From Selaginella moellendorffii (taxonomy: Eukaryota > Plantae > Lycopodiophyta), in the NCBI RefSeq assembly GCF_000143415.4, contig NW_003314281.1, positions 242,417 through 306,416 on the forward strand: a stretch of DNA of 64,000 nucleotides, written 5' to 3'. Position 1 is the first letter of the stretch, and every line of letters begins with the position of its first letter. Below the pieces are notes generated by a model. It did no database searches and was not told the origin of the DNA. It saw nothing but the letters and a program-made list of their open reading frames with translations. The position numbers and the translations under genes are program-made. Shown piece after piece: positions 1-64,000 of this stretch.

Positions 1-391
1 GAAGCTCGCGCTCTTCTCTCTCGAGAACGTCATGCTCATGGAGCCACCGTCCCAAGAGACACTCACAATCATCAGGCTTGGTCGGAGCCGCTGGCGAAGA
101 TCGAGTGGAAAGGCATCGATCTCACAAGTGGTGCCTGGGTACGTAATACAAGTTTAGTTTCTTCCTTGATCTCTGGATGGGTGATCTCTCTTTTTCTTTT
201 TCTAGGAGGTAGCATCAGCACAGGTTACTGGTTTGTCATTCGGCGATCACGAACTCCTCCGGGATTGGATCGTCAATCATAATCCTGTAGCCTCACAACT
301 ATTGACATTTTTCATGGATCAAATAAGATGCACTGGTCTGTGGCAAGTATCTACACCGGACGCTTTCTCGAGAAGACCGCTACGACTGTAA
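1..391 (+). CDS. 3' end of an unknown spliced gene (exon <1-138, intron 139-205, exon 206-391)
   Basis: Frame 1 is open from 1 to 138. A GTACGT donor, pyrimidine tract and TAG acceptor follow, and the frame continues to TAA at 389-391 (...IDLTSGAW|EVASAQVTG...RRPLRL*). No domain recognised. Confidence 0.45.
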
Positions 392-822
392 ACGCTAAGC
401 AGCGAGCGATAAACAATCTGCAAAATAGAAGGAAGCATGACATGAACCATCTTTCCGACGCAAGCTTAACGATCGGTCACCTCTTGTATTCCTGGACGAA
501 AACGGGTAAGGGAGAACGCGACCATGGCGATCTCAAGGCGCTGTGCAACTTCACTGGCAGTTCTTTTGTGACTCGGGAAAAGTTTATTGTGACTCAATAG
601 GCCGATGGAAAGTAGAGAGCTCGGAGAGATGAAGGATATGTTGATCGCGAGGAGAGGACTCTTCCAAGTTACCAAGCCTCTAGTCCCAGCTCATCAAGAA
701 ATCCGAAATACTTGGCTGGTTCTCTATTTCTTAAACGTAGTTATCTTCACTAATTAGGATTTACATCCAAGGATTTAAAGTAAGATTTATACACAGGTTA
801 TACAAAACCATGGGAATGGCAT

Positions 823-1656
823 TCAGTGCCTATCGTATCTATGGATTTTGTGTGCCATGGATTTCAAGGCTGGGACCCTTTTGGCGATTCCTCTCCACGT
901 CATGTGGACCGCGTCCTCGGGGAGCGATGGATGCTGGTACTCGAAGTGCCGCTCCACGCTCTTGAGCATCGCCCACTTCCGCGTCCACTCGTCCCGCCCG
1001 ATTCTCTCGAGCGCTCGCACCACGAATCCCTTGCGCAGCGCCTTGTCCGACTCCACAAACACGCAAAACTGCGAGTAGTCGAGCTCGTCCTCGAACGGCA
1101 GCTCGATCTCGTCGCTGATGATCACGGGCACGCAGTGGCTGGCGATGGCGTCGAACAGGCGGTTCGACGACGGCGTGTCGCCTGCCAGGTGCAAGCAAAA
1201 CTTGGCGTTCCTCATACCCGCGGTGGCGCTGCGGATGCCATCCTTTTGGGTGTTGCCCGTCACGAAGTGGACGCCCGGACTGTCCTTGAGGATCTCATAG
1301 AGTTTCTGCCTGATAATCCCGCCCTGTCCAGGAACAAAAAACCGAAAGAACAGCGCGTGAGTTACTTAGGCTGGCAGTGATCGATCTAAACGGCTTAACA
1401 GAAAGACCCAGGCTGTGATTCCACGATCGCGCGAGTAAAAAAAGGAAAAGAATACTGTTCATCAGAAAAGGACTGGCAGTGAATCATCACACGCTAGTGT
1501 TTTGCTTGGCGACAACGTCCCGGGACTAAAAATCAAGCAATGAATCATTCTCTCGTCATTCAGAGGAAGCCTGGCAGCCAGAAAAAAACCAAGAATCTCA
1601 AGCTTGCATCACCTGAAACGTGTTAAAGAAACCGAGAAACAATGAAGAAGGAAGAA

Positions 1657-1689
<33 letters not shown>

Positions 1690-2623
1690 CACAAGAAGAA
1701 GAAGAAAACAAAGAACTCAAACAAGGGAAAGACTGGCCTACCTCCTTTCTCACAATCGCGCCCTGGAAGAAGAGAAGCGTCTCACGGCTCTCAAACGTGG
1801 TAGCGTCGCGAGCAAACGATGGTATGACGTGCTTGTAAGGCGCCACTATATCCTTCCTCATGTTTGCCACCGCCCGAGAGAACCTCCCAAAGTCCGCTAC
1901 CACGAACATAGCCTCCTTGAGCAAGCTCCTGGCCACCATCAAGCTGTTTGGGTGATGCATCACAATTACGTGATCCGCCCCACCGTTCCTCCTCCACAAT
2001 TCCTGGCCCCTGAGAAACTCCACCAATCGTTTCTCCAATCGATCGTTCTCCACGCAGCCCCTACCCCCTTGGAATCTATGCCCGGTTCTACAATACCGAT
2101 TGTAGCTGAGCGATGAGAAGAACGGCACGAAGAAGATGTCCGCGGTGGCTGGATCGGCGACCCGGACAGCGCTACACGGGCTCTTGCGAGACGAGGGATC
2201 CGTGGAGCTCAAGAGATCCGCCGTGAGCCAGTACTCTGGGCTGTGCTGCTGGTAGAGGCCGCCCGGGTAGCGAGGAAGGCTGGAAATATTTCGAGGCCAC
2301 GGGCGACCGGAGATTGCCGCGTCGAGCATCCCGAAGTGGAATTCCGCTGGAAGATCATACATGTAAACCTTAAGAACACGATCGTCGAGCCCTTGAATCT
2401 GACACGAGGAGGAGAGCGATCGCGATGCTGACCTGGTGGTGCCAGTGGATGGGAGGAGCAGCGGCTTGAAGATCGTTGCGGCATCGCTAGTGTCCCCGTT
2501 CTTGGAGGGGGATTCGTCGTCGCGCGGGGGCCAGGCGAGGGAATTCTGCAAGATCGTGCCGGAGATTGCGAAGACGAGCAAGAAGGAGATGATCTTGACG
2601 ATGCACGATCGCGACGCCATGGT

Positions 2624-2654
<31 letters not shown>

Positions 2655-2737
2655 TTAGCTGACCATTCCGGCGGCGAATCGAAGAGGATTTGGGGTGACA
2701 CGGGGCTGGAAGATCGCTTGGAGAGCGCCACCGGCAT
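823..2737 (-). CDS. Exostosin/GT47 glycosyltransferase, ARAD1-like (2 exons: 2737 or 2621-1742; 1323-823)
   Basis: N-terminal TM anchor, then LKVYMYDLP, ADIFFVPFFSSLSYN, GGADHVIVMHHPNS, KDIVAPYKH, FCLHLAGDTPSSNRLFDAIASHCVPVIISD. A GT-AG intron at 1741-1324 joins IVRKE|GGIIRQ. Confidence 0.93.
1658..1688. repeat. (CA/TG)n microsatellite in the GT47 intron
   Basis: About 15 CA units, followed by GAA repeats. Confidence 0.9.
2624..2652 (-). repeat. (CAG)n repeat: polyQ or 5'UTR of the GT47 gene
   Basis: About 9 CTG units on the + strand, just upstream of the ATG at 2621. Confidence 0.85.
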
Positions 2738-2818
2738 TTACAACGAGGAGGAGTCAAGATGAGAGAAGAAAGAAGAGCTTATTAGGTCTTTGCGAGGACG
2801 AGAGAGTGTATATCGATC

Positions 2819-3677
2819 TCAGCCAGCCAATTTGGCCCATTCCTCCAGAGTTGGAGTGGCGGCACTCACGTTGCGCATGTCCAACAAATTCCCTACAAGC
2901 AGCAAGATCAAGGCCAAAGAAACCGTACGGAAGGCGGCGGCCAGGGCCGTACGGAATGGTCATCGAGAAGAACAACTCTTCCTTACCGGCGTGGACTTCG
3001 GGAGAGGCGGCGGCGGTGGCGTCGGCGATGACTGTCACGGCGTAGTCGAGCGCGATGGCATCGAAGACAGTGGCGCGGATGCAATTCGGGGTCTGGACAC
3101 CTGAGCGTTGCAAGAATCGAGAGAGATTGAGAATGATCAAAGGGGAGAAAATCTTTTCGAGCTCACCGACGATCACCAGATGGGAGATTCCAGCGCGGCG
3201 GAGCACCAGGTCGAGATTCGTGGCGAAGAAGGCGCTGAATCGAAATTTGCGCTGCATGTGATCGCCGGGCTGTGGGATCAATCCATCCACCAGCGCCGCG
3301 CCGGATTCTCCCTTGCACGTCGGGCCAGTCTCGCCGTCGTAGAGGTGCTGCCGGAAGAGCTCCACGTCTCTCCCGCTCGCATCGTGCTCTCTCACGACCT
3401 GGAACAAGAGCATCGATCAATCGATCGATCCATCGATCGATCGATAGTTTCTCTTTACCCAGACAATGAAATGGCCATGGCGTCGCGCGATTTCCACGGA
3501 TTTCTGGACCGCTGGGACGATCGCTGGCGCTCCAAGGACGTGCATTGGGCCGCCGGGGAGGACGAAATCGTTCTAGGCCACGGGAATTCTTAGAGAGATC
3601 CGTCGCGCGCGATCTAGAGCTGGGAGTACCTGCATGTCGATGACAAGCAACGCTGTTCTTCGTTGTGGCCCGGCCAT
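2819..3677 (-). CDS. Isochorismatase-family cysteine hydrolase (nicotinamidase-like, At3g16190 type), 5 exons
   Basis: Spliced translation MAGPQRRTALLVIDMQ|NDFVLPGG...FIVW|VVREH...RKFRFSAFFATNLD...|VQTPNCIRATVFDA...|ANLLDMRNV...LAG*. The D/K/C catalytic positions are present. Confidence 0.92.
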
Positions 3678-4178
3678 TTGGTGCTTTTTTAGGGTTTATG
3701 ATGGATAGCGACAAGCGCGTCTGGCGTCTTCGATCAAAGCGCAAATGTGGCCAGGTCTGTGGCAGATCGCGATCGTCACGGATTTCAGTGGCAGCTGTGC
3801 CGCGATTGGTGATCTTGGCGGCGCTGATCCGGCAGCCCAAGCTTTGAGAAAGTGATGTTTGCGATGATCACAGCTTTAAGCTTGCTGGCTAATCGTCCAG
3901 AAAATCTCTCAGAAACGAGAAAGGTAAGAGAACTCTTGTGTGTATGAAACATTGTCATTTTTTTTTTCTTTCAGTGGTGTTCTTCGTGGCTACGAATGTA
4001 AGTTTCTTCTTGTTCTAGTTTCGAGGCTTTGATCAAGGCGTAACTTAACGCGTGGGGATCAAAAGGGATTGGATTTGTGGACATCGACGAGCTTCAAGCT
4101 GCGAAAATCCATCACTTTCGAGGAGACAAGGATCTCCGGCCCGAGGTATGGTACTTCTCCTCTAGCTTTCTCGCTCGC

Positions 4179-4773
4179 TCACTTCTTCATCATCATCTTG
4201 ATGAGGCCCTCGTAGTTGATCATCCCCTCGGCATTCACCTTGGCATCTTTCATGAGCAAGTTGACCTCGTCCGGCGTGAAAACCTCCCCCAGCGTCGTCA
4301 CCACCTCCCGCAGCTCCGCCGCCGACACCTGCCCGTTTTGCTCCTTGTCAAACACCCGGAACGCCTCCCGCAGCTCCTCCTCGGTGTCATACTCCTTCAT
4401 CCTCCGGCTTACGTACCGCAGAAACGTGGGGAAGTCGTACAGCTTGTTCCCAATCTGCAGCGGATCCATCTCGAGGACCATCCCCCGGATCTCTGCCTGC
4501 GTCGGGTTCTGGACGACTGCTCGGAGCATGGGCCCGATCTCCTTGGCCGCCACAAAGCCTGCGAAACTGTTCTAGTCATTCGCAGGGACAGAGACGAAAG
4601 AAACACTTACCATCTTCGTCCTTGTCAAAGACGGAGAAGACTTCCTTGTAAGTAACGAGCTGGTCTTCTGTGAAAAGCTCCTCGATTGGCCGCTCGGGTT
4701 CGGGTGCGGGTGCAGGTTGGGCCGCAGGTGCAGGTACAGGTGCAGGTGCAGAAGTTGTTGCCACTGCCGCCAT
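4179..4773 (-). CDS. Calmodulin-like EF-hand protein with Ala/Pro-rich N-terminal extension (2 exons, ~50 nt intron near 4559-4609)
   Basis: FTEDQLVTYKEVFSVFDKDEDG|FVAAKE, QNPTQAE, DTEEELREAFRVFDKEQNGQVSAAELR align with calmodulin. EF2 and EF4 are degenerate. Confidence 0.9.
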
Positions 4774-4923
4774 TTGGCCCTAACTAGAATTTGAAACAGC
4801 AGCATATCCAAGGCATGAAGTTCTTTCCTAGTGAGGTTTTTTTTTTTTAGCAACTGAACTGCAAGGAAAGAAATAATAAGTTCGAAGGAAGAAAAGAAAG
4901 GAGAAAGGAGTAGAGACAAACCA

Positions 4924-7900
4924 CTAGGGGCGCAGGTCCATGTCCTGTGCAGGCTCCGTTTCTACCATCTCTTTGTCGCCCTTTTGATCTTCGTCGACGT
5001 GCGAGAAACTGTGCGTGCTGGCAACAGGGATGTGGCTGGGCAGCGCTGGAGGTCCAAACCACGAGAGAAGCACCGGGAGTAGCACAAAGCCGTTGAGGAA
5101 GCTAAGCACGCCCATGACTGCGAACATTGCGAAGTAGTAGATTCGGAATGCGTGGTACCTGATGAAGAGAGAAATGGCTGGATGATGAGAACGCAGGCTT
5201 GGGAGTTTTAAAAGTTTCGCTTACTTGAGAAAGACGAGCGGTAGAGTCGCGACCACTTGAGTTCCGAATCCATGGAGCAGGGGTTCCAGAGTCCACTCGA
5301 GTGCCTTCCCGACGCGGTAGTTCCTGGTTCCCTCCACCATCAGGAATGCTCGAGCAAGGTACGTGAGTTCGGCCGCCATTCCAATCTAGAAAATACCACG
5401 AGACAGCGTTAGAAACTGCCGAAAGGTTGCTAAACACATAGTACTCACAACTATGCCAAGGTTGACGAGCGAGAGGGCTGCAAGAGATAGATTGTCAGTT
5501 TTGGTCATCAGAGTAGGAACTACACGTACAGTTAAGTTTTGCACCGATAACGTAGATAAAGCCGTACACTTCCAAGTCCACCATGAGCAGAACAATCACG
5601 ATAAGGACCGAGATCACGATGCTGAACTGGAAAATGAGAACGGCCACAAATACTCCAACTGCAAAAGAAAAAACCAGTGAGCCTGCTTGAAAGGAATGGA
5701 CTGCTGACAGAAACTTACGTAACGCGAAGCCCACCACAATGTACAAGTTTCGGCTGCTGTGAAGATACTGTTCAAAGAAAAGGAACGGATACCCGTACAC
5801 GTAGCCAACATTTTCACCGATCTCGGCATTCATCTGGTCAGCTATTTTTCTGGTCTGTCTGATCATACGAAGATTTGGTTCCGTCTCGGCACCCAAGTGC
5901 TCTATAAAAATCTGTTTCACGCATGTAGAGTTCCATAAACATGAAAGGACGTATAACAAAACTGACTTACAGATGTCTTTGTAGCCGCAACTCGAAGATT
6001 TGGTTTGAATGTGGTAGTGAAACAATCCAAATGTTCTTTTGTAGTCTTGTCCTCGCAGTAGTAATCGGGCAGTGAAAAAATACCTGGACCAAAATCTTCA
6101 AAGATGAGCTTGCAAACTGAGCTTCTGTACCTATGGGCGTCGATGACCAGGCTTGCTGAGTCTGATCGAAAACGTCGACAGGGATAGTAAATAGCGGAAT
6201 CCCGGAGACATTCACAGGAACTGTTTTTATATCGGGTCTAGAATTAGCCGTGTAAACCATAATGTTTCCCAATACTGACGCTTCTAGAACCTGAAAGAAG
6301 AAAGAAGGCTGTGAGGCCATTGCGAAGAGGGGTAGTGATCCAAATTCTTATATGGACTAAGTGTCATCCTCCGCAAAAGGAACAAAAAGTCGATATTACC
6401 CTGGGTTGTGGAGGAGTCCAGTATGACAAGTTGCTTTGCATTGTCTCGTATATCTTAAGAAGATTTTCCTGGTTCCTCGCAAAATCAATATCTCGCGTCA
6501 CATAGTTCTGTAAATCAAGGTTCAATAAGAAACCATTGTGGGACTCAACCTTACAATTTGGTAGCTTAAGAATTTTCCCTCTGTTACGACCGCAAATGTG
6601 TTCTGGTACGAGCCTAGTTACAAGAAAATGTGTTGCTCAGAACGTGATGTGAGAAGGCTACCTTTCAGAGTTATATCGGATAGTAATAACCCGTGCTCGA
6701 CTTTTTCAAAGCCCAGGTAAGTTGTCACAGCGAGTAATGCTGAGAACAATACAAGCTGAAACCGTGCAGGGTTAGAACGAGAAAAACAAGGTTGAAGATA
6801 CGCACCACAACGACCTTGAACAGATTATTTTCAAATAGAGGAGCATAGTACTTTGCAACAGCTCGCGATACGAAGGATGTTCCAGTGACATGTCCACTGA
6901 AATTTCCAGGGGAGTCCTTTGACGCAAGCGGCCCTTCTACAAAAGCACACACACAAGATTAAGAAAACGCAAGCGGGTACCAAAACCGAAGAAGCGAACC
7001 TAGATTTTCCTTCTTTCGAATCCCGCAAAGCAGCCAAAGGTAAGGATCACAAACATTGGCCTGCGACATAGTGTTGAAAAAGACAGGTATAAATAAAAAC
7101 AGACTTACCTTCACTCGTCTGGCATCGATTGCCATTATCGGTATAAATATCAAAAGCATTCCTAGAGTATGAAGTGTTGCTGTGATCCCCATTTGCCAGC
7201 AAAACCACCTCACGATTGGCATTGGACTCTTCGTGAACAAAATAAACAAACTCCAATTAGCAAAGTGAAATACCAAATTGCAATACCGACAAGTGAAGAA
7301 ATGAAGAATGAAGCAAGAACAGAAAACGTTGTTAACACCACCGATGGACCCGCGAGAGCAGTCGTCATTCTCATCTCTGCTTCAGGTACTTTTGAAGTTA
7401 TGTCTTTGAGTGATGGATCTTTTAAGTAATTACGAAGCACGCTCACTAGCACAAAAACATCATCTATGCCTGACAATTGTACAAGATGTTAGCAATGTAA
7501 ACCATAACATTTGATGTCATGTACCCAGTCCCAGTGTAAGGAAAGGTACCACAGAACCGGCCAACGGGGTTAACTTGATTCCAACAGCAGCGCTAAACCC
7601 AAACCCAGCGATAACAGCAAGTGAAACTACAACCATTCCCTGCAAACAGAGAAAAAGGTTAGTTCCGATCGGTGATAAAACGTCCTTACGGTGAGAGCCA
7701 GCCATGTAAACGAGTGTACAGGGTCCTTGAAGTTGACAAAAGCCAGAAATGAGTATATCGAGACAAGAATGCCGCTAAGAACTATCTGCCACACTGGTGT
7801 TTTATTGGCATCCGAGATTATGTCTTCCGACGACCTCTGTAATCGAAGAAAGTCAGGAAAGTTTATCAAGCAGACGCGAAAATGATTGATTACATACCCA

Positions 7901-9673
7901 CATGTTGAACTCTAGCTGCAGGTCACCATAAATATTTTTGTCGCCAAATATTGTGCTTGGTTGGTGCTGTCGTAGAGGGTCCAGTTCGTTGATCATATGA
8001 GCTTCCCAGTCTTTAGTAAGCTGCTCCCTCTGTTTTTCTTGAAAACTTGTACCCAGTAAATTAGAGATGTACGATTCCCAGACCGGATGCCTTTGATGGA
8101 AATTGTTTCCGGCCCATCTTAATCCTTTGATCTGAGAGACATAATGAATCAAAATTACAGTTGTGAGCAGACGACTAGTACGTGTAAGTTTCAAGTAGTA
8201 ACCTCGGTGATGTTCCCAGAAGCATCGTACTTCAGACTACCCAATGACGTTAGAGTTGGGCTGTGTGCTCCAAACCATGTCATGCAGCACGGTTGCGTTC
8301 CAGAGAGGCAGTCCACAATCTATGTGACGGTAGTGAGCATCAAAAACTCGCTTTAGAAATATAACCTGAGGATTTGTCGGATTCGGATCAGCAGACTTTC
8401 CAAATCGCAGGGCAGCATTTATGTGATCTAGAACCTGAAATTTTTCAGAGCTTATTTTCGAGCTTGAGTTCGCAAACTGAATAAATTACTTGCTGATTGG
8501 TCATGCCTGCGTATGATTTTCTCCAGCTGTATCCCCATGTCAAAAGAAGCCGAGACAAACCAGTAACTCCCTGGACAAGCTGAAACATACTGTATAAGTT
8601 AAGAAACTAGGAAACCATAAACTTTAGAAACCTCATTGACGGTGTTTTCATCGATGTTTAGAGCTGTGTAGTTACTGCGAACTTCCGTTTGACAGTTTCC
8701 GTTAGGGATGACAGCAATTTGAGCGATGCGTAACCCGGAGACAGCTGAATCATAAACCATAAAATAGAATATGTACTGCGAGCAAATAAATCAAGAGAAG
8801 TGTACCTTCTTGTTCAAGTAGTTTTAACGCTGGTGGATAGTCAAAATCGCCTCCTTCTTTAAAACAGTCTAATGCCGATAGTTTCAGACAAGGAAGCCAG
8901 TCTATACCCCATCCATCGGGTAAACGCAGTTCAGGAGGAGCATTCAGCGCCTCTAAGGCACAATTTGCATATTTTGAGTATCCCCATGAAATGAAGTTTT
9001 TGTTCTTCAAAGGGTCTGTACCAGACTTTATGTAATCCGGCACAACAGGCCTCTCACAGAAATCGTTCTGCAATAGAAAATGGTCTTAATCTGAAACCAA
9101 TGAAGACATCATCACATATCATACCTCGCGGAAGTTATATGTCTTTCCGTTTATCGTTCTTGTCATGGTCAAGTTGTCATAGAGAGGAGTAATGGATGAC
9201 TTAAGAGCGTCCATCGCATGGACCAAGTTGTAATCCTTGCCATCCCGTGGTGTGATTGTGACTGCCTCGAGCCGAGAAATACCCCCGAATCTGAAACCAG
9301 ACAACGTTACATTTATACGAACGAAATTCAAACAAGAGAACCTCGAATCGAAAAACTCTTTCTCTTCCACGACGCGAGAGTTTTGCTCAACCCATAGCTT
9401 TTCCAGATCGGCTTCCTTCTTCACATTAAAAAGACCAAAAGAAATTCCTCCAAGCAGGACGAGTCCAATTCTGTGAAAGTGAAAAGAGAAAAAACTTATC
9501 GCGGCAAAAACGCAAGAGCGAAAATCGTACATGAGCGGAACAGTCGGACGACGAGCTGCAAACGATCCATACCGCTCAAACACCTCGTTCATTGCTCTGT
9601 GATATCCATCGAGCACACCCTGCAAAGCGAGAAAGCTCAACACAGCAACCAAACCAAAAACGGCGCTCACCAT
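4924..9673 (-). CDS. Patched-like 12-TM RND/sterol-sensing-domain protein, roughly 20 or more short exons
   Basis: Patched-type motifs in order: LEKLWVEQNSRV, PCLKLSALDCFKEG, SSD VVPFLTLGLG|IDDVFVL, AGPSVVLTT, IMAIDARRVK, KYYAPLF, VEHGLLLSDI, GYPFLFFEQY, IGMAAELT...ALEWTLEPLLHG, LNGFVLLPVLLSWFGP. No NPC1 N-terminal Cys-rich domain. The ATG at 9673 is probably followed directly by a 51-nt GTGAGC..TTGCAG intron. Confidence 0.88.
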
Positions 9674-9965
9674 CTTCAAAGCGGAGAAGTTTGAAAGCTT
9701 AACAGATGCTTTGAAGCGAGACAGCCACCATAGCCAGGGAATGACACTGCTGCTCCTGCTATTTCACGTGAGGCCAGAACTTTGTAGGCTCCGCGCGAAA
9801 TGACGCGCTTTGTACTGAAGTTGAAAGAAACAATAGTAGAATATTACTCCGTCGGCATCAAAGTGCCTTTTGTATTATAGCGCGCAGGTTTAAACCTGCG
9901 ACCATAACGAAGTAAGAAAACTCGAGGACACACCATCGTCTACCTCCTATACGAAAGATAAAGCT

Positions 9966-11104
9966 TTAGCTGTGGTTGGCGGCCCTGGCCCTTCGTTTGT
10001 TCTGGATGGCTCGAACGTACTCCGAGATCAAGACATGGAGCTTGGGAGCGCCTTTGCCAGCAAACGCTCCCAGTGGAGGCACCGTGTTGTTATTGGCGGC
10101 CCTCTTCATTACTCGAGCAGCTTGCCTCTGGGCTAACTGGAAGTGAATGGCGCAAAAAGATGGCACTACCGCACGAAGAACGGGTTTCCCACAAGTTCCA
10201 TTCGGGGCACTGGAAGGAGAAAAAATAGCAACGTGAGACGCATGAAACACCAATGTCAATGGACTTGATGAAATGTCAAGAACTTGTCTAGCAAGAAATA
10301 AAAAATAAAATCCTATCCAGCACGAATGGCATGACATAGATTAAAGCACTTTTCTAGCAAGAAAAAAACTAATTCTAGCGAAGAAAGACAAGATGCAAAG
10401 AAATTGATCATATCTCTAAGAACGTAAACTCCTATCCACCATGTCACTACCAATGCATAGAGTATGACTAAAACAAAAGAAAGAAAGAAACCCAAAGACA
10501 CGAAAAAAATTCTAAGGAAGGAAAGACTCGATCGATCGAAATATCACACGGCATACCTGCGAGGAACGAATGCGCACGGCTTGTACAAGCACTGGCGAGG
10601 CTCCAAGAGAATATGATCGAAGCAATAGGCGCTGAGCGGCATCGGCTTGGTCATGCATCCCTGGAATCCACACTTGATCGCCTCCCCGGCCGATCGCTCG
10701 GGCACTCTCATGTCCACATTGCCCGGCTGCTGCGATTCCTCCGCCTCATTCTCCTCGCGCCAGCCGCTCTTCCCTGTCCGGAGATAGAACCTCCGGTACT
10801 TGGCGCGCAGCTCCTCGAGCAATGCCCAATACTGTACCCGATAGAGCTTGATCAGCTGCCTCACCCTTCGCCGCCGGCGCTTGACGACCTCGGCCCTTGT
10901 CATCACCATGGATCGCGATAGCATCTCGTCCTCCTCGGCGCCCTCCATCGCCACCGCTGGCACACACTCCTGTGGATCCTGTGAGAAATATCCCTCATCC
11001 TCCACGAATCTCTCATCCGGCGCGGCGCTCTCCGCCACCGCCGCCGCTGCCGTGGCCGCGGCTGGCACAGCCACTGGCGGAGCAATCCCTTGCCTGCGCG
11101 CCAT
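9966..11104 (-). CDS. INO80 subunit D / KANSL2-like protein with zf-C3Hc3H domains (exons 11104-10557; 10209-9966)
   Basis: TRAEVVKRRRRRVRQL..LYRVQYWALLEEL, CGFQGCMTKPMPLSAYCFDHIL..PRQCLYKPC, CGKPVLRAVVPSFCAIH, KLHVLISEYVRAIQNKR. Canonical GT-AG intron. Confidence 0.85.
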
Positions 11105-11432
11105 CGCCTCGCTCTAAAACCTCTCCACAAAACCAAAGAATAAAGTAATCACACACGAGTTCGATTCTCCTCGTCGAGTGCTAGCTTGGACGCCACTTGT
11201 CTGCCAAGCTGGCAATTATAACCACGCCCGCGCAGTATAGAGCTGACTTGGAAATACGTGGCAGCCGAGCTGTCAGCTTAGAAGCTAAGTAGCCTCTGGT
11301 TTTGCTGGTTCGTGAAAGAGAATGGTATAACTTTGTCATGGGGGCCAGAGCCAGGATCATCGAGCTTCATCGGATAAACTTCCGGGTTCCTGGACGAAGA
11401 ACAAAACCAAGAACAAAACGAGGAGAAGATCA

Positions 11433-12767
11433 TCAGCGAGAAAAAAAAATTCGCGACGTGATCAAGTACCTGTCCAAAGCGGAAGAGATCTCGGTTCCAA
11501 GGAGTTTGCACTGGATGATCTCCAAAGCCCAGCAGATCACGTCAAACGGAGGCCTTTCTTCCGGATCTTCATGCCAGCACTGCTGGATCAGCTTCGCCAA
11601 GCTCGAGTCGACGGAACTCGGCAGCCGAGGCCTCTTCCCGGCTCGTTTCAACCCAGGGATGATCCAGTTCCCACCCCGGATCTTCTCCAAGAACTTCTCG
11701 GGCGACAACTCCTTGTACTTGTCCAGCGGAGTCTCTCCCGTGAGGACCGCGTAGAAGGTCATTCCAAAGCTGTAAACATCGGCCTTGTCCGTGTAAGAAC
11801 ACTTTGATCCTTCGTCACCCTGGAGAACTTCTGGAGCCCAGTAACAGTGCGTCCCTCTTCGAGCCGTGAGCTTCCCGTCATCCACGGATCTGGCAGTGCC
11901 GAAATCTCCTAACTTCACCTCTAGACCGCTGGGAAAAGTCTGGTTGAATCGAACGAGGAAGTTTCCCGGCTTCACGTCCCGGTGGATCAATCCAAACGCG
12001 TGCATGTACATGAGAGCAGTGGCGAGCTGGAGCATCACGTCGATCGCAGCTTTCTCTTCCAGCGGTAGATGATGGGGGTCTTTTTCAACCTTGTTCTTGA
12101 TCCAGGTCTGGAGATCGCCATCCATCAGCTCCATGATCAACCCGGCGCCAGAGTGATTGCCACTGCTACTGCCACTCCCGCTGATGGAGTAGCCATGAGG
12201 CTTGACAACGTGAGGATGGTCCAGCGTGAAATGGATCACTGCTTCGTCCTGGAGGTGTTCTTCCTCGCTAAACAGCTTGATCGCAAATTCCTGTTTCGAC
12301 CAAGTACACTTGTGGATGGCACCGTAAGCTCCTTGCGCTAGAAAGATTCCCATCTGGAAGCTCGCGGCCCTGGGAAGAGCACCCAAGATATCCTCCACTG
12401 TACCACCGATTCGCGGAGGAAATCTCACATTTTCCATCTGGAGCCACAGATTTCCGAGCTCGACCCTGTTGCTCATCTTCGGAAAGAACATGTGAAGCCA
12501 CCGGTTGATCTTGAAAGGCTTGTAGACGAGCTTGAGAGGGCCAAGGTATGCCGTGGTCGTAGTCTTGACGTCGAGAGACTCGAATGTCATGGAATAGGAC
12601 GTCGCCAGCGCTGGAATCAGGGACGAGAAGCTAAGATCGTGGGAGTACCTTACCAAGATTTTCTGCGATATCTCTTGCGCCTGCTTCTCCGTCGCTGGAT
12701 CCTGGTACTCGAGCCCAGCGAAGGGATCTTGCAAGACATAGCTGCCGAGGAGCAATTTGCGCGCCAT
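11433..12767 (-). CDS. Intronless protein kinase (TKL/Raf-like) with an unrecognised ~130-aa N-terminal region
   Basis: 444-aa ORF with AQGAYG, FAIK, HRDVKPGN, DFG, WAPE, DVYSFG, CWHEDPEERP. Confidence 0.92.
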   Translation of the reverse strand: MARKLLLGSYVLQDPFAGLEYQDPATEKQAQEISQKILVRYSHDLSFSSLIPALATSYSMTFESLDVKTTTTAYLGPLKLVYKPFKINRWLHMFFPKMSNRVELGNLWLQMENVRFPPRIGGTVEDILGALPRAASFQMGIFLAQGAYGAIHKCTWSKQEFAIKLFSEEEHLQDEAVIHFTLDHPHVVKPHGYSISGSGSSSGNHSGAGLIMELMDGDLQTWIKNKVEKDPHHLPLEEKAAIDVMLQLATALMYMHAFGLIHRDVKPGNFLVRFNQTFPSGLEVKLGDFGTARSVDDGKLTARRGTHCYWAPEVLQGDEGSKCSYTDKADVYSFGMTFYAVLTGETPLDKYKELSPEKFLEKIRGGNWIIPGLKRAGKRPRLPSSVDSSLAKLIQQCWHEDPEERPPFDVICWALEIIQCKLLGTEISSALDRYLITSRIFFSR

Positions 12768-12918
12768 GGATCGAGCTCCTGTGGGACGGGACGACGCAAG
12801 ATCGATCGCAAAATGTGGGAGATCGATCGAGAAAACGCGTCGTCAGAGTCAAACAAGGGAGCCCCAGTTTATATTTTAGGGTTCTTGGGGCTTGTCGCAT
12901 TTAGGGTTCTTCGCGGCA

Positions 12919-13212
12919 ATGGCGTCGAGGTTGCTCTCCCGATCCACGCTCGTTACGAGTCTGCTGCGCCGATCCACTTCAGCTCCAAGGAATCTCCACG
13001 GCATTGCTCCAGTGTCGCCGCTCGCCAGGGAGACGGTGGGAATTCCAGCGGCCGCCAAGAACTTCTATGTGCCGCGGCGGGATCTACACATCAACGAGCA
13101 CTCCTTCCGCGAGTTGGCCGTGGATTACGGCTTCACAGAGTTTGAGCCGCTCTACCGGGTGCTGCGATTCATCGTCGTCTATCGCTTCATCGCCGAGGTA
13201 CTTCTTTCCTAG
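12919..13212 (+). CDS. Small protein with mitochondrial-presequence-like N-terminus (3' end uncertain, possible intron at 13198)
   Basis: MASRLLSRSTLVTSLLRRSTSAPRNL is Arg/Ser/Leu-rich with no acidic residues. TAGGGTT telo-box motifs lie just upstream, and the C-terminal stretch is hydrophobic. Confidence 0.5.
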   Translation: MASRLLSRSTLVTSLLRRSTSAPRNLHGIAPVSPLARETVGIPAAAKNFYVPRRDLHINEHSFRELAVDYGFTEFEPLYRVLRFIVVYRFIAEVLLS

Positions 13213-13341
13213 CTCTAAAACACATCTAGCTGGGCTTGTTCTTGAAAGAACTCGATAGATTGCAAATAAATCTCTGTGGAGCTTTTCTTCTTTCTGACTT
13301 TCCAGGAGCAAAACTTACCACCATCGATCGTCACACACTTT

Positions 13342-14643
13342 CTAGAGATCGAAATCGTCGTCCTTGAGAGCTTCTTGCGCGGCCTCCTCCTCCTCGTCGT
13401 CCAGCACAAAGTACGGGTTGTGGACGACCGGCCGGAACTTATAGCCAGTGAAGAGATAGAATGCCAGAGTCGCGGCCTCGGCCGCGAAGCTGCTCGACCA
13501 TCGGTACTGGTATGGCGTGATCGTTGTCAGCGCAAACACCACGATCCGGGTGAAGTAGATGTAAGTCACGACGACGATGTAGTACTGGCGGAAGAGCGTG
13601 AGCTTGACGAGGTTCCTGGCGGCCTTTCCATCCGAGTGAGAGGCCTCTCTCAAGTGCTTGATCGACCAGACGATGGGGAAGAGGATGGCGCAGCAGCAGA
13701 TGATATCGAGCAACAGGAAGAGCTGGCGCCAGGTAAACCAGCTCTTGGTCGCCGGCCCGGTCTCGTCGATCACGATCGAGGCAACGTTTGCAAACACCTG
13801 GAGCGGGATCACCACCATCAACACCTTCTTCTCCTTGTCCTGGAGAAATGGCTTGAGGAACGACCACCCGGTCCCGACCAGGACGATCACCGTGAAGAGC
13901 ATCACACCCTTGAGGAAACCCGAGATGTAGAAGATCACGTCCCAGCCGTGCGCGGTGCCGGTCTTCTTGATGTAGCTCTTGTCCTCGGCCTCGGCGAGCA
14001 AGTTGAGCACCTTGAGCGCGAGAAGAACTCCCATGAGGATGTGGATCCTGTGCGTGGTCTCCTTGTGCTTGGCGCAGAAGTAGATCCAGAGGGCCGTGAG
14101 CGCGATGTAGACGAGCGCGAAGGTGAAGAACAGCGCTGGGAGCTGGGTCTGGCCGGCCGGGAGGAAATCCTTGACACTGCCCTCCAAGTTGTACATGGAA
14201 GTCTCCACGATCATCGAGACCTGCGAGTGAGCGTGGCAATTGATGAAGAAGAGCGAGTACTCGTTGCCATCGGCCACCGGGAAGGTGTTGTTGTAAGTCC
14301 CGCCGCGGCCATCGACCTCGTTGAGGCGGAGCAAGGCGCGGATCTTGGGATTGGCGAGGATGCACTGGTTCGGCTGCTTCTCGACGTCGGCGAAGACCTG
14401 GAGGAGCGCTTCCTCGGTGCTGAGGAAGAAGCCCATGAGCGAGAGATCGGCGTCGGACGAGACGTGGACCTCGGACACGAAGATCCCCACCTCGCCGCGG
14501 TTCGTGAAGCCGAATTTCTCGAACATGATGAGCGGGCGGCCATCGTCCTTGATCTTGGTGCTCTTGATCTCGGCCACGGCCAGCAGCGGCAGGAGCAGGG
14601 CTAGAATCACGCCGAGGATGCTGACCCTAGGAATGGCCGCCAT
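13342..14643 (-). CDS. GPR107/lung seven-transmembrane receptor (LUSTR/CAND7-like) protein, intronless
   Basis: Signal peptide, EIKS..IKDDGRPLIMFEKFGF, YSLFFINC, TGTAHGWD, GTGWSFLKPFLQDKEKK, LLDIICCCAILFPIVWSI, LFRQYY..YIYFTRI, YKFRP. Confidence 0.95.
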   Translation of the reverse strand: MAAIPRVSILGVILALLLPLLAVAEIKSTKIKDDGRPLIMFEKFGFTNRGEVGIFVSEVHVSSDADLSLMGFFLSTEEALLQVFADVEKQPNQCILANPKIRALLRLNEVDGRGGTYNNTFPVADGNEYSLFFINCHAHSQVSMIVETSMYNLEGSVKDFLPAGQTQLPALFFTFALVYIALTALWIYFCAKHKETTHRIHILMGVLLALKVLNLLAEAEDKSYIKKTGTAHGWDVIFYISGFLKGVMLFTVIVLVGTGWSFLKPFLQDKEKKVLMVVIPLQVFANVASIVIDETGPATKSWFTWRQLFLLLDIICCCAILFPIVWSIKHLREASHSDGKAARNLVKLTLFRQYYIVVVTYIYFTRIVVFALTTITPYQYRWSSSFAAEAATLAFYLFTGYKFRPVVHNPYFVLDDEEEEAAQEALKDDDFDL

Positions 14644-14877
14644 GGCCCTTGCGGCGATGAGAAGATTGCTGTTACCCTAGTGGCTGAGAGATCCCAGATC
14701 GAAGAACCCTAACTTGTGATCGCGAGAACTCTAGATCTGGGACTTCGTCGCGCGCGCACCTCTTTTTCCGCGTGGAAAAGCCCTAATGCAGGTATAACTG
14801 CATATTCCATTCCATGTCATCGCTTCGCTCTTTGACGTGGCGTACACGTGTATGTGTTCCAAAGTAAAGCCCTAAAA

Positions 14878-15017
14878 TGATCAATTTTTTTGGTCAGTAA
14901 CGATTGTTTGGTTGATCTTCGCAGGGGAAAATCGACGCTCGCTTGAGAGGTATAGATCAATTTTTTTGGTCAGTAACGATTTTTTGGTTGATCTTCGCAG
15001 ACGCGTATAGATCAATT
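14878..15017. repeat. Local direct duplication of a ~46-bp unit between ORC5 and the GPR107-like gene
   Basis: GATCAATTTTTTTGGTCAGTAACGATT(G/T)TTTGGTTGATCTTCGCAG at ~14879 and ~14955, plus a partial third copy. Confidence 0.8.
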
Positions 15018-15234
15018 TGTTAAGTGGTAGTTTCTGAAAATGTTTTAGACATCGAGTGGATACAACTACGATGGATTTGACGTTGGAACTCTCCTTACGA
15101 GTATGCCGGATTCGATTGCGACTTCTCAGCGTAGTCTACAGCCATTTGCGATGTAATGTATCACCGAAGCAATGCTCTTGTTTTGCAGCATCTATGATGG
15201 TCGTTGAAAACTTGATCTAAGAAAAGGCACCTGT

Positions 15235-17007
15235 TCAACAGTTGTAGTACAGGTACTTGGCGAGTGGAAAGCTAGTGCTCCTAGCGATCTGCAAAGCCAG
15301 CGAAAACCATAGTTGAAGTTAAAGAAGGAATGAAACGTTACCATATGGATGGCTTCCTCCTCCACATTGCACCGAAACTTTGGAGATCCTTCAAGTGGAT
15401 CAGTGAGTCCTTGTGATATCAGACCAACGCCGACGAGCGTTGATAGCTGCATTAGAACATCGGACGTGACTTCCATGCCTGCGTCTTCGTCCAGTTTGTT
15501 GTCATGAGCAGAAATCCCGAGTTTCAACCCAGGGCCGGTTGCAATGCACGAGAATATTGCCAGGAGCCTCTCCAGAGAGAAGCTGCCTGGACCTTTGAGT
15601 TGCCTCTCCATCTCCTTGTTTTCTTTCTTTTCCGTGGCTGACAGAGAACTCCTGTGATCGGAACACGTAAGAGAAAAGAGAAGAAATAACTAGAAATTGA
15701 GCTTCACCTTCGCCTTCGTTTCCTCGAGCCACTTGCGTTGCCGGCATCAAACAAGGCGGCATCCAATGTAGCTGGATTAGTGGAAGCGATGTATGCCGCC
15801 AGAAGCAGATATTTACTGCAGAGAGGCAACTGTAAATCGCAGAGTTGATCGTCGGACGCTGGAGCGCTGATGACTGATCTTCCTCCACCTTGTGACTCCA
15901 GTAACTTTCCTGGAGATGCTGCAAGGATAGAAGAAGCCCGTCCCAAGAAGCTGCGAACGTGTGGTTTGATAAGCGTGAAGAGCTTTCGTTTCCCTTGCTC
16001 GTCCGGAAGCACCGCTCCCGAGACCACCGGCGCGCAGTACTGCTCAAAAAGAGGCTCCAGCAGCATCATGAGCTCGGTTATTCTCCGTGTTGCTCGGCTA
16101 AACGGCTTCAACACGGCACTGGAGAAACCAAAAGATTAAGGCGCATGAGTATCATCCCTCGGCATGAAAGAAGCAACTTACTTGAGAAACGAAACGTAGA
16201 GATCGGACTTGATTTGCTTCTTCACCAGGATCTGGAAGAGTTCGTCGTCTAGATAATCTCTGAAGTAAACTGGCAGGGGCTGCCGGCATCCTGTGCCGGA
16301 CGTGAAAGCATGAGGGCCAACGCTGCTGATGAATACCATTCCCAGCTGCGGGAGCCGGGAGAGCTCTGGAAGCCGAAACAAAACCGATAAAAGGTTTTGT
16401 CCACCACTCCAGTTCCTCACGAGATCAATGTTGTCAATGATGAGGTAGACAACCCCTGTTTCTCGCTTGAACCAGCTCAAGTTGCCAAACACAGTGACCA
16501 ATTCATCGCTACTGGCTTTGCCGTTTGACGGAGACGAGCAGCTCTGTACTGAAAAACGAGTTGTGAGAAAGAAAAATGAACGACCGACAGACAAAAGAAT
16601 GCACCCACTTCATTGTTGGATCGACGAATAGCCTCCTCGCAAGCATCTGGAAGAAACTCCACGAAATCCGAGGCTCTTTCACACTTGCGCGCGCTGGAGT
16701 AGCCATTCTCGGCGCTCCTCACGTGCCCAACCAGGCTGTTGATGATCGATTCAAACAAAATCCTGGCGGCATGGCACGATCGACAGCTCGCGTATGCGTA
16801 TGGCCTGCGCAAATGCCGGAAGATCTCCTTGACGACGCTCGTCTTGCCGGTAGACGCAGCGCCATGTACGAGCAGCGGCGGGAAGAAATCATACGGGCCT
16901 CCCAAAATCGACAGGAGATCCTGGATTTCGCTCCTCCTGCCGGGAAAATCACGTACCAGGACCTCTTGCCTCTTCCCAATGTTGGCGTCCGCGTCGGCGG
17001 AATTCAT
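15235..17007 (-). CDS. ORC5: Origin recognition complex subunit 5 (multi-exon)
   Basis: FPGRRSEI, Walker A HGAASTGKT, LFESII, YLIIDN, PLPVYFRDY, SKYLLLAAYIASTNPATLDAALF, KGPGSFSLERLLAIF, PKFRCNV. The final exon reads IARSTSFPLAKYLYYNC*. Confidence 0.95.
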
Positions 17008-17044
17008 GATCCAAGAACCCTAAAAGGATCCTAGAACCCTAGAC

Positions 17045-20000
17045 ATTATTTTTACCAGGAGGTCCAATTGATAATTAAAACATACAGCAAATACTTAAAT
17101 TTCTTGTGCATAAATTCCCTGGTAACAGAATATATTGAAAGGTGAAGAAGTGTCTTGTTGCGAAATAGAAATTGCAGTAAACCTTCCAAAATGTAACTCC
17201 AAAAAGTATTTGCATAGCACCTCTATTAATTGCATCATCTCCAAAAGAATTAAAGGATGAAGATAAAGACTATTTTCTTAGTATTGGGAATTAAAATACT
17301 ATAAACTGAACTATTAACAGTTAATATAGATCTTAAATAGGAAGCTTTTGTAAATCAGCTAAGAGCTATTAATAGATTAGGTTCTTAGAAACTAAACTTG
17401 CTTATTTGCTGCCCAATAAGAATCAGAGATATGTGATCAGGCAGCCAATTGCAAATTCATGTTACCTAAGGAGATTTGGATTTGGGTATTTGCAATTAGA
17501 GGGAGATCATAGACATATGAAAGATTGTTCTTCTTAGGAACGTGATGAGATGGGTTTTGGAATAGGACATAAATGGCAGCCTCATTTGAACATCTATGGT
17601 TGGAGAGTTGGAGATCAAAAAGTTAAAGAGAATGACTACATAAGTAATATAAAAGAGAGGTGTTTGTGACTTTGTGAGGTCAAGCTGGGCCTAACTCCAT
17701 CCCTTCAGGGCTTTTGCATTCAAATTTTCGTGTGTTTGAGAGTGTGAAGTGGAGCAGTTCGAGGTTTATCCCACATAAAGGCCTTGAGTTGAGTTGTAGT
17801 GAGAGTTCTAGTGTTTATGTGGGGAATCCCCCTATTCAACATCTAGGGTTACAACATGTTCTAGTGTGTTAATGCCCTTGCCATGGGGTTTCTTGTGGGT
17901 CTTTTAGCCAGTTAGAGAAATCTAATGCCCCCAAAAGTTTTATGAGTGTCTGAGAGTGAGTTTGATAGTAGTAATGTGTCTTGTCCTTGTTGGGTCTTTT
18001 GCTTGAAGCTTCTATAAGTTGTGTCTACACTTTAACAGCCTTTTGGAGTTGCATGTGGGCAAGATCAATACTTGAGGGCTAATGGAGCTCTAGCCAACAC
18101 TTTTGTAGTTTTTAAGTTAAACAATCAAGCTGGTGACACATGGAAGTTCTAGTAAGTTTAAGTTTTCACACTTAGGATCAGCCAAAGTAGATTTAGAATC
18201 TGACTGTTCTAATGATCTTGAAGGAGTTATGGTGAGCAAGATTTTAATGCCACAAGCTTGTGAGGAATTTTCTTGGGGTCTTCAGCATCAATCTTGGGGT
18301 GACATAAATGAGGTGAAATATATATATATGAATCATTAACAACAAATAGTAATTTGTAAGCATTTGGCTAGATGGCTATAACAGGTTTTGGTGCCTCATA
18401 TTTAGCTTTAGAACAATAGAGGACCAAACAACTACAAAGAACCACCATGATTTAAGCCAAGCTAATTGAAATAAATTCTAAGATTTGCAAAGAGACTACA
18501 TTGAGTTTTTTAGTGTTATATGACAATTTTGCATCATTCCACCAATATTAACATAGTCTTCCAAGATGAGGATGAGGATTTAGAGGAGGTGGTAGAGGCT
18601 GAAGTTAAAGACTATTTGGAATACATAAGGACATTTTTAACTTTGGAGATAAATGGCAATTGGCATCTATTGTGGAACACAGTTCTAAAGATGGAAGAAA
18701 AGAGCATTTTATGTCAACATTGTTGAACAATCAAGGAAGTGTTAAAAGTAGAAATGCTTGTAAGTAGCAAACAGCAAAAAAAAAAACTGCAAAAGACTGA
18801 CTAATAGCAATTAAAAAGGTTGCAAGAGGTCTATTTGAGGGGGTTTAGGTTACTTAGAGATGTCATTTAAAGTAAATGCTCAAATGAGTTGTAGGCATGT
18901 TTTTGTGTTGAGCATATTTATGGATTACTAAGGTGAAAATAAACTCTATAGAGGATAGAGGAGAAAGGAATGAAGTCTTAATGAATTTAGTAGAAACTAT
19001 AACTCTTTTTGTCATAGATGTGGAATTAAATTAGGATTTAATCCAAGTTGAGGGTAGGAATGGTAAAAATAATTATTTTTTTCGTAAAATAGAAGCTTTC
19101 TTGCCAGATTTTTTATCAAATGGATGAGTAATGGTAGTAGAAATCTATATTGTAACAAAGTTCGAGGACAAAGAGTTGGTTATAGTCACAAAATAAATAT
19201 CTAAGTCAATATCTCAAATTGTTTTTGTTTAAGCATTTCCAACTTGAATAAGAACCAATAAGAGTCTTATAATATGGTTGAATGCTATATAATTAAAGCT
19301 AGTAGAGGTAGAAAATAAATACATATGCCCACTACATGGATGATTTAGGCATTTACCAACTAATTTGAGTTGAAGCTTTTAGAGGAGGTAAAAACGTAGT
19401 AGAAACTTAGCCAATTAAAGAAACTTAGTGGTTTTAAGTAGAACTTAAACAAAATTGAGCATTTATGGAGTTGTTGAGCTGATAAATTAAAGCATCCAAA
19501 AAATGAAAAAGGAAAAATGATTAGAGATACAAATGTGGTAAAAATTTATAACTAATTAGGGAAACTCAATGGTCCTAAGTAGACTTAAACAAGGATATGA
19601 TCTAGCTTCTAAGATGGGTATTTCCAAAAGGTGTTGAGTTGCAAGTTAAAACATCTAAAATAAAAAAATGAAGAATGGATAAAGATACTATTAAAAAGGT
19701 AATAAAAACTTAATTAGGGAAATTCAATGGTTCCAAATTTAAAATTTAAAGAAAGGGATCAGAAAATGGCTTAAAGGCCCAATAACCTCATGGAAAAGGA
19801 TAAATGGTTAGCAATACCCCTTGAGTTTAGAGAAATAAGTAAAATTAAAGATATTAAAATCCATCTACTATAATGTAGTGTATATTTATTTGATAGGGGA
19901 TAGTCTAAAGTTGAGTTGAGCTCAACTTAGCATAAGTAAACTCAAATCAATAAAAATCTTACAAAAGAAATCTAAATTGAAGAAATGAAGGTTCTGGCAA

Positions 20001-22240
20001 ACTTTTAATTATTGAAATACATAAATATCTAAGTTAAAAGTTTCTATTAGATTGAGTAGTTTAAAAAAACAAAGTTTATGAGAACCTATATTTTATAAAG
20101 CTATAGTATTTTACTATGACTATTATTACAACTATCATACTTTTGTTTGACTACTTAATATTTTGACTACTTTTATAGCTGTACATATTATTCCTTTATT
20201 TAAAATATTTTTTTAGGGTTCTTGAGAAGTAAAGAAAATAAAAGATATATGAGTAAGAGTTGTAGTGCAAAGGATTGTAAAAATATTAATTTTATTTCAC
20301 TGCCATAATTTCTATATTACACTCTAGTCCTTATTACTCATATGAGAATGTGAAGACAACTGTCACCATTGATAAATACTCATGTTACTTTTAAAATAAT
20401 AATCTAGAGAAAGAGAAATGAAAAAATAAATAACACAGCAGAAAGAACCAAGAAATTTACACCATAAACTTTCTATAATATTTGTAAATTATATATTAAT
20501 TCATATAAAAAACTCTATTGCTTGTCTACATTGCAATCCTCCTGTATGAATAGACCAAGGTATATTTTTGTAGTGAATCCCAAATAAGAGTTTTTGGGAG
20601 TTTTTTGTGAATATTAATAAAAGAAATTAAAATCTTTTGAAAAAGTCAAAAGTAATATCATATGAAAGAATCAATTTATCTACATTTCCAAGTCTCACAC
20701 AAGAGAATAATAGTGTGCTAGCATGCCCTACCATTATAATGTGGTCTATATTTCCCTATAGTTTATTTCTCTAGAGAATTGGCATGTGTAGAAAAGAATA
20801 TATGCATAGTGAAGTAGGATTTCATTAAAATGATAGAGCACGTGTATGCACAATAATCTAGAAATCTAGAAGCTTTTATGTTTACAAGTAAACTATGATT
20901 ATGAAGTTTTATTTCAGAGACTAATATTTCAAGAATTTAAGTATTGTTGGTATTATAATAAATAAACCTTATTCCCAAGATTAAAACTTAGTATATAAAC
21001 TACCTAGAAAAGTTATTATCATCATAATTTTTTTGATCTCCTTAAACTCCTTAAAAGTTTGTATAGAAATGGCTTGAAAGAAAGTCATTGCTACTAGTAC
21101 TTGCCCCTTCCCCCCGCCTAACATTTTATATCAATCTTCACCTCCATCCCTAAGTTCTACAAACATTCCACCTTCACTTCCACATAATAATCTTTTTTAT
21201 GCTATGGGCTCTAATAAAGTTAAACTAAAGCTCCTGATATATAAAATTCTGGATCTTGCTACTAAGGAGGGATTGCCTCAAACACTTCAAGAGCAATGCC
21301 ATATGTTTTTGCAAGATCTTGACATGGCAAGACTATTTAAAAGCATAGAACACTATTATATTTAATGTCTAATATACTACTTTTTTTTGGATAAGACAAA
21401 TGGCTCTATGGGTTTATAAACTTTTCTTGAGCATTGTAGCAATTGCCTAATGGTAGGTCTAGAAAATGTGCATATATAGATGTACAATAGATTCAAGAAT
21501 AAGTTACGGACACATACCCACTACCACTTCATGGTGAGGAACAACATCCCCTTGGGAAACATTGCATTAACTAATGCAAAATATAGGGTTTTTAGGCCAT
21601 AGTGGAATGTAAGATCTAGAATTATTTACTATATTATAGTATATCTCAAAAAAATATTAATGATATTAGTTGTAGGTAATATACCTTGTTCTAGATGGTG
21701 CTATCATATCATATACAAATGTTTACTAGATGTTGAAGGAGATAGCAGCACACAAGTTCTATGAAGTGATGGTGACAAATGAAAAAAATAATTTGTAATT
21801 ATGATATCTAACACTAACACTATCACTGACATATGACACTTTCACAGACATCTGATATATAACAAGTTTTTCATTTTATGCAAGGATGCAATTAACTTTC
21901 TTTTACCTCATCATCAATATATTGATTCCTTTTATACCTCCTTCTATATTGGTATTATGGGGAAGATTTGAGCTATGGCTTCTGCATAGTTAGGGAGACT
22001 TCCAAAGCCTTTAATTCTAGAAATTATAAGTGATTGTGATCTATAAAATAGAACTAAACATGTATTGAAACATAATTTATCTTCTTGAGATTGGAGGCAA
22101 CTCACAAAATCCTTTGAGCTGGTGTTTGAAAAAATGATGTTTTTCAATAGCAAACACTAACTTACTAAAGTTATATACTGCCTCTACCATAGAATCGTTA
22201 CTTATTGTGCAACCAATCACAATACTATCTAGTGGGCAAT
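17045..22240. mobile_element. AT-rich, heavily decayed transposon-derived sequence (possible LINE RT remnant near 21310-21530)
   Basis: Abrupt drop in GC/CpG and no long ORFs. LDMARLFKSIEH weakly resembles the LINE RT motif LD.EKA.D.V.W. Confidence 0.35.
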
Positions 22241-23509
22241 TGTAGTGTATATGGTTTTTACCCTTAATCTTATGGTGATTTACCATAGGTTAACCACGAA
22301 GTGGAACCTAACCATATGTCATATGCCACATGACACATGCCACGTGTCCAAAGGATAGTGGTGTAGAACTGGTTTTGATGTCCTTAGATTATGAATTTGG
22401 ACACAAGATGAACACCATTGTGTTTAGGACAATCTCTACATTTTGTAGATCGGCTCAGTATAAGAAACTCATATATTGGCTTGCACTTGCTAATGTTAAG
22501 AACCCATATAGTATTGAGTCTGATCCCTTAATGTTTGATAGGTGATAGTTTATTATATCTACTAAGACACTCTCATTATCATGCCCTTTGTGTTGGTTTC
22601 CATTAGCTATTTATAGAAAATATCTAGATCTATTAATTTGGCATATCTAGAACACCAATATAGTTGCTATTAATCAATTTTATTAACACCAAAACAAAAC
22701 TAAAAAAATAAAAGCAATTCACCACTCAAACCTTTCTAGCAACCAAACTAACTAATGTCGAAAATACCTTGCTCAGTATCCAAAACCAATCCTTCAACAA
22801 TACTTAGTTACAAATAAATATATCATCAAGGAGTAATTCACTATATCTAAGACTTAATATAACCCACAATCAAATGATATTAAAAGAAGTAGAGTCGACA
22901 TACTAATATGGAAAAACCATGTAAGTTTAATAATACGACCCTCCATAACACCATTTGGTAAAGCAAAATCATCACTGCTAAATCATCATTGAGCGAAGAA
23001 AGTATCAACAATCCTTGACAAAATCTACAAGTAATCACTAGTTGCAAAGCAACCAACAATCACTCTTTAATTTGCCTTTACAAGTCCCAAACACTAAACT
23101 CATATCATCAAATTATATATTTGTCTAACATCATATAGAAACATGGACAAGTATGGACAACATGACCACTTAAATCCAATTGAACCATAATAATCTCACC
23201 AACACGTGTAGCTAATAGCTTTGAACATGCTTTGAAGAGGTGAGCTATATATGATCAACACTTAGCCAAAACTAAAGTGAAGACCATAAGACGGACTTAT
23301 ATGGTATACAACCTCCTCATATACAAAGCTATAGTATAGGTATTAATATCTCAACTGCAAACAACTAAGTTGGACATCACCATCCTTGTCTAAAGTGTAA
23401 GGCTACTATTGAATAACAACAATATTAACACCTCCATTTCCACATTGAATCTACTAATTTTTCTATTGTGTAGACTAGATCTTAACATGTAAAGAAACTA
23501 GTCAACCAC

Positions 23510-23955
23510 CGACGAGTGGGGTAAGAATATTCTGAAGGAATATTCAAAATGGTGGATCTAGAAGGAGAACTAAAGTTTGGTAAACCCTAAGAGAAGGATC
23601 ATGGTGACCGGAGGGTGGCCTAAGTATGATTGCAGCCGATCATTCTCTACGAGGGGAGGATTGTTAGACACCAGGTCAGGATAATAAGATAAAGAAAGGG
23701 CCCTACAATCAAGTGATCACCCCTTTAGCCAGTTGGTTTAGGGTGTAAGGGATAGGATCCTAACATTTTCAACACTTAGCCAAAACTAAAGTGAAGACCA
23801 TAAGATAGACTTATATGATACACAACCTCCTCATATACAAAGCTATAGTATTATTAGGCACTAGGTCAGGATAATAGGATAAAGAAAGGGCCCTGCAATC
23901 AAGTGATCACCCCTTTAGTTAGTTGGCTTAGGGTGTAAGGGATAGGATCCTAACA
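23510..23955 (+). mobile_element. Degenerate TRIM (internal region plus LTR, LTR tandemly duplicated)
   Basis: Matches the 31057-31450 TRIM: internal segment, PPT, and LTRs at ~23662-23765 and ~23852-23955 ending GATCCTAACA. Confidence 0.85.
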
Positions 23956-25127
23956 TTTTCAACACTTAGCCAAAACTAAAGTGAAGACCATAAGATGGAC
24001 TTATATGATACACAACCTCCTCATATACAAAGCTATAGTATAGGTACTAATATCTAACTCCAAATAACTAAGTTGGACATCACCATCTTAGACAATATAC
24101 AAAGCTATAGTATAGGTACTAATATCTCAACTGCAAATAACTAAATTGGACATCACCATCTTTGTCTAAGGTGTAAGGCTACTATTGAATCACCATCTTT
24201 GCCTAAGGTGTAAGGTTACTATTGAATAACAACAATATTAACACCTCCATTTCTACATTAAATCTACCAATCCTTTCATTGTGTAGATTAGCTATTCCAT
24301 GTAAAGCAACTAGTCATCCACCCGTACTATAGTCCTATGGTGGATACCTTTGTTCGTGGATATTCCACATAAGAGGAAAGATATATGCATGGATGCCCAA
24401 TACGTACGATTTCAAATTTAGGGATAAGAATATATCTTGCTCAAGAGTATATTATATTTTTAAGTAACCACTAATTAATGAGAATTGAACCTGTGCCATT
24501 TGCTCCGATACTATATATAGCGCATCTTATCTCTCTCCCCTTAAACCAACTAGAAAAGGGGCAATTGCTTGATGAGAGAGCCCTTAATAGCTATTTTATC
24601 CCTATTTATCCCATAAAGTTCTAAGAATTCACAATAATAGTATTTCCAAATCTCATCCTATGATCATATGCACTATAGTTACCAATATTAAGTCAAGATT
24701 AATGAATGTTCACTACTCTCATAAAGTATAATAAAATGCAAAGTGCAACTTGCCACCAAGCATAATAGTACAAAAGAAAGGCATAAAAGTCACCTTTCTA
24801 GAATAGTGTAACAACCATTTTTCTACACTAACTATAGACTCTATCGTTTTAGCCCCAAAAGTTACCATCCCTTTTGAGTCATATTATATAAAGGTCTAAG
24901 TTAACCAAAGTTAACTCCAACCTTATTATTAGTTTGTAATAACTTTCAAAAACAGAATGGTTTTTGGCCAAGTGATCAATAAATTAGCATTGGAAAAACC
25001 TAAGAAAATTTATGAAAAATTTTATATCCTAGAGAAAGTATAACTCTCAGTTTAGGAGTACAAACTTTCAAGACTCAACCAACTTCCTCTTATCACAACT
25101 TCATATAGGTTCATCTTAACACAAATT

Positions 25128-25291
25128 TGTAAGCTTATGAATTTGGACTTCTCGAGAGGTCACCCAGCCCAAGGACTATTCAAACCTAAGAACATTTAAC
25201 CCCAAGTATCCTAAAACCCTTAAACAATTAGAAAAGGGGGTGTACTCTCATTTATAGGCATCTTTCAAATTGTTTTATTTGGTTTCTTACA
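25128..25291 (-). mobile_element. Cassandra-like solo LTR (164 bp) carrying a 5S rRNA-derived segment
   Basis: TGTAAG...CTTACA termini with an AAATT/AAATA 5-bp TSD, absent from the homologous site in the 46.4-kb copy. The minus strand reads TTAAATGTTCTTAGGTTTGAATAGTCCTTGGGCTGGGTGACCTCTCGAGAAGTCC, similar to the 5S A-box/IE/C-box region. Confidence 0.75.
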
Positions 25292-26799
25292 AAATACTTA
25301 TGATCTAATAACAAGATTAAGCATCGAACATCATGCCCATATTTGACATTCAACATCGACATCTGTAAAATGAAAATGAATACCCAAAACTTGATCATGA
25401 AAACTATATCTTTAGATATCTATATTGCATTAACACTTTTCTTCAATCATCTTTAAAATCCATGTGAAGCCAAAACACTAACAAAAAAAATGATATGAAA
25501 AATCAAGTTCTATGAAAAAACTTCTCATCACTTGAAACAATAATATCACTTCCAGTAACACAAGTGTTACCAATATCAGTGGCTTAACTTCATACTTTCT
25601 CCATCCAACAATGTACTCTAAGTGCTAATGAATCCCAACAAGCTATAAATGCTATAACCCTTTCCAACACCTCAATGGGCAAACTCCCAAAAAACAAATT
25701 ACCAACTCAAACTTAACATAATAGACCACCATTGAGAACCAAGTTAAAGCTATTTTAATGTTACTACTTGCAATTAGACTAACTTCACTATCAACCACTT
25801 TGGGGTTGATTATTGTTTGACTAAGCAACTTTGTAAACATATTGCTTACGACCATATGGATATAATATAAATATCACAATGACTTGATCATCAATTGAGT
25901 AACATTATGAACAATGCCCATGTCACTGCTACAAAAATTTATGTAAGTATCAAATGCCAACTCAATTCAACAAAATATAACATAAATACCACACCCCATT
26001 GATAGAGATTTACAACACCCAACACCACTATCTTTTGTTCACAACATAAACAAGTACTATCTTTTTTATCAAACTCAAAACTAATCCAATACCAAGCTAT
26101 TCAAAGAGTAATAGTAAGGTTCCCCAAAAAAGAAATAAGTATTATAGCCTAAGTCTTTAATGGCAAGCTTAGACAAAATGGTTTAGCCTTCACCACTATC
26201 CATTTCATAACTCACCACTTATAAAACAATCATAACCAACAGGCATCAAGGTAGGGACTCTTGATTACATGATGTGAATATAAACAATAAAATCACACAT
26301 TGTTGTAAATCATATCTCCAAGAAAAGGAAATGATTTATGTGTTTGATCCTTCATCCCTAATGACCCTCTTTTAGGTTTGAACTTTGACTAAACCTTTAG
26401 CTTATATTCATACTATCTTTAATTCAATCTAAGAAAAGTTTATGAGAATGATTACTTGAACCAATATACTAATCCCTACAGTCTTGATTGATCCATTTAT
26501 AATCATGCTTAAGAAAGATTCACTAATATTGTGCTAAACAGTTATAGATTAGCCTATTTGCCACTTGTAGCAAATCCAGGCGAGGTTTACTTTTACCCAT
26601 GATAGTTTAACTCATGGTAACCATTGATAAGCTAACACTAATCCTACCAATTCAAATTATAACCTTGAGTTGCTAATATGCCTTACTCACGAGCCCAAAT
26701 GCAAATCAATCCTTCCTATGAGTCCAAACACAAGCTCACACAATATAATATAAAAAAGTAACCAAAATCAAGTTTTGTATAATTTCATTCCATTAAAGA

Positions 26800-27245
26800 G
26801 CGTGGTATTGTCAAATACTATCATGTTAGTATATACCTAGTTCAGGCATATTGTTCTTACAAAGAATCTCTTTGACCAGATGCCGTACTTGAACATCTTT
26901 TCCTGGAACATCATGCTTACAGCATACACTCACAACTCTATATTTACTTCAATATTGGAGTTCTTTAACTCAATGAAGATCATTGAAAAAAGTTTTGATT
27001 CTTTTACTCTCCTCTTGGTTTTGATGGCTTGTAATCAAGTCAGGAAAGTTTACAATGGTCAACATCCAAGCATATCAATCAAGCAGCAAAAATGCTACTT
27101 GGTAGCCTTTATGACAAAATCTTGGATCAAGGAGACAAAGATATGGGTTGGGTATTTGGATGATGTCGAGAGTTTGGTTTTGAGCATGCCTTTTGTTCAC
27201 AAAGTGTCGAACTGGACTTGTTTGTTGGGGGCATGGGATAGATAG
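26800..27245 (+). pseudogene. PLS-class PPR (E-domain) gene fragment embedded in TE sequence
   Basis: LFDQMPYLNIFSWNIMLTAYT, DSFTLLLVLMAC, GYLDDVESLVLSMPF...WTCLLGA. Truncated and flanked by LARD sequence. Confidence 0.75.
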
Positions 27246-27488
27246 CAGTGAAGAGCTAAACCATTTTGCTTAGGCTTGCCATTGAAACAAAATCCATACC
27301 CAATGAATGAATGCAAAGTCATAGCACCCAAATGTGTACCCACTCAGATCATTTTCATCTTTGTGTATGCAATGAGATTAGTTGCCTAATCTTATTTAAT
27401 AGTACTCACTAAGACTCATCCTCTAATATCAAATGTAGCACATGTAGTTTTTACCCTTTATCTTATAGTGATTTACCATAGGATAACT

Positions 27489-30400
27489 AGGTGTTAACTC
27501 ATTGCTTGTGTTCACATCATGCAATCAAGAGTCCCTATCTTGATGCATGTTGGCTATAATGGTTTTATAAATGGTGAGTTGTGGGATGGATAGTGGTGAA
27601 GCGCTATACCATTTTGTCTAGGCTTGCTATTGGAAGACTTGAGTTACAATGCTCAATTCTTTTCCAAGGAACCTTGCTATTGTTCTTTGAGTAGCTTGGT
27701 GTTGGATTAGTTTTGAGTTTGGTCGAAAAGAGAGTGACATGAGCTTGTCCATGTTGTGAACAAAAAGTTAGTGGTCTTCGGTGTTGTAATCTTTATTGGT
27801 GGAGTGTGGCATTTATGTTGCATTTCGTCAAATTGAGTTGGCACTTGATGGTTACATAAACCTTTGTAGTAGTGACATGGGCATTGCTCATAGTGTTGCT
27901 TGATTGATGATCAAGTCATTGTGATTTTATATTATATCCATGTGATAATGAGCACTGTGTTTACAAAGTTGTTTGGTTAAACAATGATCAACCCCAAAGT
28001 TGTTGATAGTGAAGCTAATCTACTTGCATGAAGTAGCATTATAGTAGCTTTGACTAAATTCTCAATGGTGATCCATTATGCTAAGTTTAAATTGGTACCT
28101 TGTCTCCTTGAGGGTTTGCCCATAAGATGTTGGAAAAAAAGGTTGTAGCATTCATTTGCTATAGCTCGTCGAATGATCCATTAGCATTTGGAGTAGATTG
28201 TTGGATGGAGAAAATATGTAGTTGGGGCACTAGCATCACTAGCATTTGTGTTATGGAAGTGGCATTGTTATTTCGAGTGATGAGGAATTTTCCTTAGACC
28301 TTGATTTTCCATGTCATTTTTTTTGCTAATATTTTGGCTTCACATTAGATTTTGAAGGTGATTCAAGAAGAATGTTTGTACAATGTGGATATTTGAAGAT
28401 GTGGTCTTCATGATCAAGCCTTGGGTGTTCACTTTGCATCTTGCAAACGTCGGTGTTGGATGTCGGAAAAAATGGGCAAAAAATGTTCAATGCTTAAGCA
28501 TGCTATTGGGTCATGAGAATTTGTGTTGAGGTGAACTTTTGTGAAGTTGTTAGTAGGAGGAAGTTGGTTAAGTCTTGAAGGTTTGCATTCCTAGATTGAG
28601 AGTCATTCTTTCTCTAGGATGGAAAATTATCCACAAATTTTTTTAGGCTTTCCCAATGCTTGATCTGTCGATCATTTTGCCTGAAAACCATTCCGTTTTC
28701 GTAAGCCAGTACAAACTAGTAAAGGGTTGGAATTGACTTCAGTTAGCTTAGATCTTAGTATATAGTAGCCCGAAAGGGATGCTGAATTTTGGGGCTAAGG
28801 CGGTTGAGTTGGATAGAGTTTGGAGTTGGTGTAAAAAAGTGGCCGTTGCACTTTTCTAAGAAGGGTGACCCTTGTGCCTTTCTTCTATAGCATTTTGCTT
28901 GGTGGTAGGTTGCACCATGCATTTCGTTAAGACTTTATGAGAGTAGTGAGCTCTCATTGATCTTGACTTGGTCTTGGTGGCCCTGTGCCTTGGCTAAGGA
29001 TGGTGACGTCCAACTTAGTTGTTTGAGTTTGAGGTGTTAGTACCCATACTATAGCTTTGGCTAAGAGGAGGTTGTGTACCGATATGATTCCATCTCATGG
29101 TCTTCACTTTAGTTTCGACTGAGTGTTGATTGTATTGCTAGCCTCTTCAAGACATGCTCAGAGCTAGTGGCTAAATGTTTTATTGAGCTTATTACGGTTG
29201 AGTTGGATTTGAGTGGTCATTTTAGTTTGTGCTTGTCTATGAACTTTTATCTCGTACCTGGGGTATTATGTTCATGTTGGACAAGTATATAACTTGATGA
29301 CAAGAGTTGGTGTTTAGGTCTTGTGAAGGCAAGTTGAGGAGTGATTGTTAGTTGCTTTGCGACTAATGCTTACTTGTAGACTTCATCAAGGACTGTTAAC
29401 ACTTGCTTTGCTCGATGATGATTTAGTAGTGATGGGCTTGCTTTACCGAATGGTGTTGCGGAGGATCGTGTCATTAGGCTTGCATGGTTTTTCCATGTTA
29501 GCATATCAATTCCTTTGTCGATATCATTTGGTTACGTTTGGTCTATAGTGTTGGATTTCATTGAGTCTTGGATGTGGTGATTCACTCCTTGATGATGTGT
29601 TATCTGTAATTGAGTTTTGCTGAAGGATTGGTCTCGGATACTAAGTATAATATCTTTGACTTTGGTTAGCTTGGTTGCTGGAAAGCTCCGAGTGGTAATT
29701 CACTCTTGCTTTCTTCTAGTTTTGTTATGGTGTTGATGGCATTGAAGTGATGCCTTATCATTGACATTGTTGATATTAAGACTTGAGTGAGATGAGATAT
29801 CTCTCCACAAAATTGATGTCGAGTTTCATTAGTCTTGATGAAAATTGTGTTGATGATTTGGCTATGGCTTTGTGTTATTGGCATTCGTGCATTTGCTAAT
29901 TAGCAATTATGTTGACGTTCAAATGAACTGAGTGGCAAGTTTGAGTTAGTTGTGTTCTAGATGAGATTATTCAGTAGAGGTTAAGCTTTAGCTTTTCCTT
30001 GAAAAGTGATTTAGTTGTGGACTATGCTAACTCTACAAGAGGAGGAGTTAGTGATCGATGTTAGAATGTTTGAATCCTTATTGGATTTGGATTGGAATAT
30101 ATTGGTCATTGATGATTCTTCTTGTGCTTGTTATAACGTGAGTTATGTCTTGCTATAGATGGATTCATAAAGGATCGATTTGGTGATCACTTGTTGAGCA
30201 TAACTCCATTGTGCTTAGCTTTTGGATTGATGTAGATATGCTCTTCAATAGTTTTGGCATTATGAAGTTTAGCTTATGGTTATGTTAGGAAAGACATTGT
30301 GGGTTGCACCATGATTTAACATTGAAGTTAGCTTCTATAAGACTCGTGATCATTATTAAGCAAGATTTAGCTACAGGCTTCTTCGAGCGTTTGGATCCTT

Positions 30401-31056
30401 GGGTTTTGTGCTCATTGTTTCATTTGTTAAAAGTTGTTGGGGAAGGCATTTTGGCTCCTAGCTTCGATGTTAAAGTTAGTATTTGCATTTAGCAATGACG
30501 GTCATGTAGGATAGTTGATTATCCTTGTCAAAAGTTTTTCTTGATTATTGTTATTCTAGAATGATTTGCCATTCTTCGGGATGGTGAATTTTTTTTCTTC
30601 GATGATGATTTTGCGTCTCTTTCTTGATAGGATGATTGATGATCTTTCATGGTGGTTAGTTATTCTCTTTGATGGCTTATGGCTTTTTGGCAATATTACA
30701 TGTTGTTTGTGGTTTGCTTTGATTTAGTTTATTGGGTTTGAGACATCACTAGGATGTTACTGACACTTGCTTAAGCACCTTGAGTTCCTTGGTGTTGTTG
30801 GTTGGGATTTATTTGGATTGGCTAGTGTGATAGTTGGCATGAATGAGTGTTTGTTGGTCTTACCGCATTCATTTTATTCTGTTGATTGTTGCTCAAGTTA
30901 ATTATGATAAATTGGGACGTTATTTCCTTTGGGTTATACATTCGCGAGCATTGTGCTTGTTAGTCAATGATACTTTGTGTTCTTTGAGTTGTGTTTTGTG
31001 AGTTGTTTGGCATGCTATCTGCCATTTTCGGTAGTTAAGTTTCATCATTGAGTTTC
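27489..31056 (+). mobile_element. Old forward LARD-like copy, internal part (continues at 55862)
   Basis: Colinear with ~45436-49032 and interrupted at 31057 by the TRIM. Confidence 0.85.
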
Positions 31057-31450
31057 TGTTAGGCACCAGGTCAGGATAATAGGATAAGGAAAGGGCCCTG
31101 CAATCAAGTGATCACCCCTTTAGCCAGTTGGCTTAGGGTGTAAGGGATAGGATCCTAACATTGGTATCAGAGGCCAGTTCGATTCTCGTGGCTGACGAGT
31201 GGGGCAGGAATATTCTGAAGGAATATTCAACATGGTGGATCTAGAGGGAGAACCAAGGTTTGGTAGACCCTAAGAGAAGGACCATGGTGACCGGATGGTG
31301 GCCTAAGTATGATCGCGGACGATCATTCCCTGACGAGGGGGAGGATTGTTAGGCACCAGGTCAGGATAATAGGATAAGGAAAGGGCCCTGCAATCAAGTG
31401 ATCACCCCTTTAGCCAGTTGGCTTAGGGTGTAAGGGATAGGATCCAAACA
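31057..31450 (+). mobile_element. Complete TRIM (394 bp; 104-bp LTRs at 31057-31160 and 31347-31450)
   Basis: TGTT...AACA LTRs with one difference seen, PBS TGGTATCAGAG (tRNA-iMet), PPT GAGGGGGAGGA, ~186-bp non-coding interior. Confidence 0.93.
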
Positions 31451-31454
31451 TTAT

Positions 31455-34400
31455 TGTTAGGCGCCAGCTTTGACTACGTGGTCAACGTCGGTCAAAGGGA
31501 GGCTCAAGGGTATATTAAGGCATGTTAGGGTAAGGGACAAAACCTACCCTAGGGCTCACAGTGGAGGGGCGGCACAGTGGAGCGGCGGCGTAGTGGAGCT
31601 TTTGAGGTAGCTCGGGGGTGGTTGGGTGGTGAGGAACCTCAAGAGGTGGTGTAGCATAGTCTTGGGCAACTAGATCTTTGTCTTTTTGCGCCGGATCATA
31701 ACATTGGTATCAGAGGATTGGTTGCGATGGCCGACCAAGCTGAACACTGGAATCCTATCATCGATGGTGGTGCCGACGGTGGTGCCGACGATGGTGCCGA
31801 CGAAGCTGCAGAGATTTGGACCATTCAAGATGTGGTTCATGAGCTGCGAGCCCTTAATAAAAATCAGTAAGAGATGCAAGACGAGATGCATGGCATGATG
31901 GATACCATGCGTGGGCGTGTTGAGGCACTCGAGGCTGGACGGGGTAGCGCTCCAAGTAAGCCTTCTTTGGTAGATCGACTCAAGATTCCAACCTTTTCTG
32001 GTGATGGTGGTGTGGACGAGTGTCTCGCTTGGCTAGCCAATGTGAAGAAGTTCTTGGCTGCTAGAGGAACTCCAGATGCAGAGGCTTTAGTGGCTATTCC
32101 GATGGTTTTGCGTGATGCGGGTCTTCGATGGTGGAATTGGCTTGAGGAGTCCCATGTTGCGGATAAGAAACCACCGGTGTCTACCATGGATGAGTTTGAG
32201 GCTGCTTTTCGTTTACGTTTTGCCCCTCATTACGACATGGAGAATGCTCGTACAGAACTTCACCATTTCCAGCAAGGGAAAATGACGCTCGGGGACTATA
32301 TTGAGAAGCTTACTCGCTTGATTAGTCGTGTTCCAACGAAGGATCCAGATCAGAACAAGTCCTACTTCATTGATGGCCTCCATAGTGAGAGTATGCGGCA
32401 ACACTTGCGTCATTCTCAGCCTACAAAGAGTTTGGAGGAGCTCTTTGATGCGGCCCGTCGCCTTGACAATGACAAGCACAAGTCTCGCAAGCGTTCGCGG
32501 AGTCCTTCTGTTGCGAATCGTCGTGATGATCGCCGTGGACACAAGGAGGGGAACAAGCATCACAAGTTGAAGTCGGTGGTGACTACTTCAGATGCAAAGG
32601 GGTCCAAGAAGCAGAAGTTCTTTGTGAAGAATTATAGACAGGGTTGTCATCATTGCGGCGAACTTGGACACTACAAGGCTGATTGTCCGCAGTTGAAGAA
32701 CAAGCAGCAGGACAAGAAGAATGGCCAATCATCTTCTCACGGTAAGTCAGATACTAAAAAGTTGCAAGCTTTACAGCGTGAGGATGACGAGAACGACCAT
32801 TCCGGTCGGAGGAAGAGACTTTCGATCGTTGCTCGTCAACTCAACTGTGTGTGGAACAAGATGGAGCTCGAGGATACGCGTGAATCAGCTTTAATGCTGG
32901 AGGGCGTGTTCCGTGGCGATCTAGTGCGGATTTTACTGGATAGTGGGAGCGATGACAACTTTGTTTCGGCAAAGTTTGTTGCGGAGCATCGCCTGAACAC
33001 ACGTGGAGTTGTTCCATACACAGTGGAAGGTGCAGCTACCTTTGCTCAGCATTTCGATGCTTGTGTCGAGGGGCTGGAAGTGTTGGTTGGCAAAACCACA
33101 CTTGTGGAGACTTTTTATCTCGCGGATATCCATCGTGTGGATCTCATTCTTGGGATGCCATGGTTGGTGAAGGTGGATCCAGAGATCAAGTGGAGCATTA
33201 AGCGTATCTCGCTGGAGTATGGTGGCGTTAAAGATGTGTGGTTTGGCGAGGGCATTCAACCACCAGTTGTTATGCTCTCTGCTACATCTTTGAAGCGGGC
33301 TTGTCGTAATGGAAAAGCACTTTCAAGTTACTTGCTGTTTGTTCGTGACTTGGGGGACCAAGGCACGTGTGGGGGAGAAGCAGCAGTACGGGATGTACTT
33401 GATGAGTTTTCTGATGTTTTTCCATCTGAACTTCCTCATGGATTGCCTCCATTACGAGGTGTGGAGCATGGGATTACATTGGAGCCGGGGATGCGGCCAA
33501 TTTACCGGCGTCCATTTCGGTTAAGTTATGCGGAGGAGCAAGAAGTTCAACGACAAGTCAAGGAGTTACTTGAGTTTGGATTTATTCAGCCAAGTAAGTC
33601 TTCGTTTGGTGCTCCGGTCTTGCTTGTGAAGAAGAAGGACGGTTCAATGCGGATGTGTATTGACTACCGTGCTTTAAACAAGAAGACAGTGAAGGACAAG
33701 ATGCCGATGCCACGTGTGGATGATATCCTAGACAAGCTTGGTGAAGCACGAGTGTTTACCAAGATTGATCTGAGGAGTGGATATCATCAGATTGCAATGG
33801 ATGATGCATCTATCTCCAAGACGGCATTCAACACAAGCTTTGGACATTTTGAGTTTACCGTTATGCCGTTTGGTTTGACAAATGCACCGGCCACATTTAC
33901 TCGGTTGATGACGGAGGTATTTGGGCGTTATCTTCATGGGTTTGTGGAGATTTTCTTGGATGATATTCTTGTTTTTAGCAAGAATATGGAGGAGCATAGG
34001 GTGCATTTGCGCAAGGTTCTTTCGTTACTTCGAGACAGCAAACTTTATGCAAAGAAGAGCAAATGTGAATTTGCAAAGTCGGAGGTGGAATATCTAGGCC
34101 ATATTGTGACATCTAAGGGTGTCAAGACGGATCCAAGGAAGGTGGCTGTGGTGGAAAACTGGCCTACACCGACTATAGTGGCCGAGTTGCGCAGTTTTCT
34201 TGGTATGGCTAGTTACTACCGACGTTTCTAGCATAAGTTTGCAGAGGTGGCTATTCCGTTGACGCGGTTGTTACGCAAGAATGTGCCATTCGAGTGGAAG
34301 ACGCCACAAGAGGAGAGTTTTGTGGCGCTGAAACGATTGTTGATCGAGGCTCCAGTGCTTCGCATTGCTGATCCATCGAAACCTTACGAGGTGACATGCG

Positions 34401-36138
34401 ATGCGAGTGGTTATGCACTGGGAGGAGTTCTCATGCAAGAGGGACAGCCTATTGCATATGAGAGTCAAACTTTGAATTCCGCGGAGCAACGCTATTCCAC
34501 ATATGAGCAAGAGTTACTCTCTATTGTTCATGCTTTGCGGACGTGGCGGCACTATCTTTATGGTGCAGTGTTCGTGGTGTTGACAGATCACAAACCACTT
34601 GTGTATCTTTTCACACAGAAGGAGTTGAACACTAGGCAAGCTCGTTGGATGGTCAAACTCATGGAGTTTGGGGAGTTTCCTATTGAGCATCGTCCGGGAA
34701 AATCAAATGTGGTGGCGGATGCTTTATCTCGTGTTCGTCATGTGACGACGTTACGAACACGATTTTGTCATCATTTGAGTAAGGTGGTCAGCGAGTTTGG
34801 GTAGTTGGTTGAGCATGCTCAGGCTCAGGATGCTGAGGTGGCCTCTTTGCGAGACCAGATGGAAGCTCCTTTCTCATTGGTGGATGGGATTCTCTACTAC
34901 AATGGCCGTGTCTATTTGCCACGGATGGATGCGTTAATTACTCAAGTTTTATTCCACTATCATGATCGTCCAGAGGCCGGTCATTTTGGGGGGAAGAAGA
35001 CGTATGAGTTGATTAAGCGCAACTTTTATTGGAGGAATATGAAGGCTGATATCCTCAAGTATTGTAAATCATGCGAGCTTTGTCAGCGGGTTAAGGTGCC
35101 ACGGGAGAAGCCGGGGGGACTTTTGCAACCTTTACCTATTCCTCAGAGCCGTTGGTGTAGTATCTCTATGGACTTCATCACTTGTTTGCCACGAACACAG
35201 AGGTAAAAGGAGCAAGTATGGGTCATAGTGGATCGGTTGACGAAGTATGTGCGGTTGTTGGCTCTTCAGAAGACTGTCACTGCCTCAGACTTGGCTGCGG
35301 TTTACTTGGAGAATGTTTTTCCTGATTTTGGTTTGCCGGAGGACATCATTAGTGATCGAGATTCAAAGTTCACTAGTGGATTTTGGAAAAGCTTTGCAAA
35401 GGCTATGCAAGTGACTTTGAAACTCTCGAGTGGAGATCATCCTCAGACGGATGGGCAAACTGAGCGTGTGAATCAAGTGGTGGAGGATATGCTACGTTGT
35501 AGCATTGGTCAAAGGCAAGGACAATGGGATCTATATCTTCCGTTGGTGCAATTTGCTTACAACAATAGCCAACACAGTGGAACTAAGCTAAGTCCTTACT
35601 TTGCGATGTTTGGAAGGCATCCTCGAACAGCGGTGGAGTTGGGATTGCATTTGAGTAAGGACGTTCAAGATAAGCTTGATTCCGAGGCAACTGATCTGGC
35701 CACAGAACTTGATGAGATTCTGGTGGTGTGCAAACGGAATTTGCAAGCAGCTCAGGATAGAGCGGAGAAGTTTGCCAATGAGCATCGCCAATTCCGGGAA
35801 TATAAGGTGGGTGATCTCGTCTTTGTGCGAGTGATCTTTCCGTCAAGTGAGTGGCGGAACACCTTGGTGCCTTTACGGACAGGGAAGAGTGATAAACTTT
35901 CCCATCGATATGCTGGTCCATATGAAGTGCTGGAGCGCATTGGTAAAGCGGCTTATCGAGTGCGGCTGCCAGTTGGGGTGAAAATTCATCCGGTATTTTA
36001 TGTCAGCCAGTTGAAAGGTGTACTATCTCGGAGTGACGGGCCCAATGCCTCCTTGATGTATACGGCTATGGAAGATGGACCAGGAGCTTGAGCAGGATTC
36101 CCCAGAAAGGGTGATCACCGGTACAACTCGTCCTTGGG
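31455..36138 (+). mobile_element. Ty3/Gypsy element A (chromovirus-type): 5' LTR 31455-31703, iMet PBS, gag-pol from 31874, 3'-truncated
   Basis: One reading frame broken by three in-frame stops (34229, 34802, 35204). Contains the CHHCGELGHYKADC knuckle, LLDSGS protease, RT FLDD, RNase H CDASG/TDHKPL, integrase HHCC/SMDF/HPQTDGQTE, GPY motif and the start of a chromodomain-like tail. Confidence 0.95.
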
Positions 36139-37813
36139 ACATGGACGACTACATCAAAGCTTTTGTTACCTCCTGTGACACTTGTGCCCGGAATAAGGTA
36201 CCTTGCCACCTTCCTTCAGGTTTGCTTCGTTCCCTTCCGGTCCCTTCAAGTCCTTGGGAATCCATCTCCATGGATTTCTTGAGTGATCTTCCGAGTTCTG
36301 GAGGCTTCAACAGCATTTTAGTCGTGGTGGATCGCTTCACAAAGATGGCGCACTTCTTGCCATGTACCAAGGAGTTTTCGGGCGAGGACATGGCAAAACT
36401 GGTATTCAGGGAAATTTTCCGACTTCATGGGATTCCTACAGATGTGGTTTCGGATCGGGGGCCTCAGTTCATCTCTCATTTCTGGCAATGGTTTTTGCAG
36501 TTGCTTGGAGTGAAGGCCAACCTCTCTTCGGCATATCATCCTCAAACTGATGGGCAGTCCGAGCGAACGATTCAGACATTGGAACAATTCTTGAGGTGCT
36601 TCATCAACTATCATCAGGATAACTGGTTCGATATCCTTCCCCTTGCTGAGTTCTCCTATAACAACTCTGTTCACTCCTCTCTTCGAGTTTCCCCCTTCTT
36701 TGCGAACTCTGGCCGAAATCCCCGATTCAATCTCTCACTTCCTTCTCCATCTGAATCCTCTCGTTCAAATCCCCGCTCTGAATCATTTCTCTCCAACCTT
36801 CAGGAAATCCACAACTCCATCTCCTTCCACCTCCATCGTGCTCAGGAATCTCATAAAACATTTGCCAATGTCCATCATCAGGATTGTCCCCCTTACAATA
36901 TCGGGGATAAAGTCTGGCTCCTCAGGCGAAATATCTCCACCACCAGGCCCTGTCCAAAACTCGATTTCAAACGCCTTGGTCCTTTCCCTATCACTGCCAT
37001 CATTAATCCTGTCACTTATCGCCTTGCACTTCCCTCCTCATATCAAATTCACCCCGTTTTTCACTCCTCTCTCCTTGAGCCTTATATTCCCAGTCCTATT
37101 CCAAATCGGGTCATTCCTCCGCCTCCACCAGTGCAGCTCGAGGATGGGTCTGAGTACGAGGTTCAGGACATCCTTGATTCCAAGATTTCACGATCTAAAC
37201 TCTACTATCTGGTGGACTGGAAGGGTTACGGACCTGAGGAACGCACTTGGGAACCTGTGGACAACCTGATTCATTCTCCTGACCTTGTTCAGGATTTCCA
37301 CCGCCGCTATCCTTCTCGTCCCAGTCCTCATTCTTTTTCTCCATCTCCCATCCCTCGCCGCTCATCTCATCCTCCTCTTCGTTCTCGTTCACATCCTCGT
37401 TCCACTCGTTCTTGAGGAGGGGGTGCTGTCAGGAATCCCCCAATTCTTGCCACATTCCTGACTCTCGCCAGATTCTTGACCTGCAGACCACATTCCTGAC
37501 TCTCGAGACACTTCTCTATTCCTGACTCTCGAGACACTTCCCTATTCCTGACTCTCGAGACACTTCCCGATTCCTGAGTCTCGAGCCACATTCCTGATGA
37601 TGATGTGGCGCCTCCTCGACCTCAGCTGTATTTAGGCTGTCCTCGATCCAAGAGTGGTGGAGCTTCATCAACCTATAGTATATATAGGTTAGCCTTGTTC
37701 CATTTCTCCACAATCTGAATCAACACCAGTCTAAGGCCTCTTCTTTGTTTTCACTAGCTTTTTCTCTTTGTCTTTAGCATTTTCCAGTCTTGATCTTGTT
37801 GGGGGTCTTGACA
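36139..37813 (+). mobile_element. Gypsy chromovirus B: integrase-chromodomain fragment, PPT and full LTR (37427-37813, 387 bp)
   Basis: ISMDF, HPQTDGQSE, GPF and chromodomain YEVQDILD...YLVDWKGYGPEERTWEP. TGTCA...TGACA LTR with ~27-bp tandem repeats in U3. Confidence 0.93.
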
Positions 37814-40800
37814 GTTTGATTCAGATTGTGTTTTTTGCTTTTCTTTTAGCTTGTTTTGATTATTTGATTGCCTTTGTCTTTTCCCCCCTTTCTTTTCTTT
37901 CTTCTTGCCAATGGAGTCTCCAAGCCATCCTGATTTCTTTGCCGAAGTCCTTGCAAAAATCCAGTCTGAGAATACCGAGCTGAAGGCGACCCTTCTTCGC
38001 ATGCAGCAGGAGCTTGCTTCACTTTCGGCTCAAGGATCCAGCAAAGTTCCTGAACCGAAGGTGAGTTTCCCGGCGAAATTTTTAGGCAAGCGTTCGGAGC
38101 TTCGTGGATTTTTGAATCAAATGGAGCTGATCTTTGCACTTCAACATCGGCGGTACCCCACTTCCGAGTCTCAAATCGGCGCGATTGGGACGTTGCTCGA
38201 GGGTGCAGCTTTGTCATGGTTTTCTCCTCTTCTGGAGAAGAGCATGAAAGGGGTCGTGGTTCCGGAGCTGATGGATCTTCAATTGTTCAAAGAGAAGCTC
38301 GAAGCATGTTTTGGCGAGACGGATCGGGTTCGGGCTGCTACCACAAAGATGAGACGTCTCTCTCAGGGGTCTCGTCCTGCCTCGATCTACGCTGCAGAGT
38401 TCCAACTCCTTGCCTTGGACACTCAGTGGGATGAGCGGGCCCTGATTGACCAATTTCGTTTCGGCCTCAACAACGGTGTCAAGGATTTGTTGCTCACCAT
38501 GGAGGATCCCAAAGACCTGTCGGACGCCATCAACAAAGCTGTTCGATGTGATAATCGTCTCTTTGAACGTCGTCAGGAAAGTCGCCGCGCCGCTGTTTTT
38601 CCGTCCCAGACTCAGGAATCCCAGCTTGAGTCTTCGGGGCATAGTCCTGAACCTACTGCTCCGGTCCCAATGGATATTTCTGGTACTCCCCGACTCATTA
38701 GAGGGAAGTTGAGTCCTACTAAGAGGCAACATCGAATATCTCATAATCTTTGCCTCTACTGTGCTGATCCTAATCACAAAGCAGCTGTGTGTCCCAGGAA
38801 GCCTCCCCGATTGCTCGAGTTCACTCTGCCTCAAAGTCCACCACTGTTGCAGTCGGGAAACGACCCTGTCCAAACATAGTAGGAGCTGTCTGTTTGGACT
38901 CCCCAAATAAAAATCACTTTTCTTCCTTATCAAGCTCCTCACCACCTTTCATCAAAGCCACCACCAATTCCCGCAACTTCTTCAACCCTCAGATCCCGTA
39001 TGGTAGGAGAAAGAGGAACGTGATGTCGGGCAGCAAAGTCCGTGTCCATGAAGCAGGAAGTTGCACCCGAGTCCAGTAGCGCCAAAGCCTTGAGTCCTGA
39101 TTGTCCGGTGAAAGAAAGGAGACATGGGACGCGGATCGGCGGGCATTTTGTGTCTCCATCTTCTGGACTTAGGGAAACATTGCCCGTTCGAGTACACATC
39201 GGGTCCACCGTCACCGATATCACCTTCAACATCATCAACAGCAAGTCTTCCTCTGTGGTGCTCGGTCTTCCTTGGTTCCAACTACATCAGCCTCAGATTT
39301 GTTGGAAGGACTTACAGCTCATCTCTCCCACATCACCATCTCCCACGGCTTCCCCTGGTGTTCATCGAGTCCGAATCAGGAAAAGTTCCCTAAACTCAAG
39401 TCGGGGTTCTGTTCCTGACTCTACGCAGTTTTCATCCTCTTCTTTTTTCTCTCTTCCATCTTACACTGGACAGTATCCTCGTCTCATCATTCCATTTAGT
39501 CGTACTCCTCCTCCTATCTCCACAATCACTATGAAAGAACTCCTTCATGAAGAACCTCTTTTTCTTTTTGCTTTGCATGTTTCTCCTGTCAGTCTTCCTG
39601 AGAAGTATCATGATTTTGGGGATGTGTTTGACAAGAAAAAAGCTAGTGTACTGCCTGTTCATCGGCCTTATGATTGTCCCATTGATTTACAGGAAGGAGC
39701 GTCACCTCCGTGGGGGCCTATCTACGGGTTATCCCCGTCCGAGCTTAAGGCCCTCAAAGAGTACGTGGATGAGAACCTTGCCTCGGGCTACATTCAGCAT
39801 TCGCAGTCCCCGGCTGGAGCGCCTGTCTTCTTTGTCAAGAAGAAGGATGGGAGCTTGCGGCTAGTCATCGACTACCGAGGTTTGAACAAGGTGACTGTTC
39901 GGAACCGTTATCCGCTGCCCCTGATCTCAGACCTGTTGGAACGCCTCGGCGGTGCCCGCTTCTTCACCAAGATCGACCTCCGTGGAGCATACAACCTGAT
40001 CCGGATCCAGCCTGGTGATGAATGGAAGACTGCGTTCCGAACCCGCTATGGCCACTTCGAGTACACTGTCATGCCATTTGGCTTGACAAATGCTCCAGCG
40101 GTTTTTCAACACATGGCGAACGACGTTTTTCGGGAGTTTCTTGATCAGATGGTGATCGTCTACCTCGATGACATCCTCATCTACTCAAAAACTCAGGAGG
40201 AGCATGACGAACATGTTCGCAAGGTGCTAGCGAAGCTGCGAGAACACGGCCTATACGCGAAGCTTGAGAAATGTTCCTTTGATCAGCAGTCTGTGGAGTT
40301 CCTTGGGTACATTGTCACTCCTGAGGGTATCACGATGGATCCTGCAAAAGTCAAGACTATTCTCGAATGGGAGCCTCCACAATCAATGTCAGACGTTCAG
40401 GTTTTCCTTGGCTTCGCCAACTTCTACTGCAAATTCATTGATCACTACTCTGACATTGTCCTTCCTCTCACACATCTCACTCGCAAGGATGTTCCCTTCT
40501 CTTGGTCTGCTGCTGCCCAGCAGGCTTTTCGACACACTCAAGGCGGCCTTCAGTTCTGCTCCTGTCTTGATCCATGCTGATTCCTCACAACCTTTCTTCA
40601 TCGAGGCTGACGCCTCCGACTTTGCCATTGGTGCTGTGCTATCTCAACTCGGAGCGGATCACGAACTTCATCCGGTCGCTTTCCATTCTCGGAAATTCCA
40701 GCCTGCGGAGATCAATTACGAAATCCACGATAAGGAGCTTCTTGCCATCGTGGATTCCTTTGGAGAGTGGCGCCATTTCTTGGAGGGGGCGAGCCATCAA

Positions 40801-42793
40801 ACAACAGTCTGGACGGATCACAAAAATCTCAAGTACTTTGCCACTTCTCGAGTTTTAAGCCGTCGTCAAGCAAGGTGGGCACAATTCCTGAGTCGGTTTG
40901 ACTTTGTTATCAAGTACAGACCTGGAAAGTTTCAAGGCCTTCCTGATGCTCTTTCAAGGCGCTCCTATCTCAGTCTCAGGCCTGGTAATCCTGCCTTCGA
41001 TCAACAGGATCAAGTTATCCTCGGTCCTGATCGGCTTCAAGTTATGGCAATTTCCCTGGCCCCTCAGGACTCCTCCTTGATGGATGCAATCAGAAACGAT
41101 CTTCAATCCGATGATCTTGCTAGCGACATTTTTCCCCATCTTCAGGCTGGACACCCAGTGACTCCCGACTGCCGGCGATTTGACGAGTTCGAGTTCTTAG
41201 ATGGCTTATTGTACCGTGGGGAGCAGCTTTACGTTCCTGAAGGTGATGCTCGAAGGTTGATCCTGATGGCGTGCCACGATAGCCCGACTGCTGGTCACTT
41301 CGGCATTGCGAAAACCTATGAGCTAGTTGCACGGGACTTTTGGTGGCCTCACATGGACGACTACATCAAAGCTTTTGTTACCTCCTGTGACACTTGTGCC
41401 CGGAATAAGGTACCTCGCCACCTTCCTTCAGGTTTGCTTCGTTCCCTTCCGGTCCCTTCAGGTCCTTGGGAATCCATCTCCATGGATTTCTTGAGTGATC
41501 TTCCGAGTTCTGGAGGCTTCAACAGCATTTTAGTCGTGGTGGATCGCTTCACAAAGATGGCGCACTTCTTGCCATGTACCAAGGAGTTTTTGGGCGAGGA
41601 CATGGCAAAACTAGTATTCAGGGAAATTTTCCGACTTTATGGGATTCCTACAGATGTGGTTTCGGATCGGGGGCCTCAGTTCATCTCTCATTTCTGGCAA
41701 CGGTTTTTGCAGTTGCTTGGAGTGAAGGCCAACCTCTCTTCGGCATATCATCCTCAAACTGATGGGCAGTCCGAGCGAACGATTCAGACATTGGAACAAT
41801 TCTTGAGGTGCTTCATCAACTATCATCAGGATAACTGGTTCGATATCCTTCCCCTTGCTGAGTTCTCCTATAACAACTCTGTTCACTCCTCTCTTCGAGT
41901 TTCCCCCTTCTTTGCGAACTCTGGCCGAAATCCCCGATTCAATCTCTCACTTCCTTCTCCATCTGAATCCTCTCGTTCAAATCCCCGCTCTGAATCATTT
42001 CTCTCCAACCTTCAGGAAATCCACAACTCCATCTCCTTCCACCTCCATCGTGCTCAGGAATCTCATAAAACATTTGCCAATGTCCATCGTCAGGATTGTC
42101 CCCCTTACAATATCGGGGATAAAGTCTGGCTCCTCAGGCGAAATATCTCCACCACCAGGCCCTGTCCAAAACTCGATTTCAAACGCCTTGGTCCTTTCCC
42201 TATCACTGCCATCATTAATCCTGTCACTTATCGCCTTGCACTTCCCTCCTCATATCAAATTCACCCCGTTTTTCACTCCTCTCTCCTTGAGCCTTATATT
42301 CCCAGTCCTATTCCAAATCGGGTCATTCCTCCGCCTCCACCAGTGCAGCTCGAGGATGGGTCTGAGTACGAGGTTCAGGACATCCTTGATTCCAAGATTT
42401 CACGATCTAAACTCTACTATCTGGTGGACTGGAAGGGTTACGGACCTGAGGAACGCACTTGGGAACCTGCGGACAACCTGATTCATTCTCCTGACCTTGT
42501 TCAGGATTTCCACCGCCGCTATCCTTCTCGTCCCAGTCCTCATTCTTTTTCTCCATCTCCCATCCCTCGCCGCTCATCTCATCCTCCTCTTCGTTCTCGT
42601 TCACATCCTCGTTCCACTCGTTCTTGAGGAGGGGGTGCTGTCAGGAATCTCCCAATTCTTGCCACATTCCTGACTCTCGCCGGATTCCTGACCTGCAGAC
42701 CACATTCCTGACTCTCGAGACACTTCTCTATTCCTGACTCTCGAGACACTTCCCTATTTCTGACTCTCGAGACACTTCCCGATTCCTGAGTCT
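37814..42793 (+). mobile_element. Gypsy chromovirus B (Tcn1/Tf1-like): gag 37911-38879, pol to 42627, partial 3' LTR 42639-42793; defective
   Basis: Gag with CLYCADPNHKAAVC, RT YLDD, RNase H ADASD, integrase and chromodomain. Protease inverted at 38981-39134 and an extra T frameshift near 40527. Confidence 0.95.
37816..37830 (+). promoter_or_regulatory. Self-priming PBS of element B, complementary to LTR 37709-37723
   Basis: TTGATTCAGATTGTG, 2 nt after the LTR, is the exact reverse complement of CACAATCTGAATCAA located downstream of the LTR TATA-like tract. No tRNA-type TGG PBS. Confidence 0.85.
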
Positions 42794-43646
42794 TCCCGAT
42801 TCCGCCTTGAGTGTGTCGAAAGCCTACTGGGCAGCAGCAGACCAAGAGAAGGGAACATCCTTGCGAGTGAGATGTGTGAGAGGAAGGACAATGTCAGAGT
42901 AGTGATCAATGAATTTGCGGTAGAAGTTGGCAAAGCCAAGGAAAACCTGAACGTCTGACATTGATTGTGGAGGCTCCCATTCGAGAATAGTCTTGACTTT
43001 TGCAGGATCCATCGTGATACCCTCAGGAGTGACAATGTACCCAAGGAACTCCACAGACTGCTGATCAAAGGAACATTTCTCAAGCTTCGCGTATAGGCCG
43101 TGTTCTCGCAGCTTCGCTAGCACCTTGCGAACATGTTCGTCATGCTCCCCCTGAGTTTTTGAGTAGATGAGGATGTCATCGAGGTAGACAATCACCATCT
43201 GATCAAGAAACTCCCGAAAAACGTCGTTCGCCATGTGTTGGAAAACCGCTGGAGCATTTGTCAAGCCAAATGGCATGACAGTGTACTCGAAGTGGCCATA
43301 GCGGGTTCGGAACGCAGTCTTCCATTCATCACCAGGCTGGATCCGGATCAGGTTGTATGCTCCACGGAGGTCGATCTTGGTGAAGAAGCGGGCACCGCCG
43401 AGGCGTTCCAACAGGTCCGAGATCAGGGGCAGCGGATAACGGTTCCGAACAGTCACCTTGTTCAAACCTCGGTAGTCGATGACTAGCCGCAAGCTCCCAT
43501 CCTTCTTCTTGACAAAGAAGACAGGCGCTCCAGCCGGGGACTGCGAATGCTGAATGTAGCCCGAGGCAAGGTTCTCATCCACGTACTCTTTGAGGGCCTT
43601 AAGCTCGGACGGGGATAACCCGTAGATAGGCCCCCACGGAGGTGAC

Positions 43647-46600
43647 TGTCGCGAATGTGACTTCAGGTATCGAAAGTTACCTGTCGGCTAGTCCTTACGG
43701 ACACTCTTACCTTACTGCCACGATGGCAGGAGGTCGGTATTGCTGGACCCTTTATCAGTCCCTCTTGTGCTAGTGGAGTTAACTGGGCATTTCGAGTGTA
43801 CTTAGACCGGACGAGCATAAGGACGGAATTCCTACGTGTTATTAGCTAAGCATACTTAGCCCGGTAAGGAGTTCCCGTCTCGTTTTGTCTTGCACTTGCT
43901 AGTGACAAGAACCCTCGCGTGTTGAGATTGGTCCCTCAATATCGCCACATGATAGCTTACCGTGTCTGCCAAACACCCTCGCTATCATGCCCTTTGTGTT
44001 AGTCTCATTTCGGTCCCAAATGCTATTTATGGAAAGTGTTTAGATTCACTCATTTGGCATATCTACAGAATGTAGAGATCGGCCCGAACACAATGGTGTT
44101 CGTCCCGTGTCCAAATTCACAATCTAGGGACATTCCATATTTAGTAAGTTTCGAGTTTGTCCCAGAGACTAACTCCTGATACTAAGGGAGGCTTGGGGTG
44201 AAAGCCCAAAGCGTGTGTTCCTCAAGGGGGGGGGGCTATGGGGGGTTCCAAATGTATAGTAGGGATAGTGGGTAGGTCGGGCATGGCCGACCAACCTGAG
44301 GCATAGTCTAGCTCCCGCTTGCGTGCCTGTCCTTGTTCTGCGTCCGGCTTGGGTCTAAGCCCAAGTTCCATTCCATGCTAGTTGGTGGAGTACCCATATC
44401 CTCGCGTTAGGCCACCGGTATGCCGAAATAGCGCCAGACTCTGTTTGGCTCCGTTTTGCGTGCTGGTCCTGGCATTGGGATGCTGGTTGCTCTAGGACTG
44501 TTCCAAGTCGCTCCGGGCCCCTGTCCCTTTGCTCCTTGGGCTATATGCTCGGGAGTTGCTCCGTGGTCCGGTTTCATCACTCCTTGGCGTCACGCTTGGG
44601 AGTTTGGCACCGTTCCTTCGTTCAGTGGCCCAAGGCCCTGAACCTCGGGTTCCTATGGACACGTGGCACGGACACGTGGTATGTGACACATGGCATCTGT
44701 CACGTGGCACAAAGAGGGTTTAGGTTCCGCTTCGTGGTGTTATCCTATGGTAAATCACCATAGGATAAAGGGTCAAAACCACGTGCGCTACATTTGGTAT
44801 CAGAGGATGAGTCTCAGCGAGTACTATTCAATGAGATTGGGCAACTAGTCTTGTTGCATACGCAGAGATGAAAACGATGATCCGAGTGGGTACACGTTTT
44901 GGTGCAAAGACTTCGCATTGGTTCCTTGGGTATGGATATTGTTACCTTATTGTACCTTATGATGTGAGCTTGCGCTTGGGCTCATAGGATGGATTTGAGT
45001 TGTTTCGGTAGCACGAGTTTAAGCTTGGGCTCGTGAGTGAGGCACATTAGCAACTCAAGGTTGCACTTTGAGTTGGCAGGATTAATGTTAGCCTATCGAT
45101 GGTTCCATGAGTTGTTCCATGTACCGTGGGTGAAAGTAAACTTTCCCTGAGTTTGCTATGAGTTGCAAATAGGCTGGTCCGTAGCTGTTTAACACGGCAC
45201 TAGTGGATCCTTCCTAGGCATGATTATAAGTGGATCAATCAAGACTGTAGGGAATAGTCTATTGGTTCATGTAATTATTGCCGTGATCTCTTATAAACTT
45301 TTCTTCGATTGAACTGAAGGCAGTGCGAAAGCAAGTTTGAGGTTTGGTCAAAGATGAGACCGGAAAGAGACTCATTGGGGACGAAGGATCAAATACGTAA
45401 ATCATTTTCTCTTCTTGGAGAGATGATTTGCAACGAGGTGTTAACTCATTGCTTGTGTTCACATCATGCAATCAAGAGTCCCTATCTTGACGCATGTTGG
45501 AGATGGTGGTCTTACAATGGTGAGTTGTGGGATGGATAGTGGTGAAATGCTAACCATTTTGTCTAAGCTTGCTATTGGAAGACTTGGGTTGCAATGCTCA
45601 ATTCTTTTCCGGGGAACCTTGCTATTGCTCCTTGAGTAGCTTGGTGTTGGATTAGTGTTGAGTTTGGTCGGAAAGAGAGTGGCATGAGCTTGTCCATGTT
45701 GTGAACAAAAGTTAGTGGTGTTGGGTGTCGTAAACCTCTATTGGTGGAGTGTGGCATTTATGTTGCATTTTGTCGAATCGAGTTGGCATTTGATACTCAC
45801 ATAAACGTTTGAAGTAATGACATAGGCATTGCTCATTGTGTTACTCAATTGATGATCAAGTCATTGTGATGCTTATATCATATCCATGTGATAAAGAGCA
45901 ATGTGTTTACGAAGTTGCTTGGGTAAATGATGATCAACCCCAAAGTGGTTGATGGAGAAGCTAGTCTACTTGCACGAAGTAGCATTGTAGTAGCTTTGAC
46001 TGGATTCTCAATGGTGGTCCATTATGCTAAGCTTAAGTTGGTACCTTGTTTCCTTGAGGGTTTGCCCATAAGGTGTTGGGAATGGGTTGTAGCATTCATT
46101 TGCTATAGCTCATCTGTTGATCCGTTAGCACTTGGAGTAGATTGTTGGATGGAGAAGATGTGTAGTTAGGGCATTGACATCACTAGCACTTGTGTTAGTG
46201 GAAGTGGCATTGTTGATTCGAGTGATGAGGAATTTTCCTTAGAGCTTGATTTTCCATGTCATTTTTCTTGTTAGTGTTTTGGCTTCACATTGGATCTTGA
46301 AAGTGATTGAAGAAGAGTGTTAGTGCAATATGGATATCCGAAGATGTGGTCTTCGTGATCAAGCCTTGGATGTTCATTTTGCACTTTGCGGATGTCGGTG
46401 TTGGATATCGGAAAATGGGCAAAGATGTTCGATGCTTAAGCATGTTGTTCGATCATAAGAATCTGTGTTAAGGTGAACCTATGTGAAGTTGTTTGTAGGA
46501 TGAAGTTGGTTGAGTCTTGAAAGTTTGCAATCCTGGACTGAGAGTCATTCTTTCTCTAGGATGGAAATTTTCCACAAATTTTCTTAGACTTTTCCAATGG

Positions 46601-49600
46601 CTGATCTATTGATCATTTTGTCCGAAAACCATTCCATTTTCGAAAGCCAGTACAAACTAGTGAAGAGGTTGGAGTTGACTTCGGTTGGCTTAGATCTTAG
46701 TAGGTAGTTTGTATGATGTGGCCCGAAAGGGATGCTAACTTTTGGGGCTAAGGCAATTGAGTTGGATAGAGTCTGGAGTTGGTGTAAAAAAGTGGTCGTT
46801 GCACTTTTTTTTAAGAAGGGTGACCCTTGTGCCTTTCTTCTGTAGCGTTATGCTTGGTGGCAGGTTGCACCTTGCATTTCACTAAGACTCTATGAGAGTA
46901 ATGAGCTCTCACTGATCTTGACTTAGTCTTGGTAGCCCTGCGCCTTGGCTGAGGATGGTGATGTCCAATTTAGTTGTTTGAGGTTGAGATGTTGGTACCC
47001 GTACTTTAGCTTTGTCTATGAGGAGGTTGTGTACCGATATGAGTTCATCTCATGATCTTCACTTTTGTTTCGGCTGAGTGTTGATCATGCATAGCTAGCC
47101 TCTTCAAAGCATGCTTAGAGCTATTGACTAAATGCATTAGTGAGCTTATTGCGGTTGAGTTGGATTCGAGTGGTCATTTAGTTTGTGCTTGTCTATGAAC
47201 TTTTATCTCGTACCTGGGGTATTATGTTCATGTTGGACAAGTATGTAACTCGATGACATGAGTTAGTGTTCGGGTCTTGTGAAGGCAAGTTGAAGGGCAA
47301 TTGTTAGTTGCTTTGCGACTAGTGATTACTTATAAATTTTGTCAAAAGACTGTTGACACTTGCTTCACTCGATGATGATTTAGCAATGATAGGTTTGCTT
47401 TACCGGATGGTGTAGAGGAGGATCGTGTCGTTAGACTTACATGGTTTTTCCATGTTGACATGTCGACTCTATCTCTGTCGATATCATTTGGTTGCATTTA
47501 GTTCATGGTGTTGGATTTCATTGAGTCTTGGATGTGGTGACTCACTCCTTGAGGAAGTGTTATTTGTAACTGAGTTTTGCTAAAGGATTGGTCTCGGTTA
47601 CTAATTAAAGTATCTTCGACCTTGGTTAGCTTGGTTGCTGGAAAGCTCCGAGTGGTGATTCACTCATGCTTTCTTCTAGCTTTGTTTTGGTGTTGATGGC
47701 ATTGAAGTGATGCTTTGTCATTGACATTGTTGATATTGAGATCTGAGTGAAATGAGATATCCTTCCAAAAGATTGATATTGAGTTTCATTAGTCTTGATG
47801 AATATAGTGTTGATGATTTGGCTATAGCTTTGTGTTGTTGGCATTCGTGCATTTGCTAGTTAGCAACTGTGTTGACGTTCAAACGAACTGAGTGGCAAGT
47901 TGAGTTAGTTGTGTTCTAGACGAGATTATTTAGTAGAGGGTTGAGCTTTAGCTTTTCCTTGAAAAGTGATTTAGTCGTGGACTATGCTAACTCTACGAGA
48001 AGAAGAGTTAGTGATCGATATTAGAATGTTGAGTCCTTGCTGGATTTGAGTTCGGAATATAGCAATCATTAATGATTCTTTTTGAGCTTGTTATGAAGTG
48101 AGTTACGTCTTGCTGTAGATGGATTCATGGAGGATCGTTTGATGATCACTTGTTAAGCATAGCTTCGTTATGCTTAGCTTTTGGATTGATGCAGAAATGC
48201 TCTTCGTTAGCTTTGGTATTATGAAGTTTGGCTTATGGATGTGTTGAGGAAGATATTGTGGGTTGCACCATGATTTCTTCTTTAGCATTGAAGTTAGCTT
48301 CTATGTGACTCGTGATCATTATTAGGCAAGACTTAGTTATAGGCTTCTTCGAGCTTTGGTTCTTTGAGTTTTATGCTCATTGTTCCATTTGTTAGAAGTT
48401 GTTGGGGAAGGCATTTTGGCTCATTAGCTTCGATGTTGAAGTTTGCTTTTGCATCTAGTAATCATTGGTGATAATTGACTATCATCTAAGATAGTTAATT
48501 ATCCTTGTCGAGGGTTTTGCTTGATTATTGTTAGTATAGAATGATTTGCTGTTCTTCGGGATAGTCGATTCTTTCTTCGATGATGATTATGCATTTCTCT
48601 ATTGATAGGATGATTGATGATCTTTTATGGTGGTTAGTTGTTCTCTTTGATGGCTTGTGGCTTTTCGCAATATCACATGTTCTTTGTGATTTGCTCTGGA
48701 TTGGTTTCTTGGGTTTGAGACATCAGTAGGATGTTGCTAACACTTGCTTGAGCAACTCTGGTTCCTTGGTATTGTTGATTGAGATCTATTCAGATTTGCT
48801 AGTGCAATAGTTGATATGAACAAGTGTTTGTTTGCTTTGCAACATTCATTTTGATCTGTTGATTGTTGCTCGAGTTAGTTTTGATAGATTTGGATGTTAT
48901 TTCCTTTGGGTGATACATTCGCGAGCATTATGCTTGTTAGTCAATGATACTTTGTGTTCTTTGAGTTCTCTCTAGTAAGTTGTTGGCTTACTGTCTACTA
49001 TCTTCGGTAGTTAAGTTTCATCATTGAGTTTCCTTGATGATATACTAGCTATTGAATGTTGTTGGATGGTGCATCTCATGTTTTCCAATGATAGTGATCT
49101 TGGTGGTTCCTATACTGTAATACTAGTTTATCGGATGATAACTTACTTGGAATACTTTTGTGTTCTAATCTAAGCTTTATTCCCTGATAATTAAATCTCT
49201 AAACTATCATTGTCTATGACTTTGATATTGTCCATCTATTGATCTTTGAGTTTGGGCCAGTAATGGGCAGACTGGCTTCGGCACTTCGTGTGCATGGTGA
49301 AATCTCTAGTCATGGGGTAGCTACTGTCGACTGGTCACATACCCGCCTCTTTGTCGATGTTCCTTATTCCGTTGAAAGGGCGTGACCGTGTAAACAACTC
49401 TAACTGCCTGTTTACAGTAGTCTATCTAAACCTTACCGACGGGTTTGGTTTCTTTGCTTAGGAGGGTAGGGGCCTCTGGCTTCTCTCTCTATGTTCCTGC
49501 GGGCAGGGCATATCACACTTTTGTAAGCTGGGTGACTCCCAGAGCAGCAGGGGTGGCTGACTCCGTTGGTCATTTCCTTGTCGGCGACGGCCGGAAGGTG

Positions 49601-50922
49601 TCTGAGCTGGTAGCGCATCCGCGTTAGACAAAGAGGTTACCCCCTAACTCATTTAAGTTGGTGTATTTCTCACATAGTGTGAGTACCGTGAACTTTTTCT
49701 GGAGTTGTTTCCTTGGCGGTATTCTAGACTCGAGTATGCATCGACGAGGACGTCGATCTTCCCAAGGGGGGGAGAGTGTCGCTAATGTGACTTCAGGTAT
49801 CGAAAGTTACCTGTCGGCTAGTCCTTACGGACACTCTTACCTTACTGCCACGATGGCAGGAGGTCGGTATTGCTGGACCCTTTATCAGTCCCTCTTGTGC
49901 TAGTGGAGTTAACTGGGCATTTCGAGTGTACTTAGACCGGACGAGCATAAGGACGGAATTCCTACGTGTTATTAGCTAAGCATACTTAGCCCGGTAAGGA
50001 GTTCCCGTCTCGTTTTGTCTTGCACTTGCTAGTGACAAGAACCCTCGCGTGTTGAGATTGGTCCCTCAATATCGCCACATGATAGCTTACCGTGTCTGCC
50101 AAACACCCTCGCTATCATGCCCTTTGTGTTAGTCTCATTTCGGTCCCAAATGCTATTTATGGAAAGTGTTTAGATTCACTCATTTGGCATATCTACAGAA
50201 TGTAGAGATCGGCCCGAACACAATGGTGTTCGTCCCGTGTCCAAATTCACAATCTAGGGACATTCCATATTTAGTAAGTTTCGAGTTTGTCCCAGAGACT
50301 AACTCCTGATACTAAGGGAGGCTTGGGGTGAAAGCCCAAAGCGTGTGTTCCTCAAGGGGGGGGGGCTATGGGGGGTTCCAAATGTATAGTAGGGATAGTG
50401 GGTAGGTCGGGCATGGCCGACCAACCTGAGGCATAGTCTAGCTCCCGCTTGCGTGCCTGTCCTTGTTCTGCGTCCGGCTTGGGTCTAAGCCCAAGTTCCA
50501 TTCCATGCTAGTTGGTGGAGTACCCATATCCTCGCGTTAGGCCACCGGTATGCCGAAATAGCGCCAGACTCTGTTTGGCTCCGTTTTGCGTGCTGGTCCT
50601 GGCATTGGGATGCTGGTTGCTCTAGGACTGTTCCAAGTCGCTCCGGGCCCCTGTCCCTTCGCTCCTTGGGCTATATGCTCGGGAGTTGCTCCGTGGTCCG
50701 GTTTCATCACTCCTTGGCGTCACGCTTGGGAGTTTGGCACCGTTCCTTCGTTCAGTGGCCCAAGGCCCTGAACCTCGGGTTCCTATGGACACGTGGCACG
50801 GACACGTGGTATGTGACACATGGCATCTGTCACGTGGCACAAAGAGGGTTTAGGTTCCGCTTCGTGGTGTTATCCTATGGTAAATCACCATAGGATAAAG
50901 GGTCAAAACCACGTGCGCTACA
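43647..50922 (+). mobile_element. Young non-autonomous LTR retroelement (LARD-like), 7276 bp; LTRs 43647-44792 and 49777-50922 (1146 bp each)
   Basis: TG...CA LTRs with only two differences seen, PBS TGGTATCAGAG at ~44795, PPT AAGGGGGGGAGAG before 49777, and a ~5-kb interior with no ORF above ~80 aa. Confidence 0.92.
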
Positions 50923-51720
50923 TTCCTGTAAATCAATGGGACAATCATAAGGCCGATGAACAGGCAGTACACTAGCTTTTTTCTTGTCAAACACATCCCC
51001 AAAATCATGATACTTCTCAGGAAGACTGACAGGAGAAACATGCAAAGCAAAAAGAAAAAGAGGTTCTTCATGAAGGAGTTCTTTCATAGTGATTGTGGAG
51101 ATAGGAGGAGGAGTACGACTAAATGGAATGATGAGACGAGGATACTGTCCAGTGTAAGATGGAAGAGAGAAAAAAGAAGAGGATGAAAACTGCGTAGAGT
51201 CAGGAACAGAACCCCGACTTGAGTTTAGGGAACTTTTCCTGATTCGGACTCGATGAACACCAGGGGAAGCCGTGGGAGATGGTGATGTGGGAGAGATGAG
51301 CTGTAAGTCCTTCCAACAAATCTGAGGCTGATGTAGTTGGAACCAAGGAAGACCGAGCACCACAGAGGAAAACTTGCTGTTGATGATGTTGAAGGCGATA
51401 TTGGTGACGGTGGACCCGATGTGTACTCGAACGGGCAACGTTTCCCTAAGTCCAGAAGATGGAGACACAAAATGCCCGCCGATGCCTTCAACCCTCAGAT
51501 CCCGTATGGTAGGAGAAAGAGGAACGTGATGTCGGGCAGCAAAGTCTGTGTCCATGAAGCAGGAAGTTGCACCCGAGTCCAGTAGCGCCAAAGCCTTGAG
51601 TCCTGATTGTCCGGTGAAAGAAAGGAGACATGGGACGCGGAAGTTGCAGGAATTGGTGGTGGCTTTGATGAAAGGTGGTGAGGAGCTTGATAAGGAAGAA
51701 AAGTGATTTTTATTTGGGGA

Positions 51721-51765
51721 GTCCAAACAGACAGCTCCTACTCTGTTTGGACAGGGTCGTTTCCC
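51721..51765 (-). promoter_or_regulatory. -1 programmed ribosomal frameshift signal (G GGA AAC, 6-nt spacer, 11-bp stem); second copy at 38855-38899 (+)
   Basis: The heptamer is in X XXY YYZ phase of gag. The -1 frame GKRPCPNRVG continues into the protease LLDSGAT. Stem GTCCAAACAGA/TCTGTTTGGAC. Confidence 0.85.
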
Positions 51766-54700
51766 GACTGCAACAGTGGTGGACTTTGAGGCAGAGTGAA
51801 CTCGAGCAATCGGGGAGGCTTCCTGGGACACACAGCTGCTTTGTGATTAGGATCAGCACAGTAGAGGCAAAGATTATGAGATATTCGATGTTGCCTCTCA
51901 GTAGGACTCAACTTCCCTCTAATGAGTCGGGGAGTACCAGAAATATCCATCGGGACCGGAGCAGTAGGTTCAGGACTATGCCCCGAAGACTCAAGCTGGG
52001 ATTCCTGAGTCTGGGACGGAAAAACAGCGGCGCGGCGACTTTCCTGACGACGTTCAAAGAGACGATTATCACATCGAACAGCTTTGTTGATGGCGTCCGA
52101 CAGGTCTTTGGGATCCTCCATGGTGAGCAACAAATCCTTGACACCGTTGTTGAGGCCGAAACGAAATTGGTCAATCAGGGCCCACTCATCCCACTGAGTG
52201 TCCAAGGCAAGGAGTTGGAACTTTGCAGCGTAGATCGAGGCAGGACAAGACCCCTGAGAGAGACGTCTCATCTTTGTGGTAGCAGCCCGAACCCGATCCG
52301 TCTCGCCAAAACATGCTTCGAGCTTCTCTTTGAACAATTGAAGATCCATCAGCTCCGGAACCACGACCCCTTTCATGCTCTTCTCCAGAAGAGGAGAAAA
52401 CCATGACAAAGCTGCACCCTCGAGCAACGTCCCAATCGCGCCGATTTGAGACTCGGAAGTGGGGTACCGCCGATGTTGAAGTGCAAAGATCAGCTCCATT
52501 TGATTCAAAAATCCACGAAGCTCCGAACGCTTGCCTGAAAATTTCGCCGGGAAACTCACCTTCGGTTCAGGAACTTTGCTGGATCCTTGAGCCGAAAGTG
52601 AAGCAAGCTCCTGCTGCATGCGAAGAAGGGTCGCCTTCAGCTCGGTATTCTCAGACTGGATTTTTGCAAAGACTTCGGCAAAGAAATCAGGATGGCTTGG
52701 AGACTCCATTGGCAAGAAGAAAGAAAAGAAAGGGGGGAAAAGACAAAGGCAATCAAATAATCAAAACAAGCTAAAAGAAAAGCAAAAAACACAATCTGAA
52801 TCAAACTGTCAAGACCCCCAACAAGATCAAGACTGGAAAATGCTAAAGACAAAGAGAAAAAGCTAGTGAAAACAAAGAAGAGGCCTTAGACTGGTGTTGA
52901 TTCAGATTGTGGAGAAATGGAACAAGGCTAACCTATATATACTATAGGTTGATGAAGCTCCACCACTCTTGGATCGAGGACAGCCTAAATACAGCTGAGG
53001 TCGAGGAGGCGCCACATCATCATCAGGAATGTGGCTCGAGACTCAGGAATCGGGAAGTGTCTCGAGAGTCAGGAATAGGGAAGTGTCTCGAGAGTCAGGA
53101 ATAGAGAAGTGTCTCGAGAGTCAGGAATGTGGTCTGCAGGTCAAGAATCCGGCGAGAGTCAGGAATGTGGCAAGAATTGGGGGATTCCTGACAGCACCCC
53201 CTCCTCAAGAACGAGTGGAACGAGGATGTGAACGAGAACGAAGAGGAGGATGAGATGAGCGGCGAGGGATGGGAGATGGAGAAAAAGAATGAGGACTGGG
53301 ACGAGAAGGATAGCGGCGGTGGAAATCCTGAACAAGGTCAGGAGAATGAATCAGGTTGTCCGCAGGTTCCCAAGTGCGTTCCTCAGGTCCGTAACCCTTC
53401 CAGTCCACCAGATAGTAGAGTTTAGATCGTGAAATCTTGGAATCAAGGATGTCCTGAACCTCGTACTCAGACCCATCCTCGAGCTGCACTGGTGGAGGCG
53501 GAGGAATGACCCGATTTGGAATAGGACTGGGAATATAAGGCTCAAGGAGAGAGGAGTGAAAAACGGGGTGAATTTGATATGAGGAGGGAAGTGCAAGGCG
53601 ATAAGTGACAGGATTAATGATGGCAGTGATAGGGAAAGGACCAAGGCGTTTGAAATCGAGTTTTGGACAGGGCCTGGTGGTGGAGATATTTCGCCTGAGG
53701 AGCCAGACTTTATCCCCGATATTGTAAGGGGGACAATCCTGACGATGGACATTGGCAAATGTTTTATGAGATTCCTGAGCACGATGGAGGTGGAAGGAGA
53801 TGGAGTTGTGGATTTCCTGAAGGTTGGAGAGAAATGATTCAGAGCGGGGATTTGAACGAGAGGATTCAGATGGAGAAGGAAGTGAGAGATTGAATCGGGG
53901 ATTTCGGCCAGAGTTCGCAAAGAAGGGGGAAACTCGAAGAGAGGAGTGAACAAAGTTGTTATAGGAGAACTCAGCAAGGGGAAGGATATCGAACCAGTTA
54001 TCTTGATGATAGTTGATGAAGCACCTCAAGAATTGTTCCAATGTCTGAATCGTTCGCTCGGACTGCCCATCAGTTTGAGGATGATATGCCGAAGAGAGGT
54101 TGGCCTTCACTCCAAGCAACTGCAAAAACCATTGCCAGAAATGAGAGATGAACTGAGGCCCCCGATCCGAAACCACATCTGTAGGAATCCCATGAAGTTG
54201 GAAAATTTCCCTGAATACCAGTTTTGCCATGTCCTCGCCCGAAAACTCCTTGGTACATGGCAAGAAGTGCGCCATCTTTGTGAAGCGATCCACCACGACT
54301 AAAATGCTGTTGAAGCCTCCAGAACTCGGAAGATCACTCAAGAAATCCATGGAGATGGATTCCCAAGGACCTGAAGGGACCGGAAGGGAACGAAGCAAAC
54401 CTGAAGGAAGGTGGCAAGGTACCTTATTCCGGGCACAAGTGTCATAGGAGGTAACAAAAGCTTTGATGTAGTCGTCCATGTGAGGCCACCAAAAGTCCCG
54501 TGCAACTAGCTCATAGGTTTTCGCAATGCCGAAGTGACCAGCAGTCGGGCTATCGTGGCACGCCATCAGGATCAACCTTCGAGCATCACCTTCAGGAACG
54601 TAAAGCTGCTCCCCACGGTACAATAAGCCATCTAAGAACTCGAACTCGTCAAATCGCCGGCAGTCGGGAGTCACTGGGTTTCCAGCCTGAAGATGGGGAA

Positions 54701-55102
54701 AAATGTCGCTAGCAAGATCATCGGATTGAAGATCGTTTCTGATTGCATCCATCAAGGAGGAGTCCTGAGGGGCCAGGGAAATTGCCATAACTTGAAGCCG
54801 ATCAGGACCGAGGATAACTTGATCCTGTTGATCGAAGGCAGGATTACCAGGCCTGAGACTGAGATAGGAGCGCCTTGAAAGAGCATCAGGAAGGCCTTGA
54901 AACTTTCCAGGTCTGTACTTGATAACAAAGTCAAACCGACTCAGGAATTGTGCCCACCTTGCTTGACGACGGCTTAAAACTCGGGAAGTGGCAAAGTACT
55001 CGAGATTTTTGTGATCCGTCCAGACTGTTGTTTGATGGCTCGCCCCCTCCAAGAAACGGCGCCACTCTCCAAAGGAATCCACGATGGCAAGAAGCTCCTT
55101 GT

Positions 55103-55861
55103 CGTTTTTCACTCCTCTCTCCTTGAGCCTTATATTCCCAGTCCTATTCCAAATCGGGTCATTCCTCCGCCTCCACCAGTGCAGCTCGAGGATGGGTCTG
55201 AGTACGAGGTTCAGGACATCCTTGATTCCAAGATTTCACGATCTAAACTCTACTATCTGGTGGACTGGAAGGGTTACGGACCTGAGGAACGCACTTGGGA
55301 ACCTGCGGACAACCTGATTCATTCTCCTGACCTTGTTCAGGATTTCCACCGCCGCTATCCTTCTCGTCCCAGTCCTCATTCTTTTTCTCCATCTCCCATC
55401 CCTCGCCGCTCATCTCATCCTCCTCTTCATTCTCGTTCACATCCTCGTTCCACTCGTTCTTGAGGAGGGGGTGCTGTCAGGAATCCCCCAATTCTTGCCA
55501 CATTCCTGACTCTCGCCGGATTCCTGACCTGCAGACCACATTCCTGACTCTCGAGACACTTCTCTATTCCTGACTCTCGAGACACTTCCCTATTCCTGAC
55601 TCTCGAGACACTTCCCGATTCCTGAGTCTCGAGCCACATTCCTGATGATGATGTGGCACCTCCTCGACCTCAGTTGTATTTAGGCTGTCCTCGATCCAAG
55701 AGTGGTGGAGCTTCATCAACCTATAGTATATATAGGTTAGCCTTGTTCCATTTCTCCACAATCTGAATCAACACCAGTCTAAGGCCTCTTCTTTGTTTTC
55801 ACTAGCTTTTTCTCTTTGTCTTTAGCATTTTCCAGTCTTGATCTTGTTGGGGGTCTTGACA
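55103..55861 (+). mobile_element. Element B chromodomain fragment, PPT and full LTR (55475-55861)
   Basis: Matches 42268-42793 and the 387-bp LTR. Confidence 0.92.
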
Positions 55862-57189
55862 ATTCCCTTGTCGGCAACGGCTGGAAAGTGTTTGAGTTGA
55901 TAGTGCATCTGTGTTAGACAAAAAGGTTATTATAACTCATTTAAGTTGGTGCATTTCTCACATAGTGTACTTTTTCTGGAGTTGTTTCCTAAGCAGTGGT
56001 CTAAACTCGAGTATGCATCGACAAGGACGTCAATCTTCCCTAGGGGGGAAGAATGTCGCGAATGTGACTCTGGGTATTGAAAGTTATCTATTAGTCAATC
56101 CTTACGGACACTCTTTCCTTACTGCCACAATGGCAAAAGGTTGGTATTGCTAAACCCTTTATTAGTCCCTCTTGTTCAAATGTTAGTAAACTAGATTTTG
56201 CATCTATACTTGGCTAGATGACCATAAGGACGGAATTCCTAAGTGTATATTTAACCAAGCATACTTGGTCTGGCTTTTTAGTTCTTTTTTGCTCTGTCTT
56301 GCATTGGTTTGACAAGAACCCTCACATATTGAGACTAGTTCCTCAATATCGCTGGAAGCTTACCGTATCTACTAAACACCCTCGTTATCATGCCCTTTAT
56401 ATTAGTCTCATTTTGGTCCCAAATGCTATTTATGAAAAGTGTCTAGATTTGCTCATTTGGCATATTTACAGAATGTAGAGATTGTCTTGAACACAATGGT
56501 GTTTATCCCGTGTCCAAATTCGCAATCTAGGGACATTCCATATTTAGTAAGTTTCGAGTTTGTCCCAGAGACTAACTCCTAATACTAAGAGAGGCTTAAG
56601 GTGAAAGCCCAAAGCATGTGTTTCTCGGGGGGGGGGGGGGGGATATAGGGAGTTCCAAATGTATAGTAGGGATAGTGGGTAAGTCGGGTATGACTGACCA
56701 ATCTGAGGCATAGTTTAGCTTCTGTTTGTGTGCTTGTCCTTGTTCTGTATCCGGCTTGGGTCTAAACCCAAGTTCCATTCCATGCTAGCTGGTGGAGTAC
56801 CCATATCCTCACGTTAGGCCATCAGTATGCTAAAATAGCACCAGACTCTATTTGGCTCCGTTTTGTGTGCTAGTTCTAGCATTGGAATACTGGATACTCT
56901 AGGATTATTCCAAGTTATTCTGTGCTTTTGTCTCTTCGCTCCTTAGGTTGTACGCTCAAGAGTCACTCTATGCTCTAGTTCCTTCACTCCTTGGCTCCAT
57001 ACTTGGGAGTTTGGCACTGTTCTTTTGTTCAGTGGCCCAAGGCCCTAAAACTTGAGTTCTGCACCATTATACTTTGGACACATGGCATGTGGCATGTGAC
57101 ACGTGGAATATAGAGGGTCTAGGTTCCGCGTCATGGTTATTCTATGGTAGAACACCATAGGATAAAGGGTAAAAACCATGTATGCTATA
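55862..57189 (+). mobile_element. Old LARD-like copy: 3' interior, PPT and diverged 3' LTR (56054-57189)
   Basis: Colinear with 49572-50922. The differences appear to be mostly C>T/G>A. Confidence 0.88.
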
Positions 57190-57975
57190 ATAATAATCCC
57201 GCATTTATGGTTGAGGCATTTCACATTTTAATGTCTCAATAATGGATATACCATACTTTCATAAGTTCTTATCATCCATTAATAAATGGTATGGTGGAAT
57301 AGCTTGTTTGGACTTTTAAAGGGATGATTACAAAGTATTTGCCATTTCTTTAGTATGTATATGTCACAAGGGTATAGAGTTCTGTTGGTGCTTCATTATG
57401 TAAACTTCTATATAGTTATAATCTAATACTACCAATAGAGTTAAGTTTACCTTCACGATTATCATAAGCTACCAATACTAGGTTCTGTATTTAACGAGCA
57501 TTATTCCACTTGTCTAAGTAGAGTCTATTAAACACTTGAGCCATGCATAAGTGGGACAACAACAATACTACAACTCCCATCATTATCCATTTGCAAAGTA
57601 TAAAATGGATGCTTGGTGTTAGTCTATTTTCCCAATTTATAGTCCCAATCTAAAGGGCTCCTTATGCAATGGAAAGGACTATATTGGGTGTTGTAACAAG
57701 TTAGATCACAAGTTTATAAGGTTTGGCATGGTCCAAATTGAAACCAATTTAACAGCCACTAATATGCCACTATGCTAATATAAGTATATGGCATCTTAGC
57801 CATACACTTAGACCTCACATCATTGACATTCAACAATCTAATCATCCAGAAATTATGCATATATAGTGGCTAAAATGTTTCGTATAAAAAGGTCAAGAAC
57901 AACTAACACCACTTGCAAATCCACCAATGCCTTTTCTTGATATTCCTCCAAATTTGCTTTTTGAGAGGAGGGGAC
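57190..57975 (+). mobile_element. Decayed Gypsy integrase 3' region ending in a PPT
   Basis: SSYHPLINGMVE resembles S.YHPQTNG.VE, and the region ends in GAGAGGAGGGG. A homologous remnant lies at ~62380-62850. Confidence 0.6.
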
Positions 57976-59594
57976 CTTTTGCCTCTTAGGACCATTTGTC
58001 CATGTGATGAGAATACCAACTCATCCTCTAAGTACATCCCCAACTCCTTGGGTTGTTCCAGCATTTATCAAGGGTAACCTCAGCTACCATTTCGAGGACT
58101 TGTGTCCTCTCCTATATTTGACCTCCCATGGTCATCAATTCCGGTCTCAAAGTTATGAGCACCGGCCTCAACTATATGAGGGTAATCTTGTGACTCCTTT
58201 ATTATTTTGGAGTCTACATCTTTCCCGTGATCCCAATTATAGTTGTTTACCACAACTACATTAGCCCGTTTGCTGCGTCAAACGCTCATCTAGATCACAT
58301 CCTCAGCTCTCTGAGGAAACCTTATATTGTTCCCAAGATCCCAAAGTCGTTCTATTATTGGCCCTCACTCTTATATATAAGTGGGTTATTAGATTAATTC
58401 ATTTGTGCATTTCTATATTTCATTTCCATATTTTATGCACTCACAAAGTGAAATTTGTAAATTATTATAGTTATAGACAAGATAAATATACCAAATAAAA
58501 ATATATCAAAAACTGAAAATAACTCCTTTGATTGCTAGAAAATCCTTTTTATATATCCAACTATACACAATTGCTATTTCATAGAGGGACTATAGTGATG
58601 AGTATTTTAGTGGTACTTTATTTACATCTCAAATGGAACAAATTGAATGGAATAACATGAAATAGAACAAAGTGATGGAATAGGTGTTTGTGATGTTTAT
58701 GGCTTTTGGCTAAGTGCTTGGATTATCCTTTCATTATCTAAGTTTAGATATGGTTAAGGATAAGTGATCTTAAGCCACATATAAACTCTCTTGCCATTGC
58801 TAGGCTCAATTCTAGATTGAAAACCCTTCAAAAGTGATGAAGACAGAAATCTTTTTCTTCTTGGAGATTCTCCACAAAATGAAATTAAACTCAATAATAA
58901 TAAAGTTGTCACTGGTATCAATGCTTTTATAGAAAGAATATGATCTAACTGTTGAAAATAACTAGAATAAGAGGTGTTGACCAAACTTGATTAATTGTAG
59001 CATCTTTGGTGTGGAAATCCACACTATTTCCATAAACAACATCCAAGGACACAATGGTGATCTGGCTGCTAGAGGCATCTAATTTCTTGAGCATTGCAAA
59101 AAAGTGTGGTGAATGAAGAAACCGTTGCTTGGCAGCCATGTTGCACCAAGGTGAGCTATCTTCTTTAATATATTATTTTGTTTGACCCAAAAACAACAGA
59201 AATAAAGGTTATTTTGAGAATATTCTTTTAAACCATAATTTCAAAGTATAAAGGTCAAAGGTTAAAAAGAGATTTACAGCTGTACAAAGATTTTTACCTT
59301 GGGAAAATTGGGGTACACCAAACATCATAGAGATCTAGGTGGGATGCTTTATGTCAACACATGTACCACCTATCTAGATACCCAGATAACTTGTATGCAG
59401 TAGAGCCTGATTTGTATTAATGACTAAGGTGTGTTTTCCCCCATGTAGCTTAGTCAGGCACTTGATTTTGAGAATATTCTTTCTTAATCTAGGTAACTAC
59501 CATTTAATCCAATAGTTCTGCTAATTTATTTGAACCAATATTAGATGAAAAGTTTAGATTTTATACTTTCTAAACAAATATACCGAGATTCTTG

Positions 59595-59597
<3 letters not shown>

Positions 59598-59631
<34 letters not shown>
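59598..59631. repeat. (ATT)n microsatellite
   Basis: About 11 ATT units. Confidence 0.9.
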
Positions 59632-59632
<1 letters not shown>

Positions 59633-59862
59633 AAGTTTAAGATCATTAGCATAGCAAAAGTAGAGGACCTGGCCATGGTCGTTGTCTCAATCAATCCAGT
59701 AGCTGCTGAAGATCATGCCACTATAGGATCAAAATATGAGATCACATAAATCAGAATATTTGGGTTTGAAAAAAAGTCTTGATTAGTTGTACCTTAGATG
59801 TTTGACTTAATGCAGTACAGATTATAAAAGGGCATTATTTTACCTCATATTACCATGTAAGT

Positions 59863-60759
59863 ATGGAAAGCAAAACATTTCTCTATTTAATTTTATTACT
59901 TGCAGTCATTCTGAAAAATGAAAATTTTTGTGCTGCCACTACAAGTATCNNNNNNNNNNNNNNNNNNNNNNNNNNNNNNNNNNNNNNNNNNNNNNNNNNN
60001 NNNNNNNNNNNNNNNNNNNNNNNNNNNNNNNNNNNNNNNNNNNNNNNNNGTAGAAGGCTATGTTTATTGCACTAATTGTGGTTCACTTTCTCAGAGTGGC
60101 ATCTTCAGTAAGAAAAATGATCTATCTTCTGTATTTTTCTAATCTTGTTAAATCTTTCAGATGCCAAGGTAAACCTGATTTGTCCAAGAGACAGTGATTC
60201 ATCATTTACAAATAGTAGAGGATACTTTAATATCTTTGAATTAGTGAAGACTGGAACAGATATTGGGAGTTGCCAAGTGAGTGTGGATACAAGTAGAGCA
60301 CCACGAGGGTGTTCTTTCTTAACAGACATAAATGGTGGATCAAGTGGCCAATCCTTAAGAACATGCATCAATAATGGAAATAATAAGTTCACTTGTGGAC
60401 CATATTATTTTACTCCAAATGCTTGTTCACCTCCACCACCACCAAGTCCTCCACCACCACCACCACCTAGAAGACCACCCCCACCACGACCAAGAACTCC
60501 TCTACCACCACGACCACCACAACCACCACCAAAAACTCCTCCACCGCCACCACCTAGAACACAACCACCACCACCTACACCACCACTATCACCAACACCA
60601 ACACCTTCACTTTCACCAATACCACCACCACTTTCACCAACACCACCACCACTAGCACCACCCCTATTGTCACCACCAGCACCAACACCTCCAGCATTGG
60701 CACCAGAATCACCAGCATCAGCACCAGGCCCAACTCCTACACCATCATCATTGCTATAA
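59863..60759 (+). CDS. Secreted Pollen Ole e 1 / extensin-like proline-rich protein (intron 60108-60160; exon 1 spans an N gap)
   Basis: Signal peptide, VEGYVYCTNC, AKVNLIC, TNSRGYF, CQV, GPYYFTP, then an SPPPPP/TPPP tail. TATAAAA at ~59823. Confidence 0.85.
59950..60049. other. Assembly gap (100 N)
   Basis: Run of N. Confidence 1.
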
Positions 60760-61491
60760 GTTCATAAACAATTTAACAAAATAAAGACACGAAGCCCTTA
60801 AGTTCCACTCATTTCCGTACAATGTAGTAACTCATATGTTTGTTTTCATATAAAGTTTAGAGCAGAGTTTTCTATGCAAAGTTTAGACAAGAGAAATTAA
60901 GAGTTCTAATGAATGAAATGAAGAAAAATCTTACCTTCATTCTTTCTCTCAAGTTCATCACCACATCCTACAGTACAAGCAGGACAGCAAAGAATTGCCA
61001 CTCTCCTATCATCACATATATGATAGGAGAGCACATCACTCAACCCACCACAGTAAGGTAATATGATTATTTATGGTGCTTAAGAAAGTCTATAACTGTA
61101 AACGTTTTTATAATTTATAAATATCCAGAAGATGGCTGTTTAAATTTTTTATAAATTATAAATATATTTATACTTGATTAATCTAAATTTATAACATACG
61201 TTAGATGGTATAGTAACATATTTTACCCTATACATTTGCTTAAATAAACCAAATTGTTTTTACTAAGTTTTTATAATCACTCATAAGTGTGTTAAAAAGG
61301 GGTTTAGGACTGATCACTTTACATGCTATAGGTAAAGGGATCGGCACTCTCACCTCTGTGATTTTATAGAATTATATATTGTGATGATTTTGAATTGCTA
61401 GTTAGTCTTGTTTGTTGTCTAGAAAAACTTGTCCATAAAATATTTTCCTTAAGTACCCTCTCTCTTTTATATATATATATATATATATATG

Positions 61492-61660
61492 TGTGAGGGC
61501 CAAGTGTATGGTTATGATGCCGTATACTAATATTAGCATAGTGGGATTTTGATAGCCGTCGGATTGGTTTCAATTTGGACCACTCGCTCCTGTATATAAG
61601 CTAGGGTTTTTGGGCTAATTGATATGCACATTTTTGTATTCCCTTTCCATATTCCAAGCA

Positions 61661-61708
<48 letters not shown>

Positions 61709-63021
61709 ATGTATACATAAACAACAAATGCCAAAAAATTATACACATTATATGAAGAAGAAGATGTAGTTATTTTAAGGCAATTTACTAAAGTATATTT
61801 ATTGTTAAAATATATTATATTCAATTAATTTAGTAAATAAAATATAAATTATTTAATATAATACATTTATAGTTTAATTAGTATTAATTATATAAATTTA
61901 CCTTATTAATTCACTGATATAATTCAAGTTTATATTTATTTAATAAAAATGATATTTTAAATAATTTTAAGCAGCATCAAATAAACACATCATTTTATAA
62001 ATTTATATTTTTGAGAAGTAAAGCTAGACTATTAATCTAATATATTATTTAAAAAAGAGAAACTAAGAAAAAAACTGCAATAAGAGATTAAAAACTATTT
62101 TTGATTTATTGTATTCAAATAGTTTTTTAAGTTTTATATTATGATTTGTGGCTGAAATTTTAATCTTTAATAACTAATTAAAGAGAAATAAACATAGAAA
62201 GTAGAGCTTTTATAATAAATATAACTTTGAAAGTAAATTTTTTTATTTACATATAAAGTTTTTTTAAGTTATCCTTAATGAGATATTTTGAAGTGTTTTT
62301 ATTAAATATATACTAACTACTTTATCATTTTCTAATATATTTAATTTAAAAAATTTACAATAAAATTTTGATCTATTACTGTAATCCAATATTATTGATA
62401 GAGTTGAGTTTACCTTCATAATTATGACAAATTGCCAATGCTAAGTCTTGGGATCAATATTTAACTAGCATTCTTCCACTTGTGGGACAATAATAGCACA
62501 ACTCCCATCATCATTCATTTGTAATGTATAAAATGGACAATTTGATATTAATCCATTTTCCCAATTTTACAGTATATAATTTATTTAAGCAGCTTCTTGT
62601 TCAGTGGCAGGGACCATATCATGTGTTATAGCAAGTTGAACCATAAGTTATGAGATTTAGCATGACATTCAACAAATTAATCCTCCAAAAATTGTGCATG
62701 TGCAAAGTTAAAACACTTTATACAAAGGGATAAAAAACAATTAATATCAACTATAGATTCAATAGTGCCTCCTTCTGATGTTCTTCTAGATCCCAACTTG
62801 TCAACCAAAGAACCTTGACTACTTTCCATCCTCCTGAGAGGAGGGGATGTTGTGAGGTCTAAATGTATGGTTACGATATCGTATACTAATATTAATGGAA
62901 CTTTTGATAACTATCAGATTGGTTTTAATTTGGACCACTCACTTCTATATATAAGCTAAGGCTTTTCGGCTAATTCATATACACATTTTTGTATTACATT
63001 TCCATATCCCATGCACTCACA
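61492..63021 (+). mobile_element. Two related ~172-bp LTRs (61492-61666 inside a (TA)n tract; 62851-63021 after an integrase remnant and PPT)
   Basis: Both start TGTGAG, end CTCACA or CTTATA, and share an internal TATATAAG. PPT GAGAGGAGGGGA precedes the second. Confidence 0.75.
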
Positions 63022-64000
63022 ACTCACTAATATATTAATAAGAATTTGGATAAAGAATTGTACTAAAGTGCATAATACTTTATTTCACTTTCCATTTTAA
63101 GCCTCTAAAATTGCTTGTATAGAAATTACTATTCTTTCCATATAACCTCTTTGAAAGCTAGTGAATATCATGGATTTATAGCAAATTTCCTCATATGACT
63201 CAAATATATCTTGTAAAAGTTTATGTCACATTATGCTTTGTCATATCCAACAGAATGCTTTATTACAAGAATTAGAAAAAATTTCCATCACAATTGAAAT
63301 CATCTTTTACATAAGGCTTCTTTATGAGTAATATAATGAACACCAATTAAACATGGATTCTTTTGATGTATTTATTTTAAAACTCTACATTGTGCCCAAA
63401 TATAGACTACATCCATCAATAGCAAGTGCTAGATCTAGGTTCAAGCCAATTACAACTTTTAAGGCTGTAAATATAAAATCATTCCTTAGTCTAATAGGTA
63501 TACTTAGATGAATGTAAACTTTAAAACACATCAAAAATCTAGTAAAGTGTTTTTTAGTGCTTTCATTGCACACGATAGAATAAACCAGGATTGTACTCTT
63601 GAGTTCTTGGATTATATGGCACTGATGATTTTGCTCACCTATGCCTCCATCCACTTTCTTGGTAATTATCTTGATGTAGCTCAAGACCTACAAATGGTAT
63701 TTTGTTGTTTCCTCATCTTCTACTAGTTGCATTGGCTCGTCGATTAGCTGCTTGCCTCTTCCTTTAATGTGTTGAGCTAGCTCCTCTATGAAGCTTCAGA
63801 CTACTAGCTTTCTCAGCTGATTTGCGGCCTTGTGAATGAAGGTGCAGCTAACCTTGACTTTGTAGTGTTGCTGCAGCATTTGCTGTTGTTGTGGTTGCCT
63901 CATCTCGCTATATTGATTGGCTGAGAGTGTGTCACTATCAGATGCATAGGTGGACTAAAGAAGACTAAGCCCGTACTCCTCCTAGACTTTCTTTTGTAGC

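What the first reader, a model, noticed from the sequence alone, without database searches (positions are those of the whole stretch)
4924..9673. A Patched-type transporter (not NPC1) in a land plant, with the acidic transport triad intact
Seen in sequence: the spliced product follows animal Patched motif by motif. Plant vs recalled PTCH1: LWVEQNSRV vs LWVEVGGRV; PCLKLSALDCFKEG vs PCLIITPLDCFWEG; VPFLTLGLGIDD vs LPFLALGVGVDD; KYYAPLF vs KHYAPFL; GLLLSDI vs GLDLTDI; YPFLFFEQY vs YPFLFWEQY; IGMAAELT vs VGIGVEFT; LNGFVLLPVLLSWFGP vs LNGLVLLPVLLSFFGP. The TM4 GxxxDD and TM10 GxxxE residues are kept and the NPC1 N-terminal domain is absent. Established: Patched is the cilium-associated, cation-coupled sterol transporter/Hedgehog receptor. 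Plants lack Hedgehog and Smoothened, and the angiosperm RND/SSD proteins I know are NPC1-like. Inference: this is an ancestral, Hedgehog-independent sterol transporter that may be retained in plants with flagellated sperm to control ciliary membrane sterol. Its many native short introns argue against contamination or recent transfer.
Basis: partly seen in the sequence, partly recalled or inferred. Interest (0 to 1): 0.9.

Follow-up and report, generated by a model that had tools for sequence, protein, structure and literature searches.

The report
Patched-like lipid transporter gene, spikemoss
This spikemoss gene is intact and transcribed, and it encodes a membrane transporter resembling the animal Hedgehog receptor Patched; public databases already name it that way, flowering plants appear to lack it, and the proposed link to swimming sperm is not supported.

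Summary
A 25-exon minus-strand gene (ATG 9673, stop 4926-4924, introns 46-109 nt) encodes 1118 aa. The product is letter for letter the RefSeq entry 'protein patched homolog 2 isoform X1 [Selaginella moellendorffii]'. All eight motifs are present. TM4 G527xxxD531D532 and TM10 G989xxxE993 are intact. No NPC1 N-terminal domain is detected. Contigs of three RNA-like runs show the spliced form.

It is not an orthologue of the animal Hedgehog receptor. It belongs to a separate clade: liverworts, mosses, lycophytes, ferns, the conifer Cryptomeria, five unidentified eukaryotes and a choanoflagellate. PTCH1 is the closest solved protein by sequence and fold, but NPC1 is not far behind. Rooting on the internal duplication did not order the three groups. 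Placement relative to PTR/PTCHD/DISP could not be tested.

The best angiosperm hits are NPC1-like only. Presence in a conifer, and spliced mRNA in RNA-like runs of eight studies, argue against a sperm-cilium-only role. A Chlamydomonas patched-related protein is, however, reported in cilia.

The most likely function is a cation-driven sterol or lipid transporter that works without Hedgehog. A 2022 review already noted unstudied PTCH homologues in green algae, so this is a new member of a known kind.

The parts
4924..9673 (-). Whole coding region of the Patched-like gene: 25 exons, 24 introns of 46-109 nt, 1118-aa product
   Evidence: Model; product identical to RefSeq P0044; spliced RNA contigs
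9531..9673 (-). Exon 1 (start codon, N-terminal helix, start of TM1)
9342..9470 (-). Exon 2 (TM1, LWVEQNSRV)
9125..9290 (-). Exon 3 (extracellular domain 1)
   Evidence: (contig pieces)
8806..9067 (-). Exon 4 (ECD1; the PCLKLSALDCFKEG motif lies at 8893-8852)
8632..8744 (-). Exon 5
8490..8579 (-). Exon 6
8366..8434 (-). Exon 7
8320..8365 (-). 46-nt GT..AG intron missed in my first model; removing it restores the reading frame
   Evidence: Joint 8319/8366 in X4, X5 and X13; frame check
8203..8319 (-). Exon 8
7898..8131 (-). Exon 9
7690..7836 (-). Exon 10 (TM2, start of the sterol-sensing domain)
7525..7639 (-). Exon 11 (TM3 and the first part of TM4, VPFLTLGLG)
7291..7469 (-). Exon 12 (rest of TM4 with D531 at 7464-7462 and D532 at 7461-7459; TM5)
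7109..7228 (-). Exon 13 (TM6)
7000..7060 (-). Exon 14
6806..6936 (-). Exon 15 (cytoplasmic loop, KYYAPLF)
6662..6755 (-). Exon 16 (TM7, GLLLSDI)
6555..6613 (-). Exon 17
6400..6507 (-). Exon 18 (ECD2)
6131..6290 (-). Exon 19 (ECD2)
5971..6083 (-). Exon 20 (ECD2)
5719..5911 (-). Exon 21 (GYPFLFFEQY, TM8)
5530..5658 (-). Exon 22 (TM8-TM9)
5449..5477 (-). Exon 23 (29 nt)
5225..5385 (-). Exon 24 (TM10 with G989 at 5382-5380 and E993 at 5370-5368; TM11)
4924..5158 (-). Exon 25, coding part (TM12 LNGFVLLPVLLSWFGP, short C-terminal tail, stop at 4926-4924)
4861..4921 (-). 61-nt GT..AG intron in the 3'UTR, two bases after the stop codon
   Evidence: Loose ends at 4922 in X4, X5 and X13 match window 4831-4860; sequence read

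Best explanation
This is a native, intact, transcribed Selaginella moellendorffii gene. It encodes a 12-helix RND/sterol-sensing-domain transporter of the Patched type in the broad sense, and it works without Hedgehog. The protein belongs to an old eukaryotic clade, which I call PTL here, that is separate both from the animal Hedgehog receptor PTCH and from NPC1.

Proposed mechanism (inferred). A cation moves down its gradient through the TM4 D531/D532 and TM10 E993 relay. In a plant cell this cation is most likely H+ supplied by the plasma-membrane proton pump. The cation flow drives alternating conformations. These move a sterol or similar lipid between the sterol-sensing domain (TM2-6, residues ~455-630) in the membrane and a conduit formed by the two extracellular domains (residues ~66-445 and ~712-912).

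Shown here: gene structure, expression, fold, motif conservation and phylogenetic distribution. Inferred only: substrate, coupling ion, membrane of residence and physiological role. The role is not confined to sperm flagella.
For: Gene model and identity to RefSeq. Spliced mRNA contigs in three laid runs; RNA-like holders in eight studies. Plant-type neighbours. Pfam SSD and Patched SSD only. PDB sequence search: PTCH1 176 bits, NPC1 149, NPC1L1 119, DISP1 21; for residues 440-1080 alone, PTCH1 165 vs NPC1 114 bits. AF2 model: pLDDT 82.7, pTM 0.79, 12 TM helices plus two ECDs. Fold comparison: PTCH1 Z 47-50 over 876-902 residues at rmsd 2.8-4.1; NPC1 Z 44-46 over ~817-835 residues; DISP Z 36-38. 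The triad and PTCH-type motifs are conserved across plant and protist members, where NPC1 has GVDN..YFQN and LHG. D532 is invariant, and D531 and E993 are nearly invariant, in 33 sequences. ML tree: PTL clade 99*, land-plant subclade 100* and congruent with the plant phylogeny. Precedent: C. elegans PTC-3 and PTR proteins act without Hedgehog (quoted in PMC9222137).
Against: No transport assay, localisation or mutant exists for any member. The margin of PTCH1 over NPC1 is modest. NCBIfam scores Patched (231 bits) and NPC1 (214 bits) almost equally, both far below their cut-offs. Rooting on the internal duplication does not resolve the order of PTL, PTCH and NPC1. The DD/E triad is ancestral to RND pumps, so it does not by itself identify the substrate. 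The ESM Atlas searches by language-model features and by shape put PTR/PTCHD3-like clusters at least as close as PTCH, and these could not be put in a tree.
Confidence: 0.6

Rival explanations
1. One reading: the transporter is kept only in plants with flagellated sperm, and it sets the sterol content of the ciliary membrane of spermatozoids.
For: Orthologues are found in liverworts, mosses, lycophytes and ferns, and none appears among the angiosperm hits. In Chlamydomonas a 'patched-related receptor', Cre12.g496350, has been found in ciliary proteomes, enriched in gametic cilia (PMC9561859). A review asks whether the algal PTCH homologues act at flagella (PMC9222137).
Against: The conifer Cryptomeria japonica has no flagellated sperm (established botany), yet it keeps a copy. 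That copy is 54% identical over residues 249-1081, has the triad intact, has an ordinary branch length, and sits where a seed plant should. Spliced, near-full-length mRNA lies in contigs of the three RNA-like runs laid, and RNA-like holders come from eight studies. Selaginella sperm form inside shed microspores, so it is unlikely that all of these samples held sperm; the tissues are coded, however, and were not verified. Orthology of the Chlamydomonas protein to this clade was not tested.
Confidence: 0.12
2. The protein partners the Hedgehog-type self-processing (Hog/Hint) secreted proteins of non-flowering plants. It would either release lipid-modified peptides, as Dispatched does, or take them up or sense them, as Patched and PTR-18 do.
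For: Secreted Hog-domain proteins are reported in Selaginella and Physcomitrella and were not found in Arabidopsis or 'higher plants' (PMC2362128). That is the same coarse distribution as this gene. This scan holds about 35 unchecked first-reader notes of Hedgehog-type autoprocessing genes in this genome. C. elegans PTR-18 clears a Hedgehog-related protein (quoted in PMC9222137).
Against: This is co-occurrence at a very coarse level only. No plant Hog protein has been shown to be lipidated. No linkage, co-expression or interaction was tested. The scan notes are unverified. Similarity to Dispatched is weak (21 bits; Z 36-38).
Confidence: 0.1
3. It moves a non-sterol hydrophobic cargo, such as cuticle, wax or spore-wall precursors, terpenoids or xenobiotics, as many RND pumps do.
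For: The fold and acidic relay are shared with the bacterial hopanoid (HpnN), mycolate (MmpL3) and drug pumps, which also match the model at Z 35-37. NCBIfam HAE3 hits at 57 bits. Nothing in the sequence fixes the substrate.
Against: The closest relatives with known cargo (PTCH1, NPC1, NPC1L1, NCR1) all handle sterols. The sterol-sensing domain is the best-conserved part.
Confidence: 0.15
4. It is a divergent NPC1 paralogue that lost the N-terminal domain and works in an endosomal or vacuolar sterol exit route.
For: NPC1 scores are close to PTCH1 scores. In the midpoint-rooted full-length tree PTL sits on the NPC1 side of the drawing root. The constrained PTL+NPC1 topology is not rejected.
Against: No NPC1_N or NPC1_MLD domain is detected. 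TM4 has DD, not DN. The ECD1 and TM12 motifs follow PTCH, not NPC1. The plant NPC1 clade is separate at 98-100 support. PTCH1 aligns over more residues at lower rmsd.
Confidence: 0.03

Closest known systems
Animal Patched (PTCH1/PTCH2), the Hedgehog receptor and sterol transporter
   Same: 12-TM RND fold with two extracellular domains. Best solved match (Z 47-50, ~880-900 residues aligned, rmsd ~3 A). TM4 GxxxDD and TM10 GxxxE are shared. So are the PC..LDCF.EG, GL.L(S/T)DI, GYPFLF.EQY and LNG.VLLPVLLS..GP motifs.
   Different: Only ~20-25% identical. It lies outside the vertebrate PTCH clade. It scores 231 bits against the TIGR00918 cut-off of 1120. The TRA2_N domain (PF27572), which was listed for nearly all the PTCH proteins retrieved, is not detected. 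The middle loop is short and the C-terminal tail is ~40 aa. No Hedge-domain ligand or Smoothened is known in plants (from knowledge; not tested here).
NPC1 / NPC1L1 / NCR1 sterol transporters, including the angiosperm NPC1-like proteins
   Same: Same fold and sterol-sensing domain, with nearly as good scores (149 bits; Z 44-46).
   Different: No NPC1 N-terminal domain or NPC1_MLD. NPC1 has GVDN in TM4, C..S.L.YFQN in the first luminal domain and LHG in TM12. The plant NPC1 proteins form a separate, well-supported clade.
Chlamydomonas 'PTCH homologues' Cre02.g093500 and Cre12.g496350 (the latter is a ciliary 'patched-related receptor')
   Same: Green-lineage, Hedgehog-independent, uncharacterised Patched-family proteins. 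The literature already proposes that they reflect an ancestral sterol-handling role (PMC9222137, PMC9561859).
   Different: Their sequences could not be fetched, so orthology with the land-plant clade is untested. The land-plant gene is also kept in a plant without cilia.
Nematode and insect PTC-3/PTR proteins and vertebrate PTCHD proteins
   Same: Patched-family transporters that act without canonical Hedgehog signalling. The ESM Atlas feature and shape searches list PTR/PTCHD3-like clusters first (score 0.98; TM 0.70/0.81).
   Different: No PTR or PTCHD sequence could be obtained, so no alignment or tree was made. At 1118 aa, with a ~380-aa ECD1, the protein is longer than the ~810-1020-aa clusters listed.
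Phytophthora Patched-like protein PsPTL (PMC8530017)
   Same: An NTD-less SSD/Patched-domain protein in a non-animal organism, named 'Patched-like'. Its knockout had no detected phenotype.
   Different: In that paper's tree the oomycete proteins cluster with the NPC1 homologues. Its relation to the clade described here was not tested.

Membership tests
RND superfamily, eukaryotic sterol-sensing-domain branch | Sterol-sensing domain (TM2-6) detectable by curated profiles | tested here: met
   PF12349 at 82 bits (cut-off 22.3) and PF02460 at 59.7 bits (cut-off 23) on residues 466-634
RND superfamily, eukaryotic sterol-sensing-domain branch | Pseudo-symmetric 12-TM fold with two large extracytosolic domains | tested here: met
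   AF2 model with pLDDT 82.7; Z 36-50 to PTCH1, NPC1, DISP, HpnN and MmpL3; the two TM halves align to each other
RND superfamily, eukaryotic sterol-sensing-domain branch | Charged relay: TM4 GxxxD(D) and TM10 GxxxE | tested here: met
   G527-D531-D532 and G989-E993 align to the PTCH1/PTCH2 residues and are conserved across 33 family members
Patched proper (PTCH, the Hedgehog receptor; NCBIfam TIGR00918) | Score above the curated family cut-off | tested here: not met
   231.4 bits against a cut-off of 1120.4
Patched proper (PTCH, the Hedgehog receptor; NCBIfam TIGR00918) | Falls inside the PTCH clade in a tree | tested here: not met
   PTL (plants plus protists) forms its own clade at 99*; vertebrate PTCH2 plus P0131 form another at 98*. 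Only vertebrate PTCH2 was sampled.
Patched proper (PTCH, the Hedgehog receptor; NCBIfam TIGR00918) | PTCH-type ECD1 and TM motifs (PC..LDCF.EG, GL.LTDI, GYPFLFWEQY, LNGLVLLPVLLS) | tested here: met
   Alignments with PTCH2 and PTCH1; NPC1 differs at each of these motifs
Patched proper (PTCH, the Hedgehog receptor; NCBIfam TIGR00918) | Binds a Hedgehog ligand and represses Smoothened | not testable with these tools
   No Hedge-domain or Smoothened search was possible. The literature reports only Hog-domain proteins in Selaginella and Physcomitrella (PMC2362128).
NPC1 (NCBIfam TIGR00917) | N-terminal sterol-binding domain (PF16414) and NPC1 middle luminal domain (PF22314) | tested here: not met
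   Neither is reported for P0044. Both were listed for nearly all the angiosperm NPC1-like hits.
NPC1 (NCBIfam TIGR00917) | Score above the curated cut-off, and clade membership | tested here: not met
   214.3 bits against a cut-off of 1016.5; the NPC1 clade is separate at 98-99*
PTR / PTCHD (Patched-related) | Groups with PTR/PTCHD sequences in a tree | not tested
There are leads only: Atlas feature score 0.98 and shape TM 0.70/0.81 to PTCHD3-like clusters.
Dispatched | Closest similarity to DISP | tested here: not met
   DISP1 scores 21 bits, E 5e-4; Z 36-38 at rmsd 7-8 A
Ciliary gene set (kept only in organisms with cilia) | Absent from lineages without cilia | tested here: not met
   Present and conserved in the conifer Cryptomeria japonica. 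Not found among the angiosperm hits.

The most novel reading that the evidence does not exclude
Non-flowering land plants may keep both halves of a Hedgehog-like lipid-peptide system. One half is the many secreted Hog/Hint self-processing precursors. The other is this Patched-like RND transporter, which would release them or take them up. Both halves would have been lost together on the way to flowering plants. That would be a plant counterpart of the nematode 'Hedgehog-related plus PTC/PTR' arrangement.
Probability: 0.1. Interest if true: 0.85.

Novelty: new member of a known kind. Interest (0 to 1): 0.5.

Why it matters
Patched-family transporters are central to animal development and cancer, yet their ancestral, Hedgehog-independent job is still debated. 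The family was already known in protists and noted, unstudied, in Chlamydomonas. This locus and its orthologues show that a Patched-like clade runs vertically through liverworts, mosses, lycophytes, ferns and at least one conifer, and was apparently lost in flowering plants. I found no paper that discusses this, although databases already carry the name. Marchantia and Physcomitrium are easy to knock out and have simple sterol biology. They therefore offer a direct way to ask what such a transporter does when no Hedgehog or Smoothened is present, and whether it relates to the plant Hog-domain proteins. The finding is not a new kind of system.

Tried and rejected
(1) My first 24-exon model had a one-base frame excess in exon 7. 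I considered a pseudogene or a homopolymer assembly error. I rejected both when RNA contigs showed a 46-nt intron at 8365-8320.

(2) Contamination or recent transfer, suggested at first by the short nematode-like TTTCAG introns. I rejected this because the neighbours are plant genes, the product is identical to S. moellendorffii RefSeq, and the tree matches the plant phylogeny.

(3) Pfam and PDB searches with single exons gave only sub-threshold or no hits.

(4) The third homologous-protein search, with a protist-only profile, returned only the query. The second was swamped by angiosperm NPC1.

(5) The genome-contig scan for a bacterial outgroup gave one 208-bp fragment.

(6) Rooting on the internal duplication (N-half against C-half). 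The N-half tree put PTL with PTCH at SH-aLRT 89, and the C-half tree was a polytomy. AU tests rejected neither PTL+NPC1 (p=0.75) nor PTCH+NPC1 (p=0.87), and the constrained trees even scored higher. The result is inconclusive.

(7) DNA of the Cryptomeria locus could not be fetched because the gene spans 137 kb. Whether the ~250 N-terminal residues missing from its models are a gap in the annotation is therefore unknown.

(8) The organisms behind the protist relatives P0028, P0032, P0033, P0035 and P0064 could not be named from their contigs.

(9) Literature searches found no paper on a land-plant Patched-like protein.

Full report
**What is there.** The finding's coordinates are exact. On the minus strand an ATG at 9673 opens a gene that ends with TAG at 4926-4924.

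My first hand-built model had 24 exons and summed to 3403 nt, one base out of frame, with a stop inside exon 7. Fifteen splice joints were listed and all agreed with the model. One further joint skipped 46 nt between 8319 and 8366 in all three RNA-like runs and was absent from the DNA run. Removing that GT..AG intron gives 25 exons, 24 introns of 46-109 nt (median ~56) and a 3357-nt CDS with a single terminal stop.

The 1118-aa product is identical, residue for residue, to P0044. NCBI names that protein 'protein patched homolog 2 isoform X1 [Selaginella moellendorffii]'. So the window is S. moellendorffii, as earlier scan notes had guessed.

A 61-nt intron lies in the 3'UTR at 4921-4861.

**Is it native and expressed?** The neighbouring ORFs are a GT47 exostosin, a Ser/Thr kinase, a CAND6/7-type seven-helix protein, a zf-C3Hc3H protein and Ty3/gypsy chromoviruses. 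This is an ordinary plant nuclear setting.

Seventeen RNA-like runs from eight studies hold 40-52% of the stretch's 31-mers. That is about what fully spliced mRNA should give, since the exons are ~70% of the stretch. The three runs I laid carry intron-less contigs of 1.3-3.1 kb. The tissues are coded, so I cannot say which organs were sampled.

**What family is it?** Pfam finds only the sterol-sensing domain (82 bits) and Patched SSD (60 bits). It finds no NPC1 N-terminal domain and no NPC1_MLD.

- Against PDB sequences, PTCH1 is best (176 bits, E 5e-51), then NPC1 (149), NPC1L1 (119), yeast NCR1 (97) and DISP1 (21).
- For residues 440-1080 alone the gap widens: PTCH1 165 bits against NPC1 114.
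- NCBIfam scores Patched at 231 bits and NPC1 at 214. Both are far under their cut-offs of 1120 and 1016.
- An AlphaFold2 model built on 33 family members (pLDDT 82.7, pTM 0.79) shows twelve TM helices and two extracytosolic domains.
- Foldseek ranks PTCH1 first (E 8e-38, TM 0.68/0.77), then NPC1L1 and NPC1.
- VIA-align gives PTCH1 Z 47-50 (876-902 residues, rmsd 2.8-4.1 A), NPC1 Z 44-46 (~817-835 residues, rmsd 4.0-4.6 A) and Dispatched Z 36-38.

- TM4 reads LGLGIDD. PTCH has GIGVDD and NPC1 has AVGVDN.
- TM10 reads IGMAAELT. PTCH has VGIGVEFT.
- The first extracellular domain has PCLKLSALDCFKEG. PTCH2 has PC.I.TPLDCFW.G and NPC1 has C...S.L.YFQN.
- TM12 has LNG, as PTCH does. NPC1 has LHG.

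D532 is invariant, and D531 and E993 are nearly invariant, across 33 plant and protist members. 'Triad intact' and 'Patched-like rather than NPC1-like' therefore both hold at the level of characters.

**But it is not the Hedgehog receptor's orthologue.** A search of 1.84 billion cluster representatives with exons 21-22, followed by two word-indexed searches, recovered full-length relatives.

- At 50-57% identity: liverworts (Riccia, Marchantia paleacea, Calypogeia), mosses (Ceratodon, Physcomitrium, Sphagnum), the lycophyte Diphasiastrum, ferns (Adiantum, Ceratopteris, Pteridium) and the conifer Cryptomeria japonica.
- At ~30% identity over the full length: five unnamed eukaryotic sequences and one from the choanoflagellate Salpingoeca urceolata.

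Summed BLAST scores within this set are 380-660 bits. Against vertebrate PTCH2 they are 170-340 bits and against NPC1 150-275 bits.

In an ML tree (45 sequences, 1068 columns, LG+C20) the set is one clade (SH-aLRT 99). The land-plant part is one clade (100) whose branching follows the plant phylogeny: lycophytes, then bryophytes, then ferns with Cryptomeria as their sister. Vertebrate PTCH2 and NPC1 form separate clades.

That tree is unrooted, so it cannot say which of PTCH or NPC1 is nearer. I tried rooting on the internal duplication of RND proteins, using TM2-6 against TM8-12. The N-half gave PTL+PTCH at 89 and the C-half gave a polytomy. AU tests rejected neither alternative. That question stays open.

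The Atlas feature and shape searches list PTR/PTCHD3-like clusters at least as high as PTCH. This keeps that possibility alive.

**The cilium hypothesis.** Cryptomeria japonica carries a copy with these properties:

- Two independent gene models exist, spanning 137 kb.
- It is 54% identical to the Selaginella protein over residues 249-1081.
- Its TM4 reads GLGIDD and its TM10 reads GMSSELT.
- Its branch length is ordinary, and it keeps every invariant column that it covers.

Conifers have no flagellated sperm (established botany). Together with the spliced mRNA in the RNA-like runs laid (holders listed from eight studies), this argues against a role confined to spermatozoids.

Two things keep the idea from being dead. 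First, no angiosperm orthologue appeared: the best angiosperm hits to the family profile were NPC1-like proteins at 432 bits or less, against more than 1000 bits for orthologues. Second, in Chlamydomonas a 'patched-related receptor' (Cre12.g496350) is repeatedly found in ciliary proteomes (PMC9561859). I could not test whether that protein belongs to this clade.

**What was already said in print.** A 2022 review notes that PTCH homologues exist in protists. It names two unstudied ones in Chlamydomonas, suggests that PTCH is the oldest member of the pathway, and asks whether they act at flagella (PMC9222137). Another paper states that Patched is found only in animals (PMC3495828). I found no paper on a land-plant member.

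'Plants lack Hedgehog' needs a qualifier. Burglin (2008) reported secreted Hog-domain proteins in Selaginella and Physcomitrella and none in Arabidopsis or 'higher plants' (PMC2362128). This scan also holds ~35 unchecked notes of such genes in this genome. That coarse co-distribution is the basis of the speculative 'novel case'.

**Mechanism.**

- Shown: an intact, transcribed gene; an RND/SSD fold closest to PTCH1; a conserved acidic relay; vertical descent in non-flowering plants.
- Inferred: a cation, probably H+ given the plant plasma-membrane proton gradient, passes D531/D532/E993 and drives movement of a sterol-like lipid between the SSD and the extracellular conduit. This would work as in PTCH1 and NPC1, independently of any Hedgehog ligand.
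- Unknown: the substrate, the membrane in which it sits, and its physiological role.

**Verdict.** This is a new, already auto-annotated but unstudied member of a known kind. It is moderately interesting as a route to the ancestral function of Patched-type transporters.

Noticed in passing
window 4861-4921 (-) and 4500-4860: A 61-nt GT..AG intron sits in the 3'UTR two bases after the stop codon. RNA contigs continue at least 237-255 nt beyond it. One 1548-nt contig (X13, record 9) seems to run on into the next minus-strand gene. That gene's ATG is near 4782, only ~140 nt downstream, and its product has an Ala/Pro-rich N-terminus followed by an EF-hand-like segment.
   Followed up: partly
window 1598-2737, 10544-11104, 11433-12767, 13342-14643 (all -): The neighbouring ORFs are plant-type: GT47 exostosin, zf-C3Hc3H, a Ser/Thr protein kinase and a CAND6/7-GOST seven-helix protein.
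   Followed up: partly
window 31874-43000 (+) and 50875-55463 (-): Ty3/gypsy chromovirus copies with gag, protease, RT, RNase H, integrase and chromodomain ORFs. At least two copies lie in opposite orientation.
   Followed up: no
window 18000-28000 and 58000-64000: AT-rich blocks (GC 0.29-0.35) stand against a gene-rich background of GC 0.45-0.56, with strong local GC skew at 18-20 kb and 24-26 kb.
   Followed up: no
window 4900-9700, DNA run X1 and RNA run X13: About 40 single-base differences and a 1-base deletion at 8441 (intronic) separate the window from the X1 and X13 contigs. Many of them are shared between the two runs, which looks like a second haplotype or strain of the same species.
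   Followed up: no
L003 (JGI metagenome contig, 14.9 kb): The protist relative P0028 is called as a single open frame of 1183 aa on a gene-dense contig, next to calpain, LON-substrate-binding and MFS sugar-transporter genes. The organism is not identified.
   Followed up: no
L004 (208-bp contig filed under Gelidibacter salicanalis): A 208-bp contig in a bacterial assembly encodes a stretch 32% identical to residues 464-536 of the plant protein. It is probably a stray eukaryotic or RND fragment and too short to judge.
   Followed up: no
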